Source: an uncultured Bdellovibrionales bacterium (lineage in GTDB: Bacteria; Patescibacteriota; Minisyncoccia; Moranbacterales; UBA1568). Taken from it: DNA of 64,000 bases. A program made the position numbers and the translations under genes. The DNA is taken from assembly GCA_964436855.1 (NCBI GenBank), contig CAYTED010000004.1, positions 3,627-67,626 of the forward strand. The letters run 5' to 3'. Under the pieces are notes generated by a model, which did not search any database, was not told where the DNA came from, and saw only the letters and a list, made by a program, of their open reading frames with translations. Numbering within the stretch: the first letter of the stretch is position 1; every line of letters begins with the position of its first letter. Below are positions 1 through 64,000 of this stretch, one piece after another.

Positions 1-320
1 GCAAAGAGGTATGGGTCTTGAGCGTTCCACTCGACTACCCGATGGATCTGGAATTCTTCAATGCGGGAAAAGATCGGGTTGAGAAATGGCTTACTTCAAT
101 TGGCCTTTTCGGTCACACAGAGGTCACTCTCGAACGATCGCGCATAAAGACAGATGGTAATGAGAAAACCGTTACCGGAACAAACGCGCTCACCTTCACT
201 TTCGACTCCATCGCTCTCAAAACATTCCTCGCAATTCAATTGCACAAAATGATCACGGTGTTCTACCAAGAATCCAAAGAACAAACGGTCGCGGTGAACA
301 TCACCGGAATAGCACTCTAG
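1..320 (+). CDS. Hypothetical protein, 3' partial; the frame is open to the window edge
   Basis: ORF is open from position 3 with no upstream in-frame stop and ends at 318-320. It is followed by a hairpin terminator. No recognisable motifs. Confidence 0.3.
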   Translation, partial: KEVWVLSVPLDYPMDLEFFNAGKDRVEKWLTSIGLFGHTEVTLERSRIKTDGNEKTVTGTNALTFTFDSIALKTFLAIQLHKMITVFYQESKEQTVAVNITGIAL

Positions 321-328
321 CACCCTCC

Positions 329-359
329 CCCTCGCCGCCAGCGCGCCGCGAGGGTTTTT
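329..359 (+). terminator. Rho-independent terminator
   Basis: GC-rich hairpin ccctcgc..gcgaggg followed by TTTTT. Confidence 0.5.
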
Positions 360-413
360 CTTTACAAGAAATCCCCTTTATGGTACAAAAGACAGGTTGT
401 TTAAAAGAAGAGG

Positions 414-839
414 GTGGCGCTCCAAAAATTCAAGGAGAAAAAAGCAATGGAGTATAAAGCAAGGAGTATCGTCGTTACGGGATCGCAAGGAGCAGCATCT
501 TTCCCTTTCAGTCTCTACATCCACGAGAGAATTCTCAGAATGAAGTTCGAGAACTTTAAGAGAAAACGCCCGGACCTCATGTGTCTCCGCATGGCGATCA
601 CTCATCGGCAGATCATCATTCGGCCGCGTCAGGGAAAGGAAAGCACCCCAACGGAGAGCGACATCAGGAGCGCGTTCGCGTTTCTCGATATTACCGTGGA
701 ATCACCGAAGCCGCCTTCGGAAAAGAAGAAACCGAAGACGGTCACAAGGACACCGCGGAGCAAGCATAATGGTCGTCCGAACTTGAGTGGAGCGGCGAGA
801 TTCTCGAGAACCGCTGCCCTACTCGCCGCTCGACATTAA
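414..839 (+). CDS. Hypothetical small basic protein; doubtful
   Basis: ORF followed by a hairpin terminator at 894-925. No family motifs. Composition is R/K-rich. Confidence 0.2.
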   Translation: MALQKFKEKKAMEYKARSIVVTGSQGAASFPFSLYIHERILRMKFENFKRKRPDLMCLRMAITHRQIIIRPRQGKESTPTESDIRSAFAFLDITVESPKPPSEKKKPKTVTRTPRSKHNGRPNLSGAARFSRTAALLAARH

Positions 840-893
840 TCTACGCGCCACACCCTCTCACAGCATCCTCTGAAAACTATCAGGGGCAGTCAA

Positions 894-925
894 CCACGGG
901 TTCTTCATCCCGTGGTTTTTTCTTT
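894..925 (+). terminator. Rho-independent terminator
   Basis: Hairpin ccacggg-ttcttcat-cccgtgg followed by a T-run. Confidence 0.5.
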
Positions 926-975
926 TCCTTATTTGCCTTCTTGCTTTCTTTTCGGCAGAGTGGAAATATATCTCT

Positions 976-3093
976 ATGATCGAAAATACTTCACTCAACA
1001 CTCGCTCCGGCATCTCGCAATACTATCTCACCCGCCTCAAACGACTCGGGATCACGACCCTGCGCGACCTCCTCTTTCATTTTCCCTCGCGCTATGAAGA
1101 TTATTCCGTCACAAAAAAAATCGCCGAACTCCTCCCGGATGAAAAAGCGACCATCGAAGGTATCGTCAAAACGTTCAAATCAGGCCGCACCTTTCACAAA
1201 AAAATGTTTCTCGCCGAAGCGACGCTCGCTGATGAGTCCGGATCTATCCGCATCATTTGGTTCAATCAAAAATTTGTCGCACAGATGATACGGCCCGGGA
1301 TGCACCTTCGCGTATCCGGCAAAGTAAGCAATGACAAACACGGTCTCCATTTTTCCAACCCCGCCTTCGAACGCGCCGAACGAGACGAAACACATACCGG
1401 CCGCCTCGTCCCCATATACCCCGAAACCTCCGGCCTCACCTCGAAATTCTTCCGCTGGCAAATCGGCGAAATACTCAAAAAACATCTCAAAGGCATTCCC
1501 GACTTTGTCCCCGAAGAAATCCTCACTCGTCTTCACCTCCCCTCGCTCGCCCGCGCACTCGCCTACATTCACTTCCCCAACAAACTCGACGAAGCCCTCC
1601 TCGCCGAAAAACGATTTGCTTTCGACGAAATGCTCCTCGTCCAACTCAAATCACTTCTCACCAAATCTTCCTGGGATGCCGCTCGTGCGATTTCTTTTCC
1701 TCGCGCCGAAAAAGACGCCGAAGCACTGCTCACATCACTCCCCTTCACACTCACTGCCGCGCAGACCCGAGCGACCCAAGAAATTCTCGCCGATCTCACC
1801 CAAGGAAAACCGATGAACCGACTCTTGAATGGCGATGTCGGATCGGGAAAAACGATAGTCGCCGCCATTGCCTGTCACGCGATCGCGAATGCCGATTTTC
1901 AATCCGCGCTCCTCGCGCCGACCGAAGTTTTGGCCCGACAACACTACGAAACATTCGCAAAACTTTTTGCAAAAACAGATACAAAAATTGCCCTCCTCAC
2001 CCAAGCCTATCAAATCCTCGACGGACAAATCGTCTCCCGAGCGACGCTTCTTGCTGCGCTCAAGTCCGGCATGATCCATATCTTGATCGGCACGCATGCC
2101 ATCATCCAGAAAGACATTCGTTTCAAAAATCTCGCTCTCGTCATCATCGACGAACAACACCGATTTGGCGTGGCACAGCGCGCCTATCTTCAAGAAGAAG
2201 CCAAAAATATCAACGATGGACTCGCAGAGACCACACCACACTTCCTCACTATGACCGCCACCCCGATTCCGCGGACACTCACGCTCGCCTATTTCGGCAA
2301 TCTCGAACTCTCCCTCCTCGACGAAATGCCAAAATCGCGAAAACCCATTATCACCAAAATTGCAAAAAACAACGCTGACCGAAACAAAATCTATGATTTT
2401 ATCCGAAAGCACATTCGCGAGGGACGACAAGCATTTGTCATCCTCCCGCTCGTCGAGGAAAGCGAAGCGCTTGCCGATGTAAAGGCGGCAACTGTCGAGC
2501 GCGATCGTCTCGGAAAAGAAATTTTTTCCGATCTTTCAATCGGCCTCTTGCATGGCCGGCTCAAATCAAAAGAAAAAGAAGAAGTGATGCGCGATTTTAA
2601 AGAAAAAAAATATCAGATTCTTGTCGCAACCGCCGTCGTCGAAGTCGGTATCGATGTTCCCAATGCTACAATCATGGTGATCGAAGATGCCGAACGATTC
2701 GGACTCTCGCAACTCCACCAATTCCGCGGACGCGTTGGTCGCGGTGAGCATCAGTCATATTGCTTTCTCTTTCCCCACCAACATCCCGCCGAATCGGGAA
2801 GTTCCGGCGGACAGGCCGGCTCCATAAATGAACGTCTGAAAATATTGGAGAAAACCAACAATGGTTTCGAGATCGCCGAAGAAGATCTCAAAATCCGAGG
2901 ACCCGGATCATTTTTCGGCATTCGCCAGTCAGGACTTCCCGATGTCGCAATGGAAAATCTCGCCAATGTAAAACTCGTCAAAATCTCCCGCACCGAAGCG
3001 GAAACACTTCTCAAAAAAGACCCCTCCCTCGCATCGTTTCCCCTCCTCCAAAAAGAACTCGCTCGCTTTGACCAACGCATTCACTTGGAGTAA
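976..3093 (+). CDS. recG: ATP-dependent DNA helicase RecG
   Basis: 705 aa. N-terminal wedge/OB region. Walker A GDVGSGKT. DEQHRFG motif. Helicase C domain with QLHQFRGRVGRG. C-terminal RecG-type tail. Confidence 0.9.
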   Translation: MIENTSLNTRSGISQYYLTRLKRLGITTLRDLLFHFPSRYEDYSVTKKIAELLPDEKATIEGIVKTFKSGRTFHKKMFLAEATLADESGSIRIIWFNQKFVAQMIRPGMHLRVSGKVSNDKHGLHFSNPAFERAERDETHTGRLVPIYPETSGLTSKFFRWQIGEILKKHLKGIPDFVPEEILTRLHLPSLARALAYIHFPNKLDEALLAEKRFAFDEMLLVQLKSLLTKSSWDAARAISFPRAEKDAEALLTSLPFTLTAAQTRATQEILADLTQGKPMNRLLNGDVGSGKTIVAAIACHAIANADFQSALLAPTEVLARQHYETFAKLFAKTDTKIALLTQAYQILDGQIVSRATLLAALKSGMIHILIGTHAIIQKDIRFKNLALVIIDEQHRFGVAQRAYLQEEAKNINDGLAETTPHFLTMTATPIPRTLTLAYFGNLELSLLDEMPKSRKPIITKIAKNNADRNKIYDFIRKHIREGRQAFVILPLVEESEALADVKAATVERDRLGKEIFSDLSIGLLHGRLKSKEKEEVMRDFKEKKYQILVATAVVEVGIDVPNATIMVIEDAERFGLSQLHQFRGRVGRGEHQSYCFLFPHQHPAESGSSGGQAGSINERLKILEKTNNGFEIAEEDLKIRGPGSFFGIRQSGLPDVAMENLANVKLVKISRTEAETLLKKDPSLASFPLLQKELARFDQRIHLE

Positions 3094-3924
3094 ATTTTTC
3101 TTTCTTTTTAACGAAAAATACATTCCTCTTTCTTTGTACGCACAAAGAAAGAAAAGTATCGTCCTGCGTTTTGCTGTGAAAGCTCTTTCGATTCACTTCG
3201 CTCAATGTCCGTCTGCCGTTTCACTTCCTACTTACGAAAGGTGTCCTTCAGAACGCTTCACTTCATCTCGCATCTTTTGTAAAGCTTCACTCAACGGACG
3301 ATGTATTTTTGAAATCGACCGCAAGCGAAGTATCGAAAGAAATATCGATGAAGCGAAGGAAAAAGAAGCTCCAAAGGAGGAAGCAAAGCGCCTCTGGAGT
3401 TTCTTCCGAAGCGAGTCGAATATTTCTCGATACGAAGCGCAGGGAGAGAGTTTTTCTTTGCATACTTTCTTTTTTCGGAAAAAAAGAAAGTATGAAGAAG
3501 AAATGATCAGAGAAAATGAAAAAGGGTCGACCGAAGTCGAACCCTTTATTCGAAAAGCTTCTCTACCGATGCCTGTGCTTGTGCCGAATTCCGAAGCCCA
3601 TGTGGATCACACGACGACTTCCCTGCCTACTACCACCATTGTCGGTGGGGCGAGGAAGAACATGTCTCCCATTCTCACCCGCAACCGAGGCGACTGGATG
3701 ATACAGTACTACCGTTGTTTGTTGTAGACCTCCAGCTTTGCGCATAGCGTTTTCTCTCCTTTGCATCGCAATACAACGAAATTCCTTGAAAAGACAAACC
3801 GTAACATTGACGGGCAAGGCTCCTCAAGGGCCAAAAAAGAAATGCTAATGTATCCCTTTATAGCAACTTTCAAAAATCTTTGCAAGAGACAGTGAGCCGT
3901 TTCAAAAAAGAGCTGTTCTCTCCC

Positions 3925-5697
3925 TTACTTGCGACGTATTTTTTCCGTCACCCAAAACTCCCCAAAGTATTTCCCAAACAAGAGCCGTGTCTGCGAATCA
4001 AGCGCCGGAAACGCCGAAAGAAACGCGATCAATGGCGAGATAATCCATTGGAGAAACATCAAGATATATCGCGACCAGTGATACTTTTCCGGTTTCGGCG
4101 GAAGCGACACCATCGAAAGCGGCACCGAAACCGCCATACCCATCATCGCAAGCGTCATCAATGTTTGCGTGACAAGCGGAAGGTTGTGCGCAAGAAGCCC
4201 CTCACGAAATGCCTCTCCCCCGAGAACAAGCGGCAACCATCCGAGAAACGCAAGAATAAATGAAGTCGTCGCCCATGAGTGATGTCCCTCGATCATTTCA
4301 AAAGTAACGCGGATCTTCACACGAAGCGGAACATTCGGATTCGGCCACACCGCGCGAAGCGTAACCGGCCAGTTCTCGATTCCATACGCCCAACGCCGAA
4401 GCTGCTTGTACTGATTCTTGATCGTCTTCCAGTACGTCTCCGCAAGCACCGCATCGAGCGACACCGGAAGATGAATCGGCTTCACCTCATAATCCCCATT
4501 GAAGTATGAGAGGCATTTCCAATAAATCACCGAGTCTTCACTGATCATATTGAGCGGCCAAAAACCAACCTTCACTAACGTATCAAATGATTCCGAGTGC
4601 GAAGAAAACGTTACCATTTCCCGACGAGTACTCTGATAAAGATGCCAAAACGACGACCCTGTCACCGCGAGCCGAACAAACGCGTTCGTATCCCACAAGT
4701 TATTGTGATACACCGGGATCGGCTGATACGCGCGCCGGTGTCGCTTCGGATCAGTGATAAACGCGTAGGAGAGCGCAGCAAAATATTCCGGATGCGCCAC
4801 CGTATCGCAATCAAAATTCGAAAAAATAACCCGCTTGTAATCAATCTTCCGTTCATCGAAATACGCCATCAGGTATCGCGCGGCAAACGCCGCATTGGAC
4901 GCCTTGCACTTCATCTCGTTTGCCGCGACGATATGCGTCGTTACGATAAAATCACGGAACTTCCCCGCAAATGTGTTTGTAAGATATTCCACTTTCGGAA
5001 TACGCGTCATCGGATTTTCTCGCTCTTCCGTCGCGAGCACTACAATCATTTGTTCTTTGGGAAAGTTCGTTTCAAGAAGCGATCGGATAGCCGGCTCAAT
5101 AATTTCAGCCGACTCATTTGCCGTCGGAAGAAGAACGACATGAATCACATCTCGCCAGTCAAGTATTTCTTTCTCGATCGGAACAAGCGATTCCACTTCT
5201 TCGAGGTATCGTTTGGTTTTTACGATCGATCGACGAACGATACAACGCTCCCGTAAATGAAAAAACGGAAGTTCTCGAAGCGCATTTCGATATCCGTCGA
5301 TACGTTCCTGTAAGAGTTTCGCATACACGTTTGGATGAACAATATTCTGACATCGCTCCCACCAATCAATCTTCTTTCCCTCGCGAAGCATAAAATGCCC
5401 CTTGAGCGAATAGTACGAAATAAATATCGTCCGATAAATCCAATAGATATCAAAAAGAATAATAAAAACGGCCGCCCATACCGGCTTCAAAAAAGAAAGG
5501 AGAAGCATTCCAAGGACGGTCGCCCACGAAAGCATTCCCGGAATCATTTCGAGCGTTCTTTGCGCCAGTCTCCCCCACTTTTCCGTTGTTTTCGGGTCAG
5601 GAAAATGAAAATTCGGATCCATAATATTCAGCTTTAGAATACCGCGTATCGTACCGCAAATCCACCGATCTGTCCATGCAGCAACCATATTCAGCAA
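3925..5697 (-). CDS. Membrane-embedded family-2 glycosyltransferase, processive beta-glycan (cellulose-synthase-like) type
   Basis: DCD (DxD) motif, SED (TED-like) motif and QLRRW (QxxRW) motif. N-terminal and multiple C-terminal TM helices. True start may be the internal Met near 5622. Confidence 0.75.
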   Translation of the reverse strand: MLNMVAAWTDRWICGTIRGILKLNIMDPNFHFPDPKTTEKWGRLAQRTLEMIPGMLSWATVLGMLLLSFLKPVWAAVFIILFDIYWIYRTIFISYYSLKGHFMLREGKKIDWWERCQNIVHPNVYAKLLQERIDGYRNALRELPFFHLRERCIVRRSIVKTKRYLEEVESLVPIEKEILDWRDVIHVVLLPTANESAEIIEPAIRSLLETNFPKEQMIVVLATEERENPMTRIPKVEYLTNTFAGKFRDFIVTTHIVAANEMKCKASNAAFAARYLMAYFDERKIDYKRVIFSNFDCDTVAHPEYFAALSYAFITDPKRHRRAYQPIPVYHNNLWDTNAFVRLAVTGSSFWHLYQSTRREMVTFSSHSESFDTLVKVGFWPLNMISEDSVIYWKCLSYFNGDYEVKPIHLPVSLDAVLAETYWKTIKNQYKQLRRWAYGIENWPVTLRAVWPNPNVPLRVKIRVTFEMIEGHHSWATTSFILAFLGWLPLVLGGEAFREGLLAHNLPLVTQTLMTLAMMGMAVSVPLSMVSLPPKPEKYHWSRYILMFLQWIISPLIAFLSAFPALDSQTRLLFGKYFGEFWVTEKIRRK

Positions 5698-5722
5698 AAG
5701 AAAAATCTCTTATACTAAAATT

Positions 5723-7018
5723 ATGCACAAAACAAAAAAATTTCCCGACGGTTTTTTGTGGGGCTCCGCCACGAGCTCGCATCAGGTCGAAGGAGGGAAT
5801 CACAATGACTGGAGCGAATGGGAAAAGAAAAACGCCGTCCGTCTCGCCCGCGAATCATCAAAACACTTCTCACAGTTCCCATCATGGGAATTCATCCAAA
5901 AAGAAGCGGAGGATCCGAAAAACTATCTCTCCGGAAACGCTTGCGATCATTACCACCACTACGAAGAAGATTTCGACATCGCAGCATCCCTCGGCCACAA
6001 TGCCCATCGTTTCAGCATCGAGTGGTCGCGCATCGAACCCGAAGAGGGCGTGTTTGACGAGCAAGAAATTGAGCACTATCGAAATGTTTTGCTCGCCCTT
6101 CGCAAACGCAATATCGAACCATTTGTCACGCTCTGGCACTGGACTATTCCCGTCTGGCTCGCCCAGAAAGGCGGCTGGGAAAACAAACACTCCGTCGAGC
6201 ACTTTCTTCGATACGCCGAAAAAATAGTGACCGAATATCGCGACCTTGTGAGATTTTGGATGCCACTCAATGAGCCCGGCACCTTCGTCGGGATGAGCTA
6301 TATCCAGGGAGCGTTTCCCCCTCAGAAGCGCCTCGCGCTCTTTGCCGCCAACCGCGTCTTCAAAAATTTGATGCGCACATACCGGAAAACCTACTCCCTG
6401 ATAAAAAAATACGACCCGGACTCGATCGTCGGAATGTCTCACTATGCCGTGTACATGTTCCCCAGTACGAGCAGCCTCGCAAACAAACTCCTCGTAAAAA
6501 TACTCGACTACATCCGCAACTGGCGATTCCTTGATTCGATCAATCAGACAAACGACTTTATCGGTATCCAATACTACCATACCGACTGCATTGCTTTCGC
6601 ACCGCTCGGAAACGGCACTTGGGGCTTTATCAATAAAAAAGAAATCAATCCCTGGGGAAAAAATCGAACCGATATGGGTTGGGACATCTATCCGGAAGGG
6701 ATGTACCACCTGCTCCGGCGCGCCGCAAAATACAAGAAGCCGATCTACATCACCGAAAACGGACTTGCGGATATGAGAGACGCGTTGCGAGAAGACTTTA
6801 TCAAAGAAAACCTCCTCCAAGTACACCGCGCTATTACGGAAGGCGTTGATATTCGCGGTTACTTTTATTGGTCACTCCTCGACAATTTCGAATGGAACAA
6901 GGGGTACTGGCCACGCTTTGGACTCATCTCCTTCAACAAAAATACTCTCAAGCGCACCATCCGACCAAGCGCCTACTCCTACAAAAAAATCTGCGACACG
7001 AATACGCTTGAAATATGA
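5723..7018 (+). CDS. Glycoside hydrolase family 1 beta-glucosidase
   Basis: N-terminal FLWGSATSSHQVEG signature. NEP acid/base motif. ITENG nucleophile motif (YITENGLAD). 431 aa. Confidence 0.85.
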   Translation: MHKTKKFPDGFLWGSATSSHQVEGGNHNDWSEWEKKNAVRLARESSKHFSQFPSWEFIQKEAEDPKNYLSGNACDHYHHYEEDFDIAASLGHNAHRFSIEWSRIEPEEGVFDEQEIEHYRNVLLALRKRNIEPFVTLWHWTIPVWLAQKGGWENKHSVEHFLRYAEKIVTEYRDLVRFWMPLNEPGTFVGMSYIQGAFPPQKRLALFAANRVFKNLMRTYRKTYSLIKKYDPDSIVGMSHYAVYMFPSTSSLANKLLVKILDYIRNWRFLDSINQTNDFIGIQYYHTDCIAFAPLGNGTWGFINKKEINPWGKNRTDMGWDIYPEGMYHLLRRAAKYKKPIYITENGLADMRDALREDFIKENLLQVHRAITEGVDIRGYFYWSLLDNFEWNKGYWPRFGLISFNKNTLKRTIRPSAYSYKKICDTNTLEI

Positions 7019-7062
7019 AAGGCCGATTACGTTTGTAACCGGCCTGGAAAAAATTCATCGCC

Positions 7063-7536
7063 TCACAGGAGCGCTGCTCCGGTAGTGATCACAAGGAAAA
7101 AAACCAGAATCCCGAAAAGTATCAGGACCCATCGCTTATCCCAAGACTCCTTTCCATTTTCCTCGGGCGAACGGGAATCGAAATTGGCATAGAGCCACCA
7201 CAGAACATACCGCGACCCTACCCCGAGAACCGTCGCGATAAGCGCGATAAGGGTCGGGTCAAACTGGAACGGCGCTTCCCCTGGGAAAAAAAACGCCACC
7301 ACCAATACCAAAAGAGACAACCACTGAACAAGAAAAGTCCGGTATTCCTTCTCATTCGATGCCCGCCCCTTACGAGCCTCACTTTCAAGCATTATTGCTG
7401 GAATAGCAAACACCATACTAACAATGGCAAACGCAATGAAAACCGCATTTATCCACTCACCCATCTCTGTCTCCTGGTTGTCAAGTCGCGAGAAAAGTCT
7501 CGTGAAAACTCTTTGAGAAAAAACAAGTAGCCCCAA
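7063..7536 (-). CDS. Hypothetical membrane protein
   Basis: Three to four predicted TM helices. No motifs. Probable start at the internal Met (MGEWINAVF). Confidence 0.4.
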   Translation of the reverse strand: MGLLVFSQRVFTRLFSRLDNQETEMGEWINAVFIAFAIVSMVFAIPAIMLESEARKGRASNEKEYRTFLVQWLSLLVLVVAFFFPGEAPFQFDPTLIALIATVLGVGSRYVLWWLYANFDSRSPEENGKESWDKRWVLILFGILVFFLVITTGAALL

Positions 7537-7599
7537 GGGGAGTCGAACCCCTCTTACCAGGATGAAAACCTGATGTCCTAGCCGATAGACGATGGGGCC
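7528..7599 (-). tRNA. tRNA-Glu (anticodon TTC)
   Basis: 72-nt cloverleaf by hand. Acceptor GGCCCCA/TGGGGCT. T-loop GGGGTTCGACTCCCC. Anticodon loop TTTTCAT. Confidence 0.85.
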
Positions 7600-7752
7600 A
7601 AATTTGGAAACACAACAAAAAAACAGCGAAACACTGCAAGCACATCATAGCATAAAATCACCTTTACGCAAGGCGGCTCGTCTCTTTTTCTTAAGCACCC
7701 TTTTAATACCCTGCTTTATGCTCTATACTCCATACCTTATACTTCCATATAT

Positions 7753-8991
7753 ATGAAAATTCTCTCTATCGAAACTTCTTGCGACGAAACCGCCGCCGCC
7801 ATTGTCGAAAAGCAAGGCGAGAATGTTTCCATACACGCAAGCGTCGTCTCTTCGCAGATCGACCTCCATGCCAAATATGGCGGTGTCGTCCCCAATCTCG
7901 CCGCGCGAGAACATACAAAAAATATCGTCCCGGTCATCGAAGAAACTCTCGCGGAAGCGAAATGTACCCCAAGCGATATTGATCTCATCGCGGTTACCCA
8001 GGGGCCCGGCCTTATCCCCGCCCTCCTCGTCGGCACAACCGCCGCGAAAACACTCTCGTGCGTTTGGAAAAAACCATTAATTGGAATACACCACATCGAG
8101 GGACATATCTACGCCAATTTCATTGGCAATAACCAATTACCAATCCGCCAGCTGACGGACAAGATACAAACAAATCCCAATAATCAAATTTTAAATTCGA
8201 AAATTCATTCATTAGAGATTGATTCAAAATTCGAAAATCAAAATTCGAAATTCCCCCTAGTAGCTCTCGTCGTCTCCGGCGGACACACAGAACTCATATT
8301 GATGCGCGATCACTTCGACTACGAAATTCTCGGCGAAACGGAAGACGATGCTGTCGGTGAATGTTTTGACAAGGTCGCGCGTATGCTCGGCCTCCCCTAT
8401 CCCGGAGGCCCGGCCGTCGCCAAACGTGCCGATACATTTCACTCTTCCTCCTCCTCTGCCCGAGGGGAGGTGTCGAGTCTTCGAGACGGAGGGGTGGGAG
8501 ATTCCAAATTCCAAATTCCAGATTCTCACTTTCAATTTCCTCGTCCCATGATCAATTCCGGCGATTACCGATTTTCTTTCTCCGGCCTCAAAACATCCGT
8601 TCTCTATTTTCTCAAGAAAAATGAAGAAAAAATGAAAGATGATGCTTTCATTGACGAAGTCTGCTCTGAATTTCAAGAAGCGGTCGTGGATGTATTGGTA
8701 ATAAAATCGAAACGGGCAATCGAAGAATTCCGACCGAAAACCTTCGTCATCGCCGGCGGTGTCTCGGCCAATGTTCGATTACGTAACCGATTACGTAATA
8801 TGATCGAGACCGAATTTCCCGACACCACATTTACCATGCCGGAATTTGAGTACTCACTCGACAACGCCGTCATGATCGGCGCCGCCGCCGCCTTCCGCTA
8901 CGATCGCATGAGCGACAAGCAAAAATCCGAACTCAAAAACAACTGGCAAACCCTCGAAGCAAGCGCCAGCCTCACGCTTTCCAATCTATGA
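7753..8991 (+). CDS. tsaD: tRNA N6-adenosine threonylcarbamoyltransferase TsaD (Kae1/Gcp), carrying two in-frame repeat-derived insertions
   Basis: N-terminus MKILSIETSCDETAAAIV. HHIEGH metal motif. VSGGHTEL, FSFSGLKT and AGGVSAN motifs. 412 aa versus about 340 typical. Extra segments map to 8136-8252 and 8437-8530. Confidence 0.9.
   Translation: MKILSIETSCDETAAAIVEKQGENVSIHASVVSSQIDLHAKYGGVVPNLAAREHTKNIVPVIEETLAEAKCTPSDIDLIAVTQGPGLIPALLVGTTAAKTLSCVWKKPLIGIHHIEGHIYANFIGNNQLPIRQLTDKIQTNPNNQILNSKIHSLEIDSKFENQNSKFPLVALVVSGGHTELILMRDHFDYEILGETEDDAVGECFDKVARMLGLPYPGGPAVAKRADTFHSSSSSARGEVSSLRDGGVGDSKFQIPDSHFQFPRPMINSGDYRFSFSGLKTSVLYFLKKNEEKMKDDAFIDEVCSEFQEAVVDVLVIKSKRAIEEFRPKTFVIAGGVSANVRLRNRLRNMIETEFPDTTFTMPEFEYSLDNAVMIGAAAAFRYDRMSDKQKSELKNNWQTLEASASLTLSNL
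8185..8252. repeat. AT-rich AAAATTCGAAAAT-type repeat block, inside the tsaD coding sequence (insertion 1)
   Basis: aaattcgaaaattcattcatt...gattcaaaattcgaaaatcaaaattcgaaattc. Translates as NSKIHSLEIDSKFENQNSKF in frame. Confidence 0.6.
8444..8500. repeat. Copy of the two-hairpin palindromic repeat family, in-frame inside tsaD (insertion 2)
   Basis: tcctcctcctctgcccgaggggagg tgtcgagtcttcgagac ggaggggtggg. Aligns with copies at 9761, 10174, 44598 and 45131. It is followed by attccaaattccaaattcca. Confidence 0.6.
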
Positions 8992-9728
8992 ATGTCACAC
9001 CGATAAAAACCGAAAAGGTATCTCCAAACGAGCAGACACTCATTTCTGTTCTCGACCGAAATCTCGAGCATTTTCCAGATCACTCTATCCTCGCTATCAG
9101 TGCAAAAATCATTTCCCTTTGTGAAGGTCGCATTGCCGATCTTTCCAAAGACAAAGAAGCTCTCATAAAGCAAGAGGCCGATTATTTCCTCCCAAAAAAA
9201 TTCCGCAAACACAAAGCCTCCGGAACTATCATTCATCACGCTTTCATTGGCGCGGCCGGCATCGATGAAAGCAATGCTGCCGGACACTATGTTCTTCTTC
9301 CAAAGGATCCACAACAAGCTGCCAATACCATTTATCAATACTTAAAAAAACGTTTCAATGTGAAACGCGCTGGCGTACTGATTACCGATAGTCATTCCAC
9401 TCCGATGCGACGTGGGGCTTCCGGTATAGCTCTTGCTTATCGCGGCTTCATAGGGCTCAAAGACTACCGAGGCAAACCAGACGTCTTCGGTCGAAAACTC
9501 ATTATGGAGCAAGCCAACATCGCCGATGCACTTGCAGCAACCGCTGTCCTTATGATGGGCGAAGGTGACGAGCAAACACCCCTCGCGCTCTTTGAAAACA
9601 TTCCAAATATCACTTTTAGCAATACCGCTCCGACCAAAAAAGAACTGGGTCAATTCTTCGTCGACCTCGAAGACGATATTTTTTTCCCGATCATCAACTT
9701 CAAACACCTCAAGAAAACAAAATTCTAG
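8988..9728 (+). CDS. CofE-family protein (F420-0:gamma-glutamyl ligase-like fold, PF01996-like)
   Basis: Shared blocks AISAKIISLCEGR, GAAGIDESNAAG..VLLPKDP, ITDSHSTPMRRGASGIALAYRG..LKDYRG and ADALAATAVLMMGE. Start overlaps the tsaD stop (ATGA). Confidence 0.7.
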   Translation: MNVTPIKTEKVSPNEQTLISVLDRNLEHFPDHSILAISAKIISLCEGRIADLSKDKEALIKQEADYFLPKKFRKHKASGTIIHHAFIGAAGIDESNAAGHYVLLPKDPQQAANTIYQYLKKRFNVKRAGVLITDSHSTPMRRGASGIALAYRGFIGLKDYRGKPDVFGRKLIMEQANIADALAATAVLMMGEGDEQTPLALFENIPNITFSNTAPTKKELGQFFVDLEDDIFFPIINFKHLKKTKF

Positions 9729-9760
9729 ACAAGTAAAAATCCCCCATATCATCAAGCCTT

Positions 9761-9818
9761 CCCGCTCCTCTTTTTTAAAAGGGGAGCTGTCACGTACTCG
9801 TGACTGAGGGGTTATACA
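9761..9818. repeat. Palindromic two-hairpin repeat, upstream copy flanking the DUF559 gene
   Basis: gctcctctttttt-aaaaggggagc hairpin plus gtcacgtactcgtgac hairpin plus tgaggggtta. Ends 7 nt before the DUF559 ATG. Confidence 0.6.
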
Positions 9819-9825
9819 GAAAACC

Positions 9826-10176
9826 ATGACACAGATAAGCACCCTCGAGCTGCTCAAGACCAAGCGAAAAACTTTAAGAAAATCTGCAACGCCACAGAAA
9901 ATTATTCTCTGGTCGAGACTTCGTCGAAATCAGCTTGGCATCAAGTTCCGAAGACAACATTCCATCGGAAACTACATTCTTGATTTTTACTGCTCAGAGA
10001 AAAAACTTGCTATCGAACTCGATGGTTGGCAACACAAGGAAAATAAACTATACGATAACGAAAGGACGGCTTTCTTACATGATTTGAACATTCGAGTACT
10101 TCGGTTTTGGAATAATGAAATCAATGATAATCTCGAAGGAGTCATATCAAAAATAATCGAGGCACTCAAACCCTAA
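9826..10176 (+). CDS. DUF559 endonuclease-domain protein (Vsr/restriction-endonuclease-like fold)
   Basis: 116 aa with the canonical DUF559 pattern LRKSATPQKIILWSRLRRNQLGIKFRRQHSIGNYILDFYC..KLAIELDGWQH...RTAFLHDLNIRVLRFWNNEI. Confidence 0.85.
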   Translation: MTQISTLELLKTKRKTLRKSATPQKIILWSRLRRNQLGIKFRRQHSIGNYILDFYCSEKKLAIELDGWQHKENKLYDNERTAFLHDLNIRVLRFWNNEINDNLEGVISKIIEALKP

Positions 10177-10232
10177 CCCCTCCGTCCCGCAGACGGGCCC
10201 CCTCCCCTTTCAGAAAAGGTGAGGGGGAAATA
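10174..10232. repeat. Palindromic two-hairpin repeat, downstream copy in inverted orientation relative to 9761-9818
   Basis: taacccctc ccgtcccgcagacggg ccccctcccctttcagaaaaggtgaggggg. Its reverse complement aligns with the upstream copy at about 75% identity. It begins at the DUF559 stop codon. Confidence 0.6.
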
Positions 10233-10382
10233 CACACAATTCCATCCCGAACACCTCACCGATCGTACCTTAGGCAACGAAGTCTTTCTCACAATTCTCA
10301 AAAAGTGTCTCGCAAGATAACATCGTATTATCTCTCTTTTCCCTTGAAAAAAAGGGCTTGTTCATGGTATTCTCAAAGACAT

Positions 10383-12959
10383 ATGGATCCACAAGAAATC
10401 CCGAAAACCTATACCCCGAAAGACTGGGAATCCAAGCTCTACGCAAAGTGGGAAGAGAGCGGTTTTTTCAATCCTGACAACCTTCCAGGAGATCGAACGG
10501 AGGCTTTTTCCATTATCATGCCGCCACCAAATGCCAATGGACGACTCCATGCAGGACATGCGCTCTTCGTAACTGTCGAAGATATTTTCACCCGTTTTCA
10601 TCGCATGAATGGGAAAAAAGCACTCTGGGTTCCCGGGGCCGATCACGCCGGATTCGAGACGCAAGTCGTATATGAAAGGAAACTTGAGAAAGAAGGTCGC
10701 TCACGATTCGATCTCTCACGCGAAGCACTCTATGACGAAATCTACAATTTCACCATGGAGAACAAAGGGCACATGGAAAGCGATCTCCGTAAGCTTGGCG
10801 CAAGTTGCGACTGGAGCCGCAATGCCTTTACACTCGATCCGAAAATTGTTTCCATCGTTCAGGATACCTTTCGCAAGATGTTCACAGATGGACTCGTGTA
10901 CCGCGGCAAGCGCATCGTAAACTGGTGCTCCAAACACCAGACCGGTCTCTCCGATGTGGAAACCGAAAATCAAGAATCCATTTCCCCACTCTACTATTTT
11001 CAGTATGGACCATTTGAAATTGCAACCGTACGGCCGGAAACCAAGTTCGGCGACAAATATGTCGTCATGCACCCGAATGATGAACGCTACAAAGAGTTCA
11101 CCCATGGACAAAAAATAGAAGTCGAATGGATCAATGGCCCTATCACCGCAACTATCCTCAAGGACGAAGCTATCGACCCAGCCTTCGGAAGTGGCGTCAT
11201 GACCATCACCCCTTGGCATTCCCAGGTGGACTACGATCTCGCACTCAAATACGATCTCGACTTCGAGCAGATCATCGATGAGAAAGGTTGTCTGCTTCCA
11301 ATCGCCCAGGAATTCGCCGGAATGAATATCGATGAAGCGCGCGAAAAAATCGTCGAGAAGCTACAAAGCAAAGGCCTCTTAGTAAAAATCGAGGAGGGTT
11401 ATCATAATGTAAAAAAAGTTTGCTACAAATGTGAGACTGTTATCGAGCCGCAAGCGCGTGAGCAGTGGTTTGTAAAAATGAAACCACTCGCGGAGCTCGC
11501 ACTGAAAGCTGTCCGCGATAATAAAGAAATCGAATTCCATCCGAAGAATTATGAGAAGATTTTCACCTACTGGATGGAGAACACCATCGATTGGAATATC
11601 TCCCGACAGATCGTCTGGGGCATTCCTATTCCTGCGCAGTACTGTGCTGTTTGTAACAAAGGCTACATCGACAGGAAAGCCGGCGACACCTGCAAATGCA
11701 GTGGCACTCTCGTCGCCGAAACCGACACTTTCGATACCTGGTTCTCATCCGGACAGTGGCCACTCCTATCGCTCGGCTATCCAGATTCACCGGATGTAGC
11801 TACCTATCACCCAACCACTGTCATGGAAACCGGCCATGACCTCATATTCAAGTGGATTCCTCGCATGGTTATCTTCAGCCTGTATCTCAAGAATGAAATC
11901 CCCTTTCAGCATGTCTATCTACATGGCCTCGTCAATGATGAGCATGGACAAAAGATGAGTAAGAGCAAGGGAAATGTCATCAGCCCGATCGACCTCCTCA
12001 ACGAATACGGCACTGACGCACTTAGACTCGCGCTCGTCATCGGCAATGCCCCAGGGAATAATATCCCACTCTCGTTCAAGAAAGTCGAATCCTATCGCAA
12101 CTTCGCGAACAAGCTCTGGAATATCGGGCGATACATAAACAGCCAACAGTCAGCAAACAACAATCAACAAAAGAGCGCTGCAGATTATTGGATCCTGTCA
12201 CGTCTCAACGAAACCATCGAAGAAATTACTCGACTTCTTGAAAATTACCAACCATCTCTCGCCGGAGAAAAGCTTCGCGACTTCACGTGGACCGAATTTG
12301 CTGACTGGTATGTCGAGATCCACAAAGTCGAAAAAAATGATGCGGTGCTTCGACATGTTTTTGAAACTCTCCTCAAACTCTGGCATCCATTCATTCCCTT
12401 CGTCACCGAAGCTCTCTGGGAAACATTTGGCAACTCGGAAAAAAGCTTGCTTATTACTGAAAAATGGCCGACGAACAATACTTCCGAGGAGAATTCCGAA
12501 GCCGAGGCCTTCAAAAAAATCATCACACTCATTCAAGAGGTCCGCGCCATTCGCTCTCTCTACCGTATCGACCCGGCGACGAAATTCAATATTACCGTTC
12601 AAGAAAATTCTGAAGCATTCATCCGAAACAATGAAGCAATTTTCAAACGCCTCGCGCGCATCGAAGAAATTCGTCTTTCAGAGACCATCCCAACACACTC
12701 TGCTCTCGCACAAGCAGGATCACTCCGTGTCTACATCGAACTCGAAGGCGTAATTGACTTTGACGCGGAGAAAAAGCGTCTCGAAAAAGAAATATCCGAA
12801 AAAGAAAAATATATCGTTTCGCTTGAATCAAAACTCGGAAACAAGAACTTCATCGAACGCGCAAAACCGGATATCGTCGAAAAAGAACAATCGAAATTAC
12901 AAGAAGCAAAAAACCAGATGAGTGATCTTACCGAACATCTGAATTCTCTCCCTCATTGA
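10383..12959 (+). CDS. valS: Valine--tRNA ligase
   Basis: Class I aaRS. HIGH-type motif PPPNANGRLHAGHA. KMSKSKGN motif. C-terminal coiled-coil typical of ValRS. Start placed at MDPQEIPKTY. Confidence 0.9.
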   Translation: MDPQEIPKTYTPKDWESKLYAKWEESGFFNPDNLPGDRTEAFSIIMPPPNANGRLHAGHALFVTVEDIFTRFHRMNGKKALWVPGADHAGFETQVVYERKLEKEGRSRFDLSREALYDEIYNFTMENKGHMESDLRKLGASCDWSRNAFTLDPKIVSIVQDTFRKMFTDGLVYRGKRIVNWCSKHQTGLSDVETENQESISPLYYFQYGPFEIATVRPETKFGDKYVVMHPNDERYKEFTHGQKIEVEWINGPITATILKDEAIDPAFGSGVMTITPWHSQVDYDLALKYDLDFEQIIDEKGCLLPIAQEFAGMNIDEAREKIVEKLQSKGLLVKIEEGYHNVKKVCYKCETVIEPQAREQWFVKMKPLAELALKAVRDNKEIEFHPKNYEKIFTYWMENTIDWNISRQIVWGIPIPAQYCAVCNKGYIDRKAGDTCKCSGTLVAETDTFDTWFSSGQWPLLSLGYPDSPDVATYHPTTVMETGHDLIFKWIPRMVIFSLYLKNEIPFQHVYLHGLVNDEHGQKMSKSKGNVISPIDLLNEYGTDALRLALVIGNAPGNNIPLSFKKVESYRNFANKLWNIGRYINSQQSANNNQQKSAADYWILSRLNETIEEITRLLENYQPSLAGEKLRDFTWTEFADWYVEIHKVEKNDAVLRHVFETLLKLWHPFIPFVTEALWETFGNSEKSLLITEKWPTNNTSEENSEAEAFKKIITLIQEVRAIRSLYRIDPATKFNITVQENSEAFIRNNEAIFKRLARIEEIRLSETIPTHSALAQAGSLRVYIELEGVIDFDAEKKRLEKEISEKEKYIVSLESKLGNKNFIERAKPDIVEKEQSKLQEAKNQMSDLTEHLNSLPH

Positions 12960-13492
12960 ATTTTCTTTCCGATTCTTCATTCTCCATTCAATATTCCATA
13001 TTCTTCTTCAATATGCTCCTCCGATTCCTCTCTCTCGGTATCCTCGCCGCGGCATCCGCGATGATTCTCGAACTCATTGCGCTCGCCCTGGCACAAGGAA
13101 AAACCCAAGATAATATGTCACTTCTTTTCGCGGTCCTCCTCTTCCCACTCATCGAAGAAAGCGTAAAATATCTTTTCCTCGCACGCGGGCGATCGACTTT
13201 TTCCGCATCAACTTCCGGCGTAACGATATTTTCCACCGTCCTTTTTGCCGGGCTTTTTTTCGGTATCGGTTTTTTCCTTCCGGAAATGCTCTTGCTGCGT
13301 TTCGGCGAAACATTGTCCGATCGGGGAAACATACCGATTCTTTTCTCAATACTGCTGGTTCACTCCGGAACCGGTATTCTTCTGTCATTCGCATCCGCGC
13401 TCTCGGTTCGATCAAAAATATTCGTCCCGGTGCTCCTCTTTCTTCTTGCCCTTCTCACTCATGGTGCCTACAATTTTTTCCTCTTCACATAA
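12956..13492 (+). CDS. PrsW/CPBP-like intramembrane protease family protein (putative)
   Basis: Polytopic membrane protein with an EESVK (EExxK) motif and C-terminal HGAYN (HxxxN) motif. Weak assignment. Confidence 0.45.
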   Translation: MNFLSDSSFSIQYSIFFFNMLLRFLSLGILAAASAMILELIALALAQGKTQDNMSLLFAVLLFPLIEESVKYLFLARGRSTFSASTSGVTIFSTVLFAGLFFGIGFFLPEMLLLRFGETLSDRGNIPILFSILLVHSGTGILLSFASALSVRSKIFVPVLLFLLALLTHGAYNFFLFT

Positions 13493-13520
13493 CTCCTTTT
13501 CCATTTGCACTCTTTGCGTC

Positions 13521-13541
13521 ACTCTTTTATAATAAAAGAGT
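13521..13541 (+). promoter_or_regulatory. Perfect 9-3-9 palindrome ACTCTTTTA-TAA-TAAAAGAGT with an embedded TATAAT box, 30 nt upstream of hsp20. Candidate repressor operator overlapping the -10
   Basis: Inverted repeat read directly. A TTTGCA -35-like hexamer lies about 18 nt upstream. Confidence 0.4.
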
Positions 13542-13568
13542 ATTGATTGAAAAATATTCACAAACACT

Positions 13569-14123
13569 ATGACCAAAGAAAAAACCTCCTTCTTCGAACG
13601 ATTGACCGGAGCGAAAAAGCTCGACGACACCGGAATGTCCACTATGTCCGAACCCATATCCGTCTACAACGAAACCGAAGAAAGCGCCTTTGTAGAGACT
13701 GCGCCCCTTATGGCATCGCAACATCCCGAACCGAAAAAAGAAAGCTGGTTCGCGCCATCGCCATCATCGCACGCAAGCGCACAAGACGAAGGCGAAGGAC
13801 AACTCACCATCGATGTCTACCAGACTGAAAATGACATCGTCATCAAGTCAACGATCGCCGGCGTCAAACCCGAAGACCTCGATGTAACTATCAATAACGA
13901 TATGGTTACCATCAAAGGCGCCCGGTCAAACGAAGAAGTCGTCGAATCCGGAAACTACTACTATCAAGAATGTTACTGGGGCGGTTTTTCCCGATCGGTA
14001 CTCCTCCCGGTCGACATTATTCCCGAAAAAGCCGACGCTTCACTCAAAAACGGTATCCTGACTATCCGCCTGCCAAAAGCCGATGTTACCAAGGTGAAAA
14101 AAATCCAGGTACGCGGATTCTGA
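13569..14123 (+). CDS. Hsp20/alpha-crystallin family small heat-shock protein
   Basis: Alpha-crystallin domain DVYQTENDIVIKSTIAGVKPEDLDVTINNDMVTIKG...GILTIRLPK. Confidence 0.85.
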   Translation: MTKEKTSFFERLTGAKKLDDTGMSTMSEPISVYNETEESAFVETAPLMASQHPEPKKESWFAPSPSSHASAQDEGEGQLTIDVYQTENDIVIKSTIAGVKPEDLDVTINNDMVTIKGARSNEEVVESGNYYYQECYWGGFSRSVLLPVDIIPEKADASLKNGILTIRLPKADVTKVKKIQVRGF

Positions 14124-14148
14124 TTCGAACTCCATCAAAGCAACACAC

Positions 14149-15498
14149 GTGAAAGGGCGCTCGATCTTGTTTGTCGGACGCTCTTTTTTTGGATATACTG
14201 AAATACTTTCTATGCCGAAGATATTTTCATTTTTGATTCGAAGTTTTTTGGTGCTCATTTTGAGTCTCTCTTGTTTCGCTGTCCTCCCAGAAACAACCCA
14301 CGGGAGCGATACTCCTGAAAGCGTCTTGCTTCGATATGAAAATTTCTCCGAACCCGTTTCCGGAGAATTACTTCAATCGTTTTTTTCTCACCACAGATCC
14401 TTCTCGATCAATCCGGAATATCGGTCCGAAATAGAAAATCAGAACCCCTGCCAAAAAAAAGAATTTTTTTGCTCTTTTTTTCGAACCGAACGATCTCGAG
14501 CAAGCGTGCAATATTCCCTCGTATCGACACCGGATAGAGATGCCATTACCGATTATCTCGTTCGACTTTCCGAGAGATTCGACACTGAACCGAAAAATAC
14601 GATTCTTGCGGCAAAAGACGGAAAGGTAATTGTAGATACCGCATCGGAAAACGGCAGAAAACTTCGTATCGCAGAAAGTACCGATGCCATCATCTCATCC
14701 CTTTCATCAAAAAAATCCGCTCAAACTCTTATCATAGATCTCTTTGTGGAGCCGAAAAAACCGGAATTTTCCATCAATGACCCAAGCGAAATCGGTATTA
14801 CCGACCTCATCGGAGAGGGAGTAACTAATTTTCGCGGATCGCCAAAAAACCGTATCTATAACATTCACCGTGCGCTCGAACAATTCCAGGGGCTTCTCAT
14901 TGCGCCAGAAGAAGAATTTTCTTTTGTCCGATACCTCGGCGAAGTGGATGGAGAACACGGATACCTTCCGGAGCTCGTTATTAAAAATAACCGCACCGAG
15001 CCGGAATTCGGTGGTGGCATTTGTCAGGTATCATCGACCGTCTTTCGGGCCGCAGTCAATACCGGACTTAAGATAACCGAGCGGCGCAATCATGCCTACC
15101 CGGTACAGTATTACAAGCCCTACGGTATGGACGCGACTATCTATATTCCCAAGCCCGACCTTCGATTCAAAAACAACACCGGCGGACACATTTTCATTCA
15201 ACCGATTGTCGACGGTACGCAACTCACGTTTCAAATCTTCGGAAAAAAAGACGGCCGATCTACGACAATCGACGGTCCGCATATTCTCGAAAGCAATCCC
15301 GACGGAAGCATGAAAACACTCTTTACCCAAATCGTGACAACGTCCGACGGCATGGAATTGATTCGCGACAATTTCTGGAGCAATTACAAATCCCCTTCGC
15401 TTTTTCCACATCCCGGCGAAGAATCCGTTCTCACGGAAAAGCCGAAAAATTGGTCCGAAAGACAATGGCGTGAATACAAAAAAACCCGGTCGACCTGA
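14149..15498 (+). CDS. VanW-domain protein with N-terminal membrane anchor
   Basis: VanW signature GGGICQVSSTVFRAAVNTGLKITERRNHAYPVQYY. N-terminal TM segment. Probable start at MPKIFSF (14212). Confidence 0.75.
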   Translation: MKGRSILFVGRSFFGYTEILSMPKIFSFLIRSFLVLILSLSCFAVLPETTHGSDTPESVLLRYENFSEPVSGELLQSFFSHHRSFSINPEYRSEIENQNPCQKKEFFCSFFRTERSRASVQYSLVSTPDRDAITDYLVRLSERFDTEPKNTILAAKDGKVIVDTASENGRKLRIAESTDAIISSLSSKKSAQTLIIDLFVEPKKPEFSINDPSEIGITDLIGEGVTNFRGSPKNRIYNIHRALEQFQGLLIAPEEEFSFVRYLGEVDGEHGYLPELVIKNNRTEPEFGGGICQVSSTVFRAAVNTGLKITERRNHAYPVQYYKPYGMDATIYIPKPDLRFKNNTGGHIFIQPIVDGTQLTFQIFGKKDGRSTTIDGPHILESNPDGSMKTLFTQIVTTSDGMELIRDNFWSNYKSPSLFPHPGEESVLTEKPKNWSERQWREYKKTRST

Positions 15499-15511
15499 CC
15501 GGATTTTTTTA
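15486..15511 (+). terminator. Rho-independent terminator overlapping the VanW stop codon
   Basis: ccggtcgacctgaccgg followed by TTTTTTT. Confidence 0.55.
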
Positions 15512-15612
15512 TAAACGACAAACTCCATTAAGATGACCCTGCAAAAGCACCCCCTCTTCCGCGGATGGGAACCGAAATGAATTCATAGTTTTCACGAAGA
15601 AGCACTCACAGG

Positions 15613-15684
15613 GGTGACTACAGGGAATCGAACCCTGATTCATGGTACCACAAACCATTGTCCTACCATTGAACGATAGTCACC
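15613..15684 (-). tRNA. tRNA-His (anticodon GTG) with an extra G-1
   Basis: Hand-folded. Acceptor GTGACTA/TAGTCAC plus G-1:C73. Anticodon stem ATGGT/ACCAT with loop TTGTGGT. T-loop AGGGTTCGATTCCCT. Confidence 0.8.
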
Positions 15685-15787
15685 CCTCTATTCACTTCTT
15701 TCTGATCGCAATCCGCCCGGCTGGCGGATCTGCCACCAAGCGATACTCTTGGTACGCCGAGAGAAAATCTCCACTTGCCAAAGTCTG

Positions 15788-15859
15788 TGCCCTCGGTTGG
15801 AATCGAACCAACATCAACGGCTTAGAAGTCCGCAGCTCTATCCATTGAGCTACAAGGGC
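15788..15859 (-). tRNA. tRNA-Arg (anticodon TCT)
   Basis: Acceptor GCCCTTG/CGAGGGC. D-arm GCTC-AATGGATA-GAGC. Anticodon loop CTTCTAA. T-arm GTTGGTTCGATTCCAAC. Confidence 0.75.
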
Positions 15860-15860
15860 A

Positions 15861-15934
15861 ATGGCCTGACGGGCAGAAACTCCCATCAATCCCACTCAAG
15901 CGGGACTGCTTTATCCATTAAGCTATTGGGGCCA
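15861..15934 (-). tRNA. Degenerate tRNA-like sequence, a possible pseudogene. The candidate anticodon TGA is uncertain
   Basis: D-arm and anticodon arm resemble the neighbouring tRNA (GGCCCCAATAGCTTAATGGATAAAGC..). The T-arm is non-canonical (GGGAGTTTCTGCCC) and the acceptor stem is mismatched. Confidence 0.3.
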
Positions 15935-15948
15935 AAACATTCTCTCGG

Positions 15949-16021
15949 TGGGTGTAGTAGGGATCGAACCTACGACCGTTGGCTTAAGAGGCCACTGCTC
16001 TACCGACTGAGCTATACACCC
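15949..16021 (-). tRNA. tRNA-Lys (anticodon CTT)
   Basis: Acceptor GGGTGTA/TACACCC. Anticodon loop CTCTTAA. T-arm GTAGGTTCGATCCCTAC. Confidence 0.8.
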
Positions 16022-16160
16022 AAACACAAAAAAACAACATCAGAATAATACCAAAAAGACCTCTTGACGTCAATCCGGAAATCATTTGCGAAAGAAGGAG
16101 GGAGTACTATAATAAAGGGAAGGAGGAATATATAATTCAATAAGTTTAACACACGCTCCT

Positions 16161-16640
16161 ATGATGAAAGGATGCAACGTGAAAGTACACGGACCGCGAG
16201 TGCTGCTCTCGCTTTTGTTTGTGGTTGGTGGGTTTAATTTCTTGACCAATTTCAGCGGCACAGCGCAGTACGTTGGAATGGGTCTTACCCCTTGGGGACT
16301 CGCAGGTATCGCAACGCTCGCAACCGTGGTTGCTATCGTTCTCAAGCTCGGCGGCGGTCTGATGCTTCTTGCAAATTTCCGTACAAGTACAGCGGCTTGG
16401 ATGCTTATTGTCTTTACCGTTCTCGCGACAATCATGTATCACACTCCGAGTTCCGGAGATCCGATGTGGATGGTTCAAGCATTGAAGAATGTTGCCATTA
16501 TCGGCGGATTGCTTACCTTTGCCTGCTGCCCCTGCAAAAAATGCAAAGAAGCCTGCAGTAAAGATGACGGCTGCTGCAATGACGGTGGCTGTTGCAGCGG
16601 AGGATCCTGCGAATCAAAAGAAGATGCCCCTCAAGCATAA
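16161..16640 (+). CDS. DoxX-family membrane protein with a cysteine-rich C-terminal tail
   Basis: Four TM segments with DoxX-like spacing. C-terminal CCPCKKCKEACSKDDGCCNDGGCCSGGSC. Confidence 0.55.
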   Translation: MMKGCNVKVHGPRVLLSLLFVVGGFNFLTNFSGTAQYVGMGLTPWGLAGIATLATVVAIVLKLGGGLMLLANFRTSTAAWMLIVFTVLATIMYHTPSSGDPMWMVQALKNVAIIGGLLTFACCPCKKCKEACSKDDGCCNDGGCCSGGSCESKEDAPQA

Positions 16641-16665
16641 ATTTTGGTTCTTCATACCAACAGAA

Positions 16666-16693
16666 AATCCGCTCCTTCCGAGCGGATTTTTTT
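16666..16693 (+). terminator. Rho-independent terminator after the DoxX gene
   Basis: aatccgctc-cttccg-agcggatt followed by TTTTTTT. Confidence 0.55.
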
Positions 16694-16694
16694 G

Positions 16695-16766
16695 TGCCCC
16701 GAGAGAGAATCGAACTCCCATAGCCGGTTCCGAAGACCGGTACTTTATCCATTAAGCTATCGGGGC
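16695..16766 (-). tRNA. tRNA-Arg (anticodon TCG)
   Basis: Acceptor GCCCCGA/TCGGGGC. Anticodon arm CCGGT-CTTCGGA-ACCGG. T-arm GGGAGTTCGATTCTCTC. Confidence 0.8.
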
Positions 16767-17271
16767 GGAGACATACTCTTTTGTACCTGAATTAAACGGC
16801 GCCGTCAACACAAAGCACGGAAAAGACCCGAAACTGCTGATACAAATCCCTGTCAATTCATTGATTGTCGGTATATGAAAAAACTCGAGACTGAATGGGA
16901 GGAATTTGCTTTTTACAGCATTTGCCACGGCATCATCGTTCTTTCCGTCATTGCATTCAGATACGCGATATTCGCGCTCGCGCAACTCTCTATCGTTGCA
17001 CAATAAGACCCCTTGACAGGTTTTCCTCGGAGGATTATTGTTGAGGCAGAAGCTTGAAAAGGAAAGGGTCAAACAAAGTGGGAAAAATCTACATATTCCC
17101 CGCCCCGATCGAACATTGATCAGAGTTGGTTAAATGAGTGAATGATTGTACATCGCTACATCGCTTCACTCAAACACACTCTTGTGTGCTCCGACTCGCT
17201 TCGATTCCATCGATCCTCCTTTCCTTTTCTCTCTTCTCACACCAAGGCAATGCCCTTGGTTTCTTCTTTTT

Positions 17272-17583
17272 TCAGACATTCTTTTTCTCACCGTCGATTT
17301 TCCGAATAATATCCCGCATCAAATATACGCCCACAAAAAAGAAAATGCTCGCGATAAGTTTTGAGACAAGGGAGGCGAGCGCGACATATCCCCTATTCGG
17401 AACCATCCCGACAGTCTCGGAAACAATCAGGAAAAAAATCGCCCAACCGAAAAATTTGTACGATGCGTCAAGCTCCATTTCCACCCGCCAAATAACGCCG
17501 ATCGCAAAGAGAAGCGCAAAAAAAAGCGTAACAATCGTCGCAAGCGAAAGAAAGAGGAGGAAAAGTTCCATATTCATCCCCAC
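17272..17583 (-). CDS. Hypothetical small membrane protein
   Basis: Two to three TM helices. No motifs. Confidence 0.3.
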   Translation of the reverse strand: MGMNMELFLLFLSLATIVTLFFALLFAIGVIWRVEMELDASYKFFGWAIFFLIVSETVGMVPNRGYVALASLVSKLIASIFFFVGVYLMRDIIRKIDGEKKNV

Positions 17584-19025
17584 ACCCCCTTTCCTTGACC
17601 AAAAAATCCGAATCGCTCAAAATGCCGCTCGGTTATTCGTCGTACCGAGTGCACAAAGTACCAGTACTCACGCGCAAAAAGAAGTATCCACAAGAAAAAG
17701 AGGGTCAATAACACAAGGAAAAACCATCCGATCCTTTGTGCGACTTGCGCATACGTGATTGTCTCGCTATTCCCAAGCCTCGCGACCGGATACGGCTGCA
17801 CAGAAAATGAAAGCTCTCGACTCACCGTATACTTGCCCCGCTCCGCATATACCAAAACCCGATACCCCGAAACCGCGTCAACCCAGAGTGGTATTTTTAT
17901 ATCCCGGGAAAAAGATTGGTCGGAAAAATCTCGAATTTCAGGAATAAGCCGCGACACTTCTCTCCCGGAAGGATCGAGTACAACGTACGAAAAAGCGATC
18001 GGATCCGTATTCTCATCGGAAAACGCCGCATTCGTATCGACAGTTACCACGATCGGAAGAGAGTCTCCCTGCATCACCTCGTGCATCCCTCCGCGAATCG
18101 CAATGTTAAAATCAAAAGGAAGTGACGATTTTCCCGAAGAAATTTGTTCGAAAGATCCGGTGAAAAAATCTTCCTCTCCCTTCTGATTCGATTTTCCGCG
18201 CCGATGAGAATCATCCGTATTATCGGTTACTTCGAAAGAAATCGAGTCCTCCGATGTTCTTGTTGAATCATCAGGATCGGTAACCGTAACCGTAAAAAGA
18301 TGCTCTCCTTCGGAAAGGCGTACCGGCGACGTCCACTCCCAATATCCGGCGGCATTGGCCGTCAATTGAGCAGCGACGGTATTCGAACTATTCAGAAGAA
18401 TATCAATAATACCGTTCGCGATATTGGTCACTCCGGAAAACCTCGGGGTCCTGTCGGATATGGAAAGATTCGTTCGGAAATTCGTCACATCTTTTCGAAC
18501 AAAGCGCGTTGTTGTAATGGTCGCCGGAGATGCGGACGGACAATCAAGCGTCGTCGCCGAAACCGAATCCGAGACTTCCGTCCCCGGAAACATCGGCCCA
18601 TTCGCCGTCACAACATACGAATAGGTCGTTGATTCGGAAACGGAGATGTCGGAATACTGCGATGTCGCGACCCCGGTAACAAGCGTCACGCTGTCTCGAT
18701 CGATATCCCACGACGATGTCCCGATATCATCCGCCCAGTCAAGTTGCACGCGCGGCGCTCCGGAAACGCACACCGGCGTTGCGGTAACAATGGGTTTTTG
18801 CGGCGGCCCAACCACGGTCGCAAGCACGGTAATATCGGCTCCGATTGCGCGAAGTTTTTCTTGTATATCCTTGACAAAAAATTCCGGACCAAGGAAAAAT
18901 CCCAAAGCAAGGTACGAAACAAAAGCGATACCGACAACAAAAAGATGGAGTCGGATACACCACTGAATAGCCCGATTTGGTTGATGCATAATTTTTTGAG
19001 AGCCTCCCTCAAAATATCGAAACAA
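17574..19025 (-). CDS. Hypothetical exported protein with N- and C-terminal TM anchors and a Ser/Thr/Asp-rich extracytoplasmic region
   Basis: N-terminal TM (FVVGIAFVSYLALGFFLG), about 400-aa hydrophilic region, C-terminal TM (WFFLVLLTLFFLWILLF). Probable start at MHQPNR (18989). Confidence 0.45.
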   Translation of the reverse strand: MFRYFEGGSQKIMHQPNRAIQWCIRLHLFVVGIAFVSYLALGFFLGPEFFVKDIQEKLRAIGADITVLATVVGPPQKPIVTATPVCVSGAPRVQLDWADDIGTSSWDIDRDSVTLVTGVATSQYSDISVSESTTYSYVVTANGPMFPGTEVSDSVSATTLDCPSASPATITTTRFVRKDVTNFRTNLSISDRTPRFSGVTNIANGIIDILLNSSNTVAAQLTANAAGYWEWTSPVRLSEGEHLFTVTVTDPDDSTRTSEDSISFEVTDNTDDSHRRGKSNQKGEEDFFTGSFEQISSGKSSLPFDFNIAIRGGMHEVMQGDSLPIVVTVDTNAAFSDENTDPIAFSYVVLDPSGREVSRLIPEIRDFSDQSFSRDIKIPLWVDAVSGYRVLVYAERGKYTVSRELSFSVQPYPVARLGNSETITYAQVAQRIGWFFLVLLTLFFLWILLFAREYWYFVHSVRRITERHFERFGFFGQGKGVWG

Positions 19026-19043
19026 ACTCCTTTCTTCAGTATA

Positions 19044-19067
19044 CCAAAAAACGCCCCTTTGGGCGTC
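19044..19067 (-). terminator. Rho-independent terminator about 215 nt downstream of the 16S 3' end
   Basis: acgcccctttgggcgt hairpin followed by a T-run on the minus strand. Confidence 0.5.
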
Positions 19068-19281
19068 TGGTTGTTTTTTCTATTCTATGCGCAGCGAGAC
19101 GTTAAATCGTCTCATAAAGATCGACATCTTTTGTGGTCAGTCTTCTGTAAAAATCTTCGCTTTGACCGTATTGCTCCATTTCTCTTGCCGGAGCAAAGAA
19201 GAAATATCTTCACAATACCGTCGACCTTGTTTGGTTGAGAACTCGATACTAGGTATCAACTCTCACCCACCATTACTCCCT

Positions 19282-20880
<1,599 letters not shown>

Positions 20881-21171
20881 TAAAGGTGATTGGAATGGAA
20901 AATCATTATGCACCTCCATAATGATTCTTTCCGATCGAAATCGAAAAGTTCCGAAAGAAGATTCTTAGCAAACCACCCGTCTTTTCTCTCCGGTAAACCG
21001 GAAACAAGAGAACGTTTTTCGTTTGCCAAGCATCTTCAAAGAATAAACGAAGATTCACTTTTTCTCCCGAAGGAGAAAATGAAGACTGACCGCAAAAAAT
21101 TGCGATCGTACTGACTTCTTTTTTTAAGAAAACAAAGCAATTGAGAAAATGAATTCCTCTATCGCCAAGCC

Positions 21172-21200
21172 ATTATAGCAGCCTAAAAAACCTTGTCAAC
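21172..21200 (-). promoter_or_regulatory. Sigma70-type promoter for the 16S rRNA: TTGACA, 17-nt spacer, TATAAT
   Basis: Minus strand reads TTGACAaggttttttaggctgcTATAAT. It sits about 300 nt upstream of the 16S 5' end. Confidence 0.6.
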
Positions 21201-21404
21201 CCTCCTATCTCCCCCTTTTTTCATACGGGGAATAAAGACCAAAAAAATCGCCTTTCTTCATAAAAAACAAAAAAATATCCAGCTTCGATAACTACGCCAA
21301 ACCAGCCAAAAAAGAATCCCGGGCGCAAAAAAATCCCAAGTAAACGCCTCCTTTCCGCTCCTCGCGAAAGGGGTTGGAAGGGGGACTCGATCCAAAAATA
21401 CCCA

Positions 21405-21941
21405 TTATTTCAGCCTATTGTTAATAAAAAAGAGCGAGGCAAGAGGGAGAATCATCCACGTAATCCGAGCAAGCGGTGAAGCAAAAACGGCATACACCGA
21501 CGGAGAAACATATCCGAGAAGATCCCTTGCGGGGAAAAGCGAAAAAAGAGAGCTTGCGAAAAACCCAGTAACGAGAATACTCATCACGAACAGCCTCCAA
21601 AAAAAGTCCGTTCCGGCACTCGTAATATGCAGATCAAAAAGACGTTCGTCCGTCGCCGTCAAAAAAGCAAGCACGAGTGCAAAAACGAGCAATCCTCCGT
21701 ATTTTGAAAACGAGAGAAAATTACCCGACAACAGAACGCCGACAAAAGCAAGAGCAATATAAATATTGATCAGAATATTGATCAGTTTCCATCGCCCAAA
21801 GAGAAAACCAATGGCGATACTCATGCCGATAAACAAAAGCAGGAAGGAAAAATCCCCCGACCGATCTCCGAAAAATCGAAATGACTCGTAAAAAAAATCC
21901 ATAGATATGGGAAGCATAGTGAAAAAAATGTGGCTTGTCAA
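21405..21941 (-). CDS. Hypothetical polytopic membrane protein
   Basis: Five to six TM helices. No motifs. Confidence 0.4.
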   Translation of the reverse strand: MTSHIFFTMLPISMDFFYESFRFFGDRSGDFSFLLLFIGMSIAIGFLFGRWKLINILINIYIALAFVGVLLSGNFLSFSKYGGLLVFALVLAFLTATDERLFDLHITSAGTDFFWRLFVMSILVTGFFASSLFSLFPARDLLGYVSPSVYAVFASPLARITWMILPLASLFFINNRLK

Positions 21942-22013
21942 AGGGATTTTTTTAAGAGATACCGTTTGAGGAAGCGGGAAAAAGAGGTATAATAAAAGGG
22001 AGATTTTTCAATA

Positions 22014-23504
22014 TTGGCTATGCATCCGAAAATCGGGCGACGTCTTTTTTTCTGGGTATTGGTTTTTTGTTTTCTCGCAACTTCCGTCGCGGTTCTTTTT
22101 TTTACTTTTGGGTACTCTTTTGATACGAAAAGAAAAATCTTCGTACACACCGGATCATTTACTCTGAAAACCGTCCCTCTTGATACGATAGATATTCGGA
22201 TCGATGGCGAGGAAGTCTCCAAACGAAAACTCAATATACTGAACAACGCATATCATGTCTCGGGACAAATGCCCGGAGAGCATTTTATCGAAATAACCGC
22301 ACCGGGATACTCAACCTGGAAAAAAAAGGCGGTCATCGAAAGCGGAAAATCAACCGAGTTCTGGAATATCAATCTGGTAGCGACACACTACACGACATAC
22401 TCCTTTCCGGAAACAAAAAACGTACTCAAAATTTTTCCATCACCAAAAGAAAATCTTCTCGCCATTTTACAGAAAGAAAATACGACTCTCCTCATCAAAA
22501 CATTTGACTCACAACAAGGTGTTATTTCCACCGTCGCACAACTCGAACAAGCAGATTTTCCCGAATCTTTCGAGGAAAATCTCGAGTGGTCACCCGACAC
22601 TACGCTCCTCACGCTTCCCATTTTCTCAAATGGAACCCGAGAATATATTCTTGTGAATAGAGAAAACAATACCGTCGAAAACATCCTCTCTCGATCGGGC
22701 CTGTCGGATATGCGTTTCGCGCGGTGGGATGCACGTCGCAACGGAATCCTCTACTTTTTATCGGGATCAAATTTGTTCGAATGGGACGCCACAGACAAAA
22801 CAGCCTCCCCCCGATTGATCGCTGAACAAATCGACGGCTACGACATTTCCCATCAATATCTCTACACTCTCGACCTCTCAAACGGACTTGTCAAACGATT
22901 TCGATCAGGCACTTCCGTCAATCAATCAGAATTCATTTCCCTCGAACCCATACAAACCGCTCCTGACTCACGCTACGACCTCACCGTTTATGACGAAGAT
23001 CGGATCGCAATTCGCGATCGAAAAACAGGCGAACTCTTTATTCACAATATCGGTGAAAAAGATCACTTCGAAAGAAAGGAGGCCGGGGTGCGTGGCATCC
23101 AATTCTCAAATGACGGCAAAAAACTTCTCTACTTTACCGATCGAGAAATATTCGTATACTTCCTTCGAAAGTGGGATACGCAACCGACACGAAGAGAGGG
23201 AGAAACTCTTCAAATCGCTCGTTTTTCAGAACCGATACGATTTGTCCAGTGGGCAGAAGATTACGAGCACGTTCTCTTTTCGCTCAATACCGAAATCAAA
23301 ACTATCGAGCTTGATGGACGCGATCGACGCATTGCAGAAACGGCAATGACGCTCCATAAAGAGCCACAGCAGTTCTTTGCAAACTTTTCCTCAAACGGCA
23401 TATTCTTGATAGAACAAGATTCCTCCATGCCCCTTTCATATTTTTCTTTCCCGGAAAATATCGATCAACCCGCCATAGAAATACCAAAAGAAAATACCCT
23501 ATGA
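22014..23504 (+). CDS. Membrane-anchored protein with a PEGA-like domain and probable beta-propeller-like extracytoplasmic region
   Basis: N-terminal TM (LFFWVLVFCFLATSVAVLFF). PEGA-like segment IDIRIDGEEVSKRKLNILNNAYHVSGQMPGEHFIEITAPGYSTWKKKAVIESGKSTEFWNINL. Confidence 0.5.
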   Translation: MAMHPKIGRRLFFWVLVFCFLATSVAVLFFTFGYSFDTKRKIFVHTGSFTLKTVPLDTIDIRIDGEEVSKRKLNILNNAYHVSGQMPGEHFIEITAPGYSTWKKKAVIESGKSTEFWNINLVATHYTTYSFPETKNVLKIFPSPKENLLAILQKENTTLLIKTFDSQQGVISTVAQLEQADFPESFEENLEWSPDTTLLTLPIFSNGTREYILVNRENNTVENILSRSGLSDMRFARWDARRNGILYFLSGSNLFEWDATDKTASPRLIAEQIDGYDISHQYLYTLDLSNGLVKRFRSGTSVNQSEFISLEPIQTAPDSRYDLTVYDEDRIAIRDRKTGELFIHNIGEKDHFERKEAGVRGIQFSNDGKKLLYFTDREIFVYFLRKWDTQPTRREGETLQIARFSEPIRFVQWAEDYEHVLFSLNTEIKTIELDGRDRRIAETAMTLHKEPQQFFANFSSNGIFLIEQDSSMPLSYFSFPENIDQPAIEIPKENTL

Positions 23505-24715
23505 CTTCCCGCCTTGAAAAAGGATTCGATATGATTCGATCCGGAAACGGAGACACACGTTCTCCGGAATCAACAATCGAAACACCCGAAAAGAAAGCGC
23601 GCGATATTGCCGAGAAACAAAACGGAAACTACGACGCCATTGTCGAAGAGCTAACGGAAAAAAATCTTTTCGACGCGGAGAAGAAGCGCATCCAATCAAA
23701 TGTTGAATACCAAAAATACCTTCAAGAAGCCTCTTTTCTCACGGAAAAAGAATGGGAAATGCTCACCGTGCTCGAGCTCTTTGATGTGGAAACATTTAAA
23801 CACTGTCTTCGAACCTACGAAAAGGCGAGAGAAATGATCGAGAGTGAGGGAGTTCTCGGAACATACCTGAAACAAAATATCGACCTTGAGCTCCAAGAAC
23901 TCTCTCCATCAAATCGCCTCTCAACCCTCTATCGCGCCTGTCTTTTTCATGATCTTGGAAAAATTGCGGTTCCGAAATCCATTCTCAACAATCCACTCCG
24001 AAACGATGATTGGCTGAAGCTTGGCGAACAATTTTGCACCCACACAGCAAACGCTTGTTATCAAAAAAGGATACGCGAATCACACGGGACACTCCGGGCA
24101 AAAGACATCGTTCCGCTTCGCGTCTGTCTTACGGAAGGAGAGAGTATCAGATTTCAAGTGCTTGGTATCGATGTCGATCTTCCTCTCGGACAGATTATCA
24201 ACGCCATCCATACCAAACAATCCGCCGCTTATCTCGAAAAAGCCGGATTCTTGACCGAGGCGGCACTCGTCAAAGAACACCACTCCGAAACACCCATTGC
24301 GCAAAGAAACTATCCTGTCTCTTCGAGTACAATTACCGTCACAAATATACTTCAAAGCCTCCTTCATACAGCCGATGTCTACGATGCCATGCAGAACGCT
24401 CGCTCCTACAAAGGAGATGAGGGCATATTCGAGACCCTGGCAATATTGATACAAGAAAGCGAGAAAAAATTAATCGATCCGAAACTCCTCTCCCTTCTTC
24501 TTGAGTTCGAACTGAAAAAACTTGCAAGACAAGTGAACACTCGAAACGAAAAATTATCATCCGTAACTCGAGCTTATTTTAAAAATCTTCAATCAAAAAC
24601 CAAAGAAAAGCCATTTGAAACAACATACCAAAAAGAATTGTTTGCCTTAAAAAAAGTTCACCGATTTTTCAAAGAAACCGGTGATTTACGAAAGAAAGCT
24701 TCCATTGAATCTTGA
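23501..24715 (+). CDS. HD-GYP-like (HD superfamily) phosphohydrolase with a degenerate GYP motif
   Basis: FHDLGK (HD) motif. EHHSETPIAQRNYP in place of HHExxDGxGYP. ADVYDAMQNARSYKG matches the ADVYDALTSDRPYK block. Start overlaps the upstream stop (ATGA). Confidence 0.65.
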   Translation: MTSRLEKGFDMIRSGNGDTRSPESTIETPEKKARDIAEKQNGNYDAIVEELTEKNLFDAEKKRIQSNVEYQKYLQEASFLTEKEWEMLTVLELFDVETFKHCLRTYEKAREMIESEGVLGTYLKQNIDLELQELSPSNRLSTLYRACLFHDLGKIAVPKSILNNPLRNDDWLKLGEQFCTHTANACYQKRIRESHGTLRAKDIVPLRVCLTEGESIRFQVLGIDVDLPLGQIINAIHTKQSAAYLEKAGFLTEAALVKEHHSETPIAQRNYPVSSSTITVTNILQSLLHTADVYDAMQNARSYKGDEGIFETLAILIQESEKKLIDPKLLSLLLEFELKKLARQVNTRNEKLSSVTRAYFKNLQSKTKEKPFETTYQKELFALKKVHRFFKETGDLRKKASIES

Positions 24716-24716
24716 C

Positions 24717-25139
24717 CTATTTCGAAGGAAAGACGTCGCGAGAAAGCCAGTCCTCAAGAAAAATCCGCGCCGCCTCGGCATCATCTTGTTTCGATATCCC
24801 CTTTCCACCGGTTTCTTTCAACCGATCCTGCGCCATCTTGGTGGTAAACATCTCATTTGTATATTCAACCACAAGTTCCGGAAATCTTCGCGAAAGCCCT
24901 GCCCCGAATTGTCGTTCTGGAAATATTTTTCCTTCTCGAGCGGAGTGTTCCGGAATACCAATAATAACGGTGCCGATCCGTTCGGATTGAAAAATAAGCC
25001 CGAGTCGTTCAAGAAGCGACGCATCGTTTTGAATTACATCAAAAGAGAGCGCAATCCGCGTCTCCGGATCAGCGATCGCAAGACCGATCTTCGAGGATCC
25101 CCAGTCGATCCCCATAAAACTCTTACGTTCTTCATTCAT
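24717..25139 (-). CDS. ruvX: Holliday-junction resolvase-like RuvX (YqgF)
   Basis: MGIDWGSSKIGLAIADPETRIALSF motif and RNase H-like fold signature. Confidence 0.75.
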   Translation of the reverse strand: MNEERKSFMGIDWGSSKIGLAIADPETRIALSFDVIQNDASLLERLGLIFQSERIGTVIIGIPEHSAREGKIFPERQFGAGLSRRFPELVVEYTNEMFTTKMAQDRLKETGGKGISKQDDAEAARIFLEDWLSRDVFPSK

Positions 25140-25309
25140 AAAACTTTCGAAAAACGCGATACTGAAAACACAAAAACCAAACAAAACACCTTCTCTATAA
25201 TCCTCAAAGCACAAACTTTTCCTATCTGAAATTTCGTGTTTTCTGTTTTGAACTTTGTTTGCCTGCCTGCCAGCGAGGCAGGATATTCATGTTCTGTGAT
25301 TTTGCATCT

Positions 25310-26077
25310 TTACAGTCGTGTGGCTACTTCAACCCCATCTTTCGTAATAAGCACCGTGTCCTCAAAGTGCGCGGAAAGCGATTCGTCGGCCGTCACAAAT
25401 GTCCACCCATCATCGGAAAGCTCCACTTGCCAATCGCCTGCATTCACCATCGGCTCAAGCGCGACCGCCATTCCCTCCACAAAGGTAAACCCCGGGATAC
25501 TCTTCGTCGTATAATTCGGAATTTGAGGTTCCTCGTGAAGCTCGCGTCCCACACCGTGTCCGACGAGATCACGCACCATCGAGAATCCGTCGCGTCTCGC
25601 CCGATCTTCCACGGCATGCGCATACTCAAAAAGACTCGCCCCGGTATGAATCGCCGCAATACCGCAGTCAAGCGACTCTCTTGTCGCGCGTAACAGTTTC
25701 TCGGCAAGTGGCGATACTTTTCCTACTGAAAATGTTCTCGCCATATCACTGACCATCCCAGAAAAACGCATCCCGATATCAAGCTTAAAGAGATCCCCTT
25801 CCCTCAAAATCTTTTCTTTTGAAGGAATACCATGTACCACCTCATTATTAAGAGAAGCACAAATAGTGGCTGGAAATGGCCGTCTCCCGCCATATCCCTT
25901 AAAAATCGGGATGCCGCCAACCTCACGGATCCATTCCTCCGCAAAGCGATCAATTTCAAATGTTGAAACACCCGGAACAATTTTTTCTTCGAGTCGCGTA
26001 ACGATTCGAGCAAGCTCTTGACCAGATGTCCGTATTCCCTCAAGCTCTGCTTCGGTTTTAATCCATTCTTTCTTCAT
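25310..26077 (-). CDS. map: Methionine aminopeptidase type I
   Basis: 255 aa. Conserved metal-binding pattern (D..D..H..E..E) and MetAP-I blocks. Confidence 0.9.
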   Translation of the reverse strand: MKKEWIKTEAELEGIRTSGQELARIVTRLEEKIVPGVSTFEIDRFAEEWIREVGGIPIFKGYGGRRPFPATICASLNNEVVHGIPSKEKILREGDLFKLDIGMRFSGMVSDMARTFSVGKVSPLAEKLLRATRESLDCGIAAIHTGASLFEYAHAVEDRARRDGFSMVRDLVGHGVGRELHEEPQIPNYTTKSIPGFTFVEGMAVALEPMVNAGDWQVELSDDGWTFVTADESLSAHFEDTVLITKDGVEVATRL

Positions 26078-26089
26078 ATCTCGAAAAAC

Positions 26090-26743
26090 TCACCTTTCGT
26101 GAATGATTGTCTCAAAAATATCCTCCGCTGGTTTCCTCCCGTCGACACGAAGGAGCTTTTTTTGTTCCGAAAAATACCGAATAACCGGTTCAGTCTCCTC
26201 GTGAAAAATCGTCCATCGCTTTTCAACACCTGACGGTGTATCATCTTTCCGTTGTGTCAACGCGCCGCCGCACTTGTAGCACGGACTCGAATGATCTTCC
26301 GGATGAATGCCAAGAATAAATTTCTCCCCGCATCGTTCGCATGCAAACCGGCGGGAAATTCGATCAATGGAATCCTCTTTCGGCAGATCTACAAAAATAA
26401 CCCCATCAATTTCTCGTCCAAACTCTCGGAGTACGGAAAGCACTTCTTCGATTTGACTTTCCCGTCGCGGCGCACCATCGAGCACGATGCCTCTTGCCGG
26501 ATCAGCTGCCGACAAAGCTCGGTGGAGCGCTTGTTCGACGATCCTGTCCGATGCGAGCTCTTTTTTTTCGTAGATTGTTTCAGCCACTTCTTTTCCAAGT
26601 GGAGAATCTTCCGCGGCAATTTTTCGAAGCTCCGCCCCTACATCAATATGCGTGAGCGAAAGACGATTTCGGAAAAAATCCGCCTGTGTGCTCTTGCCGC
26701 TCCCCGGAGGACCGAGAAGAATATAATTTTTTATGCTTAACAT
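26090..26743 (-). CDS. adk: Adenylate kinase with Cys4 zinc lid
   Basis: GPPGSGKSTQ P-loop. LID with CERCGEKF...CYKCGG. Confidence 0.9.
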   Translation of the reverse strand: MLSIKNYILLGPPGSGKSTQADFFRNRLSLTHIDVGAELRKIAAEDSPLGKEVAETIYEKKELASDRIVEQALHRALSAADPARGIVLDGAPRRESQIEEVLSVLREFGREIDGVIFVDLPKEDSIDRISRRFACERCGEKFILGIHPEDHSSPCYKCGGALTQRKDDTPSGVEKRWTIFHEETEPVIRYFSEQKKLLRVDGRKPAEDIFETIIHER

Positions 26744-26780
26744 CTGGGTATGAAAACTTAACTCTTGTATTCTTGGAGCT

Positions 26781-28061
26781 TCAAAAACCATCGTAACTCC
26801 GCATCGCAAGCTGGCTCTGTGAATGTTTCAAGAACTCAAGTACGACCGAAACGACGATAAGAATGCTCACCCCGCCAACCGTCAGCGCCTGCACTCCGGT
26901 CAGTCCCTGAACAACAAAAGGAAGTACAGCGACCGCACCAAGAAACACCGACCCTGCGAGCGTAATACGATTGATAATAAAGTGGAGATACTCCGCCGTC
27001 GCACCTCCGGGACGAATACCCGGAACATATCCTCCTTGTTTTTGTAGATTCTCCGAAATCTTGTACGGATCAAACACGACCGTCGTATAAAAATAGGTAA
27101 AAAGAATAACAAGAACAAAATAAAGCGTCCCATATGTCCAACGATCCTGAAAAAATGCGCCCACAGAAAGTGCAATTTCTCCCGCGCGCTCGCCACGCCA
27201 CGCCTGTGCAAGGTAATTCGCCACCATGGTTGGAATGAGAATAATCGACACTGCAAAAATAATCGGGATCACGCCCGCCTGATTCACCCGAAGCGGAAGG
27301 TGCGTTCCCGAGCCGCCGTAGACCTGACTCCCTCGAACTCGTTTCGCATAAGCAACCGGAATAATGCGTTGCCCCTCGTTGACGAGAATAACACCAGCGA
27401 TTGTTATCGCTCCCACCAAAAAGAATGCGAGATATGAGAAAAACTCCGACGGATCCCATGTGGAAGCAAATCGACTGGCAGCCGCCGGCAATCCGGCAAC
27501 GATACCCGAAAAAATCATCATTGACACTCCGTTCCCCAGACCCTTTTCGGTAATCAATTCACCAAGCCACATCAGAAAAACCGACCCTGCCGTTGCTGTG
27601 ATGATAATCGCCGCTTTTGTGAATGGCGAAAGATCGCCCAGCACATTTTGTGATTGCAAAAGAGATATCATCGCAAATGACTGAATCGCCGCGAGGGGAA
27701 CAGTAAGAATTCTCGTCCAGAAATTGAATTTCTGTCGACCGGCCTCCCCCTCCTCTTTATAGAGTCGCTCGAGCGAAGGGACGATAGTCGTCAGAAGCTG
27801 CATAATAATCGATGCGGTAATGTACGGACCGACCCCCAAAAGAACGATCGAAATATTCGACAATCCGCCGCCGGAAAAAATATTCAGGAGTGTAAAAACT
27901 TCATTCTGTTCAAACAATCGACGGAGCTCTTCCGCATCAACTCCCGGAATCGGAACATTCGCAACCAATCGATACACGACCAAAAGCGCCAAGATAAAAA
28001 GAACCTTCTTCCGAAGATCCGGCTGACTTATCATAATCGAAAGTGTTTCTCGGACATTCAT
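26781..28061 (-). CDS. secY: Preprotein translocase subunit SecY
   Basis: Ten-TM topology with SecY signature blocks. Follows rplO as in the spc operon. Confidence 0.9.
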   Translation of the reverse strand: MNVRETLSIMISQPDLRKKVLFILALLVVYRLVANVPIPGVDAEELRRLFEQNEVFTLLNIFSGGGLSNISIVLLGVGPYITASIIMQLLTTIVPSLERLYKEEGEAGRQKFNFWTRILTVPLAAIQSFAMISLLQSQNVLGDLSPFTKAAIIITATAGSVFLMWLGELITEKGLGNGVSMMIFSGIVAGLPAAASRFASTWDPSEFFSYLAFFLVGAITIAGVILVNEGQRIIPVAYAKRVRGSQVYGGSGTHLPLRVNQAGVIPIIFAVSIILIPTMVANYLAQAWRGERAGEIALSVGAFFQDRWTYGTLYFVLVILFTYFYTTVVFDPYKISENLQKQGGYVPGIRPGGATAEYLHFIINRITLAGSVFLGAVAVLPFVVQGLTGVQALTVGGVSILIVVSVVLEFLKHSQSQLAMRSYDGF

Positions 28062-28275
28062 AAACGTTCGTTTCACCCTATAAATTCTTATCAACAGAAA
28101 AGATCGAACTTCACCAGTATACCGCAAAAAAGCGAAAAAAGAAAGCCGAAACAAGCAAAGACAGCGCCAATGTTCCCCGAAAAATCACTCTCCCAACCGA
28201 AACAAGACGGCCTCACCAAAGGCGAGACCGTTTTTATCGAAAAACCAGTTGTGAAAAGAGAGCTCCCCTTTCGGT

Positions 28276-28710
28276 TTATTCCGCCTTCTTCCCGCCATTT
28301 TTGACGATTATCTGTTCCGCGCCGACAGAAACTGCAATACCAGAAGCGAGAGAAAGTTTTTTGGAAAGCGTTCCGGTCGATACGATTTTCACTCCGCACT
28401 TTCCGGCATCATCTCGAACCAGACCCTTCTCAATCAGCGAAAGAAGAGTAACTTCGGAACCATCTTCATAAGAGCGCTCCAGCATTCGAAGTGTGACGGT
28501 ATACGGCTTTGCGTGTGGCGATTTGAAACCACGTACTTTCTTTAATCGTTTGATCAGCGAAGAGCGCCCTCCTTCATGGAGCGGACTTTTCTTTTTTCCA
28601 TGAGCGCCCTGTCCCTTGGTGCCACGACCAGATGTCGTGCCGCGCTTTCCACCACGACCAATGCGCTTCATTCTTCGTTTTGCCAATCCGGAAAATTCAT
28701 GTGACTGCAT
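28276..28710 (-). CDS. rplO: 50S ribosomal protein L15
   Basis: GRGGKRGTTSGRGTKGQ glycine-rich L15 signature. Confidence 0.9.
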   Translation of the reverse strand: MQSHEFSGLAKRRMKRIGRGGKRGTTSGRGTKGQGAHGKKKSPLHEGGRSSLIKRLKKVRGFKSPHAKPYTVTLRMLERSYEDGSEVTLLSLIEKGLVRDDAGKCGVKIVSTGTLSKKLSLASGIAVSVGAEQIIVKNGGKKAE

Positions 28711-28730
28711 ACCGTTCTCAAATATCAAAA

Positions 28731-29261
28731 TTATTTCTTCTCCGCTTTCTCCGTTTCGGAAACTTCCGGAGATGAAGATGAAGGAGAAGCGACATTTTTC
28801 GGAAGTTTTTTCAATGCCTCAATCGTGACGCGAGCGACATTCAGTTTATTCGACGCACCGAGAGACTTCGAAACAATATCTTTCACCCCCAAAAGATCCG
28901 CGACCGAACGAACCGCGCCACCCGCAATCAATCCGCGACCGGCTGATGCCGGTTTCAAGAGCACTTTCGCACTCCCAAGTTTGGCGGACACGTCATGAGC
29001 GATCGTTCCATTGACCATCGGAATTTCTACAAGGTGTTTTTTCGCCTCGCCATACGCCTTCTGAATCGCAAGAGAAACATCCGCACCCTTCGCAACCCCG
29101 ACTCCAACCTTTCCTTTTCGGTTTCCGATCACAAGTGTTGCGCGAAAACGAAAGCGTCTTCCCCCCTTCACAACACGGGTTACGCGCGCGAGATCAAGGA
29201 GTTTCTGATCAAACTCCGGTTTCTCCCGACGCATTCCTTTTTTCCCTTGCGGCTTTGCCAT
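28731..29261 (-). CDS. rpsE: 30S ribosomal protein S5 (no L30 gene follows)
   Basis: [22 protein letters not shown] S5 signature. C-terminal S/E-rich extension. Confidence 0.9.
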   Translation of the reverse strand: [176 protein letters not shown]

Positions 29262-29294
29262 ATTCCTTGTGCGTATAATAAATAATTGAATCCT

Positions 29295-29648
29295 TTACAT
29301 TCGAATACCCGCTTCTCGGATCCCCTCGGCGAGCGCCTTCACTTTCCCGTGATACCGATATCCCGCGCGATCAAACACCACTTCTTTTATATGAAGTGAA
29401 AGGCACTTTTCTCCAAATACTTTTCCCAATTCGTGCGCACCCGACACATCATTCTTCGTCTTCTTTATCGAAGCAAGCGAAGATGCGGCGAGCGTTTTTT
29501 GAGACACATCGTCAATCGCCTGTACAAAGAGCGAACGATTACTCCGAAACACCGTCACTCGCGGACGCAACGCAGTACCCGACACTTTCGCACGGACGCG
29601 ACGATGTCGTTTTATTCGAAGTGTTTTTGCTGATGAAGATCGTATCAT
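29295..29648 (-). CDS. rplR: 50S ribosomal protein L18
   Basis: Sequence and position. Confidence 0.9.
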   Translation of the reverse strand: MIRSSSAKTLRIKRHRRVRAKVSGTALRPRVTVFRSNRSLFVQAIDDVSQKTLAASSLASIKKTKNDVSGAHELGKVFGEKCLSLHIKEVVFDRAGYRYHGKVKALAEGIREAGIRM

Positions 29649-29673
29649 ACGTTTCCTGTATATTATTCACTCA

Positions 29674-30210
29674 TTATGCCGCCGCTTTCTTTCCTTCTTT
29701 GCGACGGACAATTTCATCGGTATATCGGAATCCCTTTCCTTTATACGGCTCAACCGGTTTCAACGCGCGAACTTCCGCCGCAAATTGACCGACCTTTTGC
29801 CGATCAATGCCCGAAATAGAAAGCACATTTCCCTCTACTTTCGTATCGATACCCTCCGGAACAACAACTTCAACCGGGTGTGAAAATCCGAGCGCGAGTG
29901 TCAATTTCTTTCCGCTTCCGGACATACGATATCCGACACCGTTCAATTCCAACTTTTTTTCAAAACCCTTGGTTACCCCCTCAATCATATTCGATACAAG
30001 TTTTGCGGTCGTTCCCCACAGGGCCTGCGCCCGTTTCGACTGGGAAAGCTTCTCCACCCGAAACATTCCGTCCTCAAGTTTGACCGACACATCAACCGCA
30101 TGCGCAAAAGAGAGCGTCCCCTTTGGACCCTTGACGGTAATGACATTTTCCCTGACCGACGTCTCGACGCCGGACGGGATCGCTACTGGTTTTTTTCCGA
30201 TTCTTGACAT
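29674..30210 (-). CDS. rplF: 50S ribosomal protein L6
   Basis: MSRIGKKPVAIP start and two-domain L6. Confidence 0.9.
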   Translation of the reverse strand: MSRIGKKPVAIPSGVETSVRENVITVKGPKGTLSFAHAVDVSVKLEDGMFRVEKLSQSKRAQALWGTTAKLVSNMIEGVTKGFEKKLELNGVGYRMSGSGKKLTLALGFSHPVEVVVPEGIDTKVEGNVLSISGIDRQKVGQFAAEVRALKPVEPYKGKGFRYTDEIVRRKEGKKAAA

Positions 30211-30314
30211 ACAAGCCTCATTAAGCTTCTTTAATAGCCTCGTTAGCTTTATTAGTCCCAACAGCCTTGATTTCTCAAGCCTCTGAAGCTAATGAAGCTA
30301 GCGAAGCTTTCTTT

Positions 30315-30722
30315 CTACCACACCTCACAAATATACTCTCCACCAAGACCGCGACGACTCGCATTGAGTCCGGTCATCAGCCCTTGTGATGTCGATACGA
30401 TAGAAACACCGAATCCATTCTTTACTTTTCGCAACTCGCCCCGTTTCACATACACTCGTCGACCTTCTTTGCTTACTCGGTGGATCTCGTGAATGGCCGG
30501 ATCCCTCCGAACAGGCGACACCGGAATATACTTCAGCGACACAACAATATCCTCGCGATTCGACCCGATCGACTCTTTAGAGACAGCCGAAAGGAAACCC
30601 TCTTCGACAAGGATATTTGCGATTGCGAATTTCAATCGGGACGCCGGAACGCGCGCGGTATCAAGACCAGCACGTTGTGCGTTCCGAATTCTGGTGAGCA
30701 TGTCTGCGATTGGATCAATCAT
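30315..30722 (-). CDS. rpsH: 30S ribosomal protein S8
   Basis: MIDPIADMLTRIRNA. Confidence 0.9.
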   Translation of the reverse strand: MIDPIADMLTRIRNAQRAGLDTARVPASRLKFAIANILVEEGFLSAVSKESIGSNREDIVVSLKYIPVSPVRRDPAIHEIHRVSKEGRRVYVKRGELRKVKNGFGVSIVSTSQGLMTGLNASRRGLGGEYICEVW

Positions 30723-30850
30723 AATTCTTCTTTATACACTAGCTTCTTTATTCCACGGCCCCCGCAGCTTCATGGGCTTCGAGAGTCTTCAGAGTTTTTC
30801 TCTGAAAGCTATCGAAGCGAACGAAGCTCTTGGAAGCGATGTATTCATTA

Positions 30851-31036
30851 TTACCACGACGCTTTCCGAACTCCCGGAATCTCCCCCTTGCTCGCGAGTT
30901 CTCGAAAGCAGATTCGACAGAGATCATACGCTCGAAGATACCCGTGTTTCCGTCCGCATTTCCAGCAGCGGCGAACACTCCGCGTGCTGTACTTCGGTTT
31001 CTTCTGCGCTCGTGCCATGGTCGATGTCTTTGCCAT
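30851..31036 (-). CDS. rpsZ: 30S ribosomal protein S14 type Z (zinc-binding)
   Basis: 61 aa with CxxC...CxxC. Confidence 0.9.
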
Positions 31037-31051
31037 AAAAATTCTTTTTAC

Positions 31052-31603
31052 TTACGCGTCATTTTTTATCGGAACTCCGAGAAGACGAAAGAGTGTTTCT
31101 CCTTCCTGTTTGTTTTGGGCGGTACTGACAATCGTCACCTGCAAACCGAAAATCGACTGTACCCGCTCCGGAATCACCTCGGGAAAAATCAACTGCTCGC
31201 GAATACCAATATTGCAGTTCCCGGAAGTATCCACGATACTTTCCGGATACCCCTGAAAATCTCTCGTTCGAGGAAGCGCAGCATTGAGCAGTCGATCCAA
31301 GAATTGCCACATTCTCCGTCCGCGAAGCGTCACCTTGGCGCCAATTTCAAGCCCTTCGCGAGTCTTAAATCCGGCAATCGCCTTCTTCGCCTTGGTTTGC
31401 ACCGGCCTTTGTCCGGTGATCGCCGTCAGCGTTTCCAGAATCTCTTCGACTTTCTTCGTATCTTTGAGGGATTTTCCGGTACCGACATTGACGATAACCT
31501 TGAGAACTCGCGGGAGCGCCATCGGATTTTTCATACCAAACACCTTCGCCATTTCGGGCGCCGCCACTTCCGCGTATTTCTTTTTGGTGAGTTCTTGCTT
31601 CAT
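31052..31603 (-). CDS. rplE: 50S ribosomal protein L5
   Basis: Sequence and position. Confidence 0.9.
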   Translation of the reverse strand: MKQELTKKKYAEVAAPEMAKVFGMKNPMALPRVLKVIVNVGTGKSLKDTKKVEEILETLTAITGQRPVQTKAKKAIAGFKTREGLEIGAKVTLRGRRMWQFLDRLLNAALPRTRDFQGYPESIVDTSGNCNIGIREQLIFPEVIPERVQSIFGLQVTIVSTAQNKQEGETLFRLLGVPIKNDA

Positions 31604-31627
31604 AACTTGAAAATATCTTCAATACGA

Positions 31628-31933
31628 TCAAATAGTTTTTCCGGAACGTTTCGAAAAACGAACTTTTTCGCCACCCTCGATCCGATACCCGATGCGCGTC
31701 GGTTTTCCGGTATGCGGACACACGAGCATCACGTTTGAAATATGGATGGGAGCCTCTTTTTCGATACGCTCACCTTTTTCACCTTCTTTGCGCGGTTTCC
31801 GATGACGCATCACCATATTCGCACCCTTCACAAGAACACGATTGGCCGACGGAAAAACCTGAAGAATTTCTCCTCGTTTTCCGGAATCCTTTCCGGTTCT
31901 CACTTCAACTTGATCGCCTTTTCTTAATTTCAT
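31628..31933 (-). CDS. rplX: 50S ribosomal protein L24
   Basis: KOW motif [11 protein letters not shown]. Confidence 0.9.
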
Positions 31934-31957
31934 AAATCTCTCAACACTCATTGTTCT

Positions 31958-32323
31958 TTATAACACTTCCGGGGCGAGCGAAACGATTTTCGTAAACCCC
32001 TTTTCACGAAGCTCTCGCGCCACCGGTCCAAAAATACGCGTCCCTTTCGGCTCCGTACCATCGAGAATCACCGCCGCATTTTCATCAAATCGAATATAGG
32101 AATTGTCTTTTCGTCGATATTCATTCTTCTGTCGAATCACAACCGCCTTTACCTTATCGCCCTTTTTCACGGTTCCTCGAGGCTCGGCGATCTTCACCGA
32201 GGCAACGATAATATCGCCAAGTTCCGCATACCGACGACGCGTTCCGCCAAGCACCTTGAAGCATTCGATCACTCTCGCGCCGGTATTGTCCGCAACTTTT
32301 AATCGTGTCTCTGGTTGAATCAT
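31958..32323 (-). CDS. rplN: 50S ribosomal protein L14
   Basis: [16 protein letters not shown]. Confidence 0.9.
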
Positions 32324-32344
32324 ACAGTTCTCTCAAAATAAAAC

Positions 32345-32626
32345 TCAATTTGCTTTCTTCTCAATGTCGACGAGTCGATGTTTCTTCTCGCGACTCATCG
32401 GTCGACACGAAACAAACGTAACCGTATCGCCCTTTTTCGCGACACCCTCTTCGTCATGCACTTTGTACTTCTTGGTTGAGAGGTACTTCTTGCCGTACTT
32501 CGAGTGCGTCTTGAACGTATCGACAGCGACCACGATTGTCTTATTCATTGCATCGCTTACAACCGTTCCTTTCCAAATCGGCGACGTTCCCTTCTTTTCT
32601 TCTGATGGTGTATTCTTGTCAGTCAT
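32345..32626 (-). CDS. rpsQ: 30S ribosomal protein S17
   Basis: Sequence and position. Confidence 0.9.
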   Translation of the reverse strand: MTDKNTPSEEKKGTSPIWKGTVVSDAMNKTIVVAVDTFKTHSKYGKKYLSTKKYKVHDEEGVAKKGDTVTFVSCRPMSREKKHRLVDIEKKAN

Positions 32627-32641
32627 AACTCAAAAATAAAT

Positions 32642-32860
32642 TTATGCGATCTCTTTCTGTTCCTCGACGGTACGTTCGGAGAGAATCGTCAAAATCCGCG
32701 CGCGATCAGTCCGCGCCTTTCGATACAATTGGTGATTCTTTTCCTCGCGGGATCCGATCCGAAACCGAAGGTCGCGCAGCTTCTCATTCAAGAGCTCGAT
32801 GTCCTTTTCCAATTCCCCGGTTGATTTTTCCCGCCATTCTTTCGTCTTCATACCGTTCAT
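32642..32860 (-). CDS. rpmC: 50S ribosomal protein L29
   Basis: Sequence and position. Confidence 0.85.
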   Translation of the reverse strand: MNGMKTKEWREKSTGELEKDIELLNEKLRDLRFRIGSREEKNHQLYRKARTDRARILTILSERTVEEQKEIA

Positions 32861-32866
32861 ATTTTC

Positions 32867-33280
32867 TTAATGTCGTTCCACAAATTTCGTTTTCACGGAA
32901 AGCTTGTGTCCCGCAAGCCGCATCGCTTCCATTGCTTGACTTCTTGTAACGCCATCGAGTTCGAACAACACTCGCCCGGCAGCTATCTTTGCCACAAAAT
33001 GATCCACACTTCCCTTTCCCTTCCCCATCGGCGTCTGCTCACCTTTTTTTGTTACCGGCGTATCCGGGAAAATACGAATCCATACTTTTCCGCCGCGCTG
33101 GATATACCGAGTCATCGCGCGACGAGCCGATTCAATCTCTCGAGCGCGGATAATACCCGTTTCAAGCGCCTTCAAACCGAAGCTTCCGAAGGAAACTTCC
33201 GCTCCGCGCGTCGCCGGCCCTTTCGGCATTCCGCCGCGCTGGTGCTTTCGATGCTTGACTTTTCGTGGCATGAGTAGCAT
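32867..33280 (-). CDS. rplP: 50S ribosomal protein L16
   Basis: [16 protein letters not shown]. Confidence 0.9.
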
Positions 33281-33305
33281 AACCGTTTCGTCTCAAAAAT
33301 CCTTT

Positions 33306-33953
33306 TTATGAAATAATCTTTTCTCCCTTATACACCCACGCTTTCACTCCGATCACTCCGTAAGTCGTATAGGCATTGTATCGGGCAAAGTCGATATCCG
33401 CGCGCAGGGTGTGCAATGGAATTTTTCCTTGCGAGAGCCACTCCCGACGAGACATTTCCGCACCGCCAAGGCGTCCGGAAATTTCAATCTTGACCCCTTC
33501 CACTTTTGTATTCGACCGAACCTGCTCAATAGTCGATTTCAACGCTCGGCGAAACGGTATACGCTTCTCAAGTTGTTCCGCCACCTGTTGCGCTACAAGC
33601 ATGGCGCTCTCTTCGAATCGTTTTACCTCTTCCACGTCCACTTTAAAATCAACTTTCTTTCCGGCAAAAAATCGGCGCTTCACAACACGAGAGAGATCTT
33701 CGATTCCCGTCCCGCCGCGACCAATCAGAACTCCCGGACGCGAGGTATGGATAACGAGACGAACTTTTCCGGAAGAACGGTCGATGGTTACATCGGCAAT
33801 TCCCGCCGCTTTCCAGCGCTTGAAGACAAATTCGCGGAGGAGTACATCTTCCCGAAGGTTCTTTTTGAATTCTTTCTTCGCGCCAAACCAGCGTGACTTC
33901 CATTCTGTCACGATGCCGATTCGCAGTCCGGTTGGATTTGTCTTATGTCCCAT
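33306..33953 (-). CDS. rpsC: 30S ribosomal protein S3
   Basis: MGHKTNPTGLRIG, KH domain. Confidence 0.9.
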   Translation of the reverse strand: MGHKTNPTGLRIGIVTEWKSRWFGAKKEFKKNLREDVLLREFVFKRWKAAGIADVTIDRSSGKVRLVIHTSRPGVLIGRGGTGIEDLSRVVKRRFFAGKKVDFKVDVEEVKRFEESAMLVAQQVAEQLEKRIPFRRALKSTIEQVRSNTKVEGVKIEISGRLGGAEMSRREWLSQGKIPLHTLRADIDFARYNAYTTYGVIGVKAWVYKGEKIIS

Positions 33954-33988
33954 ACGATTTTATTCGACTTCTCTTCTCATTCGTTAAT

Positions 33989-34357
33989 TTATTTCGACTC
34001 TTCCGCGTGCGCCGGAACTCGTTCCGAGAGAACAATCCGAACTTTTGACATCCGCTTGTAAATCGGTGTCGCCCGTCCGAACGCTTTCGGCATCCATCGC
34101 TTCAATCGAGTCCCCTCACCAACAATCGCTTCCGAAACGATCAGATTGTTCCGATCGAGCTTGAAGTTATTTTCCGCATTCGCGATAGCACTCGAAAGGA
34201 GTGTTTTCATCGGATTCGAAGACCGCTTCACTTGTTTCGAAAGTTCCACAAGCGCGGCCGCAACCGGCATACCGACAATCGATCGGGCAACCAGCCTGAC
34301 CTTCCGGGGAGCGATTCGCACATTGTTGAGTGATGCAATAACTTTCATAATTCTCAA
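33989..34357 (-). CDS. rplV: 50S ribosomal protein L22
   Basis: Sequence and position. Confidence 0.9.
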   Translation of the reverse strand: MRIMKVIASLNNVRIAPRKVRLVARSIVGMPVAAALVELSKQVKRSSNPMKTLLSSAIANAENNFKLDRNNLIVSEAIVGEGTRLKRWMPKAFGRATPIYKRMSKVRIVLSERVPAHAEESK

Positions 34358-34378
34358 ATCAAAACGATATTTCTTTCA

Positions 34379-34717
34379 TTATTTCTTTTCCGTAGACGCC
34401 TTGGCGGCCTTTGCGACATCGAGTTCTTTCTGTTTCGCCGCAAGCTCAATCTCTTTCTGCATTTTTCCACCATGACGACTAAATTTGCGTGTCGGAGAAA
34501 ACTCACCCAATTTGTGTCCCACCATTTCTTCGGTCACAAACACCGAAACAAAGTCTCTTCCGTTATGAACACCAAAGGTAAATCCTACCATCTCCGGTGA
34601 GATCGTGCAAGAGCGAGACCATGTCTTGATAACCGATTTATCTCCAATCTTTCGACCTTCGAGTTTTTTGAGAACCCGAGGATCAATGTATGGGCCTTTT
34701 TTGAGACTGCGTGCCAT
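34379..34717 (-). CDS. rpsS: 30S ribosomal protein S19, with Lys-rich C-terminal extension
   Basis: [12 protein letters not shown]. Confidence 0.9.
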
Positions 34718-34739
34718 ATGACTCTCTTACGTAATTCGA

Positions 34740-35567
34740 TTATTTCTTCATTCTTCGACGGACGATATATTTGTTGCTCGCATTTTGTTTCTTTCGGGTC
34801 TTCTTTCCGAGCGCCGGCTTTCCCCACGGCGTCTTCGGGTGCATACCGATCGGCTGTCGCCCTTCACCGCCACCATGCGGATGATCCACCGGGTTCATTG
34901 CCGAACCGCGAACAGTCGGACGAATACCGAGCCACCGACTCCGACCGGCTTTTCCGATTCGCTCCGCGGAATGCTCGAAATTACTCATTTGTCCGATCGT
35001 TGCAAAACACTCTACGCTGATCAATCGAATTTCTCCGGACGGCATCTTCAGTTGAGCGTACTGTCCCTCGGTCGCCATCACGGTCGCTCCCGATCCCGCG
35101 CTCCGAACAATTTGTCCGCCTTTTCCGATTTTCATTTCAATATTCGATACCACCGTTCCTACCGGAATATTTTTCAAAATCAATCGGTTTCCAATTTCAA
35201 TCGGAGTCTCCTTTCCGGAAAGAATGGTTTGTCCAACCTTCATCCCTTCGACGGCAAGCACATATCGTTTTTCCCCGTCCACATACTGAACGAGCGCGAT
35301 CAGCGCCGAACGATTCGGATCCTTCTCAAGAGAAACGATTTTTCCCGGAATGCCGAATTTGTCCATTTTAAAATCAACCAAACGATACATCCGCTTGTGT
35401 CCTCCACCTTTGTGACGAACCGAGATTTTCCCATGCGACCGTCCGCTTTTTTTCGGAAGCGGCGCAAGGAGCGACTTCTCCGGCTTTTGATCGGTGAGAA
35501 GGTTCGGCTTTACGATGGAAATATTCCGTCGAGCGGCCGTATTTCGTTTGTAGACTTTAATTGCCAT
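34740..35567 (-). CDS. rplB: 50S ribosomal protein L2
   Basis: Sequence and position. Confidence 0.9.
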
Positions 35568-35592
35568 ATGCGTATAAATCGTGTTCGATCCT

Positions 35593-35949
35593 TTATTCCG
35601 TTACGCCCCCCTGAAACATCGGGATAACATCTCCCTCCGCAAGGGTCACAACCGCCTTCTTGACTCTCCCTTTTTTCCCAATGATTTTTCCAAACACGCG
35701 TCGCTTCGGCGGAATGGAACTCGTATTCACCGCCTCCACTCGAACACCGTATGCTTCTTCGATCGCTCGCTTCACTTCGTTTTTCTTTGCCGAAAGCACG
35801 ACGCGAAACACATATTGTTGCTTTTCGGAAAGAAGGTACGATTTCTCGGTAATTCTCGGGGAAACAAGGACTCGATTCGCCAGCGCAACACCAAACGGCG
35901 TTTTTTCACGCTTCGTTTTCTCGCTTGATTTTTTCTCAAACAATGCCAT
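35593..35949 (-). CDS. rplW: 50S ribosomal protein L23
   Basis: Sequence and position. Confidence 0.9.
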
Positions 35950-35961
35950 AGGTATTTGGTA

Positions 35962-36603
35962 TTACTTCGCCCATTCGGCAAACCGGGTTTCCATTTCTTG
36001 AACCGCTTCTTTTGAAACAATAAAATACTGTGCGTCAAGAATATCCTTCACATTCACATTCGCGACAAGCGTATGATTCGATCGATCGAGATTTCGGGCA
36101 GCTCTTCGATTCTCATTCTCCGTTCCGGCAAATGCGAAAAGTGTGGATTTTCCCGCGCATCCAAACGCCGAGAGCGCCTTCGCAAAAAATTTCGTTTTCC
36201 TCTCCGGGAGCTGAAGCGAATCAACGAGAATAAACTTTCCCTCGCGAATCTTATCCGACAGCGCGATAAGCGTCGCCTTCTGTCGCATTTTACGATTCGC
36301 CTTCGTTGAAAAATTCCGGTCATTCCGCGGACCAAAAACAACACCACCTTTTTTCCAAACCGGCGTTCGGCGAGACCCGACACGGGCACGGCCCGTCCCT
36401 TTTTGTCGCCACGGCTTCATACCGGAACCGGCGCGATCTCCGCGAGTCTTCGTATGCGCGATCGGCTCGCGAAGATTTCCCGAGAGCGTCACGTAGATCT
36501 GATGTACCAGAGCGTTATTTTTTTCCAAACCAAAGAGCGCGTCCGAGAGTTCGATCTCTCCTACGCTTGATCCTTCCAAATTTTTGACGGCTACTTTTGG
36601 CAT
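35962..36603 (-). CDS. rplD: 50S ribosomal protein L4
   Basis: Sequence and position. Confidence 0.9.
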   Translation of the reverse strand: MPKVAVKNLEGSSVGEIELSDALFGLEKNNALVHQIYVTLSGNLREPIAHTKTRGDRAGSGMKPWRQKGTGRARVGSRRTPVWKKGGVVFGPRNDRNFSTKANRKMRQKATLIALSDKIREGKFILVDSLQLPERKTKFFAKALSAFGCAGKSTLFAFAGTENENRRAARNLDRSNHTLVANVNVKDILDAQYFIVSKEAVQEMETRFAEWAK

Positions 36604-36614
36604 ATCCTTATTCT

Positions 36615-37187
36615 TTATCGGACAGTTTTCACACAAACCATTCTTCCATTCGATCCGGGAACCGCTCCGCGAACCGCGAGAATTTTTTTCTCGGCATCCA
36701 CATATTCGATCGAAAGATTTTGCACCGTAAAATTCTCACCGCCCATACGACCCGCCATACGCATACCTTTGAAAACACGCTGCGGATCCGTTGCGCCGAT
36801 CGATCCCGCCTTGCGGATATCGTGTTTTCGGCCATGGCTTGTCGTCTGCCCTTTAAATCCATGTCGCTTGACCACACCCTGAAATCCTTTGGATTTGGTC
36901 ACTCCGATCACATCCACGCGATCGCCAACAGAAAAAACATCTACCGCGACACTCGCGCCGGGCGCAAACGAAGCAATCTCTTCGGTCGTCATTCGGAATT
37001 CCTTACGCATTTTCTTCTTTTCGGTCTTTGCGGTTTCAAGCTGCACGGCGGAATATCCATCCCGATCAGCCGTACGAAGCAAAGAAACGACATTATCGCC
37101 ACAGTCAATAAGCGTCACATTACGCGCCCCTTTCTCCGCATCATGAAGCGTTGTCATTCCTAATTTTTTTCCGATAATACACTTCAT
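36615..37187 (-). CDS. rplC: 50S ribosomal protein L3
   Basis: MKCIIGKKLGMT. Confidence 0.9.
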   Translation of the reverse strand: MKCIIGKKLGMTTLHDAEKGARNVTLIDCGDNVVSLLRTADRDGYSAVQLETAKTEKKKMRKEFRMTTEEIASFAPGASVAVDVFSVGDRVDVIGVTKSKGFQGVVKRHGFKGQTTSHGRKHDIRKAGSIGATDPQRVFKGMRMAGRMGGENFTVQNLSIEYVDAEKKILAVRGAVPGSNGRMVCVKTVR

Positions 37188-37487
37188 ACACTCTTTCAAA
37201 AATTCACAAAAAAAGACCGGTGAGCCAGTCTCAAGAAAACATGTTTCTCTCTGGCTCGTTCAGTATCCCTGCCGAAACACCTCATAAATCTGAAGCGGCC
37301 GAGACTTTAACGAGAGATATGTGTTTAAAAGTCTTTTTTTGAGTACAGTTCGAGGCGCAATCGAGGAGCGGAGTAATCCGCCAACCGGCGGAGTACTTAA
37401 AAAGGTACAGCGTTGAGCACCGGAGATTGCAACCTGCCCGAATCGCTACGGGCGGGCGAAGAAATGTGCCAAAAAAAGACTTTTAAT

Positions 37488-37817
37488 CTACATTTTGATT
37501 TCAATATCGACACCTGCGGGAAGATCCAAACTCGTCAACTGATCAATCGTTTTTGGATTCGGATTGAGAATATCCACCAATCGCTTGTGGATACGCATTT
37601 CGTACTGATCGCGCGAGTTCTTATGAACAAATGTCGATCGGTTCACCGTAACGCGATGCACTTCGGTAGGAAGCGGCACCGGACCCGTAATTTCGGCACC
37701 CGTACGCTCTGCGGTTTCAACAATCTTTCGCGCGGTCTGATCAATGACCTTGTGATCGTAGGCCTTGATCTTAATCCGAACGCGCGTTCCCTCATTGTGA
37801 TCAGTCTTCTTTGCCAT
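37488..37817 (-). CDS. rpsJ: 30S ribosomal protein S10
   Basis: [14 protein letters not shown]. Confidence 0.9.
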
Positions 37818-37933
37818 TGCTTTCAAAATACGAGTTGTCGATAAAATACTTGACCTGCCGAATATTTCGGAGGACATTCGTCCCGATAAATCCTCTTTCG
37901 AAAAATTATCAGGACTCGGTTCCCCGAAGAAAA

Positions 37934-39124
37934 TTATTTGATGATCTTCGTAACGACACCGGCACCAACGGTTCGGCCACCTTCGCGGATCGCGAAACGC
38001 ATACCGTCTTCCATCGCAACCGGAGCAAGGAGTTTCACCACAAGCTTCACGGTATCACCCGGCATAACCATTTCCGATCCTTCCGGAAGGGTTACTTCGC
38101 CGGTTACATCCGTGGTACGGATATAGAACTGCGGTTTGTATCCCTTGAAGAACGGCGTATGTCGTCCACCTTCTTCTTTCGTGAGTACATACACTTCACT
38201 TTCGAACTCGGTGTGCGGCGTAATCGATCCGGGCTTCGCAAGCACCTGACCACGCTCCACATCTTCTTTCTTGATACCACGAATGAGGAGGCCTGCGTTG
38301 TCGCCGGCTTCACCGCGATCAAGTGATTTATTGAACATTTCGATACCGGTTACCACTGTCTTCGATGTATCCCGGATACCCACGATTTCCACTTCTTCGT
38401 TGATATTCACGACACCACGTTCGATACGACCCGTTACCACGGTTCCACGACCTTCGATCGAAAAAATATCTTCGATTGGCATCAGAAACGGCTTATCCGT
38501 CTCACGAACCGGTTCAGGAATTTTTTCATCGAGCGCCGCCATAAGATCAAGGATCGGCTTTGCATCAGCTTCATCGGCCGATTTCGATTCAAGCGCTTTG
38601 AGCGCCGAACCACGAATAATCGCCGTATTGTCGCCATCAAATTCGTATTTCGAAAGGAGTTCGCGGATTTCCGCCTCGACGAGGTCGACGAGTTCCGCAT
38701 CATCCACCATATCCACCTTGTTCAGGAAAACGACGATATTCGGCACACCAACCTGACGAGCAAGAAGGATATGCTCCCGAGTCTGCGGCATTGGACCATC
38801 TGTTGCCGAAACCACAAGAATCGCACCATCCATCTGCGCCGCACCGGTAATCATGTTTTTGATATAGTCGGCGTGTCCCGGACAGTCAACATGCGCATAG
38901 TGACGCTTTTCCGATTCGTACTCACAATGCGACGTGGAAATAGTGATACCACGGGCTTTTTCTTCCGGCGCCTTATCGATTTCATCCACACCTTTCTCTT
39001 TCGCCAATCCCTTCAGGGAAAGCACGTGAAGAATCGACGCGGTAAGCGTCGTCTTTCCGTGGTCCACGTGTCCGATCGTTCCGACGTTCACGTGCGGTTT
39101 GGTTCGTTGAAACTGTTCCGCCAT
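37934..39124 (-). CDS. tuf: Elongation factor Tu
   Basis: GHVDHGKTT and DCPGH motifs, about 397 aa. Confidence 0.95.
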
Positions 39125-39417
39125 ACGTTTTCGCAGTCCGTGCATCCCGTTCTTTTTCCGGGAACGCGCGCTCCTGCTCAAAATAATTACCAATTAAAAA
39201 AAGAATGCATCACTCCCCGGGACCGCAATTTCCGAAAAATATCGAAAAAAAGCCTCGAGGACGAACATCAAAGCCATCTTACACAAAGAGAAAAAAACTG
39301 TCAAGAGGACGTTATTTTTTAAAAAAATAAAGGGTGGGACCACTGAACAGCCTCACCCGAAAAACACTCCCTTGCGTGATCCGTTTAGGTGTTTTTTTCT
39401 CCTCCCCGCAAACGATA

Positions 39418-39783
39418 TCACCTAGCAGCACGCTTCACCCAGCACTCTTTCAATTTCAAAGAGTGCCGGAAGGAAATCCTCTGGCCAGCAATGGCCCCAA
39501 TGCCCATCCCGATCAGCATAGCAGCCCTGATATTCAGGAGTGAAGCAAAAAGCATTGAGGCAAGCACTCCCCCGATAGCTGCCCAGAAGCCAAGAATGAC
39601 ACAGAATAGATATGGGGGACGCGTTCGGTTGAAGAAATGCGTATTCATCAGCCGATGCACACTCCGTATCAAACCTCGATCCGTAGAAAAGCAGCAGCTG
39701 TGTTGCAGCTTGCGAAACGAACATCCCGACCACAAGCGCAATGCTGTAGTAGCCGAGCAAATAAAAAGCGATATCAAAAACAC
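39418..39783 (-). CDS. Hypothetical small membrane protein inserted between fusA and tuf. Only the C-terminal approximately 75 aa looks protein-like
   Basis: Two TM segments with a GMGIGAIAG glycine-zipper. The N-terminal part is compositionally odd. Confidence 0.3.
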   Translation of the reverse strand: MFLISLFICSATTALRLWSGCSFRKLQHSCCFSTDRGLIRSVHRLMNTHFFNRTRPPYLFCVILGFWAAIGGVLASMLFASLLNIRAAMLIGMGIGAIAGQRISFRHSLKLKECWVKRAAR

Positions 39784-39862
39784 TCATCATATCCCCCTCC
39801 ATCCAAAAGCGACAAGTTTTCAAACAGCAAGAAATCGTCATATTCCAATCTCTGAAAAAAAG

Positions 39863-39890
39863 CAAAAAAACCGGCTGTCGCCGGTTTTTG
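39863..39890 (-). terminator. Bidirectional rho-independent terminator directly after fusA
   Basis: ccggctgtcgccgg flanked by an A-run and a T-run. Confidence 0.55.
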
Positions 39891-39911
39891 CACTGATATA
39901 TTTCAGGAGTT

Positions 39912-42011
<2,100 letters not shown>

Positions 42012-42029
42012 ATAAAAAAAGATTTAAGA

Positions 42030-42185
42030 TTTGGATTTTTTCAATAAAAAAAATTTTCAATTATCAATTCTCAATTTCCATTGAATTTTCAATGCCACAA
42101 TCCTCAATGATCTGAATGGATAAACATTGAGACATTGAATATCGATCAGATTGAAAATTGAAAAATGTAAATTGAAAATTGCTGT
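42030..42185. repeat. AT-rich AATTGAAAATTG / CAATTTTCAATT repeat block in the fusA-rpsG spacer
   Basis: ttcaattatcaattctcaatttccattgaattttcaat ... gattgaaaattgaaaaatgtaaattgaaaattg. Confidence 0.55.
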
Positions 42186-42189
42186 CGCT

Positions 42190-42657
42190 TTATGCAAAGT
42201 GCGCAAACGCCTTGTTTGCCTCCGCCATACGATGCACTTCTTCACGTTTTTTCATCGCGGCACCCGATCGATTGGAAGCATCGATCAGTTCGGTTGCAAG
42301 TTTTTCCGCCATCGAACGCCCCTTCGCTTTCCGGCACACATCGCGAATCCAACGAATCGCAAGTGTCTGACGGCGATCCCCCGAGACCGGAACCGGAACC
42401 TGATAGTTTGCTCCACCCACACGACGCGACTTCAATTCAAGAAGCGGCGAAACGTTTTTGATCGCTTGCTCAAAGGTGTTCAGTCCGCCTTTTTTCGTTC
42501 GCTCGTGAATAATATCAAAGGCATCATACACAATCTTCTCGGCAACGCTCCGTTTGCCGTTCCACATAATCATTCCCACGAAATGTCCAATAAGCGGATT
42601 GCCGAATTTCATATCCGGCTTCCATTCGCGATTGTATTGTCGTTTCCGTCGAGGCAT
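42190..42657 (-). CDS. rpsG: 30S ribosomal protein S7
   Basis: Sequence and position. Confidence 0.9.
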   Translation of the reverse strand: MPRRKRQYNREWKPDMKFGNPLIGHFVGMIMWNGKRSVAEKIVYDAFDIIHERTKKGGLNTFEQAIKNVSPLLELKSRRVGGANYQVPVPVSGDRRQTLAIRWIRDVCRKAKGRSMAEKLATELIDASNRSGAAMKKREEVHRMAEANKAFAHFA

Positions 42658-42659
42658 AC

Positions 42660-42720
42660 TTTCTTAAAATTTCCAATTATCAATTTCCGATTTCCAAACA
42701 ATTTTCAATATTTCAAAAAA
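42660..42720. repeat. AT-rich CAATTTCC/AATTTTCAAT repeat block in the rpsG-rpsL spacer
   Basis: aaaatttccaattatcaatttccgatttccaaacaattttcaatatttc. Confidence 0.5.
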
Positions 42721-42773
42721 TCTTTTCTTCTTTCACTCTTCATTCCCGATTCACCATTCTTGATTCTGCCTTG

Positions 42774-43193
42774 CTAGTCCTTCTTCTTCTCCTTCTTCAC
42801 GCCATACTTCGACCGACTCCGCTTGCGCTTCGCAACGCCGGCCGCATCAAATGTCCCTCGAACCACATGATACCGCACACCCGGAAGATCCTTCACTCGT
42901 CCGCCGCGAATCATTACGATCGAGTGTTCCTGAAGATTATGCCCTTCATCCGGAATATACGCCGTTACTTCCATACCGTTCGTCAATCGGACACGACAAA
43001 TCTTCCGAAGCGCCGAGTTCGGCTTCTTCGGAGTGGTGGTGGTTACTTTCAGGCAGACTCCGCGCTTAAACGGGCTGTCGGCAATCTTAAGACGGTTCTT
43101 TACACCGTTCCAAGCAACCCCCATTGCCGGAGACTTTGACTTTCTCTTCACTGATTTTCGCCCGCGTTTTACGAGCTGATTGATCGTTGCCAC
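42774..43193 (-). CDS. rpsL: 30S ribosomal protein S12
   Basis: [10 protein letters not shown]. Confidence 0.95.
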
Positions 43194-43241
43194 AGTATTT
43201 TTTGGATTACACCTTTAGTACAAACAAAAAAAGAGTGCTTA

Positions 43242-43400
43242 GAACCTGTTCGAAACCTCTCTTTCGTTACGAAAATTTTCATTTTCGAGCGAAAAATTTG
43301 GAGAACGAGGAAGGCTATAAGGAATATAACCTGACGAGTTATCCGAATTTTACAGCCGAAAATGAAATTTTGCAGTAAAAAACGGGTTTTGAACAGGTTC
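43242..43400. repeat. Upstream-of-rpsL structured spacer: a 16-bp long-range inverted repeat (43242-43257 and 43385-43400) enclosing CGAAAATTTTCATTTTCG-type AT repeats
   Basis: gaacctgttcgaaacc vs ggttttgaacaggttc (15/16 complementary). Confidence 0.45.
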
Positions 43401-43490
43401 ACAACTCGTAGTCCCATTATAGGGAAGAAAAGGGAACTGTCAACCCCGCCCGAAAAGTTTCGCGCAGCGATGCGAATGACCCCGCGCCCT

Positions 43491-44204
43491 CTACACCGCG
43501 ATCCCGAAAAAAACCCCAAGCATCCGCGTAATGAAAAAACTTATCGGCGCCGAAACAAATACGATAATAAAAATCAGAAGAAAGAACCCGTATTGTTCAA
43601 GGAGCGCCTGTGTCTCTTCGCGAATCTGAAAAAGAGTAAAGACGATTTTCGATCCATCAAGCGGCGGCACGGGAATGAGATTAAAACACCCGAGAATCAC
43701 GTTCCAAGAAATAATCATAAGAAACAACGCAAACAAAATCCCGAATGCCGATCCGGAGACATCGTTTGCCAGAGCTTCCCAGCCGCGCCCCTGAAAAGCG
43801 GCGAGTTGGAAACTGCTCAAAATTTCCATTTTCTCGATCGGCCGAAGTGGCAACAAAAACGCGAGAAACGACGCGGACAATGCGAGAAAAAAATTCGACG
43901 CCGGTCCGGCAAGCGCCACATAGAGTGGTCCGTTTTTCTGATCGCGAAGATTGTACGGATTATACGGAACCGGTTTTGCCCAACCGAACAAAAAAGGCAC
44001 TTTTGCAAGAAACAGCATCCCCGGCAAAATAACCGATCCGAACCAATCGATATGATTCATCGGATTCAGGTTGAGTCGTCCCGCGTATTTTGCCGTCTTG
44101 TCTCCAAGCCACAAAGCCACGACCCCGTGAGAAATCTCGTGAATAATGATCGAGTAGATCAGGGTGATGAGATAGAAAACGATAAGAACGATTTCATTGG
44201 ACAT
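43491..44204 (-). CDS. Site-2-protease-like M50 family membrane metalloprotease
   Basis: HEISHG (HExxH) in the first TM region. Polytopic. M50-like LDG-type motif. Confidence 0.75.
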   Translation of the reverse strand: MSNEIVLIVFYLITLIYSIIIHEISHGVVALWLGDKTAKYAGRLNLNPMNHIDWFGSVILPGMLFLAKVPFLFGWAKPVPYNPYNLRDQKNGPLYVALAGPASNFFLALSASFLAFLLPLRPIEKMEILSSFQLAAFQGRGWEALANDVSGSAFGILFALFLMIISWNVILGCFNLIPVPPLDGSKIVFTLFQIREETQALLEQYGFFLLIFIIVFVSAPISFFITRMLGVFFGIAV

Positions 44205-44239
44205 ACCGAAAAATAAGATAAAAGATAATGGATATTGGT

Positions 44240-44319
44240 GAGGACCTTCGCGTTTGAGTTCAATTCAAGCCGCAGAGACTCCGCAGCAAAAAAGTCCACC
44301 AAACACGAGAATCCTACGG
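44240..44319 (+). repeat. Copy R1 of an approximately 80-nt direct repeat (partner at 46355-46487)
   Basis: gaggaccttcgcgtttgagttcaattcaagccgcagagactccgcagcaaaaaagtccaccaaacacgagaatcctacgg. Lies about 60 nt upstream of rpmB. Confidence 0.5.
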
Positions 44320-44377
44320 TATTGCAAGAAAAGCGTTTCTATGGTACCTTTTTTCAAGTAATAACTCAAGACCGATT

Positions 44378-44557
44378 ATGAGCCGAACTTGCCAAATGAC
44401 CGGACGCGGCACGAAAACCGGAAACGCCCGCAGTCACTCGAATATCGCCACCAGACGAACCTTTAAGGTAAACGTCCAGACGAAACGAGTAAACGGGGTG
44501 AAAATGAAGCTCTCCACCAAGGCGATCCGCACACTTGCGAAACAAGCCGCGAAATAA
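44378..44557 (+). CDS. rpmB: 50S ribosomal protein L28 (59 aa). It is absent from the supplied ORF track because it is under 60 aa
   Basis: MSRTCQMTGRGTKTGNARSHSNIATRRTFKVNVQTKRV... matches the L28 pattern M.R.C..TGK...GN..SH....T.R.F.PNLQ. Confidence 0.8.
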   Translation: MSRTCQMTGRGTKTGNARSHSNIATRRTFKVNVQTKRVNGVKMKLSTKAIRTLAKQAAK

Positions 44558-44564
44558 TCAAACA

Positions 44565-44590
44565 CCCCGCGCGTCGGGGTTTTGTTTTTC
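44565..44590 (+). terminator. Rho-independent terminator after rpmB
   Basis: ccccgcgcgtcgggg followed by TTTTGTTTTT. Confidence 0.55.
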
Positions 44591-44597
44591 AAACACA

Positions 44598-44650
44598 GCT
44601 CCCTTTCTTCCTCCTCCCCTTTCCGAGGGGAGGATATGAGGAGGGGTTCG
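44598..44650. repeat. Copy of the two-hairpin palindromic repeat family (short variant)
   Basis: cctcctcccctttccgaggggagga ... gaggaggggttcg. Confidence 0.5.
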
Positions 44651-44678
44651 ATTCGTAACTTCACGATACCTAATATCT

Positions 44679-45077
44679 ATGCTCCAAGAATTCAGACAAT
44701 TCGCGCTCCGCGGCAATGTCATCGATCTCGCAGTCGGTGTCGTTATCGGCGGCGCCTTCGGCAAAATCGTTACCTCGCTCGTCAACGATATCATTACCCC
44801 AATCATCGGTATCCTTCTCCGGGGGATCGATGTCTCGACACTGGCTTTTATCGTCGGAAACGCAAAAATAAACTACGGGTCGTTTCTGCAATCCATTATC
44901 GACTTTCTTATCATCGCGCTCGCGATTTTCGTCGCGATCAAACAAATCACCAAAGTTCGAAAAAAACTCGGTCTCGAAAGCGAGCCGACGCCGGAAACCA
45001 CCAAGGAATGTTCGTATTGTCTCTCCAAAATCGACAAACGCGCCTCCCGCTGCCCGCAGTGTACCTCTTCGCTCTAA
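44679..45077 (+). CDS. mscL: Large-conductance mechanosensitive channel MscL with a C-terminal Cys4 zinc-ribbon
   Basis: MLQEFRQFALRGNVIDLAVGVVIGGAFGKIV MscL signature. C-terminal CSYC...CPQC. Confidence 0.85.
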   Translation: MLQEFRQFALRGNVIDLAVGVVIGGAFGKIVTSLVNDIITPIIGILLRGIDVSTLAFIVGNAKINYGSFLQSIIDFLIIALAIFVAIKQITKVRKKLGLESEPTPETTKECSYCLSKIDKRASRCPQCTSSL

Positions 45078-45097
45078 AAAAAGAATCAACAAAAAAA

Positions 45098-45121
45098 CCG
45101 GCGATAAAGCCGGTTTTTTTA
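45098..45121 (+). terminator. Rho-independent terminator after mscL
   Basis: ccggcgataaagccgg followed by TTTTTTT. Confidence 0.55.
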
Positions 45122-45130
45122 TTACACCAT

Positions 45131-45186
45131 CCCTCCTGCTCCCCTTTCTAAGGGGAGCTGCCGAGTCTTCAGGGTTGAGGGGTGTG
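45131..45186. repeat. Copy of the two-hairpin palindromic repeat family
   Basis: ccctcctgctcccctttctaaggggagctgccgagtcttcagggttgaggggtgtg. Confidence 0.55.
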
Positions 45187-45214
45187 TTGAATTGGTGAAT
45201 GAGATTTGATATTA

Positions 45215-45460
45215 CTACGAATGATACGAAACGATATATTTTCCGCTCGTACTCTCATACGTCAGCACGAAGCGATGCTTGTATCCGTCCTGAAACGGAG
45301 CCGTTCCCTTATTCTTCGCGTAATAAAGAAATACATCCATTTCATCCTCATACAAAGCGCTCAAATAATCCGTAGCGTCCGACAATCTGGAAACTTCTTC
45401 GTCATACCACACGCTCCCTCCGGACACGGAAACTTCTTTCAAAGTTTTTTCTTCCGACAT
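45215..45460 (-). CDS. Hypothetical small acidic protein
   Basis: ORF only. Start chosen at MSEEKTLKEV. No motifs. Confidence 0.3.
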   Translation of the reverse strand: MSEEKTLKEVSVSGGSVWYDEEVSRLSDATDYLSALYEDEMDVFLYYAKNKGTAPFQDGYKHRFVLTYESTSGKYIVSYHS

Positions 45461-45578
45461 AGTTTTGTTTCTTAAAAAAATTATCTGTCGGGGTATCGGG
45501 AATCCCTGCCCGCCATACTTTCGCCTCTTCGGCGGATGTAGGCGGGGAACCGGAACGACAACTTTCATCCTAAAAATG

Positions 45579-45649
45579 TCGGGGTAAGCGGAATTGAACC
45601 GCTGCTACAACCACCCCATGGTCGCGTACTACCACTATACTATACCCCG
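45579..45649 (-). tRNA. tRNA-Pro (anticodon GGG)
   Basis: Acceptor CGGGGTA/TACCCCG. Anticodon arm CGACC-ATGGGGT-GGTTG. T-arm GCGGTTCAATTCCGC. Confidence 0.8.
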
Positions 45650-45757
45650 ATAAGAAAAACACAAAACTCAAACCACAAAAGCCAAACAAAAGCCAAATAA
45701 GTCGTCTCGAGTAATTCCTAACCATCCCTATTCCAAGCCGTCATAAGACTCTTCATT

Positions 45758-45836
45758 CTGTCATCCCGGGCTTGATACGGGATCCAGAAAAAATCAGTTT
45801 GTGGAGCCTGGATCCCCGCCTTCGCGGGGATGACAG
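45758..45836. repeat. Hairpin-pair palindromic element (family TGTCAYCCCCGC..GCGGGGATCCAG), locus 1
   Basis: ctgtcatcccgggcttgatacgggatccag + 20 nt + ctggatccccgccttcgcggggatgacag. The two units are in inverted orientation. Confidence 0.55.
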
Positions 45837-46081
45837 AGGACTAACCCAATACCAGTTCAAAACGATTTTTACTCTATCATTCTTTCTAAAAAAAGTGCAA
45901 GGGAGGTCTTATTCAAGACGCTCCCTTCTTCGGACGGCGCGTTGCGCCGCCGGATGTGTCACAAAGGACGCATGGCCAGACAATGCCGATATGTGAACAT
46001 TATCCGCCGCGCCCACTGGTGCAACGCGATATCGGCACGCAGCTTGCGCACGCATCGTGCGAGTTGCCGACGTAAGAATCG

Positions 46082-46222
46082 CTACCGCTGTTCCACCTTT
46101 TCAAACCCGACCTCCTCGTGGAATACCTTCGTCCCGCGGGAAACGGCGATCATTATCTTCTCGATGAGACCCCACACGCGATTTTTCACCGTGCGGTCAT
46201 AGACAACATCCCTACCAGACAT
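46082..46222 (-). CDS. Hypothetical 46-aa protein with a perfect Shine-Dalgarno, inside a GC-rich island
   Basis: AAGGAGG lies 5 nt upstream of the ATG. MSGRDVVYDRTVKNRVWGLIEKIMIAVSRGTKVFHEEVGFEKVEQR. Surrounding DNA is about 58% GC versus about 47% elsewhere. A terminator hairpin sits at 45885-45921. Confidence 0.4.
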   Translation of the reverse strand: MSGRDVVYDRTVKNRVWGLIEKIMIAVSRGTKVFHEEVGFEKVEQR

Positions 46223-46354
46223 GCTTGCCTCCTTGGTTCAATTCTATATTACCCCTGAAAACATCGTTTCAAGGCCGCCATACCGCCCGATTATTCCCGA
46301 GCGAGGAAGAATATTCATCAACAAATACTCTTCCCCACCCGGAAACTTTCTTTA

Positions 46355-46487
46355 GAGGACTTGCGCGTTTGAGTGAAATTCAAGGCGCGGAGAAAGTGGC
46401 GATCGAGGCGTACTACAGAGAGTTACGGTAAGGGCGACACAGAGGCTCCGCAACGAAGAAGTTTGCCAAACGCGGAAGTCCTAATTT
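46355..46487 (+). repeat. Copy R2 of the approximately 80-nt direct repeat, with an approximately 50-nt internal insertion
   Basis: gaggacttgcgcgtttgagtgaaattcaaggcgcggag [49 nt] gaggctccgcaacgaagaagtttgccaaacgcggaagtcctaatttt. Collinear with R1 at about 80% identity. Confidence 0.5.
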
Positions 46488-46774
46488 TGTAAAAGTACAA
46501 AACCCGGCGCTACGGGCCGGGTTGAGGTTCGTTCTGGAAAAAATTGTCTTTTTCTTTTTCCGCGACCCGGCACTCAAAAAATCCGTCCCTCCATAAGGAG
46601 GACAAACTTCTTGAGAAACAGGTTGCGCTGCATTTTTTGCATAAATGTTATAAGAACCGTTTTTCTTATAATCGTCAATTCTACCAGAGAACATTTCTCA
46701 TGTCAACAGCGTCTAAGAAAAAGCAAAATCTGTCTTTCGACGGATCAGCTCTTCTTTTGAGTTATACAAAAAAA

Positions 46775-47392
46775 CTACTCCAGAATCCCGTCCAAGTTTA
46801 CATCGTAAAGAATCTGCTCGGATACGAGACGGTATTTGATGATCTCTTTTTCATCAAACCAGATTTTTATCTCACGCTCGGCTTCTTCGGGTGAATCGGA
46901 GCAGTGAATAAGATTTCGCACCGCGCGATTGTCAAGCGACGAGAGCGCATACGAATCGACCGTCAGGTCTCCGCGAATCGTTCCCACATCGGAGGTCGTC
47001 GGCTCGGTACCGCCCACAAGTTTTTTCACGATCGCAACCGACTGATTCCCCTCAATCACCATTGCCAAAACCGGTCCCGATGTAAAAAAATCAACATTCG
47101 ACTGAATAATATCCTTTCCGTATTCGATTGCTTCTTTTTCGATCGGCATTCCGTGCGCTTTGCGATCCTCCACGATGCGAGTTCCTTTTTTGAGAAACCA
47201 TTCTTCATCTTTGTTGTAGTGCGTCCAGCACTGCTCCGCTTCGGGAAGAAGAAATTTGACCGCAGCAAATTTGAGTCCCGTCCGCTCGATCCGGCGGAGA
47301 ATTTCGCCCATAAGCCCCCGCTGCACGCCGTCCGGCTTGACGATAACGAGTGATCGTTCTTTCTTCGGATGATGCTCCATAAAAATCTTCAC
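46775..47392 (-). CDS. ndk: Nucleoside-diphosphate kinase with an internal insertion
   Basis: LVIVKPDGVQRGLMGEI ... NLIHCSDSPEEAEREIKIWF. About 205 aa versus about 140 typical. Confidence 0.85.
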   Translation of the reverse strand: MKIFMEHHPKKERSLVIVKPDGVQRGLMGEILRRIERTGLKFAAVKFLLPEAEQCWTHYNKDEEWFLKKGTRIVEDRKAHGMPIEKEAIEYGKDIIQSNVDFFTSGPVLAMVIEGNQSVAIVKKLVGGTEPTTSDVGTIRGDLTVDSYALSSLDNRAVRNLIHCSDSPEEAEREIKIWFDEKEIIKYRLVSEQILYDVNLDGILE

Positions 47393-47460
47393 CTTAAAAA
47401 ATCATTCATTATTTGAAAGGATACCACAAAATTCAACAGAAAGCAAGCGCTCACCAAAAC

Positions 47461-48306
47461 CTATCTCCTTTCACACGTTTGTTTGCGACACACATACGCA
47501 ATGTCTCCCAAAAGATCCGTCCGAAAAATACTCGCTCCGATTTTTTGCAAACGATCAAGCGTTTCCGACGTCGGATGTCCGTACGAATTTTTCCCAACCA
47601 ACACGATCGCTTCTTTCGGTTTCACGGAATTGAGAAAAGATTCGCTGGTCGAATACTTCGATCCGTGGTGCGCGACTTTCAATATATCCGCCTGCGGAAT
47701 CTCCGAAAGAAAATGTTCTTCATTCGGGAGGTCTCCAGTGAACAACACTCGTGTCTCGCCAAAAGAAAAAAGCAAAACAATACTTCCTTCGTTCGAAGCG
47801 TCCTTTCCTGCCGACACGAATTCCGGCGTCGGATGCAAAACATCGAATACTCCTTTCCCATCGGGAAGCGAAATCCGACTTCCGGATCGCAGGGCGTGCC
47901 GATCGACACCCGCCCGTTCAACCGCCGAGAAAAATTCTTTTTCCGTTTCAGTTCCGTCTTCGATCCCGTTTGTCAACACGCTCCTTACCCGATAGAGCCG
48001 GAGAAGTTTTGCAAAACCGCCGATATGATCCCGATCCGAGTGCGTCGCAAGAACCATTTCAATCGTCCGATCCCAAAACGGAAGGTGCCGTCCCAAATGC
48101 GAGAGGAGCCGATCGGGGTCCGCGCCGCTATCAATCAGCAACTCCGTCAAACCGGACCGAACGAGTATCGCATCTCCCTCGCCGATATCAAGAAAAATCA
48201 CTTCCACGGCATCGTCGCGATACGAGACAACAAGAAACACGCCGAGCATTACCGCGAAGGAAAACAGAAATAAAACGATGAAAAAAAGAATTTTGGTTCG
48301 CATCAT
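47461..48306 (-). CDS. Membrane-anchored MBL-fold nuclease, equivalent to the ComEC C-terminal domain, encoded as a separate gene
   Basis: N-terminal TM. ATHSDRDHIGG (HxHxDH) and VAHHGS motifs. Start overlaps the upstream stop by ATGA. Confidence 0.75.
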   Translation of the reverse strand: MMRTKILFFIVLFLFSFAVMLGVFLVVSYRDDAVEVIFLDIGEGDAILVRSGLTELLIDSGADPDRLLSHLGRHLPFWDRTIEMVLATHSDRDHIGGFAKLLRLYRVRSVLTNGIEDGTETEKEFFSAVERAGVDRHALRSGSRISLPDGKGVFDVLHPTPEFVSAGKDASNEGSIVLLFSFGETRVLFTGDLPNEEHFLSEIPQADILKVAHHGSKYSTSESFLNSVKPKEAIVLVGKNSYGHPTSETLDRLQKIGASIFRTDLLGDIAYVCRKQTCERR

Positions 48307-49784
48307 ACCGATTCATCATATCGCCTTCGTCGCAACAAGGCGAAAAAAACCGCGCAAGCAATCGCGTACCACCCCACAGCAAAGAAGAGGGGTGAAATAT
48401 TGTTGAATGATACCAACGCGAACGAAACATCAGAAAACATTCTCGCCGTTTCGGAAAAGAAAAAAAGAAGAAACGATGCGACCAGTGAAAACGGATCCGA
48501 CGAGAAAGAAAATATCATTCCGACAACACCGGAAAGAAACGAAAAAAGCATAATCGGCGAAACAAGTGGAAGAAGAATGGTGTTCACGGCAATCGACACA
48601 AGCGACACCTGCCCAAAAGAAACAAAAAGCACCGGCACGAGAAGCGCTTCAATCACCAGAGTCACAAATGCCGTCTCGAGAAACAATTTTGGGAGCCATG
48701 ATTTTGGAAACGGGATCCGCGTTTGAATTTCAAGCGAGAGGAGAATCGCCGCCGTCGCGAGAAACGAAAGCTCAAATCCGACATCGTATCGAATAACAAG
48801 CGGATTCATAAAAAGCATTGCCGCCAATGCAAAAAGAAGAAACCGCCACCCAACCCCCGGTCGCCCGATAATCGAACCGATAAAAAACGCGCACCCCATA
48901 ATACCCGCGCGCACCGCGGATGCCGGCGCACCAACCAAAAGCACATAAAGAACAATGCTCGCAATCGCTATCGCGGCGGCGGATCTCCTGTACCACCCGA
49001 GTCCGATTGCAAGCAAAAAGAACGCGCTCCCGACAAGCACGATATTGAATCCCGATACCGCCGTCACATGCGAAAGCCCGACGCGAACAAACACCTGCCG
49101 TTCATCGCTTGGCATAGCGTCATCCGACCCAAGAAGCATCCCCGCGGCAAGCGGCGCGTACTGCGGGACAATCGTCCGGTCAAGCGCTTCGAGAAACCGG
49201 TGTTTCCACCGGAAAAGACCCGTTTGAAACGACTCGCCTGATCGAGAAATCCGATCAAACCGATCAGGCCGACACGTGTACCCGATTCCGCGCGCAAGAA
49301 GTATCATCCGCCAAGGGAGCGTTCTTCCACTCATCTCAATCACTTCTTTCGGTTTTTCAAGAACACACGAAAGAAAAAACGACTCGCCCGGAAGCGCCTC
49401 GAATGTTTTCGGAAGTTCAAGACGGATTTTCTCCTTCGGACACGTGTTTGCGCAGTTATCAAATCGAAATTCCGCCTCCGAAGAGAATCCCTTCTCTTTC
49501 ACATCGCTAATTATTTGTCCGCGCCCGGAGACGGTTTCGGAAAACTCCGGAAGCTCTTCTCCATACGAACGTTTTTGCTCCGCAAACGACACGCCACCCG
49601 CAGCAACAAGAAAAAAAAGTGAAACGAGAACGGCGCCCTTCTCCCGAAAAAAAACGGAAAAGAGAGCGATCCCGAACAAAAGACACGCAAAAAGCATTTC
49701 CGGAAAAAACACCGGAAAAAATATCTCCAATCCGACACCGAACGAAAACCCGAGAAGCAACACCGAAAAAATATCGAATCGCAT
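48303..49784 (-). CDS. comEC: ComEC/Rec2 competence channel protein (DUF4131 plus competence domain, lacking the MBL domain)
   Basis: VGLSHVTAVSGFNIVLVG competence-domain motif. Polytopic membrane protein. Confidence 0.75.
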   Translation of the reverse strand: MRFDIFSVLLLGFSFGVGLEIFFPVFFPEMLFACLLFGIALFSVFFREKGAVLVSLFFLVAAGGVSFAEQKRSYGEELPEFSETVSGRGQIISDVKEKGFSSEAEFRFDNCANTCPKEKIRLELPKTFEALPGESFFLSCVLEKPKEVIEMSGRTLPWRMILLARGIGYTCRPDRFDRISRSGESFQTGLFRWKHRFLEALDRTIVPQYAPLAAGMLLGSDDAMPSDERQVFVRVGLSHVTAVSGFNIVLVGSAFFLLAIGLGWYRRSAAAIAIASIVLYVLLVGAPASAVRAGIMGCAFFIGSIIGRPGVGWRFLLFALAAMLFMNPLVIRYDVGFELSFLATAAILLSLEIQTRIPFPKSWLPKLFLETAFVTLVIEALLVPVLFVSFGQVSLVSIAVNTILLPLVSPIMLFSFLSGVVGMIFSFSSDPFSLVASFLLFFFSETARMFSDVSFALVSFNNISPLFFAVGWYAIACAVFFALLRRRRYDESV

Positions 49785-49822
49785 GCGAGCTTAAAACAAG
49801 CAATAAGAAAATTATTTCCTCT

Positions 49823-49923
49823 TTGTCACCCCCGCGAAGGCGGGGGTCCAGATTCCACGATCGTTGATTTTTCTTTGAACAAGGAAAGTGATTTCTGGGT
49901 TCCCGCTTTCGCGGGAATGACAG
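49823..49923. repeat. Hairpin-pair palindromic element, locus 2
   Basis: ttgtcacccccgcgaaggcgggggtccag + 42 nt + tctgggttcccgctttcgcgggaatgacag. Confidence 0.55.
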
Positions 49924-49943
49924 AAATGTATCCGATACCACCT

Positions 49944-50402
49944 TTATTCCTCTTTCCCCGGAAGTTTCTCAAGCGCCTTCAAAAAGCTCTTTGCGCTTCC
50001 GAAAGATTTGTACACGCTCGCAAACCGAATATACGCCACTTCATCAACAGAAAGAAGCTTCTCAATCACAAGGTTTCCAATATCGCGACTCGGAATTTCC
50101 GCAAGACGTTTCTCATGAAGATCATACTCGACTTCGCCGATAATTTTCTCGATTTTTTCCACCGCGTTCGGACGCTTCTCAAAAGCCCGATCAAGCCCGT
50201 GTTCGATTTTTTTCCGATCGTATTCTTCTTTCCGACCGTCTTTTTTCACCACCATCACGCGGAACATTTCCACCTCTTCGTACGTGCTGAAACGCGCGGC
50301 GCATTTTTCGCACTCGCGACGACGCCGCGTTACACGCCCTTCCTGGGTATCGCGCGAGTCAATAACTTTCGTTTCCGGGTGATTGCAAAAGGGGCAAAAC
50401 AT
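49944..50402 (-). CDS. nrdR: Transcriptional repressor NrdR
   Basis: MFCPFCNHPETKVIDSR zinc ribbon plus ATP-cone. Confidence 0.9.
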   Translation of the reverse strand: MFCPFCNHPETKVIDSRDTQEGRVTRRRRECEKCAARFSTYEEVEMFRVMVVKKDGRKEEYDRKKIEHGLDRAFEKRPNAVEKIEKIIGEVEYDLHEKRLAEIPSRDIGNLVIEKLLSVDEVAYIRFASVYKSFGSAKSFLKALEKLPGKEE

Positions 50403-50659
50403 AGAGGGAAGATAAGAGATATTTGATAGAGCGTATCTCAAAAATAGCTTTCGGACGATTTTTCTCTCATTTCGAGCGAAACGCTTGAAGAACGAGGAGG
50501 GATAATAGCATTATTCCGACGAGTTCTGAAAGTGTTGCAGCCGAAATTCAGGAAATGCAGTCGAAGATTATTTTTGAGATAGGCTCTAGTAGATAATAAA
50601 TCAAAAAATACGAAAGACTCTCTTTCAAGCATATTCCTTTTCTCGAATATTTCCAAGAA

Positions 50660-50696
50660 AAAATAAAAAAGAAGGCCCCTTCAAGCCTTCTTTTTG
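50660..50696 (-). terminator. Bidirectional rho-independent terminator after the large surface-protein gene
   Basis: gaaggc-cccttcaa-gccttc flanked by an A-run and a T-run. Confidence 0.5.
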
Positions 50697-50726
50697 ATTG
50701 ATTTTCCCTTTTTCTCTCACCTCTTT

Positions 50727-53700
50727 TTACGGAGTTACTTCCTTCCAATTAAAGTCCCGTATCTGGCTTGCCGAGCAGCTTGCATTTACCGAGCTGCCAA
50801 AGAGACCATTGCAGTTCCATACGTAGGTTTGTCCCGATCGGGAGAAGTTTGCAACAGCGCCACCCGAACAGAGATCGGAACTTGAACTTGAAAGCGCCTC
50901 GAAAGAACCTCCGTTTGCTGATCCGCAAGATCCATTTTCAGAGTTGTGCGTGTATTGGGCGGTAACGGTTTCATTCGTATTGATCGTTTGAGTACAGGTG
51001 GTACCCGCCGGACTATCGCAGCCGGCAAAGCTCTGGAAGGTATAGGGGCCACCGGCGGTCGTGGTGATGGTACGTACTTGTCCGGAAGGGATGTTGGATT
51101 CCGAGATGAGGCCTCCTGTTTTTGTGGTGCTCGTCGCATCAATCCAAGAAACGGTTGCAGCGACACTCGGACAATTAAGGCAGCTTGTCTGTCCGGTAAG
51201 AGTGTATTTGTTCTGGATGGCAGAACAGGCATTCGGGAGAGTGCTTATCCCTCCTCCTGAACCTGAACAGCCCCAGGTAAAGCCAGTACTGGTTCCAGTG
51301 AGAATGCCTCCGGTGAGGGTTCCTGTAGCACAAAGTCCGGGAGAAGAAGGTGAGAGCGTATCAAGGGAAAGCCCGTTCGCAGAACCGCAACTCCCATTTA
51401 TAACGGGAGCGATTACCGCTTGAGCGGTGGACCATGTGGAGAATCCCCCCTTACTGTCTTCAGTGCGAACACGGAAGGTGTAAGTATTAGCTGTAGACCA
51501 GAGATAGGGTGGATTACTCAAAGTCTGACCAGTGCCGGATGCGACGTATCCCGGGCTGGGAGCATAGTAGTCGACAATCGTGTCATTGTTCCAGTCAATG
51601 GCGTAGCGAATTGAGTCATTGTCTGGGTCAGTTCCTTGAAAGGTAAAGGGGTAGCTTGTATTGGTGTTGCCACTGAAGGGTTGCGGGGTGATGGTGGGAG
51701 GGGCGGGATTGTTGTTGGTGGAGATGGCGGTCAAGTTGAAGGTGATGGTTTGGGGCGGAATAATAATTGGATCATGATCCGGCCTATCCCATCCCCATGG
51801 GTAGCTTAATCTCGTATCTAAAGAATAGAAGTAGGGGTTATCCCCCAACCAGCAGTCATCTGCATACAAACACCCGTCATTTATATTATTTCCGGCACTA
51901 TCAAACCAATACCCATATCCCATATTTTGAGAACGAGCATAATAAGTACCAAGAAACCTGTTAAAATAGTATAGCCAAAACTTCGCTCGAGTTTGAGGAA
52001 ATTGAACTGAAACAGATATAATGCCAGGTCCGGTTACGGTACAATTGGCTCCCATACAAGCAACGGGTCCGGTAAAATTGAGTTGTGGAGTAGGTGGATG
52101 AACAGAAAAATAATACCAACCAAAATGAGAATCGTCTCTTGGTGGAGCATCTGCATTTTGAGTCCAGTATCCACAGGGAGTATCCCACCCGGATCCGGTA
52201 ATCCACCACTGAATATCACAATTTTGAAGGCCTTTTGGAATAACAGAAAATGTACTACCGACCGGAATGCTATCACCATCATTCAAAAGGGCCGCACCCT
52301 GTTGAATGGATGCGCCGTACAAAACCGAAGCCTGCCCATTCTCGTATGTCGGATCAATGCTTCCCTGCCTTGGAAATCCCAATGGTAGCGATGTCCACGT
52401 CACACTCTTCGCCTCCACTCCTTTCCCCAGAAGTAATCCCGATGAAAGCACGAGAAGGAAAAGCGTCATTTTCATTCCGGTGTTCATCGGAGTCGTCGGT
52501 CCGTTTCCATCCTGATTCTTGTGGTGTCTCCAGATGAGGAAAAGAATTCCTCCGATCGAGAGAAGAGCGATCAGTCCAGAGAATATGGTTTTGTTGTTTG
52601 ATGCTTTGCTCATTGTTCCCTTTCCGTCGTTTTGCGCCCCGGGACACATCTTCGGATCAATATCCTTGCAACGATAGGTTTGGGTGACGGTATCCACCAC
52701 TTTCCCATTGTTCTTGAGGAGAGTGGTCAAATTCACATTGCCGGTTGTTTTCGTCGGAGTGAAAGACTGTTTCACACCCATCATCGCACCAGTAATGGCC
52801 CCTTCGTAGGTATAGGTGTGGATCGTTTCTCCGGTATCGGCATCGGTGAGAGAAAGGGTGATTTCGTTCCCGTCGATCTTCGGGAGATTGGTGCTGTGCA
52901 CACAGGAGAAGAGAGCGTTTTCTTTTCCTTTCTCAATTGGGAAGCTTGTGATGCTTGGGAAGTTCAGGCGCATCTCGGGAATACCCTCTCGAACAAAGCG
53001 AATATTGAGTATCGATGAGGCATCCTGATCCTTTGCTTCAACAAGAAGATAAGAGACCGAACCCTTTGCTTGGGTAGTGGTGTAGGAGAGAGACTTTGTT
53101 TCTTTTCCTTTGAGCGTGACGAGCTCGGTTTTTTGATCAAGTTTGTTGTCTTGACGAAGTCCGTCCCAATTAAAGAGGGTCCAGATGAGTGCGATTGTTT
53201 TTGGTTCACTCGAAGGGTTTATGAGGGTTACTTCTGTCGTCACGGGTTCATCCTTCGTAAAGTGTGGTGGGAATGCGGAAAAGTGGTAGTCTTTCTTGTT
53301 GAGAGTGACGGTGTGTTTGTTGAAGGTTACTTGGTTTTGATTCGATGAAGTAACCTTGAAGCCTGCTTTGTTTCCCGTCACATCATCGGTGAAGGTAAGC
53401 CCCAGGAGATTAAAGCGGTCATTCGTAACAAAGAAGAAATCCGCCTCGTAATCGCCGCCGGAAAGCGTATTGGGAACATCGTAAGAAAACGAGAAATCTT
53501 TCTCGCTTTTTGCGGGGAGAGCGATATCCTTTCCCGCCTCAAAGAAGGCAACCATCGGGTAGCCGTTCTGGTGAATCTTAGAGTCTTCCCCTTCTTTCTT
53601 AAAGATCTTCACATAAACGGAACCGCTGATGATTGGGTAGGGATTGTCATTCTTCAATTTTCCGGTAAAGGTAAGAGGTACGCCAGGAATGGTTTGTGTC

Positions 53701-53978
53701 AACGTTGGCGAGAGATCGACTTGAATGGAACCAAAGTGATAATCATCAAAGCAGTTACTCGTCCCCTCCGGAAGAATGGCTCCTCCGGCGGAAGGTGCGG
53801 GGAGGGCGGTCCGGATCTTCTCTTTTTCTTCGTCGGTAAGAGTGGTTTGGTCTTTTTGCAGGAGAACTCTTACTTCCGGGGAGAGATTCGTGGGTGTTGG
53901 TTTGGAAATCTGCGCAGAGACAGGAAGAGTGAAAACGAAAACACAAAGAAACGCGAATAGAAAAACTTTTTTATTCAT
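50727..53978 (-). CDS. Large secreted/surface protein (about 1080 aa) with signal peptide, an internal hydrophobic hairpin, and repeated Cys-containing C-terminal modules
   Basis: Signal peptide MNKKVFLFAFLCVFVFTLPVSAQI. Mid-protein TM IFSGLIALLSIGGILFLIW followed by a second signal-like segment MKMTLFLLVLSSGLLLGKGVEA. Two approximately 60-aa repeats CGSANG..LC..G...W.C.G......CSA. Confidence 0.6.
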   Translation of the reverse strand: MNKKVFLFAFLCVFVFTLPVSAQISKPTPTNLSPEVRVLLQKDQTTLTDEEKEKIRTALPAPSAGGAILPEGTSNCFDDYHFGSIQVDLSPTLTQTIPGVPLTFTGKLKNDNPYPIISGSVYVKIFKKEGEDSKIHQNGYPMVAFFEAGKDIALPAKSEKDFSFSYDVPNTLSGGDYEADFFFVTNDRFNLLGLTFTDDVTGNKAGFKVTSSNQNQVTFNKHTVTLNKKDYHFSAFPPHFTKDEPVTTEVTLINPSSEPKTIALIWTLFNWDGLRQDNKLDQKTELVTLKGKETKSLSYTTTQAKGSVSYLLVEAKDQDASSILNIRFVREGIPEMRLNFPSITSFPIEKGKENALFSCVHSTNLPKIDGNEITLSLTDADTGETIHTYTYEGAITGAMMGVKQSFTPTKTTGNVNLTTLLKNNGKVVDTVTQTYRCKDIDPKMCPGAQNDGKGTMSKASNNKTIFSGLIALLSIGGILFLIWRHHKNQDGNGPTTPMNTGMKMTLFLLVLSSGLLLGKGVEAKSVTWTSLPLGFPRQGSIDPTYENGQASVLYGASIQQGAALLNDGDSIPVGSTFSVIPKGLQNCDIQWWITGSGWDTPCGYWTQNADAPPRDDSHFGWYYFSVHPPTPQLNFTGPVACMGANCTVTGPGIISVSVQFPQTRAKFWLYYFNRFLGTYYARSQNMGYGYWFDSAGNNINDGCLYADDCWLGDNPYFYSLDTRLSYPWGWDRPDHDPIIIPPQTITFNLTAISTNNNPAPPTITPQPFSGNTNTSYPFTFQGTDPDNDSIRYAIDWNNDTIVDYYAPSPGYVASGTGQTLSNPPYLWSTANTYTFRVRTEDSKGGFSTWSTAQAVIAPVINGSCGSANGLSLDTLSPSSPGLCATGTLTGGILTGTSTGFTWGCSGSGGGISTLPNACSAIQNKYTLTGQTSCLNCPSVAATVSWIDATSTTKTGGLISESNIPSGQVRTITTTAGGPYTFQSFAGCDSPAGTTCTQTINTNETVTAQYTHNSENGSCGSANGGSFEALSSSSSDLCSGGAVANFSRSGQTYVWNCNGLFGSSVNASCSASQIRDFNWKEVTP

Positions 53979-54382
53979 AGTTCTTTTATTATTCTTTTTT
54001 TTACTGTCCATTGACTCCATAATACTCCTCCCTAAGACATTTATGCAAGCCATTTTGGCCCAAATAAAAAACAAAGACGACCTCGCCACTGTTTTTCAAA
54101 CATTTCAGTTCCGCCAAAATCAATCTGTACACAATTCTCCACGACCGCTTATTTTTGCGTACAACGCTCAAGACAACAGTATCAAATCGTGTTCAGCTTC
54201 TATTGGTTCCCGTTACGCCGGAAGTTTTTGTTGATTAGGTTGTATCAATTTGAGACGATCGTTATGTGTTGATATGGTGTTTTTGAAAAAAGATTGAAAA
54301 AGAAGGAAACACAAAAACAGCCCCGGCGGAATGTCGGGACTGTTATTTCATTTCGTCTCACGCCACATTCTTCACCTCTCGT

Positions 54383-55642
54383 TTATTTCTTCATCTTCCG
54401 GCGGATAAAGGCGGGGATTTCAAGATCATCGTCATCCTCCGCGATTTCCTTCACATCATTTCGCGATGTAAACGCGCGCGGCTGAATCTTTTCCTCGATA
54501 ATAAGCGGGGTTGGTTCAATTTTCCGAGTTGGAAACGTTATCCGATCATCAACTTCCGGTTCGGAAAAAACAATCGGAGATTTCATTGTCGCCGCTTCTT
54601 CTTCTCGTTCCATTGCTGTTTTCACGGTAGCAGATGGTGCTTGGGTATTGTTTACCCGGGTCAGCAACCCAGGGGCCTCCTTCACGCGATTCGTATCAAA
54701 ACCGGTCGCGACCACGGTAATTTTAATTTCACCCTTCCGAATTCCCTCATTCACTGCTGTACCGAAAATCACCTTCGCGTTCGGATCGATATTTTCCGTC
54801 ACAAGATTCGCCGCCTCATGCACCTCAAGCATGGTCAAATCAGGACCGGAGATATTCAAGAGTACTCCCTTCGCGCCGTCAATCGAAAGCTCGAGGAGTG
54901 GGCTATTGATCGCCGCTTTGGCCGCCTCACTCGCACGATTGTCACCCGACGCAACACCGATACCCATAAGGGCGCTTCCGCTGTCTTGCATAATGGTTCG
55001 CACATCCGCAAAGTCGACATTCACCTCGCCCGGATTCGTAATAAGATCGGAAATACCCTCAACACCCTGTCGGAGTACATCATCGACAATTCGAAATGCC
55101 GAGACAAGCGTTGTTTTCCGGTCAATAATAGAAAGAAGCCGATCATTCGGAATCGTAATCAACGAATCTACGCGATCTCGCAAATTTTCAAGCGCCTCGT
55201 CGGCAATCGCTCGGCGTTGCGCGCCTTCAAAAGAAAATGGTTTTGTTACCACAGCAACCGTGAGCGCGCCAAGCTCTTTTGCCGTTTCCGCGACAATCGG
55301 GGCCGCACCCGATCCGGTTCCACCGCCAAGACCACACGCGACAAACACCATATCCGCTCCCTTCAATACTTCTTGAATTTCATCGCGATTTTCCTCCGCA
55401 GCTTGACGACCTACCTCCGGATTCATTCCCGCGCCAAGTCCCTTGGTAAGATTTTTTCCGATATGCACTTTTTCATTTGCCTTCGAATGATGAAGCGCCT
55501 GCGCATCAGTATTGATCGCCACAAATTCCACTCCTTTGATTTTCGAATCGATCATTCGTGAAATGGCGTTCCCTCCGGATCCCCCAACTCCCACGACTTT
55601 GATTTTTGCAAATGTTTCTATATCCGGTTTGATTTCTGCCAT
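54383..55642 (-). CDS. ftsZ: Cell division GTPase FtsZ
   Basis: [10 protein letters not shown] tubulin signature. Long C-terminal tail. Confidence 0.95.
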
Positions 55643-55721
55643 ATCGTTCGGCGATTATTGTATATCTCCTTACTGAAAATGAGAAAAAAAGCTTCTTCGG
55701 CTTGTCGGCCACTGTACCACG

Positions 55722-55770
55722 TCAAAAAAACCGATGTCAAGCGGCCACTTCGGTTGTGTTTTTTGTTTTA
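55722..55770 (-). terminator. Hairpin terminator between ftsA and ftsZ
   Basis: aaccgatgtcaagcggccacttcggtt flanked by an A-run and a T-run. Confidence 0.45.
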
Positions 55771-55932
55771 GAGCCTGTCCAAGAAATCCGTATTCTGCTG
55801 CAATTCCATTTTTTTGGCTGCAAAAAGTTCAGATCTCGTCAGGTTATATCTTCATATAGCCCTCCTCCATCTTCACTTTTTTCGCTCAACAACATGGAAT
55901 TTCGCGACGAAAGAGATTTCTTGGACAGGCTC
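55771..55932. repeat. Perfect 18-bp long-range inverted repeat (55771-55788 and 55915-55932) in the ftsA 3' region
   Basis: gagcctgtccaagaaatc and gatttcttggacaggctc. Confidence 0.5.
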
Positions 55933-55949
55933 TTACCGGATTCAGTATA

Positions 55950-57212
55950 TCACGGAAGGAATTTATTGAAAAATTGCTTCGCTTTTTTCCCCATTTCAAG
56001 GGCTTTTTCCGGCATCATATTGAGCATCACCGACGACGCGCCTCCTTGCGAAGCATCAAATCGATGTTCGTATGAAGAAAGGAGCGCGCCAACCGCCGCC
56101 GAACAAAGCGGTGTGTCCACCTGATCAAAAAGTCCGCCAAGCGGCTGCGGTCCACCGATATGTACCGGCAACCGAAGAACATCTTTCGCGAGCTCGATCG
56201 TTCCCGGAAGAAGCATCGTCCCGCCAGTGAGGATTGCACCCCCGGGGAGCAATCCTTCTTTCCCCGCTTGTTTCAATTCATCATTCACGAATTGAAAAAT
56301 CTCTTCGAAGCGCGCTTCAATAATTTCCGCGACATGACGACGCGACACCAATCCTTCTTCATTCGAATCAAATGCGGAAAGATCGATCTCTTCCCGACGA
56401 TCCACACTTTCGGGGAGCGCGTGTCCGTACGCAAGTTTAAGCGCCTCGGCAACTTCTATCGACGTACGCAAACCAATCGCGATATCGTTCGTAATATGAC
56501 CGCCCCCAACCGGAAGCGCGGCAATATGAATCAGCTCCCCTTCCTCAAAAATGGCAATGGAGGTTGTCCCACTTCCCGCAAGCACAAGAACCGATCCAAG
56601 CTCCTTTTGTTTCTCGGTAAGTACAGCCTGTGCGGCAGCGAGCGGTGCTGCTACAAGACCAAGTAGATTCACTTTTGCAATCTCAAACATCCGTGTCACA
56701 TTCCGGTATGCGAGACTCCCCATTCCAATCACAAGCGCATCCACTTCAAGTCGAACCCCCTTCATCCCAATCGGACTCTGGAGGTTTTTCTGATCGTCAA
56801 GCCGATAACTCTTCGGAACAACATAGAGAATTTCTTGATTCGGCGTAAGCGATGCCTTGGAATGCGCCTCGCCAAGCGCGCGATTCACATCGTCTTCGGT
56901 TACCTCTCCATCCGCAAGCGATACCGCAACGACTCCCTGCGCCGATTGCGAAAAAATATCCGCTCCAGAAAACGAAGCGATAACATTTTCCACGCGCACT
57001 CCCGACATTTTTTCCGCCCGTTCTACAGCACTTGCAAGTGCCTTTGCCGCCTCATCAGGGTTAATCACCACTCCTCGCCGGATCCCAGATGCAGAACATT
57101 CTCCGATACCAATAATCCGGAGAACCCCCCGATCTTCATTTTCTTCTCCAATAATAACCCGGACAGTGGATGAGCCGATATCAATACCGGTAAAAATATC
57201 TTTTTTCGCCAT
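55950..57212 (-). CDS. ftsA: Cell division protein FtsA
   Basis: Actin-like ATPase with DIGSSTVRVIIGE. Confidence 0.85.
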   Translation of the reverse strand: MAKKDIFTGIDIGSSTVRVIIGEENEDRGVLRIIGIGECSASGIRRGVVINPDEAAKALASAVERAEKMSGVRVENVIASFSGADIFSQSAQGVVAVSLADGEVTEDDVNRALGEAHSKASLTPNQEILYVVPKSYRLDDQKNLQSPIGMKGVRLEVDALVIGMGSLAYRNVTRMFEIAKVNLLGLVAAPLAAAQAVLTEKQKELGSVLVLAGSGTTSIAIFEEGELIHIAALPVGGGHITNDIAIGLRTSIEVAEALKLAYGHALPESVDRREEIDLSAFDSNEEGLVSRRHVAEIIEARFEEIFQFVNDELKQAGKEGLLPGGAILTGGTMLLPGTIELAKDVLRLPVHIGGPQPLGGLFDQVDTPLCSAAVGALLSSYEHRFDASQGGASSVMLNMMPEKALEMGKKAKQFFNKFLP

Positions 57213-57336
57213 AAGAAAAACGGATGTATCGCCATCCAACAATCATTTTGTTTTTGAATCCCCGAAAGAAGGGCGCCAAAATAGCACGCCTCCTTGAAAA
57301 CAGTATACCTGAAAACGGCTTTTTTCAAAATATTCT

Positions 57337-57693
57337 TCAGATCACGCCAAGGACTTTCGGGAGAAAAATAACGATGCCAACAAGAAAAGAAGCAAGCGCC
57401 GCAACCAACACCGCTCCCGCCATAACATCTTTCGCAACCTTCGCATATGGATGAACGCGAGGCTTGAGCATATCCACCATCCGTTCAAAAGCTGTATTCA
57501 CCAATTCAAGAACAAGAACAATGCCGACCGCCAAAAAAAGAGTGGTTTGTTCAAACACAGAAAGATCGAAAAAAAACGCCAAGAAAAAGACGAGCACCGC
57601 GAAGAGCGCCTCAATCTGAAAATTATGCTCTCGCTTCAGCGCATACAAAATACCCTGCAGAGCATTCCGAAAGCTTCGAAAAAATTGATTCAT
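57337..57693 (-). CDS. dgkA: Diacylglycerol kinase family (DgkA-type) lipid kinase
   Basis: 118 aa, three TM helices, ELVNTAFE motif. Confidence 0.75.
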   Translation of the reverse strand: MNQFFRSFRNALQGILYALKREHNFQIEALFAVLVFFLAFFFDLSVFEQTTLFLAVGIVLVLELVNTAFERMVDMLKPRVHPYAKVAKDVMAGAVLVAALASFLVGIVIFLPKVLGVI

Positions 57694-58166
57694 GACTTTG
57701 CTTTTTTCTGACGTGGTGCGTATGCGGCTGCAATCGCTTCTTGTATCGCAAACATTGTTTCTCCGTGACGAAATCCGAGTAAGTGAAGAATTCCGTGCGA
57801 AAAAACAAATGCCATTTCCTCCTCGGTCGTTACTCCGTCTTCTCGCGCCGCCTCCGTAATAAATGACTCACAGAAAACGACTTCCCCGAGAGAGATTGCT
57901 TTTTGTGTCTCATTTGCAATCGCCTTCCGATTCGGATACTCGTAAAATGAGAGGATGTCCGTTGTCCGGTCTTTCCCTCGCGTTTCCCGGTTGAGCGATC
58001 GGATTTCATCAGCATCGACCGATACGGCACTCACCGAAACCTCTTTCTCCAGCATACCACGAATCTTGCTTCGGTGAAGCGTCTCGGATAAAACCGTTCG
58101 ATAGAAAGACGGCGGAAACAACCTTTTTTTCTTGGTTCGAAAGAGAATATCGAGAGTCACTGACAT
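57690..58166 (-). CDS. ybeY: rRNA maturation endoribonuclease YbeY
   Basis: HGILHLLGFRHGE metal-binding motif. Confidence 0.85.
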   Translation of the reverse strand: MSVTLDILFRTKKKRLFPPSFYRTVLSETLHRSKIRGMLEKEVSVSAVSVDADEIRSLNRETRGKDRTTDILSFYEYPNRKAIANETQKAISLGEVVFCESFITEAAREDGVTTEEEMAFVFSHGILHLLGFRHGETMFAIQEAIAAAYAPRQKKAKS

Positions 58167-58269
58167 AATAATGAATTTTGAATACGAAATTTTAAATCAA
58201 TTTTTAATTTTAAAAATTCGAAATTCAATCAAAATTCAAAATTAAGAAATTGAAAATTTTCTCTCTTTC
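58167..58269. repeat. AT-rich AAATTCGAAATTC/AATTGAAAATT repeat block in the ybeY-yqeY spacer
   Basis: gaattttgaatacgaaattttaaatcaatttttaattttaaaaattcgaaattcaatcaaaattcaaaattaagaaattgaaaatttt. Confidence 0.55.
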
Positions 58270-58722
58270 TTAAGAGAGTATTTTTTCCACCATCGCCCGA
58301 ACCGCGTTCCCGTCCGCGCGTCCCGCAACTTTTTTCATAGCGACACCCATCGCCTTCCCCATATCGGCCTTCCCGATTGCGCCACTCTCCGCAATTGCCT
58401 CCCGAACAAGCGCGGTAAGTTCCTCTTCCGGCATTGCCGTCGGCAAAAAAGCCTCGAGAATCGCAATCTCGCCCTTCTCTTTCTCCGCGAGATCCGCCCG
58501 CCCGCCCGATTCGAACTGTGTCACACTTTCTTTGCGCTGTTTTACAAGCCTCCGAACAACCACGAGCGATTCTTCATCCGAGAAATCCTGCGGTTGCTTC
58601 ATTTTTTCAATCGCCTCGTTTTTCATCGCGCTCTGCAGCATCCGAAAAACATCCCGTTTTGCCGCATCTCCCGATTTCATCGCCTCTTTCAATTGACTCC
58701 CGACCGTTTCATACAGTGACAT
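58270..58722 (-). CDS. GatB/YqeY-domain protein
   Basis: YqeY-like two-domain helical protein. Confidence 0.75.
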   Translation of the reverse strand: MSLYETVGSQLKEAMKSGDAAKRDVFRMLQSAMKNEAIEKMKQPQDFSDEESLVVVRRLVKQRKESVTQFESGGRADLAEKEKGEIAILEAFLPTAMPEEELTALVREAIAESGAIGKADMGKAMGVAMKKVAGRADGNAVRAMVEKILS

Positions 58723-58894
58723 AGATTTTCCATTAGAAGTTCAATCCCTTTCGATTGTAGCCATTTCTCATCAAACTTTCAATGCATCAATGCGCGGAGA
58801 AAATAACGAATAAGACATTCTTGCTTGCGACGATAAAAGGTTACAGAAACCTCGCAGCACAGCAGCTCGCCAAACGCAGGAGTCTTTCATTTTT

Positions 58895-58921
58895 CAACCA
58901 AAAACCCCGATTGCTCGGGGC
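58895..58921 (-). terminator. Rho-independent terminator after rpsI
   Basis: ccccgagcaatcgggg followed by TTTTT on the minus strand. Confidence 0.5.
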
Positions 58922-58941
58922 CTTGAAAATTTGAAAAAAAT

Positions 58942-59376
58942 TTATCGTTTGCTCCACTGTGGCGCGCGACGAGCTTTCTTTAAGCCCGGCTTCTTTCGTT
59001 CTACCGCACGAGCATCGCGAGAAAGAAATCCTGCCGCCTTGAGAAGCGGTCGGAGTCCGAGATCATGCTTCACGAGTGCGCGAGCGATGCCAAGCTTGAC
59101 CGCATCCGCTTGTCCGCTTTTCCCGCCGCCACGAGCAAGAATCGTCGCTCGAAACTGGCCTTCCGCTCCGATTGTCTTGAGTGGGGCGAGCGCAGAAGCT
59201 TCTTCGCGAGTCGTGGTAAAGTAGGTCTTCAGAAGTTTCCCGTTCACGAGAATATCCGAATCCTTTTCCTTTTCGGAAAGAGGAAATAACCGCACTTCCG
59301 CAACGGCCGTCTTTCGTCGCCCAACCGCGTACACATACCGTGTTTCAATTTTCTTCTCCGCTTGCTTCGTTGCCAT
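58942..59376 (-). CDS. rpsI: 30S ribosomal protein S9
   Basis: Sequence and position. Confidence 0.9.
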   Translation of the reverse strand: MATKQAEKKIETRYVYAVGRRKTAVAEVRLFPLSEKEKDSDILVNGKLLKTYFTTTREEASALAPLKTIGAEGQFRATILARGGGKSGQADAVKLGIARALVKHDLGLRPLLKAAGFLSRDARAVERKKPGLKKARRAPQWSKR

Positions 59377-59403
59377 ACGAGTTCTTCGTCAAAAAGTCAA
59401 AAA

Positions 59404-59823
59404 TCAGTGAGTTATATCGATCTTATGCGTATGATCCGCATTTTCAAAAATAAAAAGTCGCTTTAACATCCGATCCCGAAGAAGGTTTTTCGGGAGCATA
59501 TTGTATATCGCCTGATGCACCACTTTCCGAGAATCCCGCTTCATCGCCTCCTTCAGAGTGCGTGAAGTCATACCACCCGGATATCCGCTGTAGTGATGAT
59601 ACATTTTCTGATCCGCTTTTCGTCCGGTCGCCTGTATACCATCGGAATTAATAAGGACGACATAATCTCCCTTATCGAAATTCGGCTCATAATCAACCTT
59701 CACCTTCCCGGAAAGCACGCCCGCAACCTCGGTCGCAAGACGCCCCAAAACCTTCCCTTGCGCATCAAACAAGTGGAATTGCCTTGTAATCGTTCGTTTT
59801 CCCTTCTGTTCGGTAGTTGCCAT
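59404..59823 (-). CDS. rplM: 50S ribosomal protein L13
   Basis: Sequence and position. Confidence 0.9.
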   Translation of the reverse strand: MATTEQKGKRTITRQFHLFDAQGKVLGRLATEVAGVLSGKVKVDYEPNFDKGDYVVLINSDGIQATGRKADQKMYHHYSGYPGGMTSRTLKEAMKRDSRKVVHQAIYNMLPKNLLRDRMLKRLFIFENADHTHKIDITH

Positions 59824-59842
59824 ACGTTTCTTCGCCTCGCAA

Positions 59843-60208
59843 TTATACAAATTCAATGATTGCCATTCTTGCCGCATCTGATTTTCGGGCCTCAAGCTTT
59901 ATTACTCGCGTATACCCGCTTGAACGATCGGAAAACCGATTTGAAAAATCTCCGGAAAGTTTCCGTACCGCCACCTTCGGAAGTCGCGATTCAAGATCCC
60001 GAAGGACGGAGAGTTTTTTCGACTCATCAGCCTTCAGACGCTTTGCCTTTCCAATAAGAGGGTCAATCAGACGCTTCAATTCCTTCGCCTTCGCTTCGGT
60101 CGTCTTGATCTTTTCTTTCAAAATCAAGCTTCCAAGAAGCGTCTTCAGGAGCGCCTTTCGAACCCGTCTCACTCGATTGAATTTTCTTCCAACACTTCGA
60201 TGATTCAT
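59843..60208 (-). CDS. rplQ: 50S ribosomal protein L17
   Basis: Sequence and position. Confidence 0.9.
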   Translation of the reverse strand: MNHRSVGRKFNRVRRVRKALLKTLLGSLILKEKIKTTEAKAKELKRLIDPLIGKAKRLKADESKKLSVLRDLESRLPKVAVRKLSGDFSNRFSDRSSGYTRVIKLEARKSDAARMAIIEFV

Positions 60209-60244
60209 ACGACTTTCACAGACAATCCCGTTTCGATATTCTGA

Positions 60245-60985
60245 TTATGCTTCCGACTTCTTCGCCTTCTTTTTTGGTTGAGCAGCTTCTTCCGCCACTT
60301 CCTTGGTTTCCATGGCAAGCGTCGAGAATTGTTCGATCAAAATCGAAATCGACTTCGCAAACGCTTCTTCCGGAGAAATACTGCCATCGGTAACCACCTC
60401 AAGCGTAATCTTGTCATAGTCCGTTCGTTTTCCGACACGCATATTTTCCACTTCGAAATTCACGCGCTTGACCGGCGTATAAATCGCATCAATCGCAATC
60501 ATGCCGATTTCCTTCTCGCGCTCCTGCTGTTCGACAGTGACGTATCCGATGCCGGACGCGACATCAATCTCCATTTCCAATTCCGCCTTCTTATCCGAAA
60601 GCGTCGCAATTACCTGTTCCGGATTTACCACCTCAACACCAGAAACAGTTTTAATGTCACCCGCTTTCACAACTCCCTCACCCTTTCCCTTAAGTGAGAG
60701 TCGCACCGGACCTTCTTCGGTCATACGAAAACGAACTTGTTTTAAGTTGAGAATGATATGCACCGCATCCTCCATTACTCCCGGAAGAGTCGTAAACTCA
60801 TGAGATACTCCCTTCATCTTTACAGATACTACGGCCGCGCCCTCAAGCGAAGACAAAAGAATTCGCCGAATCGCGTTTCCAAGTGTCGTCCCATATCCCG
60901 GATAACATCCAAGGATTTCAAACTTCCCGTGAGACGGAGCGATTTCCGTATATTTTGGTGCTTGCGGAAGACTGATTTTTTGCAT
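60245..60985 (-). CDS. rpoA: DNA-directed RNA polymerase alpha subunit, N-terminal domain only (no alpha-CTD)
   Basis: 246 aa. The alpha-NTD dimerisation/assembly domain is recognisable. The protein ends in a Lys/Glu-rich tail without the helix-hairpin-helix CTD. rplQ follows 36 nt later. Confidence 0.85.
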   Translation of the reverse strand: MQKISLPQAPKYTEIAPSHGKFEILGCYPGYGTTLGNAIRRILLSSLEGAAVVSVKMKGVSHEFTTLPGVMEDAVHIILNLKQVRFRMTEEGPVRLSLKGKGEGVVKAGDIKTVSGVEVVNPEQVIATLSDKKAELEMEIDVASGIGYVTVEQQEREKEIGMIAIDAIYTPVKRVNFEVENMRVGKRTDYDKITLEVVTDGSISPEEAFAKSISILIEQFSTLAMETKEVAEEAAQPKKKAKKSEA

Positions 60986-61064
60986 ACCTCTTTATTCTCG
61001 GGCAACCTTTCCCTCCATGGATAGGAGCGCAAAGATGGCTGCGATACGATTAAAAAAATTATGA

Positions 61065-61694
61065 TTATTTTGAATAGTATTCGACAACGAGTTGCGGGTC
61101 TACATTGACTCCGATATCTGAACGACTCGGCAACCCGACTACTTTCGCTTCAAGTTTTTCCAAATCGAGTGAAAGCCATTCGGGAACATCCTTTTTATTC
61201 TTCAAAATATCCGCCTGCACTTTCAAGTAATTTTTTTCCTGCTTTGCTCCTTTGAGCGAAATCACATCACCCACCTTGACGGCCATGGAGGGGATATTCA
61301 TTCGGCGGCCATTCAATATAAACCACTTGTGTCCAACCAGTTGTCTTGCCTGACTGCGGGAATTCGCAAAACCAAGTCGATAAACGACATTGTCGAGTCT
61401 TCGTTCAAGCCGCGCAAGCAACAAATCTCCAGTGATACCTTCGCCTTTCAGCGCCTCGCCGTAATGCTTGCGGAATTGCCGTTCCAAAACGCCGTAAATC
61501 CGCTTGATCTTTTGCTTCATCGCGAGCTGTCGTCCGAATTCGGAAACGTTTCGGGCACCGGCCTGTCCGTGCTGTCCGGGCGCATACGCACGGCGAACCA
61601 TTGCGCATTTCGGCCCAATACAACGATCGCCTTTCAAAAAAAGCTTCTCTCCGGCGCGACGGCACAGTACACACTTATCGGTAATTTTTGCCAT
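61065..61694 (-). CDS. rpsD: 30S ribosomal protein S4 (zinc-finger form)
   Basis: CVLCRR...C..C N-terminus and S4 domain. Confidence 0.9.
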   Translation of the reverse strand: MAKITDKCVLCRRAGEKLFLKGDRCIGPKCAMVRRAYAPGQHGQAGARNVSEFGRQLAMKQKIKRIYGVLERQFRKHYGEALKGEGITGDLLLARLERRLDNVVYRLGFANSRSQARQLVGHKWFILNGRRMNIPSMAVKVGDVISLKGAKQEKNYLKVQADILKNKKDVPEWLSLDLEKLEAKVVGLPSRSDIGVNVDPQLVVEYYSK

Positions 61695-61711
61695 AGAAAA
61701 ATAATTTGCAA

Positions 61712-62188
61712 TCAAATTCTTCGGGGACGACGCGGGCGACATCCGTTGTGCGGAATCGGCGTCATATCCTTAATACTCAAAATGGTAAAACCGTTATTCG
61801 CAAGTCCTCGGATCGCCGCTTCACGACCGCTTCCAACACCCTTCACAAATACATCCACTTCCTGAAGTCCGTATTTTTTAACTTTCTCGGAAACATCCGC
61901 TACCACTTGCGTCGCTGCATACGGAGTCGATTTTTTCGCCCCCTTGAAACCAAGATGTCCGGAGCTCGACCACGCAAGCGATGCGCCATTCGCATCAGAA
62001 AGCGTGATGATCGTATTGTTGTAGGTGCACTGAATCGTCGCGCGCCCCTTCAAGACCTGCTTCTTTGATTTCTTGCGTTTCTTCGCAGTCGTCCCTTCGG
62101 AGGTGGAAGCCTCTTCTTGAACTACTCCGGTCGAAATATCTTCGGGAGCCTGTGGCGCTTCTTCGGTTTTCTTCACTTCATCGGTCAT
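61712..62188 (-). CDS. rpsK: 30S ribosomal protein S11 with N-terminal extension
   Basis: Sequence and position. Confidence 0.9.
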   Translation of the reverse strand: MTDEVKKTEEAPQAPEDISTGVVQEEASTSEGTTAKKRKKSKKQVLKGRATIQCTYNNTIITLSDANGASLAWSSSGHLGFKGAKKSTPYAATQVVADVSEKVKKYGLQEVDVFVKGVGSGREAAIRGLANNGFTILSIKDMTPIPHNGCRPRRPRRI

Positions 62189-62232
62189 ACGAATAAATAG
62201 GATCTCGGATAAGTGTCAATGGTCAATGAATA

Positions 62233-62622
62233 TTATGTCTTGCTATCGGCTTTCTTTCGACCGCTACCCATAGTCTTTCGAACATTGCCGCGTACGGTTC
62301 GGGTATTTGTTTTTGTTCGTTGCCCTCGAACCGGGAGTCCTCGCTGATGACGCGACCCTCGATACGATCCGATTTCCTTCAGACGGCGAATATTCATCTT
62401 CACTTCATGCCGCAGTTCACCCTCCACCCGATAGTTTTTTTCAATTTCTTCACGAAGACGGTTGGCATCTTTTTCCGCAAGATCTTTCGTGCGAGTATTC
62501 GGATCAATCCCGAGCTTCACAAGAATTTTTTGACTCAAAGGAAGACCGATTCCGTAAAGGTACGGGAGCGCCGCTTCGATTCTTTTATTGTCAGGGAGGT
62601 TTACACCGGCGATTCTCAACAT
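62233..62622 (-). CDS. rpsM: 30S ribosomal protein S13
   Basis: Sequence and position. Confidence 0.9.
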
Positions 62623-62729
62623 AGTCTTGATGGCTTTATGAGTTTCTTTGGATACTTCACGATCTTTTTCGTATTTCTCGAATTCCTTGGAAAGAATTCT
62701 TGAAATGGCGTGGCCTCGGAAGTCTGATA

Positions 62730-62843
62730 TTACCCTTGTCGTTGCTTATGTTTCGGGTTCGCGCAAATTACGTACAGCTTCCGCTGCCGTCGAACAATTT
62801 TGCAATGAGCACAAATTTTCTTGATAGATGCACGAACTTTCAT
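62730..62843 (-). CDS. rpmJ: 50S ribosomal protein L36 (37 aa). It is absent from the supplied ORF track
   Basis: [37 protein letters not shown]. Confidence 0.85.
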
Positions 62844-62852
62844 AAAAATTCT

Positions 62853-63074
62853 CTACCTTAACCGCTGAACGATTCTTCCTTTTGTAAGATCGTACGGACT
62901 CATTTCAATAATCACCCGATCCCCGGGAAGCAAACGGATATAGTGCACGCGCATTTTTCCGGAGATATGACCGAGTACTTCGTGGCCACTGTCAAGTTTG
63001 ACACGAAATGTTGCACCCGGGTGGCTCTCAATCACTTCTCCTTCCATGCGAATAACATCCTTTTTTTCTCCCAT
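62853..63074 (-). CDS. infA: Translation initiation factor IF-1
   Basis: S1-like OB fold. Confidence 0.9.
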
Positions 63075-63265
63075 AGCGTCGTTTGACGTCCTTTTTGTAA
63101 ATTTTTTCGAACCAACGCAAAAACAGAGAAGCGTGTCTTTCTTCGGGAAACCCAATCCTCATTCATGAAACTCTGCCGTATGCACTCCCTGGAAAACGCT
63201 CTGTATTCACTTTTTTTCGAACGTACCTGCCATTGTAGGGAATGATGAGAATTTTGTCAATATTT

Positions 63266-63982
63266 CTATTTCCCCAGTCGGCGTTCACGACGGGAATATT
63301 CTTCAATCGCCGCATAAAATCGCTCGCCGGTAAAATCCGGGTAGAACTCTTCGGGGAAGAGAAGTTGGGAATTTGCCGTTTCCCACATCATAAATCCGGC
63401 CGACAAATGCGGGTCGCCGCCGGTTCGAATCAGATAATCAACTGGGGACAGCTCGCTTGTAAAAAGGTGTTGCTTGAGAAATTTTTCGTCTATTTCTTTT
63501 TCTGATGCACCACTCGTAACAATGGATCGAATCGCCTGAAGCATCTCATCATCTCCGCTATAAGCCAAAAAGAAATTCAAAAAATATGAATTGTACTCTT
63601 TCGTGTCCTCAATACACCGATAGAGAATTTTTCTGAGTGGCCCCGGAAACTGCTCTTCCCATCGGCCGATGATTCGGATCTGCGTCCGATCCGAATGAAT
63701 ATCTTCGCTCCCAATAAGTTTTTCAAAATACGTTTCATAAATACGAAGAAGTGCGCGACTCTCCTCAAGCGGACGCTTCGTGAGATTCTCAAGCGACGAT
63801 CCCCAAATCGAAAATTCTCGAATCCCGAGTTTCCGTGCCATTCGAACGATATCTTCCGTATTTTTCGCGCCCGCTTCATGCCCTTCCCATGGCGCAAGTC
63901 CTCGCGCTTTCGCCCAACGACGATTTCCATCGGGAATAATAGCGACATGATTCGGAACAATGTCTATTTTCTCAAATTCCAT
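63266..63982 (-). CDS. uppS: Undecaprenyl-diphosphate synthase
   Basis: HVAIIPDGNRRWA and cis-prenyltransferase motifs. Confidence 0.9.
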   Translation of the reverse strand: MEFEKIDIVPNHVAIIPDGNRRWAKARGLAPWEGHEAGAKNTEDIVRMARKLGIREFSIWGSSLENLTKRPLEESRALLRIYETYFEKLIGSEDIHSDRTQIRIIGRWEEQFPGPLRKILYRCIEDTKEYNSYFLNFFLAYSGDDEMLQAIRSIVTSGASEKEIDEKFLKQHLFTSELSPVDYLIRTGGDPHLSAGFMMWETANSQLLFPEEFYPDFTGERFYAAIEEYSRRERRLGK

Positions 63983-64000
63983 ATACCTTCCCTTATTATA

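Follow-up and report, generated by a model that had tools for sequence, protein, structure and literature searches.

What has been added to tsaD in this small Moranbacteria (CPR) genome, and where could the additions have come from? The tsaD ORF at positions 7753-8991 (+) of the window, by which we mean the whole 64-kb stretch of DNA analysed here, encodes 412 aa, compared with 327-343 aa in solved bacterial TsaDs. The product matches the Pfam TsaD family (PF00814, E 9.5e-87) in two stretches and the NCBIfam equivalog TIGR03723 in three (382 bits against a cut-off of 296). Its AF2 model has the ASKHA fold, with a target-length-normalised Foldseek TM score of 0.86 to E. coli TsaD (6z81/4ydu). 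By profile, fold and motifs we assign the product to TsaD / Kae1 / Qri7, the t6A transferase subunit. Searching PDB chains with phmmer aligned the protein to E. coli/Salmonella TsaD in three blocks, residues 1-127 corresponding to 1-124, 161-227 to 122-188, and 258-384 to 193-314. The gaps between the blocks mark two points of surplus, of ~35 and ~28 residues, confirming the two in-frame extra segments that the initial annotation had reported in this essential gene, at coordinates that proved correct to within 1-3 nt. The annotation had also stated that the frame is preserved and the flanking motifs intact, and all four were indeed located: HHIEGH (residues 113-118), VSGGHTEL (174-181), FPRPM (262-266) and SFSGLKT (275-281). 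The metal-binding HxxxH, GGH, FPRP and SFSGLKT motifs are invariant columns among 91 orthologues.

Insertion 1 lies at 8128-8250 (+; ~aa 126-166), as delimited by the gap in the PDB alignment, low pLDDT and DNA matches, and contains the peptide LPIRQ...NQNSK (aa 129-166, nt 8137-8250). It is composite, made of a mini-palindrome, a spacer and then AT-rich repeats with a 7-nt period. The mini-palindrome is the near-palindromic ATCCGCCAGCTGACGGAC at 8143-8160 (+). Its module, ATCCGCCRGCTGRCGGAC, occurs 14 times across 6 Moranbacteria loci, with locations that include a RecG insert (L058), a tsaD site-2 insert (L072) and tRNA-like pseudo-copies. The AT-rich repeats, which a period-7 scan placed at 8186-8253 (+), are built of AAATTCG / AAAATCA units and translate as ...DSKFENQNSKF; their period-7 autocorrelation is in the top 0.1% of the 64-kb window. 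The segment had been described as a hairpin plus repeats, and the palindrome and the 7-nt repeats stood, whereas the 12-mer AAATTCGAAAAT on its own is at chance level, with 6 matches in the window against 3.9 expected. A blast search aligned the repeat segment of insertion 1 with window positions 19714-19764 (82.7% over 52 nt, E 1.5e-6), and DNA of the insertion also matches site-2 inserts of other genomes, RecG inserts and intergenic palindromes.

The core of insertion 2 (peptide HSSSS...IPDSH, aa 230-259, nt 8440-8529) is a GC-rich two-hairpin element at 8431-8515 (+), recovered by alignment A1 and a covariance model. It runs into a heptad tail at 8501-8535 (+; ATTCCAA, ATTCCAA, ATTCCAG, ATTCTCA...), which was detected in the period-7 scan and translates as DSKFQIPDSHFQ; heptad runs like it also occur at site 1 of L002 and L027 and at site 2 of L025. 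Exact and near-exact searches of the window with the 41-mer insertion-2 core and a heptad 21-mer returned the tsaD copy alone. The repeat copies are too diverged for exact search, so that alignment and covariance models were required. Covariance model R2 was trained on four intergenic two-hairpin copies only, with the tsaD copy excluded. These are a copy directly upstream of a DUF559 gene (9746-9831, +), an inverted copy overlapping the DUF559 stop codon (10158-10242, -), a solo copy without hairpin 2 (44592-44665, +) and a further solo copy (45117-45198, +), the solo copies being supported by both alignment A1 and the covariance models. R2 found the tsaD copy at 49.6 bits (E about 4.5e-14) as its sole further full-length match in the 64 kb, which bears out the proposal that insertion 2 is a copy of an intergenic two-hairpin repeat. 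Likewise, the copy at 9746-9831 scored 32.7 bits (E 3e-9) with R1, a model trained without it. Overall, the family comprises five copies of 70-85 nt in the window, one of them within tsaD. Its alignment has 23 invariant columns, and the element is predicted to fold into an outer stem around two hairpins. Two further tsaD genes contain related copies at site 1, that of L038 (E 1e-9) and that of L046 (E 1e-3).

The other repeat family consists of AT-rich heptad arrays (7-nt period, units of the AATTTCC / AAATTCG type) with embedded GC mini-palindromes. In intergenic DNA, these arrays fold into long hairpins of about 120 nt. They are extended, imperfect palindromes there, and the element at 13965-14081 of L065, for instance, has arms of 58 nt; within tsaD, most copies amount to one arm or a fragment. 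The window holds an inverted pair in the rpsG-fusA spacer (42042-42186) and another intergenic element at 58174-58261, both from the repeat listing, the period-7 scan and blast, as well as the element AAATTTCCAATTATCAATTTCCGATTTCCAAACAATTTTCAA... in the rpsL-rpsG spacer (42663-42769), which is matched by 9 different tsaD inserts. The family also reaches the 16S rRNA gene at 19284-20884 (-; Rfam RF00177, 1403 bits). There, the helix-40 loop measures 142 nt, compared with 5 in the RF00177 consensus, and alignment to RF00177 together with blast delimits the insertion at 19650-19791 (-). Its core, 19672-19771, belongs to the heptad family of insertion 1, and blast matched the 16S insertion to the window's own insert and to 5 other tsaD inserts. 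Covariance model and blast thus agree with the initial view that the material of both tsaD segments comes from repeat families of this same genome. We found no partner mobilising enzyme for the heptad family.

To place these segments in a wider context, we compared them with 80 Moranbacteria loci, taken from MAGs or SAGs of numerous studies, and with 120 orthologues from databases, setting the insert boundaries by alignment anchors. All 81 tsaD genes were intact, with a variable stretch of 4-97 aa at site 1 (median 21) and 6-58 aa at site 2 (median 20), and the inserts in the MAGs, SAGs and database proteins fall at exactly the same two sites. Three orthologues (L080, L026 and L044) are almost insert-free. 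Judged from these sequences, the inserts are not two private events of the window's genome, and the same sites are filled across the Moranbacteria examined. The initial expectation that the extra segments would be lineage-specific held for the GC two-hairpin part of insertion 2; the closest relative, P0002, carries a different GC repeat there. It failed for insertion 1, which shows clear homology to site-1 inserts in the sister lineages P0002, P0003, P0049 and P0050. The inserts have a GC content of 0.36, compared with 0.47 in the remainder of tsaD. Their residues are enriched 1.8-2.4-fold in Q, S, N and K and depleted in A, V, L, M and W. The tsaD frame is open in every one of the 88 inserts with 20 aa or more, and the other five frames are open in only 12-27 of them. 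We detected no conserved residue within the inserts, the invariant columns being confined to the TsaD core. A heptad-like [AT]TT[TC]CC motif marks the 3' junction in 59 of 81 genes at site 1 and 33 of 81 at site 2. As a cause of the hot spots, however, microhomology through this TTYCC motif at the native Phe-Pro codons is insufficient, given that the motif also occurs 1.84 times per gene elsewhere, insert-free.

A pooled cross-genome blast comparison over 1.3 Mb revealed how widely the insert DNA is shared. Site-1 and site-2 inserts of different genomes gave 370 matches, one pair reaching 88.5% over 61 nt (E 1e-18), and matches also occurred in reverse orientation, 100% identical over 32 nt (NFQFPISNF versus IGNWKLEIGN). 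With tsaD masked, the inserts matched 53 other regions. Forty of these lie outside long ORFs, including the 16S core at 19672-19771, and the remaining 13 lie inside other long ORFs, nine of them in RecG and ValS (identified by Pfam or motifs) and one in a U32 peptidase. The last aligned with a tsaD insert at 88% over 43 nt that include non-tandem sequence, and the non-tandem segment AAATCCYAATGACTCAATTTC is common to inserts in tsaD, the U32 peptidase and RecG. A further match, in LeuS of L067, is less secure, since its position is N-terminal in the ORF, ahead of any Pfam match and adjoining masked bases. On the strength of these matches, repeat insertion appears as a phenomenon wider than tsaD, extending to RecG, ValS, LeuS, the U32 peptidase and the 16S rRNA gene. 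Within single loci, inserts matched their own flanks (up to 21 kb) no better than core controls did (mean 24.8 versus 25.0 bits); the support for kinship between inserts and repeats comes from the pooled, cross-genome comparison.

Turnover at the two sites is recent. Pairs of genes encoding 98-100% identical TsaD cores differ by 39-nt or 87-nt indels or by wholly different cassettes. For example, L081 and L082 share 99.2% DNA identity and are distinguished by one in-frame 39-nt indel between TAATGAC repeats. This 7-nt repeat resembles a target-site duplication, but TAATG(A/C)C also opens the RecG copy at its 5' end, so that it is more probably the element's own sequence.

In the AF2 model, both inserts are predicted to lie between secondary-structure elements, with none inside the inserts, in agreement with the suggestion that they form loops on the TsaD structure. 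One loop follows the metal-binding HxxxH helix and the other precedes the FPRPM segment; the loop of insertion 1 is flanked by helix 114-123 and strand 169-174. Most of the core has a pLDDT above 90, and values below 50 are limited to residues 128-163, 238-251 and the C-terminal 409-412. The pN/pS ratio is 0.57 in the inserts and 0.12 in the TsaD core, making the inserts ~5 times less constrained. A value below 1 could reflect some constraint on the loops (polarity, avoidance of stops) or a weak function. From the conservation of the frame we infer translation of the inserts into polar, disordered loops on the protein surface, which would leave the enzyme working. The initial annotation had called the repeats domesticated, a term that finds no support in their predicted disorder, relaxed pN/pS and strain-level gain, loss and replacement among genes whose cores are 98-100% identical.

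We consider it probable that the inserts are selfish or neutral repeats resembling Rickettsia palindromic elements (RPEs), tolerated in permissive TsaD loops and contributing no new functional domain. The two loops would act as permissive hot spots, which repeat copies may enter by transposition, or by recombination or template switching with the many other copies. Inserted copies would then be remodelled through nested hairpin insertions, slippage and deletion between short direct repeats. Selection would serve as a filter alone, keeping variants that are in frame, stop-free and in tolerant loops. Several heptad units pass such a filter easily, because (AATTTCC)n, (AAATTCG)n and (ATTCCAA)n contain zero stop codons across all six frames.

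A different origin would be expansion in situ, in which slippage of native A/T-rich codons near Phe-Pro generated low-complexity sequence, the likeness to the repeats is convergent and nothing moved. The 7-nt period of the inserts, with its 21-nt (7-aa) super-period, fits this account, as do the frequent heptad-like junction motifs, the within-locus similarity equal to controls and the indels between short direct repeats. The heptad arrays are of low complexity, and part of the similarity could indeed stem from independent slippage. However, slippage cannot yield the GC two-hairpin element of insertion 2, which a model built from intergenic copies alone finds. Also against it are the non-tandem segment common to the tsaD, U32 peptidase and RecG inserts, the use of one cassette at site 1 here and site 2 there, even in reverse orientation, the unrelated cassettes at one site between strains with about 99% identical cores, and the insert-free junction motifs elsewhere in the core. 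We thus regard in-situ expansion as unlikely. Domesticated, functional loops seem improbable to us as well, whether they were to contact a partner or tRNA, to serve regulation, or to encode an mRNA hairpin controlling translation or decay. In most Moranbacteria examined, both variable stretches exceed those of the shortest orthologues (medians of 21 and 20 compared with minima of 4 and 6), pN/pS is below 1 and a hairpin of about -34 kcal/mol is embedded in insertion 2, all of which a function could explain. Yet the fold energy of the insertion-2 RNA is ordinary given its composition (z = -0.84), the stretches vary between 4 and 97 aa and are almost missing from the three orthologues named above, and near-identical strains swap or lose cassettes. 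The lack of any conserved residue inside the inserts, their pLDDT below 50 with no predicted secondary structure, and the presence of the same sequences in unrelated proteins and intergenic DNA likewise argue against this explanation.

The segments might also never reach the protein, either through excision from the mRNA or through ribosomal bypassing of the kind seen with T4 gene 60 and mitochondrial byp elements. CPR rRNA and tRNA genes are rich in intervening sequences (PMC11270868, PMC13011429), the heptad family also sits within the 16S gene, and insertion 2 contains stable hairpins. Nevertheless, in each of the 81 genes both inserts preserve the frame and lack stop codons, although the other five frames of the inserts are open only ~23% of the time. 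Combined with the one-in-three chance of a compatible length, ~8% of inserts would be expected to be ORF-compatible if frame were irrelevant. Moreover, we saw no intron, intein or bypass motifs, and no Rfam family at the insert positions; we consider such processing very unlikely. Finally, the window belongs to a metagenome-assembled genome, and mis-assembly typically happens at repeats, such that repeat DNA could have been misjoined into tsaD during assembly or binning. Reassuringly, a contig from an independent assembly (Logan, SRR12229868) is identical to window positions 7571-9991 over 2421 nt with 0 mismatches, the 80 MAGs/SAGs and 120 database proteins carry inserts at the same two sites, and the inserts are in frame, leaving hardly any room for an artefact.

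If the inserts are RPE-like repeats, what could move them? The DUF559 gene at 9826-10176 (+), which has inverted copies of the two-hairpin element on both sides, offers a candidate for that element. It matches PF04480 with an E-value of 2e-34 over profile positions 4-108 of 109, and NCBIfam names it "DUF559 domain protein"; its NF007294 score of 91 bits is under the equivalog cut-off of 218, making it a member of the DUF559 family and not the E. coli YcjD equivalog. DUF559 / MTES_1575 proteins (PF04480) have a Vsr-like PD-(D/E)XK fold (PMC3424549), and the gene is accordingly annotated as an endonuclease. The order element (+), DUF559, element (-) of the window recurs in 34 of 80 homologous metagenome loci. 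Across these 80 loci, 42 of 55 two-hairpin model matches lie within 130 nt of the DUF559 gene ends, zones that make up 9.6% of the sequence (enrichment p about 8e-32), with upstream matches mostly on the + strand and downstream matches mostly on the - strand. None of the 83 tsaD loci from other genomes carries the gene, and its only other match is L085, the Logan copy of the window. The spacer between the cofE-like gene and valS varies in length (-43 to 600 nt) and is occupied in other lineages by small, unrelated genes; we could identify no clean empty site for the cassette. DUF559 is not known to have transposition activity. We tentatively suggest, as a possibility we would not yet favor, that the two-hairpin element is the terminal inverted repeat of an unrecognised, small DUF559-only mobile unit, whose solo ends, along with heptads, actively invade tolerant positions in essential genes; such a unit would work analogously to the REP/RAYT pair.

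The analogy with RPEs, proposed in the initial annotation, is supported by comparison. In the description by Ogata et al. (2000), as reviewed in PMC10969869, RPEs are units of about 100-150 bp with one conserved reading frame. Both systems involve short, multi-copy repeats found in intergenic DNA and inside unrelated housekeeping ORFs, where they are in frame and translated (for our inserts, by inference) as an extra peptide at fold-compatible positions, and both occur in a reduced-genome, host-dependent bacterium. The hosts belong to different phyla, and the likeness we claim concerns the mode of working; sequence homology is not expected. The elements described here differ in joining two unlike modules, AT-rich arrays with a 7-nt period and GC hairpins, and in occupying hot-spot loops with strain-level gain, loss and replacement. 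The two-hairpin family further resembles REP/REPIN-RAYT systems in its hairpin-forming palindromes scattered as solo copies and in the nuclease gene set between inverted copies of a dispersed hairpin repeat. However, that gene encodes a Vsr-like PD-(D/E)XK DUF559 protein instead of an IS200/IS605-like HUH/Y1 transposase. REPs are extragenic by definition, whereas the two-hairpin element also lies inside ORFs (tsaD of the window, L038 and L046). Length-variable, polar and disordered surface loops that interrupt conserved enzymes, with a contribution from slippage, also recall Plasmodium and other AT-rich genomes, whose housekeeping proteins carry Asn/Lys-rich low-complexity insertions. Here, in contrast, the sequence is shared with dispersed repeats, in both orientations, and includes GC-rich palindromes. 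Like the ERIC, BOX, Correia and cyanobacterial MITEs, the repeats are small, non-autonomous, hairpin-forming, multi-copy and occasionally translated (PMC10969869). Unlike them, the tsaD copies have no demonstrated signature of terminal inverted repeats with target duplication, and in-frame occupancy at the two sites is the rule class-wide. In the full-text literature outside subscription journals, we found no earlier CPR report of palindromic, MITE or in-frame repeats, in keeping with the initial statement that such insertions had not been described for CPR, and no prior description of DUF559 paired with inverted hairpins.

The insertion in the 16S rRNA gene connects these repeats to an older observation. 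Short uncharacterised insertions are known from CPR rRNA genes (Brown et al. 2015; Tsurumaki et al. 2024, PMC11270868). Many are <200 bp and have no ORF or intron features, a description that the 142-nt helix-40 insertion fits. Those papers leave the short insertions unlinked to intergenic repeats or protein genes, whereas here one family occurs in all three. Some of the unexplained short rRNA insertions of CPR bacteria may thus have a concrete source in the heptad family seen in the 16S helix. If the DUF559 mobile-unit reading were true, the sites it colonises would comprise protein loops of TsaD, RecG, ValS, LeuS and the U32 peptidase, together with 16S rRNA helix 40 and tRNA-like genes, in Patescibacteria, and some of the uncharacterised short insertions known from CPR rRNA would be accounted for as well. 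The association of DUF559 with inverted hairpins also gives this very common domain a testable functional hypothesis and may point to a new mechanism of mobilisation.

For the proteins themselves, the inserts form a natural data set on which loops can accommodate random polar additions. Annotation, alignment, phylogeny and structure modelling of CPR proteins are all affected by non-homologous blocks of variable length at fixed sites, and two loops of the essential TsaD seem to be hypervariable at the strain level. The genomes of CPR/Patescibacteria are small and commonly called streamlined; yet, on the reading we prefer, selfish repeats would be continually remodelled inside some of their most conserved genes.

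The tsaD gene (positions 7753..8991, + strand) is an ORF of 412 aa whose product matched the Pfam TsaD family PF00814 (E 9.5e-87, in two stretches) and scored above the cut-off of the NCBIfam equivalog TIGR03723 (382 versus 296 bits, in three stretches). Aligned to PDB sequences, its residues 1-127, 161-227 and 258-384 correspond to residues 1-124, 122-188 and 193-314 of E. coli and Salmonella TsaD; these three blocks therefore leave ~35 and ~28 residues without a counterpart in the PDB TsaDs. Solved bacterial TsaDs measure 327-343 aa. The two gaps confirm the extra segments, insertion 1 (aa 129-166; nt 8137-8250, + strand) and insertion 2 (aa 230-259; nt 8440-8529, + strand), and the motifs HHIEGH, VSGGHTEL, FPRPM and SFSGLKT are unbroken, as the initial annotation had stated. 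The insertion of repeat DNA into tsaD, its main reading, is real. An assembly artefact was excluded by an independent Logan assembly of SRR12229868, one contig of which is identical to positions 7571-9991, and by the recurrence of the same insert pattern across the MAGs and SAGs of many studies.

We compared the 120 closest database TsaD proteins (P numbers below), and the 80 best tsaD loci of other Moranbacteria genomes (L numbers) together with the window. The database proteins range from 353 to 477 aa, and this variation is confined entirely to the same two sites. Across the 80 loci and the window, tsaD is always a single intact ORF; its variable stretch spans 4-97 aa at the first site and 6-58 aa at the second. 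GC content is 0.36 in the inserts versus 0.47 in the remainder of the gene. Of the 88 inserts that reach 20 aa or more, every one is open in the tsaD frame, against just 12-27 for the remaining five frames. From these counts we infer that only ~8% would be ORF-compatible if frame were irrelevant, which speaks for read-through of the inserts. The segments had been expected to be lineage-specific; instead, the length of both sites changes across all orthologues examined, and even between strains, which makes them class-wide hot spots.

An AF2 model of the window TsaD, built with 91 orthologues, reached a mean pLDDT of 83.4 (at least 90 in 253 of 412 residues) and a TM score of 0.86, normalised by target length, against E. 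coli TsaD (6z81, 4ydu). Values below 50 were limited to residues 128-163, 238-251 and the C-terminal tail 409-412, and the first two stretches lack predicted secondary structure. In the five genomes with alignable inserts, pN/pS was 0.57 for the inserts versus 0.12 for the core. In composition, the inserts favour Q, S, N and K, with A, V, L, M and W under-represented.

A repeat search of the window paired positions 8439-8469, inside tsaD, with 44602-44632 and 45127-45157, and positions 8463-8495 with 10176-10208 in inverted orientation. Four aligned copies of this GC-rich two-hairpin element, the tsaD copy included, share 23 invariant columns and consist of a left arm rich in pyrimidines, hairpin 1 (CCTCCCC-loop-GGGGAGG), a hairpin 2 that is variable and may be absent, and the right arm GAGGGGT; a covariance model of the four picked up another at 9747-9822 (E 3e-9), bringing the count to five. 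The claim that insertion 2 copies an intergenic repeat was borne out by a model rebuilt from the four intergenic copies, with the tsaD copy left out, which recovered 8431-8515 at 49.6 bits (E ~4.5e-14, rough calibration) and gave no further full-length match in the window. On the 3' side of the element, insertion 2 continues with ATTCCAA-type heptads that reach the native FPRPM codons.

Insertion 1 is composite, combining the near-palindrome ATCCGCCAGCTGACGGAC (8143-8160) with AT-rich, 7-nt-period repeats. The 12-mer singled out in the initial annotation was not, on its own, above chance. Thirteen regions make up the top 0.1% of the window's period-7 signal, including both tsaD inserts, the rpsL-rpsG and rpsG-fusA spacers, 58214-58248 and 19669-19776. 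Insertion 1 resembles 19714-19764 (82.7% over 52 nt; E 1.5e-6 when searching 1.3 Mb), the site-2 tsaD insert of L072 (80.7% over 57 nt, palindrome included) and intergenic sequence of L019 (83% over 42 nt), as well as an insert in RecG of L058. Direct reading showed (AATTTCC)n, (AAATTCG)n and (ATTCCAA)n to be stop-free in all six frames, so that such arrays easily pass an ORF filter; (AAAATTC)n reversed yields TGA. A Gln/Asn-rich stretch of valS with 7-nt periodicity (12135-12174, SQQSANNNQQKS) lies at the ValS position of heptad-derived inserts in L004, L005 and L007.

Sequence comparison shows that in-situ divergence of loops does not account for the inserts. A blastn of all inserts against each other placed 69 of 105 in a single cluster and gave 370 matches between a site-1 insert of one genome and a site-2 insert of another (for example, L004 site 2 versus L032 site 1, 88.5% over 61 nt, E 1e-18). 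In opposite orientation, matches reached 100% over 32 nt, one pairing NFQFPISNF in one genome with IGNWKLEIGN in another. With tsaD masked, the inserts matched 53 other regions of the pooled loci. Forty lie outside long ORFs, many being ~120-nt AT-rich heptad palindromes or GC palindromes and one an insertion in a 16S rRNA gene; 13 lie inside other long ORFs, mostly RecG (five loci, one position) and ValS (two positions), with one U32 peptidase and one LeuS, the latter N-terminal in the reading frame, before any Pfam match. Heptads are low-complexity sequence, a caveat on their similarity; the U32 peptidase match (88% over 43 nt) includes the non-tandem AAATCCYAATGACTCAATTTC. Within single loci (flanks of up to 21 kb), inserts resembled their own surroundings no more than tsaD core controls did. 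The in-frame RecG inserts (L058 1801-1903, L065 4932-4998, L076 5409-5471, L072 2137-2204, L027 2344-2367) fall within the DEAD helicase domain, flanked by ...LLTxS and GTHALIQ, a position without an insert in the window's RecG (976-3093).

The window's 16S rRNA gene (19284-20884, - strand) carries 142 nt in the helix-40 loop (19650-19791, - strand), versus 5 in the consensus. The insertion is closed by a GC stem (CCCAGCCCTTT...AAAGGGCTGGG), and its core is a heptad repeat matching insertion 1 and five other tsaD inserts. Many CPR rRNA insertions below 200 bp, lacking intron or ORF features and of no assigned origin, were reported by Tsurumaki et al. 2024 (PMC11270868).

Further repeats were seen in these genomes. 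Two near-identical 118-nt AT-rich heptad palindromes of L065 (13964-14081 and 14471-14588), 507 nt apart with sub-repeats reported as 95-100% identical, each lie directly 3' of a tRNA-Arg gene, and a third, diverged copy occupies 17751-17869; the pair points to a recent event in which the element's intergenic form was duplicated or moved. Degenerate tRNA-Arg(TCT)-like copies (L065 14301-14345; L027 14528-15020), partly tandem and adjoining an intact tRNA-Arg gene, the only one called by ARAGORN, carry the mini-palindrome ATCCGCCAGCTGGCGGAC in place of the anticodon-stem 5' strand. A third, intergenic GC-palindrome family of the GGATCCCCGCCTTCGCGGGGATGACA type forms an 87% complementary pair in the window (45801-45838 and 49821-49858), and, as read from the peptides, a seemingly related translated repeat (...LDPRVKPEDD...) sits at tsaD site 2 of P0002 (the closest relative) and P0052/L019. 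Two related imperfect palindromes of ~160 nt, MITE-like in appearance, are intergenic (43241-43400, 55770-55933; upstream of rpsL and near 55.8 kb), with inverted termini GAACCTGTTC...GAACAGGTTC and AGAGCCTGTCCAAGAAATC...GATTTCTTGGACAGGCTCT.

Judged from close sequence pairs, insert turnover is recent. Database TsaDs with 98-100% identical cores differ sharply at both sites, by indels of 13 aa (P0043/P0065) and 29 aa (P0019/P0061) or by wholly different cassettes at one site (P0019/P0024/P0051); inserts of P0006 and P0072 contain nested 7-aa GC-hairpin peptides. L081 and L082, 99.2% identical in DNA, differ by a 39-nt in-frame indel flanked by two TAATGAC repeats. Because the same heptamer begins the RecG copy, the indel is probably a deletion or duplication between element-internal repeats rather than a target duplication.

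Two mutually inverted two-hairpin copies abut the start and stop codons of a 116-aa gene for a DUF559, Vsr-like PD-(D/E)XK endonuclease (9826-10176, Pfam E 2e-34; bracketed unit 9746-10242), which was not found in 83 tsaD loci of other genomes. We surveyed 80 metagenomic loci with homologues at 47-68% identity, taking covariance-model matches at E <0.1. Of 55 matches, 42 lay within 130 nt of the gene ends, windows comprising 9.6% of the searched sequence (binomial p ~8e-32); upstream matches were mostly on the + strand and downstream ones mostly on the - strand, an arrangement present in 34 of the 80 loci. Direct alignment of upstream with reverse-complemented downstream flanks gave pairs resembling terminal inverted repeats. 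The Vsr/DUF559 clade contains a homing endonuclease (PMC3424549), and among the DUF559 papers listed, titles and abstracts yielded nothing on such repeats. The gene and its inverted copies may form a mobile unit whose arrangement mirrors REP/RAYT, but which is not a member, since the enzyme class differs. This lead could exceed the tsaD finding in novelty. The spacer between the cofE-like (F420-ligase-like) gene and valS ranges from an overlap to ~600 nt (window 9729-10304, L011 10048-10632, L082 2801-3427), and its contents differ by lineage, with DUF559 in the window and unrelated reverse-strand ORFs of ~143 and 205 aa elsewhere.

Two tsaD loops contain in-frame DNA derived from two repeat families, and the same families also occur in intergenic DNA, other ORFs and the 16S gene. 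This supports the proposed likeness to Rickettsia palindromic elements (PMC10969869), which the tsaD inserts resemble in how they work; membership of that family is not claimed. Copies would enter by transposition or through recombination with further copies, be reshaped by slippage, by nested insertions and by deletions between short repeats, and, given their frame and predicted structure, be translated as disordered loops. Selection would act only as a filter for an open frame and a tolerant position. Such inserts in tsaD appear to be undescribed for CPR and, rather than domesticated as initially proposed, are better termed tolerated selfish repeats at class-wide hot spots.

Follow-up and report, generated by a model that had tools for sequence, protein, structure and literature searches.

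A putative HD-GYP-derived phosphodiesterase with a helical insertion, encoded behind a predicted membrane-anchored beta-propeller protein in Moranbacteria

The HD-GYP enzymes PmGH (4MCW), PA4781 (4R8Z) and V-cGAP3 (5Z7C) are the closest described relatives of the HD-domain protein reported here, with which they have their fold in common. Their domain (PF13487, COG2206/COG3437) is marked by metal ligands in the order H...HD...H...HH...D, an optional third-metal Glu, the Lys of HDxGK, an [A]D-x-x-[D]A-[L] helix and an RxYK motif, together with the motifs KPG and HHExxDGxGYP, and it is usually fused to a REC, GAF or PAS sensor. In PmGH the Tyr of GYP forms a hydrogen bond to a substrate phosphate; KPG is the motif that contacts the second base. 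The metal ligands of PmGH are E185/H189/H221/D222/H250/H276/H277/D305; a Glu of the E185 type holds a third metal in HD-GYP enzymes that hydrolyse pGpG to GMP, and RxYK contacts the guanine of c-di-GMP in PmGH and is described as largely responsible for specificity for that substrate (10.1101/2021.11.05.467447). The PgpH-type 7TMR-HD c-di-AMP phosphodiesterase (4S1B) is fused to a 7TM receptor and lacks RxYK. For the protein encoded directly upstream of the HD-domain protein reported here, the best structural match is Lp49 of Leptospira (3BWS), in which an Ig-like beta-sandwich precedes a 7-bladed propeller. Little work seems to have addressed nucleotide second messengers in CPR/Patescibacteria, and full-text literature searching found no paper on the subject.

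The two genes analysed, ORF1 and ORF2, lie on the plus strand of a 64-kb stretch of DNA (the window; Table 1). They overlap by a shared ATGA, as the first-pass annotation had stated, with the TGA stop of ORF1 at 23502–23504 and the ATG of ORF2 at 23501, and an identical junction joins the ORF1-family and HD genes of the closest relative (L001). A TTG at 22014 is a possible start of ORF1 (496 aa), and the database copy P0009 (494 aa) begins at ATG 22020. Since ORF2 has no ribosome-binding site of its own and overlaps ORF1 in this way, its translation probably proceeds by termination-reinitiation coupling. A motif scan places a promoter-like site only 5' of ORF1, followed by a Shine-Dalgarno-like AAGGGAG before that gene, with the qualification that the number of promoter-like sites in the region does not exceed that in shuffled controls; no plus-strand terminator-like site was found between ORF1 and ORF2 in a sequence scan. 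We infer that ORF1 and the HD gene are co-transcribed within one transcription unit. The divergent gene upstream encodes a membrane protein of about 165 aa, counted from the Met aligned with the starts of its homologues, although its reading frame is open back to TTG 21941, and matches no Pfam family above cut-off. Searches by tblastn with both proteins found no paralogues of ORF1 or ORF2 in the window.

Table 1. Coordinates of the genes, predicted domains and candidate signals, numbered by position in the window
Feature	Position	Strand	Basis
Small polytopic membrane protein gene, divergent from ORF1	21405..21902	-	ORF; 4-5 hydrophobic segments
Sigma-70-like promoter candidate, TTGAGG-16-TATAAT (10/12)	21966..21993	+	Consensus match only, upstream of ORF1
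ORF1, 494-aa single-pass membrane protein	22020..23504	+	ORF; homologues
ORF1 N-terminal TM helix, aa 5-29 of the 494-aa form	22032..22106	+	AF2 secondary structure, hydropathy
ORF1 Ig/PEGA-like beta-sandwich, aa 32-118	22113..22373	+	AF2 strands; marginal Pfam
ORF1 beta-propeller, aa 126-476	22395..23447	+	AF2 pLDDT ~90; Foldseek
ATGA start/stop overlap, ORF1/ORF2	23501..23504	+	Sequence; no Shine-Dalgarno-like stretch before ORF2 ATG
ORF2, 404-aa soluble HD-domain protein, unannotated HD-GYP-derived family	23501..24715	+	Sequence, profile, model
ORF2 family-specific N-terminal extension, aa 1-80	23501..23740	+	AF2, alignments
ORF2 catalytic domain, first half, aa 82-171	23744..24013	+	Alignments: E97, H101, H150-D151, G153, K154
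ORF2 family-specific helical insertion, aa 172-232	24014..24196	+	Profile-PDB alignments, column counts, AF2
ORF2 catalytic domain, second half, aa 233-345	24197..24535	+	H237, H260-H261, R269-N-Y-P272, D292, R301-x-Y303-K304
ORF2 C-terminal helices, aa 346-404, weakly conserved	24536..24712	+	Alignment, AF2

The single N-terminal membrane segment proposed earlier for ORF1 is its sole hydrophobic segment (about aa 9–31; hydropathy peak 2.6), and only MHPKIGRR precedes the helix, leaving a cytoplasmic part of about 8 residues or fewer. The long propeller suspected from the sequence likewise appears in the AF2 model (overall pLDDT 85.9, pTM 0.82), where we read the approximately 30 predicted strands beyond residue 126 as about 7 blades. 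A PEGA-like beta-sandwich had also been proposed; the sandwich is present in the model, but the PEGA assignment is marginal, since PF08308 scores below its gathering threshold (14.0 bits against 20.8, E=0.049). A marginal CarboxypepD_reg match falls on the same region, and PF08308 is precomputed for many ORF1 homologues. Foldseek returns Lp49 as the best PDB match (E=2e-13), with propeller matches to Lp49, ODA16 and LRP6 at E values from 1e-13 to 1e-9. ORF1 has the two-domain arrangement of Lp49 and, in its propeller ectodomain, resembles TolB-like envelope proteins; it differs from Lp49 in being anchored by an N-terminal TM helix, and with about 12% identity between the two the likeness is architectural only. 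More than 205 homologues were found, several named 'PEGA domain-containing protein [Candidatus Moraniibacteriota]' and some automatically annotated as 'Tol biopolymer transport system component' or 'WD40 repeat protein'. This family of approximately 490-aa proteins occurs throughout Moranbacteria-type Patescibacteria, with 226 confirmed stretches in species-representative genomes, and is nearly universal in Moranbacteria; 'membrane-anchored Ig-like/beta-propeller protein' would be an apt annotation for ORF1.

The affinity of ORF2 to the HD-GYP subfamily, also suggested in the first-pass annotation, is borne out by several comparisons. The best matches of a single-sequence search of the PDB are V-cGAP3 and PA4781, and a profile of the ORF2 family matches V-cGAP3 (1.3e-16), PmGH (6.6e-16) and PA4781 (8e-8), with PgpH much more distant (7e-4). 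HD-GYP structures also take the top three places in a Foldseek search with the ORF2 model, with weak E-values (1.5e-2) that we attribute to an insertion described below, and PgpH ranks 15th. Among Pfam families ORF2 exceeds the threshold for the HD superfamily PF01966 (37.0 bits against 22), which 56 of 63 family members match, but it remains below that of HD_5 PF13487 (24.4 bits against 27.2, with only profile positions 35–69 aligned); the insertion splits the domain, and HD_5 matches at E<=1e-3 in 17 of the 63. The nearest proteins outside the family all carry PF13487, and their source names include RpfG-family c-di-GMP phosphodiesterase and HD-GYP domain protein. NCBIfam gives only sub-threshold Cas3-HD and HDIG matches for ORF2. 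A role in anti-phage defence was considered and rejected, as PADLOC with both proteins returned only generic Cas3-HD matches (E~3e-3, 15.9 bits). From these alignments the ORF2 family looks like a previously undescribed, insertion-bearing descendant of the HD-GYP branch, and 'HD-GYP-related phosphohydrolase' is a more apt annotation than generic HD protein; the HD-GYP affinity, together with the recurrence of the gene pair described below, argues against a generic HD hydrolase in an unconserved pairing.

ORF2 lacks a membrane segment by hydropathy, and no amphipathic anchor was seen; it is soluble, unlike PgpH. Where canonical enzymes carry a REC, GAF or PAS sensor, this family has a helical N-terminus. 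This region had been described as unusual and 130 aa long; an extension exists, but its length was overstated, as HD-domain helices begin at about aa 82 and the first ligand is H101, leaving about 80 aa. In the AF2 model (pLDDT 88.7) aa 1–17 are of low confidence and aa 29–74 form four short helices with a conserved G-D/N-Y motif, and no Pfam domain was found in the extension. The main oddity of ORF2, which the earlier reading missed, lies between HD and the third His, where an insertion (residues 172–232) adds about 58 aa absent from canonical HD-GYP proteins. The spacing between these ligands is 86 aa in ORF2 and 28 in PmGH and V-cGAP3; in profile-PDB alignments nothing separates the two canonical halves, where the family profile has some 75 additional positions. 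AF2 helices in this region span residues 168–181, 187–193, 206–209 and 212–220, and within the family P205 never varies and 47/63 members have R199.

The motifs FHDLGK (aa 149–154) and ADVYDAM (291–297) and the degenerate RNYP (269–272) are all present as first described, and GYP proves not to be conserved across the family either. We counted residue conservation by alignment columns over 63 diverse members. The full HD-GYP metal-ligand set is recovered in ORF2 by alignment rather than geometry: the seven core ligands H101, H150, D151, H237, H260, H261 and D292, plus E97. H101, H150, D151, G153, K154, H237, H260, D292, R301 and Y303 are found in 63/63 and H261 in 62/63. E97 lies at H-4 like E185 of PmGH, at a position that is acidic in only 23/63 members. 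The RxY[K/R] motif is kept, with R301 and Y303 accompanied by K304 in 44/63 and by Arg in 5 more. Other substrate motifs are not. HHExh(D/N)GxGYP is absent from ORF2, which reads HHSETPIAQRNYP, and is cut in the family to HH...(Y/F/H)P: HH persists (63/63, 62/63), Pro is found in 42/63, Tyr in 20/63, and Gly is absent. Similarly, ORF2 has LNNP at the place of KPG, with N164-P165-L166 aligned to it, and the family consensus is N-N-x. With the GYP Tyr in only 20/63 and KPG replaced, canonical c-di-GMP binding may be altered. Loss of GYP could indicate a catalytically dead protein with a binding or scaffold role only, and inactive HD-GYP variants that work through protein-protein contacts are known; but inactivated HD-GYPs typically lose metal ligands, whereas here the seven core ligands are invariant or nearly so and the Lys of HDxGK is invariant, making this reading very improbable.

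The likeliest reading, which we consider somewhat probable, makes ORF2 an active nucleotide phosphodiesterase of HD-GYP descent whose gene shares a lineage-specific operon with that of a separate envelope protein, ORF1. We infer both enzymatic activity and substrate class. ORF2 would be a cytoplasmic, catalytically competent, metal-dependent enzyme acting on a cyclic dinucleotide (of the c-di-GMP or cGAMP type) or on its linear 5'-pNpN product, with the insertion next to the active site probably reshaping substrate access. ORF1 would be a separate single-pass protein that displays its Ig-like domain and putative propeller of about seven blades outward, and in the Moranbacteria lineage an HD gene directly behind it would be co-expressed from one transcription unit. 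Should members of the family prove to hydrolyse c-di-GMP or cGAMP, some ultra-small bacteria would have retained an enzyme that turns these messengers over, and the sequence definition of HD-GYP would be widened beyond its eponymous motif. The residues and boundaries of ORF2 are now concrete enough for expression and assay.

The analysis also delimits a sizeable family that is unnamed wherever a source name is given, with an intact HD-GYP catalytic centre and a remodelled substrate pocket. It comprises at least 113 clusters at 50% identity, their representatives coming from an exhaustive profile search (E<=1e-30, match over nearly full length); word-indexed searches under-sampled it badly, giving 8 relatives, and 23 with a profile as query, and metagenomes were scanned with a 12-sequence sub-alignment as query. 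All members with an organism name are from Patescibacteria/CPR. Most neighbours of HD-family genes are housekeeping or translation genes, including ribosomal protein S9/L13 operons, SerRS, EngB, UMP kinase and a cytidylyltransferase-like gene. Such neighbours fit equally well with a family that has left second-messenger signalling and instead removes linear dinucleotides or nanoRNA, (p)ppGpp or further nucleotide by-products in CPR bacteria with reduced genomes. The loss of GYP and KPG and the pocket remodelled by the insertion are in keeping with this, as is the hydrolysis of pGpG to GMP by HD-GYP enzymes with a third-metal Glu (10.1101/2021.11.05.467447). Moreover, phmmer with two GGDEF proteins found no match in the window or the Moranbacteria flanks, nor did these regions yield a DAC or any other cyclase gene, and the Pfam matches of ten further proteins of the window included nothing tied to nucleotide signalling. 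Against a housekeeping role, R-x-Y of RxYK is invariant and its Lys is kept in 44/63, GGDEF neighbours occur in two independent contexts, and the family is patchily distributed, at about 25% of Moranbacteria loci, unlike an essential housekeeping enzyme; we regard such a role as rather unlikely.

The GGDEF neighbours are hints for a c-di-GMP (or cGAMP) substrate. The Falkowbacteria members at L084 and L086 adjoin a stand-alone GGDEF gene, and at L116 a GGDEF gene (PF00990, 115 bits) lies 1.7 kb downstream of the HD gene, with a hemerythrin gene directly upstream.

Pairing of ORF1-family and HD genes is real but limited. An HD gene lies directly downstream of the ORF1 homologue in 17/80 species-level loci and is missing from about 75% of ORF1-family loci, where the next gene is a convergent ribosomal-protein gene or another gene; the pair recurs in related genomes but is absent from most of these loci. 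With L001–L003 and the window there are 21 paired places, and in 20 of these the HD start lies -4 to +43 nt from the ORF1-family stop, the exception being L063, in which the HD ORF opens about 230 nt past the stop with no in-frame start nearby. The most constant neighbour of ORF1-family genes is not the HD gene but the divergent membrane protein gene, which is directly upstream in about 61 of the 70 loci with enough flank (49 by a script rule and 12 more assigned manually where the stop-to-stop coordinates run into those of the neighbouring gene).

The first-pass annotation raised the possibility of an unconventional two-protein sensing module, in which the ORF1 propeller would bind an external ligand and signal through its TM helix to switch the ORF2 phosphodiesterase. 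The tight same-strand adjacency at these loci is consistent with this, and HD-GYP domains usually carry a sensor that ORF2 lacks. Furthermore, the HD genes behind ORF1-family genes come from two clades, A and B, that diverged deeply, and one genome carries both in tandem. Pairwise identity among the ORF1-family proteins correlates with that among the HD proteins (Mantel r=0.48, a value reached in 0/5000 permutations). With about 8 or fewer cytoplasmic residues in ORF1, and no membrane segment or anchor seen in ORF2, such a sensor is unlikely nonetheless. The HD gene is missing from most ORF1-family loci, no ORF1 homologue was found near the HD genes of other lineages at about 40 loci (0/37 metagenomic loci and 0/3 other contexts), and ORF1 is constantly partnered by the divergent membrane protein; adjacency could also be explained by local synteny passed on vertically (16S rRNA, membrane gene, ORF1, HD, ribosomal operon), with a later tandem duplication.

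A further and doubtful reading is that ORF2 represents an insertion-bearing, GYP-less, CPR-specific phosphodiesterase with a substrate unlike that of canonical HD-GYPs, tied to the Moranbacteria envelope module such that surface events would control a nucleotide signal. Its substrate might be, for example, a different cyclic or linear oligonucleotide messenger, the envelope module would consist of the polytopic membrane protein and the ORF1 propeller protein, and the hosts would be episymbiotic, minimal-genome bacteria.

We also considered hidden HD remnants in the HD-negative loci, where long plus-strand ORFs lie downstream of ORF1 homologues; these match neither Pfam nor the HD profile and were rejected as candidates; they resemble antisense shadows of genes on the reverse strand.

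ORF2, the HD gene that overlaps the end of the envelope gene ORF1, matches Pfam HD (PF01966) at 37 bits (cut-off 22) and falls just below threshold with the HD-GYP-type model HD_5 (PF13487; 24.4 bits, cut-off 27.2); no NCBIfam model scored above cut-off. Matches to solved structures support the proposed HD-GYP affinity. The single-sequence PDB matches are the HD-GYP enzymes V-cGAP3 (5Z7C) and PA4781 (4R8Z), and a 63-sequence family profile is led by V-cGAP3 (1.3e-16), PmGH (4MCW; 6.6e-16) and PA4781 (8e-8), with the c-di-AMP enzyme PgpH reaching only 7e-4. The AF2 model of ORF2 is all-helical (pLDDT 88.7, pTM 0.89), and its top three Foldseek matches are PA4781 (two chains) and PmGH, followed at lower ranks by the HD-GYP protein DvhD and PgpH; the E-values are weak (1.5e-2 at best), owing to the extra elements in ORF2.

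An exhaustive profile search recovered 113 representatives (50% clusters) with near-full-length matches at E<=1e-30, which belong to the HD family, 337 at E<=1e-10, and a tail of 26,794 at E<=1e-3 that we interpret as the wider HD superfamily. PF13487 is present in all of the closest non-family proteins, and where these have a name at source it is RpfG-family c-di-GMP phosphodiesterase, HD-GYP domain protein or similar; the sole family member with an NCBI name is a 'hypothetical protein', and members with an organism name are so far from Patescibacteria only. The fold, chemistry and nearest relatives of ORF2 are already known, and what is new is a distinct, sizeable family, unannotated wherever a name is available, that differs from HD-GYP proteins in lacking the GYP and KPG motifs and in having a conserved insertion and its own N-terminal module. 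In the literature on HD-GYP proteins in Patescibacteria and on c-di-GMP or GGDEF in the Candidate Phyla Radiation (CPR) we found no paper addressing the question.

Conservation was counted by column over 63 diverse family members, and read with the help of Galperin & Chou's compilation of residue roles (10.1101/2021.11.05.467447), which also records that c-di-GMP specificity is largely attributed to the RxY[K/R] motif. The HD catalytic dyad is retained, as the first-pass annotation held, and the degeneracy it noted in the GYP motif is a family-wide property. The integrity of the metal centre favours an active enzyme, and given the invariance of its ligands ORF2 is unlikely to be a dead enzyme. 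Its substrate pocket has been remodelled. The HD residues and the third His are 86 aa apart in ORF2 versus 28 in PmGH and V-cGAP3, and in profile-PDB alignments the canonical halves abut where the HD family has ~75 extra profile positions. The N-terminal extension, previously put at 130 aa, is ~80 aa, with a conserved G-D/N-Y motif and no Pfam match. The best-supported prediction is that ORF2 derives from HD-GYP enzymes and is an active nucleotide phosphodiesterase, whose substrate would most likely be a cyclic dinucleotide or the linear product of one; it would be co-expressed with the conserved envelope protein ORF1 in a lineage-specific operon.

Features of the locus, its proteins and related loci (residue counts are over 63 HD-family members)
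Feature	Position	Strand	Remarks
Lone 16S rRNA gene	19284..20884	-	complete; rRNA model match
Small membrane-protein gene	21405..21902	-	divergent from ORF1
Promoter-like site	21966-21993		TTGAGG-16-TATAAT; upstream of ORF1
ORF1	22014..23504	+	TTG start, 496 aa
ORF2	23501..24715	+	ATG start, 404 aa
ORF1 TM helix	aa 5-29		AF2 model
ORF1 beta-sandwich	aa 32-118		AF2 model
ORF1 ~30 beta-strands	aa 126-476		AF2 model
ORF2 core metal ligands	H101, H150, D151, H237, H260, D292		63/63 each
ORF2 core metal ligand	H261		62/63
ORF2 HDxGK Gly and Lys	G153, K154		63/63 each
ORF2 third-metal Glu (PmGH E185)	E97, at H-4		acidic in 23/63
ORF2 RxY[K/R] motif	R301, Y303		63/63 each
ORF2 RxY[K/R] motif	K304		Lys 44/63, Arg in 5 more
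ORF2 KPG motif			N-N-x in its place; not conserved
ORF2 HHExxDGxGYP motif			HH...(Y/F/H)P; Tyr 20/63, Pro 42/63, no Gly
ORF2 insertion	aa 172-232		~58 aa; helical in model; P205 invariant
L057 tandem HD genes, clades A and B	7453-8697, 8797-9966	+	behind ORF1 homologue
Stand-alone GGDEF gene, 224-230 aa	L084 3689-4363, L086 3688-4380	-	adjoins HD gene
Hemerythrin gene	L116 450-923, L113 3909-4352	+	directly upstream of HD gene, same strand

Upstream of ORF1 lie the promoter-like site and an AAGGGAG stretch; the database copy of the protein (P0009) has 494 aa, matching an ATG start at 22020. At the junction (...CCC TAT GAC...) the ORF1 stop (TGA, 23502-23504) and the ORF2 start (ATG, 23501-23503) overlap as ATGA, with no Shine-Dalgarno-like stretch before the ORF2 ATG and no + strand terminator-like site between the genes, an arrangement that fits translation of ORF2 by coupling to ORF1. 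The ORF1 protein has one hydrophobic segment, near its N-terminus. Its AF2 model, built from a 22-sequence alignment (pLDDT 85.9, pTM 0.82), suggests a roughly 7-bladed propeller behind the beta-sandwich, and its best PDB match is leptospiral Lp49 (E=2e-13), likewise an Ig-like domain with a 7-bladed propeller; many generic propellers rank below. Pfam PEGA is marginal on ORF1 (E=0.049) and is on record for many homologues. The ORF1 family is large, with >205 proteins in a word-indexed search and 226 confirmed stretches in one-genome-per-species contigs, labelled mostly Moraniibacteriota. Only MHPKIGRR precedes the TM helix, and by the positive-inside rule ORF1 would therefore be almost entirely extracytoplasmic.

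Three HD homologues, at 54%, 37% and 35% identity, each lie directly 3' of a ~490-aa ORF1 homologue with a divergent ~167-aa membrane gene upstream. When species-representative genomes were scanned with an ORF1 alignment, 17 of the 80 loci retained had an HD-family match directly downstream on the same strand, so that the pairing recurs and yet most ORF1 loci do without it: there the next real gene is mostly convergent or unrelated, and + strand ORFs in HD-negative loci were rejected as apparent antisense shadows. Across 21 paired places (the 17, L001-L003 and the window) the HD start lies -4 to +43 nt from the ORF1 stop in 20, with the ATGA junction confined to the window and its closest relative; at the exception, L063, ~230 nt separate the stop from the opening of the HD ORF, and there is no in-frame start close by. 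The loci with an HD gene group together in the ORF1 tree, and the linked HD proteins form two deep clades, A (including the window) and B, which stand in tandem at locus L057, suggesting an old tandem duplication at the ORF1 locus. The occupation of one slot by two deep clades is the sole observation hinting that ORF1 and ORF2 could be functionally tied; it is explained equally well by tandem duplication and differential loss, and the L057 tandem persists. The unconventional two-protein sensing module proposed earlier is weak, since ORF1 has a minimal cytoplasmic part, ORF2 is soluble (no hydrophobic segment), ORF1 is mostly unpaired and the HD family thrives without it elsewhere. A known defence system was also rejected for the pair. 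The divergent membrane gene is a far more constant companion of ORF1 than the HD gene (~61/70 loci; 49 by script rule, plus 12 counted manually because their stop-to-stop coordinates overlap). Its product in the window is polytopic, ~165 aa long and without a Pfam family, and may be the protein with which the propeller protein actually works.

Outside Moranbacteria the ORF1-HD linkage disappears. Of 37 metagenomic HD-family loci, not one carries an ORF1 homologue, and most of the genes around them have housekeeping functions (SerRS, a cytidylyltransferase-like gene, EngB, UMP kinase); the family member P0008 has unrelated neighbours. With mostly housekeeping neighbours across the family, and with no cyclase gene seen in the 64-kb window, a housekeeping role for ORF2, such as clearing linear dinucleotides, remains a serious rival reading. 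Two Falkowbacteria-type members (L084, L086) adjoin a stand-alone GGDEF gene and CorA; the GGDEF protein has the signature HGDEF rather than GGDEF, and a conserved 87-90-aa ORF separates it from the HD gene, with CorA downstream. The exceptions among the metagenomic loci are L113 and L116, with a hemerythrin gene; in L116 a GGDEF gene follows the HD gene at a distance of 1.7 kb. This arrangement might represent a c-di-GMP module that responds to O2 or iron in a different CPR lineage.

Judging from its gene content and best homologues, the window comes from a Moranbacteria-type member of the Patescibacteria/CPR. ORF2 is followed convergently by RuvX, Map, Adk, SecY and a ribosomal-protein operon. 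In relatives L002 and L003 the HD gene instead adjoins the S9/L13/L17/rpoA operon, which in the window lies at 58942-62622 (-), ~34 kb from the pair, while the pair adjoins the RuvX-Map-Adk-SecY end of the other ribosomal operon; this indicates a local rearrangement that left the trio of membrane gene, ORF1 and HD gene intact. The 16S match covers 1601 nt on a model of 1533 positions, which points to small insertions, and the 64-kb window contains no 23S or 5S gene. In L002 a LAGLIDADG ORF ~3 kb upstream of the membrane gene adjoins ~2.5 kb without called genes, which may hold the rRNA gene. Another surface-protein locus adjoins the window's 16S gene: it encodes a membrane-anchored protein of 483 aa carrying a bacterial Ig-like domain (Big_13; 17574-19025, -), followed by a 103-aa membrane ORF (17272-17583, -). 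An ORF of 1120 aa without a Pfam match (50727-54089, -) coincides with the window's sole positive GC-skew stretch (+0.04 to +0.09 versus about -0.15 elsewhere). At 8988-9728 (+) lies a gene for an F420-0:gamma-glutamyl ligase-like protein (PF01996, 116 bits); the genome itself seems to be of the reduced CPR kind.

Follow-up and report, generated by a model that had tools for sequence, protein, structure and literature searches.

A candidate orphan small-protein gene in the conserved ndk–tRNA-Pro spacer of a member of Candidatus Moranbacteria

The ndk–tRNA-Pro spacer

Within the window, the 64-kb stretch of DNA that was analysed, ndk (46775-47392, minus strand) and the gene for tRNA-Pro(GGG) (45578-45649, minus strand) form the upstream and downstream boundaries, respectively, of a 1125-nt spacer, here called the slot. 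The assignment of ndk draws on a PF00334 match on an identical Logan contig. The spacer is without a Pfam or NCBIfam match, in agreement with the original prediction that no housekeeping gene lies between tRNA-Pro and ndk. Searches of the spacer with Rfam 15, at gathering scores and also with E-values up to 10, yielded the tRNA as the sole match, what remained having E-values of at least 0.04 and lying far under the gathering scores.

The stretch from 45900 to 46230, on the 5' side of tRNA-Pro, had been singled out for a GC content of about 58% and, more generally, for an atypical composition. Sliding 330-nt windows bear out the first point, with a GC content of 56.8% against a mean of 47.7% for the whole window, which places the stretch in the top 0.5% of such segments. 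The broader claim stands only for GC, as the oligonucleotide signatures are ordinary: among 400-nt windows, 39% deviate as much or more in dinucleotide composition (Karlin delta*), and 57% do so in tetranucleotide distance, the measure that had been proposed as a check.

ORF46 and its predicted product

On the minus strand of this GC-rich region lies ORF46 (MSGRDVVYDRTVKNRVWGLIEKIMIAVSRGTKVFHEEVGFEKVEQR; 46082-46222), a frame of 46 codons that is read here as an orphan small-protein gene on the strength of its translation signals and codon usage. As had been noted from the sequence, its ATG at 46222 is preceded at 5-nt spacing by a perfect Shine-Dalgarno (SD) motif, AAGGAGG (46234-46228, minus strand). 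The complementary CCUCCUU is present at the 3' end of 16S, and the anti-SD is thus intact. The accompanying statement that SD sequences are otherwise rare in the window is also correct, because, of the 58 long ORFs, 41 lack an SD-like motif and just 4 carry one of at least 5 nt. There are 19 AAGGAGG sites in the window, among which an estimated 0.2-0.4 would be expected to be joined to an ATG and an open 46-codon frame; a chance combination of this kind is not vanishingly rare.

The codon log-likelihood of ORF46 is 0.163 per codon, which corresponds to the 58th percentile of 46-codon chunks from real genes and is higher than in 99.6% of 278 spurious small ORFs. At codon positions 1, 2 and 3, GC is 0.59, 0.33 and 0.70, and the last of these values, well over the gene mean of 0.51, counts against the gene reading. 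The 40 in-frame codons past the TAG score -0.136 per codon and are non-coding-like, and a longer protein made by read-through or frameshifting was rejected on these grounds.

ORF46 is an orphan. A full HMMER search of 1.84e9 protein representatives returned the query alone, a word-indexed search gave no match, and the protein cluster has one member. Comparisons with Pfam, NCBIfam, PHROGs and PADLOC were all empty, as were those of the read-through form with Pfam and NCBIfam, of the other frames of the GC-rich island with Pfam, and of a neighbouring 117-aa ORF with Pfam, PHROGs and PADLOC. The homology search that had been suggested for the peptide therefore leaves a frame that is coding-like but has no homologue, and without one there is no evolutionary test of coding. 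The peptide is hydrophilic (GRAVY -0.38; maximal 19-residue Kyte-Doolittle mean 0.92), and AF2 models it as one long amphipathic helix (pLDDT 85), which, being a single helix, is uninformative for fold search. The product is probably a soluble, helical, slightly basic peptide.

Transcription signals around ORF46

The slot promoter, TTGACA-17-(TG)TAGAAT (46678-46706, minus strand), begins 69 nt past the ndk stop, agrees with the consensus at 11 of 12 positions and is the sole sigma-70-like site in 45400-47000. The best candidate directly upstream of ORF46, TTGAAA-18-TATAGA, agrees at 9 of 12 positions, misses the final T and is not convincing. The promoter-proximal segment (46490-46671, minus strand) would specify a leader or small RNA about 85-180 nt long that has a folding energy of -63.3 kcal/mol (z -5.55) and no match in Rfam. 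It contains a 22-codon ORF that lacks an SD (MQKMQRNLFLKKFVLLMEGRIF) and two intrinsic-terminator-like hairpins, T1 (46602-46587, minus strand) and T2 (46523-46501, minus strand), both of which stand between the strong promoter and ORF46.

The heptamer GCCGGGU (46571-46565) is able to pair with the 5' arm of T2 (46522-46516) over 7 bp (GCCGGGU:ACCCGGC), and this pairing is the minimum free energy structure of the partial, nascent leader transcript. When the antiterminator state is forced on the full leader, its energy is -57.7 kcal/mol versus -63.2 kcal/mol for the terminator state, a gap of 5.5. The leader thus combines an intrinsic terminator between promoter and gene with a mutually exclusive upstream pairing, as attenuators do. 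The likeness extends to the short leader ORF, which overlaps the upstream pairing partner, and to the enrichment of terminator-like hairpins in slot leaders (12 of 24 leaders, counting that of the window, versus 1.5 expected). The differences are that the window leader shows no evident sensor and no logic based on a ligand, a tRNA or regulatory codons, that the downstream gene encodes an orphan peptide rather than a biosynthetic operon, and that the leader is not conserved, nhmmer finding no homologue of it among relatives. Moreover, the CCCGG/CCGGG arms are near-palindromic, so that the alternative pairing could be accidental. The suggestion of a regulatory module is tenable in a vague sense only, in that the leader terminators have alternative pairing.

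The 5' UTR of ORF46 contains a 24-bp hairpin with 7 G.U pairs (46288-46345, minus strand; -36.2 kcal/mol, z -7.7), which occurs once in the window. The plus strand reaches only -14.3, and this strand specificity, with the 7 G.U pairs, argues for an RNA made from the ORF46 strand. Beyond the stop codon lies a 3' untranslated region of 146 nt (45936-46081, minus strand), GC-rich at 61% and unmatched by HMMs of the slot families described below. It had been taken for a structured region, a description that does not hold, as 45936-46084 folds no better than shuffles (z -0.43 on the minus strand, -1.24 on the plus strand). The terminator that had been placed after ORF46 is present (45888-45927, minus strand), with a hairpin at 45927-45899 (dG -16.6 kcal/mol, z -2.3) followed by TTGCAC TTTTTTT. 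Its stem abuts a candidate tRNA-Pro promoter, TTGCAC-18-(TG)TAGAGT (45871-45900, minus strand). With its own translation start, a coding-like ORF and a terminator, the region has the parts of the discrete small module that was envisaged.

The transcript could instead be a non-coding RNA, composed either of the 5' hairpin and the GC-rich body or of the leader RNA alone (46671 to about 46500), with ORF46 and its SD incidental. Such an RNA would account for the succession of the only strong promoter and two terminators, which would release a tidy, well-folded product of 85-180 nt, as well as for the strand-specific structure in the 5' UTR and the lack of homologues of ORF46. It is nevertheless unlikely, given that the codon usage of ORF46 is gene-like where that of the adjacent sequence is not, that a perfect SD stands at the optimal distance from its start in a genome with little use of SDs, that the GC-rich body is no more structured than shuffled sequence and has no Rfam match, and that translated-looking small ORFs occupy the same place in relatives.

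The slot in relatives

Loci of relatives were gathered by ndk scans of genomes and metagenomes (80 plus 80). The order ndk then tRNA-Pro on the same strand is found in 57 of 161 loci, the window's own among the 57, with spacers that are mostly 450-1100 nt long. A comparison for presence or absence had been recommended, and it does not reveal an empty site: in 49 of the 57 syntenic loci, including that of the window, the two genes are 256-1125 nt apart and the boundary signals are the same, and in only 8 is the distance at most 114 nt. By this distribution, the arrangement and its spacer are ancestral in Candidatus Moranbacteria.

Promoters of the TTGACA-17-TATAAT type lie 35-100 nt past ndk in about 30 relatives, several of them at positions 64-68. 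One or more strong-SD ORFs of at least 25 aa are found in 44 of the 57 spacers, again counting the window's own, and the slot of relatives holds one or two ORFs of 60-115 aa. The succession of terminator stem, -35 and -10 just upstream of tRNA-Pro is common to relatives and window. Judged by these shared predicted signals, the architecture of the slot is conserved. In some relatives the 5' half of tRNA-Pro is partially duplicated upstream of the tRNA, which indicates that recombination at tRNA-Pro occurs in the phylum.

The occupants of the slot include family A ('NPN..DT..HGF'), with 22 members and a further 19 proteins from databases, every one annotated as 'hypothetical', and an AF2 model of low confidence (pLDDT 64.5). 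Others are a Cys-rich family and singleton helical ORFs of 49-64 aa. When the family A HMM was run by hmmsearch on every six-frame segment of the window, the top hit had an E of 1.8 and fell outside the slot. Comparison of the window spacer with those of relatives by blastn, tblastx, tblastn and HMMs of six slot ORF families was negative except for the palindromic element described below, and Rfam found no match on the spacers of two relatives. The leader of one relative, L154, resembles that of the window by eye, each having a CCUCC hairpin, a U-run and GCCGGGU, then a CCCGGC terminator, but nhmmer and MAFFT gave no significant alignment and homology is not claimed. Neither could ORF46 be aligned with the L154 ORF.

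The larger ORFs of relatives raise the question of whether the GC-rich stretch is a pseudogene left by the decay of the slot's ancestral genes, in which ORF46 is open merely by chance, a view in keeping with the 146 nt of untranslated GC-rich sequence and the 40-codon in-frame continuation past the TAG. Against it, the window slot gives no match with tblastx or with the HMM of any slot family, and the read-through part scores as non-coding whereas ORF46 scores as coding; decay of this kind is improbable.

The best ndk identity among relatives, in both genome and metagenome scans, is 88%. With no relative above this value a substitution-pattern test is not possible, and with no close relatives gain and loss cannot be ordered. 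Exact-protein look-ups with ORF46, L28, MscL and S12 returned the same organism only, on three Logan contigs essentially identical to the window (100% and 99.99% for the two compared; its DNA is present in runs SRR30303844, SRR12229868 and SRR26835457), while that with ndk returned no record.

Dispersed repeats and the question of an integrated element

Two repeats reported in the spacer are real. R2 (46355-46487; 46351-46491 by nhmmer) is a 133-nt dispersed repeat with 16-nt terminal inverted repeats, AGGACTTGCGCGTTTG and CAAACGCGGAAGTCCT, whose arms are 94% complementary. The window has three copies by nhmmer, the others lying at about 44236-44326 and 58787-58893; the first of these, at 44240-44320, is without a 53-nt internal segment. 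No R2 copy was found by nhmmer in the loci of 160 relatives. The hairpin-pair or palindromic element, placed at 45758-45836 by the original prediction and at 45757-45838 here, lies between the candidate tRNA promoter and tRNA-Pro (z -4.2 and -3.5 on the two strands). A second, inverted copy at 49821-49925 brings the number in the window to two, and a 77-nt copy, 82% identical, is found in an unrelated locus (L112), with partial copies in L058, L106 and L107.

By their sequence features both are dispersed MITE/REP-like repeats. R2 occurs in three intergenic copies and has inverted repeats of 16 nt at its ends. The palindromic element consists of units such as GTTCCCGCTTTCGCGGGAAT and ATCCCCGCCTTCGCGGGGAT and recurs in other genomes of candidate-phyla-radiation (CPR) bacteria. 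Both differ from such repeats in that no transposase partner, target-site duplication or role in phage integration is established for them within the 64 kb. The neisserial dRS3 is a 20-bp unit, ATTCCC(N8)GGGAAT (PMC3898611). Units of the palindromic element (GTTCCC-N8-GGGAAT, ATCCCC-N8-GGGGAT, CCCCCG..CGGGGG) depart from that strict pattern, and the resemblance is by pattern only; one 27-nt unit exactly matches Neisseria gonorrhoeae.

The island had been described as bracketed by repeats. R2 and the palindromic element belong to unrelated families, the island is not enclosed by a pair of direct or inverted repeats, and the idea that flanking repeats mark the ends of an element was rejected.

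For its place beside a tRNA, its composition and its flanking repeats, the region had been suspected to be what is left of a mobile element that integrated at tRNA-Pro, or else a small toxin-antitoxin module that such an element brought along. Like tRNA-targeted genomic islands, it adjoins a tRNA gene and has locally raised GC; there are repeats nearby, and the partial duplications of the tRNA-Pro 5' half in some relatives speak for the same origin. Unlike such islands, it lies on the 5' side of the tRNA, which is the wrong side, and has neither an att repeat (no other match of at least 11 nt to tRNA-Pro exists in the 64-kb window) nor an integrase. The ORFs in or beside the spacer have no Pfam, PHROG or PADLOC match, phages and plasmids gave no blastn match, nothing sets the oligonucleotide signature apart, and the spacer with its boundary signals is ancestral. 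As for a toxin-antitoxin module, no partner gene accompanies the peptide, which is not hydrophobic. A type I toxin was rejected in view of the hydrophilic peptide and its single amphipathic helix, and a type II system in view of the single ORF without a Pfam, NCBIfam or PADLOC match. A consensus scan, which cannot exclude such a site, found no plus-strand promoter-like site for an antisense RNA in 45400-47000. Both forms of this explanation are very improbable.

ORF46 as the occupant of a conserved slot

The region is probably a local version of the conserved slot, in which the lineage-specific ORF46 takes the place of the usual occupants. The slot opens with a strong sigma-70 promoter just past ndk, followed by a leader, often with terminator-like hairpins, then by one or two small ORFs with strong SDs, and it closes where a terminator is fused to the promoter of tRNA-Pro. 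The usual occupants, family A included, are absent from the slot of this genome and may have been replaced by ORF46. The ORF would be translated from its perfect AAGGAGG, and its transcript would end at its own terminator. The mRNA would most likely be supplied by read-through from the slot promoter across T1 and T2, the latter with its competing antiterminator pairing, and the weak proximal promoter may contribute. By insertion, R2 would have entered the leader of the slot, and the palindromic element that of the tRNA, so that together they stretch the spacer to its 1125 nt.

As a short intergenic frame with a strong SD, coding-like codons, a terminator of its own and no homologues, ORF46 resembles other orphan bacterial sORFs. 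It differs from them in that this predicted gene sits in a positionally conserved, promoter-to-terminator slot with varying occupants. A further proposal, rather unlikely, is that the slot is a conserved, strongly promoted and attenuator-gated site of fast small-protein turnover where ORF46 was recently born or captured. If this holds, the slot would serve an episymbiotic CPR lineage as a natural hotspot at which small genes arise or are exchanged.

In an annotation, the GC-rich patch beside tRNA-Pro should be given as a small orphan gene and two repeat families, and not as an island; homology-based annotation misses such small genes entirely. The wider point is modest but real: CPR genomes are tiny, yet in this phylum a dedicated, strongly promoted slot for predicted small proteins without an annotated function is kept beside ndk and tRNA-Pro, and is filled differently from one lineage to the next. 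Should ORF46 and its counterparts prove to be expressed, they would be candidates for lineage-specific roles, be it in host interaction, in the stress response or in association with the ribosome.

ORF46, a probable orphan small gene

The window belongs to a genome of Candidatus Moranbacteria (CPR/Patescibacteria). The nearest ndk proteins among species-representative genomes and metagenomes are at most 88% identical, all labelled Moranbacteria or Moraniibacteriota or coming from mislabelled MAGs, and exact-protein look-ups placed the same organism on three Logan contigs, the two compared with the window being 100% and 99.99% identical to it; there is thus no close relative to compare. The spacer under study spans 1125 nt from tRNA-Pro(GGG) (45578-45649, minus strand) to ndk (46775-47392, minus strand). 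On balance it probably holds a well-signalled orphan small-protein gene, set in a conserved small-ORF slot amid small dispersed repeats of two families.

The gene in question, ORF46 (46222-46082, minus strand), has an ATG start, 46 codons and a TAG stop. Exactly as originally predicted, it is preceded at 5-nt spacing by AAGGAGG (46234-46228, minus strand), a perfect Shine-Dalgarno (SD) match to the CCUCCUU at the end of the window's 16S gene. Such signals are indeed scarce elsewhere, 41 of 58 long ORFs being devoid of any SD-like motif. Under a codon model trained on 48 long ORFs from the window, ORF46 reaches 0.163 per codon, which puts it at the 58th percentile of real-gene chunks of 46 codons and above 99.6% of spurious small ORFs (n=278); scores are non-coding for the 40 in-frame codons past its TAG, as they are for the remaining frames of the surrounding GC-rich island. 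GC content at codon positions 1/2/3 is 0.59/0.33/0.70, a coding-type periodicity with high GC3 that accounts for part of the local rise in GC. Directly 5' of ORF46 is a hairpin of 24 bp, seven of its pairs G.U, that folds on the minus strand only (-36.2 versus -14.3 kcal/mol on the plus strand), an argument for transcription of the ORF strand and for maintenance of the RNA's shape. This internal evidence leans towards ORF46 being coding.

The main rival explanation is that the product is an RNA rather than a peptide. Homology offers the peptide no help: a word-indexed protein search yielded no homologue, HMMER run in full against 1.84 billion representatives matched only the ORF46 sequence itself, its 90% cluster has one member, and it was found in none of 160 relatives' loci. 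The AF2 model of the peptide is one long helix (pLDDT 85).

The island (45900-46230) is GC-rich as predicted (56.8% versus 47.7% for the window, in the top 0.5% of 330-nt windows), with 53% in ORF46 and 61% in the next 146 nt. Its di- and tetranucleotide signatures are ordinary, however, so that the claim of atypical composition stands for GC alone. The terminator hairpin expected after ORF46 is present (45927-45899, -16.6 kcal/mol, followed by a T7 run), whereas the supposed structured 3' region shows no excess of folding over its shuffles (z -0.43 and -1.24).

A conserved slot between ndk and tRNA-Pro

Comparison of loci indicates that the spacer is an ancestral, organised slot and not an insertion. 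In 57 loci, including that of the window, tRNA-Pro follows ndk on the same strand, at a distance of 31 to 1125 nt (mostly 450-1100 nt). Relatives' spacers have two conserved blocks in common. The first comprises the ndk terminator and a near-consensus promoter (TTGACA-17-TATAAT in about 30 loci, 35-100 nt past the ndk stop), and the second is a terminator with its stem directly against the -35 of a promoter shortly before tRNA-Pro. The interval between them holds a leader (about 110-160 nt) and then a small strong-SD ORF or two, at least one such ORF occurring in 44 of the 57 spacers. The slot of the window has the same boundaries: TTGACA-17-(TG)TAGAAT, the only promoter-like site within 45400-47000, starts 69 nt after the ndk stop, and a candidate promoter, TTGCAC-18-(TG)TAGAGT, abuts the ORF46 terminator stem.

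The commonest occupant is family A, of 60-72 aa with an invariant NPN..DT..HGF C-terminal motif, examples of which lie between ndk and tRNA-Pro in L013 (5056-5238), L023 (5963-6175) and L047 (~6789-6992). It numbers 22 members in relatives' loci and 19 database proteins, every one of the latter labelled 'hypothetical'; at least 22 Moranbacteria have it, and the window lacks it. It matches no Pfam domain and its AF2 model is of low confidence; its genes carry a strong SD and consensus promoter. Other occupants of the slot are a Cys-rich family and several helical ORFs, each a singleton of 49-64 aa. None of the relatives' slot ORF families is detectable in the window.

The leader and probable expression of ORF46

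The slot promoter, a strong one, lies 450 nt upstream of ORF46. Since the best proximal promoter (TTGAAA-18-TATAGA) is weak, we can only infer expression, which would probably proceed from the distant slot promoter through a leader bearing two terminator-like hairpins, T1 (46602-46587, minus strand) and T2 (46523-46501, minus strand). The transcript starts as a compact leader (fold z -5.55), in which GCCGGGU (46571-46565) has the same sequence as the T2 3' arm and can pair with the T2 5' arm. This antiterminator pairing is the MFE while the T2 3' arm is still unmade, and once the leader is complete it is only 5.5 kcal/mol less stable than the terminator fold; with arms as nearly palindromic as CCCGG/CCGGG, it could be accidental. 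No homologue of the window leader was detected. Terminator-like hairpins occur between promoter and first SD-ORF in 12 of 24 leaders, the window's included, versus 1.5 expected from shuffles, which makes gated read-through a plausible common theme.

A 22-codon ORF without an SD (MQKMQRNLFLKKFVLLMEGRIF, 46641-46573, minus strand) lies within the promoter-proximal leader and extends across the upstream pairing partner and T1 to a stop immediately ahead of the antiterminator segment. It shares the geometry of a leader peptide but has no obvious run of regulatory codons. In L024, L038 and L057, a common leader about 70-170 nt past the slot promoter has a long-range CCGGCCGGG / CCCGGCCG helix enclosing an A-rich loop, then a CCCGG..CGGG hairpin and U-run; this RNA, which matches nothing in Rfam, is a candidate for a conserved attenuator.

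Dispersed repeats

Both repeats said to flank the island are real, the palindromic element at 45757-45838 and R2 at 46355-46487; the bracketing is not: their families differ, and the island is not enclosed by any repeat pair. R2 has 16-nt terminal inverted repeats and three copies in one orientation (44240-44320, with a 53-nt internal deletion; 46355-46487; 58787-58893). In the minus-strand reading, each precedes a minus-strand ORF by 36-133 nt (M50 peptidase, ORF46 and a YqeY-like gene, respectively), and two directly follow an intrinsic terminator. The degenerate third copy sits between the rpsI terminator and the YqeY/GatB-like gene, and a good promoter, TTGAAA-17-TACAAT, starts at its edge. 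With these copies and inverted repeats, and being absent from relatives' loci, R2 behaves as a young MITE/REP-like element, inserted here in the slot leader.

The palindromic element, positioned between the candidate tRNA promoter and tRNA-Pro, recurs in inverted form at 49821-49925 (z -8.0), and one unrelated locus has an 82% copy. Its units resemble the neisserial dRS3 pattern, ATTCCC(N8)GGGAAT (PMC3898611). Insertion of R2 and this element makes the window spacer the longest of the set. Another palindromic family occurs at 43241-43400, near the S12 gene, and 55770-55933; its arms measure some 80 nt and show 70-77% complementarity.

Surroundings of tRNA-Pro

The original prediction also entertained a remnant of an integrated element, for which the tRNA-adjacent location spoke. 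Against it, the island lies 5' of the tRNA in an ancestral spacer; no tRNA-derived repeat was found in the window, and the island showed no integrase and no phage, plasmid or defence-system similarity. The truly variable side of tRNA-Pro is its 3' side: rpmB follows within about 50-300 nt in most relatives inspected (a few have a 2-3 kb insert instead), whereas in the window the stretch from tRNA-Pro to rpmB (44679-45568) contains an orphan minus-strand ORF of 81 aa (45215-45460) and, on the plus strand, mscL (44679-45077). The toxin/antitoxin-like alternative fares no better: type I toxins are hydrophobic, whereas the ORF46 peptide is hydrophilic (GRAVY -0.38), and it has no partner gene.

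Two further features were seen upstream of tRNA-Pro. In the window, the 11-mer ACAAAAGCCAA forms a perfect tandem duplication (45675-45696), 26 nt upstream of the tRNA 5' end. In L004, L014, L017, L018, L028 and L061, one or two partial copies of the tRNA-Pro 5' half lie within the last ~200 nt before the intact gene, reaching through the anticodon loop (...GGCTGGGGG), each followed by a hairpin and then GGGAATTTTAG; they look like recombination scars or tandem partial duplications.

ORF46 is probably an ordinary, though well-signalled, small gene, and of more interest is what came up alongside it, a conserved slot whose small proteins may turn over fast.

Follow-up and report, generated by a model that had tools for sequence, protein, structure and literature searches.

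Bacterial polyproteins that are resolved by signal peptidase are rare. The closest described case is FbcH of Bradyrhizobium japonicum, a cytochrome b-c1 polyprotein which, as Thony-Meyer and colleagues are said to have demonstrated experimentally in 1991, is cut at an internal signal peptide. Our literature search returned no bacterial precedent for an internal signal peptide, and no paper on a fused N-C surface protein family of the kind described here. Members of the CPR/Patescibacteria spend their lives attached to other cells, and the majority of the membrane-associated protein families enriched in these lineages are without annotation. Méheust et al. (2019, PMC6744442) described 106 CPR-enriched protein families, most of them poorly annotated and 76 with a transmembrane (TM) helix. 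The family analysed here is one such unannotated, lineage-enriched, membrane-associated CPR family. Its member in the window, the stretch of 64,000 nucleotides under analysis, is in our estimate (probability of about 0.6) a polyprotein-like precursor derived from two functionally linked, Patescibacteria-specific surface genes that fused naturally.

The full open frame of this gene spans 50727..54089 (-). Because GGAGGAG lies a few bases 5′ of ATG 54020, initiation at this codon, giving 1097 aa, is more likely than at ATG 53978 (MNKKVF..., 1083 aa), the start used in the public record P0001 (100% identical) and in a previous sequence-only reading of this DNA; residue numbers are counted from Met 53978. 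That reading had proposed a protein of about 1080 aa with a signal peptide, a TM anchor and a signal-peptide-like segment in mid-protein, all of which we found on the minus strand. The order along the chain is signal peptide, 440-aa ectodomain, TM helix, 20-aa loop, second signal-peptide-like segment, beta-sandwich, PKD domain and a Cys-rich tail with two four-Cys modules (Table 1). Of 106 homologues (~900-1500 aa), every named member of which belongs to Patescibacteria, nearly all have a signal peptide together with two neighbouring hydrophobic helices at aa ~430-530; this two-helix hairpin recurs in essentially all of them, a pattern far beyond chance. Scans of the whole protein, its halves and its tail against Pfam and NCBIfam gave nothing significant. 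A sortase-anchored (LPXTG) Gram-positive adhesin was considered and rejected, as the C-terminus (RDFNWKEVTP) carries no LPXTG and no hydrophobic segment is found past aa 523.

Table 1. Features of the gene and its product, with window coordinates, strand and supporting evidence.
Feature	Residues	Position	Strand	Evidence
Whole gene		50727..54020	(-)	stop codon 50727-50729; likely start ATG 54020
N-terminal Sec signal peptide MNKKVFLFAFLCVFVFTLPVSA, cut before Q	1-23	53910..53978	(-)	hydropathy; kept in homologues
N ectodomain	24-460	52599..53909	(-)	AF2 pLDDT 95, pTM 0.88; conservation
TM1 IFSGLIALLSIGGILFLIW	465-483	52530..52586	(-)	hydropathy; homologues; split relatives
Predicted cytoplasmic loop RHHKNQDGNGPTTPMNTGMK	484-503	52470..52529	(-)	relatives' alignment; D490 at 52509-52511
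Predicted internal signal peptide / TM2 MTLFLLVLSSGLLLGKGVEA	504-523	52410..52469	(-)	position-specific conservation; homology to signal peptides of split C genes
Beta-sandwich, first C-half domain	524-683	51930..52409	(-)	AF2 pLDDT mostly above 90; conservation
Variable W/Y/G-rich insertion	684-733	51780..51929	(-)	low model confidence; sparse alignment occupancy
PKD-like domain and linker	734-863	51390..51779	(-)	family profile vs PDB; Foldseek
Cys module 1 (CGSANG...LC...W.C...C; four Cys)	864-918	51225..51389	(-)	AF2 pLDDT about 76-82
Cys module 2 (four Cys)	1018-1068	50775..50927	(-)	module search, profile
Extreme C-terminal motif RDFNWKEVTP		50730..50759	(-)	104/175 C-termini fit strict pattern

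AF2 structure predictions were made on the two halves separately. The N ectodomain is modelled as a short helical linker leading into a compactly packed stack of Ig-like beta-sandwiches. It is the best-conserved part of the family (35-55% identity across classes, one or two copies per genome), with the motifs CFDYYxFGSVQVD, NLLGLSFTDDVTGN, FSCxH, MMGVK and YxCxxIDPxxC, and its Cys contexts in the window protein are NCFDD, FSCVH and YRCKDIDPKMC. Foldseek retrieved only generic beta-sandwich stacks (E ~1e-9, TM score 0.2-0.3, identity 8-13%), the best structural matches being transglutaminase C-terminal barrels, alpha-2-macroglobulin MG domains and the FnIII pair of Vibrio RbmA; Pfam hints of Transglut_C and MG4 were weak and below threshold. 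Membership in the alpha-2-macroglobulin or transglutaminase families was rejected on motifs, given that, contrary to those proteins, the window protein has neither the CxEQ thioester motif nor the catalytic transglutaminase core. The likeness is one of generic fold, with no family match. TM1, which closes this half, probably acts as a stop-transfer anchor, and in split relatives it would hold the N protein in the membrane by its C-terminus.

The C half had been described as a Trp/Tyr/Gly-rich region of about 550 aa. It resolves instead into a 160-aa beta-sandwich with the conserved motifs KSVxW, TDISWxGTG and DSPYGxW, a 50-aa W/Y/G-rich insertion (8% W, 12% Y) and a PKD domain with the motif TDPDxDxxRYxxDW. 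Fold and motif of the latter (aa ~750-860) are shared with 4xed, the PKD domain of an archaeal M14 peptidase, and with the PKD domains of ColH. Indeed, the family profile searched against the PDB matched 4xed at E=8.6e-20 and the ColH domains at 3e-3, and Foldseek superposed the model (pLDDT above 95) on 4xed with a TM score (target) of 0.84 and an rmsd of 2.5 Å over 103 columns at 31% identity. PF00801 is the precomputed Pfam assignment in five homologues, and the window sequence alone falls below the Pfam PKD threshold. Profile and model identify a genuine PKD domain in the C half. Compared with PKD-bearing secreted enzymes and surface proteins, though, PKD accounts for only about 10% of the window protein, the remainder being without a curated family. 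Among relatives, CARDB, dockerin, Calx-beta and Flg_new modules occur in the tails, and the domain repertoire of the family is a typical surface or adhesion set. Although the tail varies, a family pattern of [WFYLV]xE followed by 1-3 residues is kept at the very end.

The sequence-only reading had also pointed out modules of about 60 aa with four Cys that match no known family. Two such modules were recovered, with a length of about 50-55 aa rather than 60, and they are present in 16 of the 106 family members. Their lack of a known family stands for Pfam, NCBIfam and the PDB: the module profile had no match in the PDB, and no Pfam family covered the module in ten module-rich proteins. On the other hand, they represent a very common uncurated repeat, as a profile search of the representative library yielded 4,069 proteins (E<=1e-3), in which the number of matched stretches reaches 45; a prepilin-type protein is among the carriers. 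A relation to an Ig/PKD-like family, raised earlier as an objection to the modules being new, concerns the neighbouring C-half module, which is PKD; the Cys modules themselves matched no curated family. Both belong to the uncurated CGxANG...LC...WxC...C repeat found in giant surface proteins from metagenomes, largely those of Paceibacterota. In contrast to the repeat arrays of these giants, the window protein has only two copies, separated by a Cys-containing spacer of ~100 aa and appended to a conserved two-part core. A four-Cys repeat this widespread constitutes a gap in curated family libraries.

Scanning one genome per species gave 112 loci, 80 of which were kept (nearly all labelled Patescibacteria), bearing 82 N-domain genes. 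Fusion to the C half was observed in 44 of these genes, and separate, tightly adjacent halves, in both orders, in 27 (17 split N→C, 9 split C→N and 1 C-N-C); the layout of the other 11 was undeterminable. Fused and split layouts are interleaved on the N-domain tree, which implies that fusion and fission have recurred, the number of events being approximate on a simple neighbour-joining tree. Gaps in split pairs range from -8 to +94 nt, often as overlaps of 4 or 8 nt, the exceptions being one gap of 2.1 kb and three seemingly longer overlaps that hinge on the start codon chosen; this tight packing is consistent with co-expression. An exception to the pairing is locus L038, whose N gene has no C gene within 2-3 kb. 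The best 120 matches in an N-domain-only profile search were all N-only proteins of 426-533 aa. In the closest relatives (eight clusters at 71-74% identity, plus L005 and L006), the N gene stops exactly at the codon that reads D490 in the window, so that ...IWKEVRRRKNQ followed by a stop corresponds to ...IWRHHKNQ-D490... in the fused protein. The stop-codon polymorphism near 52560 that the sequence-only reading had proposed looking for is therefore real. Of the two interpretations it had offered, the fusion of two adjacent secreted-protein genes holds for the evolution of the gene, given the split neighbours and the homology of TM2 to the C-gene signal peptide, and a cytoplasmic loop between two extracellular halves fits the topology of the precursor, with a basic loop and both halves outside.

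The separate C genes open with canonical Sec signal peptides ending in AxA, with cleavage before (E/K)SVxW, and the fused proteins keep the same signature in TM2, the homologous segment. In the window, the h-region MTLFLLVLSSGLLLG (15 aa) is followed by the c-region KGVEA; the signal-peptidase I cut is predicted between VEA and KSV (A523-K524, between nt 52410 and 52409), and the predicted new N-terminus is KSVTWTSLPLGFPR. Among the 106 fused homologues, the residue at -1 after TM2 is Ala in 85 (about 80%), that at -3 is Ala or Val in 71, and a Gly or Pro lies within -4 to -9 in 95; in the 61 sequences that aligned cleanly, position -6 is Pro in 41%. The loops that precede TM2 in the family (n=106) have a median length of 8 aa and a median net charge of +4, and reach at least +2 in 97 cases. 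A charged n-region, a short h-region with a helix breaker and small residues at -1 and -3, as expected of a signal-peptidase I substrate, are thus all found, in a segment that is N-terminal in the split relatives and lies 500 residues into the open reading frame in the window. The precursor is probably cleaved at this internal signal peptide, although the conserved EA-KSVxW block could be retained for structural reasons instead.

The precursor would accordingly comprise an N module (signal peptide, rigid Ig-like beta-sandwich stack, one TM anchor and short basic cytoplasmic tail) and a C module with its own Sec signal peptide, a beta-sandwich, PKD, a lineage-variable tail (here the two four-Cys modules) and the conserved C-terminal WxE. 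The first signal peptide would begin export of the N ectodomain, TM1 would halt transfer, the basic loop would remain cytoplasmic and what was once the C gene's own signal peptide would restart export, this time for the C half. Should this second signal peptide still be cut, the mature products would be identical in fused and split genomes: an N subunit anchored in the membrane and a C subunit that is released. These two subunits may form a complex at the cell surface, with the conserved N part as its base and the variable C-terminal tail as its outward adhesive or scaffold end, and the predicted folds suggest a role in adhesion or envelope scaffolding. That the halves act together is supported by the recurrent fusion and fission of the two genes ('Rosetta-stone' evidence). 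A more elaborate version, which we put forward only tentatively, is that of a conserved, hitherto undescribed two-subunit surface apparatus of the Parcubacteria/Paceibacteria-Moranbacteria radiation, in which the Ig-like membrane base N would hold the secreted PKD subunit C, the C-terminal WxE would dock on the base and the hypervariable C tail would contact the host or substrate, the pair being made in about half of the lineages as a polyprotein cut by signal peptidase I. If true, this would represent a processing route rare in bacteria, gained and lost again on many occasions.

The same topology, with the halves outside and the basic loop inside, is also compatible with the absence of cleavage, in which case a single polypeptide would carry two ectodomains joined by TM1, loop and TM2, the latter acting as a permanent reverse signal-anchor and the fusion ensuring a 1:1 tethering of the halves. 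At 20 aa, the loop of the window protein exceeds the length usual in the family and is also less basic, its charged residues being R484, K487, K503 and two His; the n-region is weak, with K503 the single Lys beside the h-region, so that the window's own internal signal might serve as an uncleaved reverse anchor. We consider the uncleaved form less likely than the cleaved one. The -1 Ala, the small residue at -3 and the Pro/Gly at -6 show the same degree of conservation in fused lineages and in the N-terminal signal peptides of split ones, a pattern with no obvious selection behind it were cleavage not to occur, and the h-region of TM2 in the window spans only ~15 residues, against ~20 in TM1. 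Furthermore, frequent switching between layouts implies that the fused and split forms give an equivalent product. A separate C protein could otherwise arise by internal initiation at M498, M502 or M504, with read-through of the N gene being incidental. Three Met codons do lie just ahead of the h-region, and MKM is homologous to MKMKLII, the start of the split C gene in L005. This is nevertheless very unlikely, as no Shine-Dalgarno-like sequence precedes the internal ATGs, contrary to the GGAGGAG of the true start; besides, the loop of most fused homologues is 2-10 residues long, often without a suitably placed Met, and ribosomes on the N half would produce the fused chain anyway.

Even less credible is that a sequencing or assembly error erased a stop and merged two genes. 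The stop of the closest relatives at the D490 position is what would be expected in that case, and the sequence-only reading had held that such a stop in sister genomes would denote an error. This is contradicted by P0002, a 74% identical protein from another sequencing run with 348 synonymous codon differences, which shares the in-frame loop with NGNGPTxP; by the record of an identical protein in both the NCBI and Logan assembly collections; and by the fused state of 44 of the 82 species-level N genes and of more than 100 database proteins. Moreover, converting TAA or TAG into GAT requires two substitutions, and the next 13 codons stay in frame. We regard the artefact as effectively refuted, and the fused state of the window gene is real. 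No more plausible is a cell-division role drawn from adjacency to ftsZ (54383-55642) and ftsA (55950-57242). Both genes are directly upstream, as the sequence-only reading had noted, with nrdR and comEC downstream, and the order ftsA-ftsZ-X-nrdR-comEC is shared with related Moraniibacteriota (L006, L014, L026, L027 and L079). Yet ftsZ is nearby in only about 6 of the 82 loci and ftsA in 5, all from close relatives, and for this reason the proximity carries no functional signal. A conserved neighbourhood, sought across the 82 loci by tblastn and unbiased ORF clustering, was not found: the commonest neighbours, a PilB-like ATPase and a translation factor, occur at 7 loci each, and L001 and L003 lie in unrelated neighbourhoods. 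The ftsZ/ftsA context is lineage-specific, and the protein itself is almost wholly extracellular.

The polyprotein-like precursor that we favour has consequences at several levels. The family offers a handle on an unknown surface system of CPR/Patescibacteria. It also provides a natural topogenesis experiment, where one and the same signal peptide sits either at the N-terminus or 500 residues down the chain, depending on the species; a clade offering dozens of independent cases would render the mechanism of signal-peptidase polyproteins testable. As for annotation, neither the fused nor the split form should be 'corrected' by gene callers or annotators.

The likeness to FbcH is twofold. In both cases one open reading frame encodes two proteins that are separate genes elsewhere in bacteria, as seen here in the 27 split pairs among 82 N genes and in the 120 best N-only database proteins, and in both the signal peptide of the downstream protein is internal, placed after a membrane-embedded part and followed by a signal-peptidase-type site. 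The two systems differ in their products, respiratory-chain proteins in FbcH and Ig-like/PKD surface modules in the window protein, and in that cleavage is experimental in the former and inferred for the latter. Finally, contrary to FbcH, the window family alternates many times between fused and split states within one phylum, with split genes in both orders.

The gene is a minus-strand ORF (50727..54089) with three candidate ATG starts. Both the public annotation (P0001, 1083 aa, 100% identical) and the sequence-only reading start at 53978. The likeliest start of the fused gene is the ATG at 54020, 14 codons 5′ of the annotated one, because it is preceded by a strong Shine-Dalgarno sequence (GGAGGAG, 54006-54020, minus strand); the product would have 1097 aa, and the real protein probably starts MESMDSKKKNNKRTMNKK..., that is, with a longer basic n-region. 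Hydropathy bore out the signal peptide, TM1, loop and second hydrophobic segment (TM2) described by the sequence-only reading in the protein at 50727-53978, and its overall observation, a surface protein carrying a second signal-peptide-like segment, was confirmed.

Features of the fused protein and of the ComEC ORFs (Met at 53978 = aa 1)
Feature	Position	Strand	Remarks
Signal peptide	aa 1-23	minus	hydropathy
TM1, IFSGLIALLSIGGILFLIW	aa 465-483	minus	hydropathy
Loop, RHHKNQDGNGPTTPMNTGMK	between TM1 and second hydrophobic segment	minus	hydropathy
Second hydrophobic segment, MTLFLLVLSSGLLLG, then KGVEA↓KSVTW		minus	hydropathy
C-half beta-sandwich	aa 524-683		confident in model
W/Y/G-rich insertion	aa 684-733		disordered in model
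PKD domain	C half, after W/Y/G-rich insertion		confident in model
CGSANG module 1	aa 864-918		four Cys, invariant Trp
CGSANG module 2	aa 1018-1068		four Cys, invariant Trp
ComEC channel part	48303-49784	minus	DUF4131/Competence
Separate metallo-beta-lactamase-domain ORF of ComEC	47461-48306	minus	

The window gene belongs to a mostly split clade. In the 71% identical relative at locus L005 an in-frame stop is followed by a 60-nt spacer and then MKMKLII..., and in that at L006 (67% identity) the stop is present and the C gene lies in a different frame. With the N domain alone as profile, the 120 best matches were all N-only proteins (426-533 aa), and eight clusters among them, at 71-74% identity, end in ...IWKEVRRRKNQ-stop, where the window protein has ...IWRHHKNQ-DGNGPTTPMNTGMKM... 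and reads on. The stop of these close relatives aligns to window codon D490 (nt 52509-52511), and the stop-codon polymorphism that had been proposed therefore exists. Indeed, this site marks a real evolutionary fusion and no error. The suggested fusion of two secreted-protein genes thus stands as evolution, given the split relatives, but not as an artefact, which is ruled out by several observations: the identical protein occurs both in an NCBI 132-kb contig and in the Logan assembly of SRR12229868, and P0002, 74% identical and from run SRR19053153, is fused in the same way, with its loop in frame and NGNGPTxP common to both. Furthermore, P0002 and the window gene show 348 synonymous codon differences, so P0002 represents an independent lineage.

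An N-domain pattern was run against GTDB, each species being represented by a single genome, and yielded 112 confirmed loci; almost all of the 80 retained are labelled Patescibacteria or have obviously automatic names. ORFs at these loci were labelled with HMMs for the two halves. Among the 82 N-domain genes, 44 were fused, 17 were directly followed by a separate C gene, 9 directly preceded by one, and one was in a C-N-C layout (L084, 6245-10692). The layout was undeterminable for 11, at contig ends or, at L038, for an N-only gene (3003-4436) whose flanks, 2-3 kb each way, contain no C gene that could be recognised; the closest relatives of this gene are fused, and its partner may lie elsewhere or have been lost. 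The genes of a split pair lie close together: gaps range between -8 and +94 nt, overlaps of 4 or 8 nt being frequent. The exceptions are one gap of 2.1 kb and three apparent longer overlaps, whose length depends on which start is chosen. A neighbour-joining tree of the N domain shows the three layouts interleaved, and fusion or fission has therefore occurred many times. Tandem paralogues were seen in the C-N-C arrangement at L084, at L034 (3627-11324; two consecutive fused copies, one with a very divergent N domain) and at L025 (3716-11349; two fused copies, one apparently frameshifted). In the window, ComEC is encoded by two ORFs (47461-49784, minus strand) overlapping by 4 nt (ATGA), and may be a second case of fusion or fission.

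Split N proteins end in a short basic tail immediately after TM1, and split C proteins open with a signal peptide of textbook form that ends in AxA↓(E/K)SVxW. When fused proteins were aligned on the conserved KSVxW, position -1 was Ala in 85 of 106 and Gly in 7, and position -3 was Ala or Val in 71 of 106 (the remainder mostly Thr, Ile, Ser or Gly). Gly or Pro was present at positions -4 to -9 in 95/106, with Pro at -6 in 41% of 61 cleanly aligned sequences. Split C genes follow the same pattern (-1 Ala 79%, -3 Ala/Val 86%). The loop before TM2 in fused proteins has a median length of 8 aa and a median net charge of +4 (at least +2 in 97/106). These signatures argue that the internal hydrophobic segment is a signal peptide, and the basic loop, by the positive-inside rule, gives a precursor with the N ectodomain out, the loop in and the C half out. 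Since fused lineages have kept the signal-peptidase signature through deep divergence, and since the layout switches readily, we infer that the internal signal peptide would still be cleaved in the fused precursor, and that both layouts would give the same two mature proteins. The main rival, an uncleaved hairpin, is less likely, although it is somewhat likelier for the window sequence, where the loop is long and weakly basic beside the h-region.

The search for homologues covered 5.8 billion proteins and found 106 (~760-1700 aa), all labelled 'hypothetical', those with names being Patescibacteria (Moran-, Yonath-, Kaiser-, Taylorbacteria). Nearly all have the N-terminal signal peptide and the two adjacent hydrophobic helices (aa ~430-530). 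Conservation peaks in the N ectodomain (CFDYYxFGSVQVD, NLLGLSFTDDVTGN, FSCxH, MMGVK, YxCxxIDPxxC), falls to a moderate level over the first domain of the C half and the PKD-like domain (TDPDGDxxRYxxDW), and is low in the hairpin and C-terminal tail. Despite this highly variable tail, the last residues are kept family-wide (window 50730-50759, minus strand; homologues P0001-P0106 and loci L005-L084), chains ending for example in ...NWKEVTP, NWKEVAP, NVKEVAP, LPNWQEQ, LPSWREQ or NPDFREL. Of 175 C-termini, 104 fit a strict pattern of [WFYLVH]xE followed by 1-3 residues. This motif looks like a candidate docking or sorting signal without a hydrophobic anchor.

Nothing in Pfam, NCBIfam or PDB matched the CGSANG Cys modules, as anticipated from sequence. 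A profile built from 15 modules and searched against 1.84 billion representative proteins matched 4,069 of them at E<=1e-3 and 372 at E<=1e-30, with a maximum of 45 matched stretches in one protein and carriers of up to 3,486 aa. The modules are therefore a common, uncurated extracellular 4-Cys repeat, accessory here (16/106 family members). Named carriers are hypothetical proteins of Paceibacterota and other MAGs and one prepilin-type protein (P0244, 437 aa), with five modules and a prepilin N-terminal methylation motif (PF07963). The enrichment of MdbA-like disulfide oxidoreductases in CPR genomes (PMC6744442) fits disulfide-stabilised surface modules.

The gene lies in a CPR housekeeping stretch (ribosomal protein operons, EF-Tu/EF-G, ndk, comEC, nrdR, the gene itself, ftsZ, ftsA). 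The order ftsA-ftsZ-X-nrdR-comEC is common only to a few close Moraniibacteriota, beyond which the neighbours are unrelated, and unbiased clustering of neighbours at the 82 loci found none family-wide besides the N/C pair. On a 1.3-Mb Moraniibacteriota contig (L001, 2598-11351), the PilB-like T2SSE and PilC-like T2SSF genes of a type IV pilus stand immediately upstream of the family member, as do the genes of two unknown small secreted proteins; a PilB-like ATPase is nearby in 7/82 loci, too few for linkage.

The N ectodomain, modelled from a 93-sequence alignment (pLDDT 95, pTM 0.88), is all-beta, a short helical linker leading into a pack of about three sandwiches, and contains no catalytic or thioester motifs. 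Against PDB (Foldseek) it shows only generic tandem-sandwich likeness (TM 0.2-0.3, identity ~10%) to transglutaminase C-terminal barrels, MG domains of alpha-2-macroglobulins and complement, and RbmA. The PKD domain matches PDB 4xed both in structure (TM 0.84, 31% identity) and through the family profile (E=8.6e-20). Model confidence is moderate for Cys module 1 and low for the rest of the tail; in relatives the tail bears different modules of the adhesion or scaffold type (CARDB, dockerin, Calx-beta, Flg_new, extra PKD). The picture is of a putative complex at the cell surface, its base conserved and its outer end variable, whose likeliest role, judged from domain types, would be adhesion or envelope scaffolding. 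The closest known mechanistic precedent is the FbcH cytochrome b-c1 polyprotein. The product is an uncharacterised, Patescibacteria-restricted two-part surface protein, encoded in this genome as a polyprotein-like fusion in which a signal peptide lies internally.
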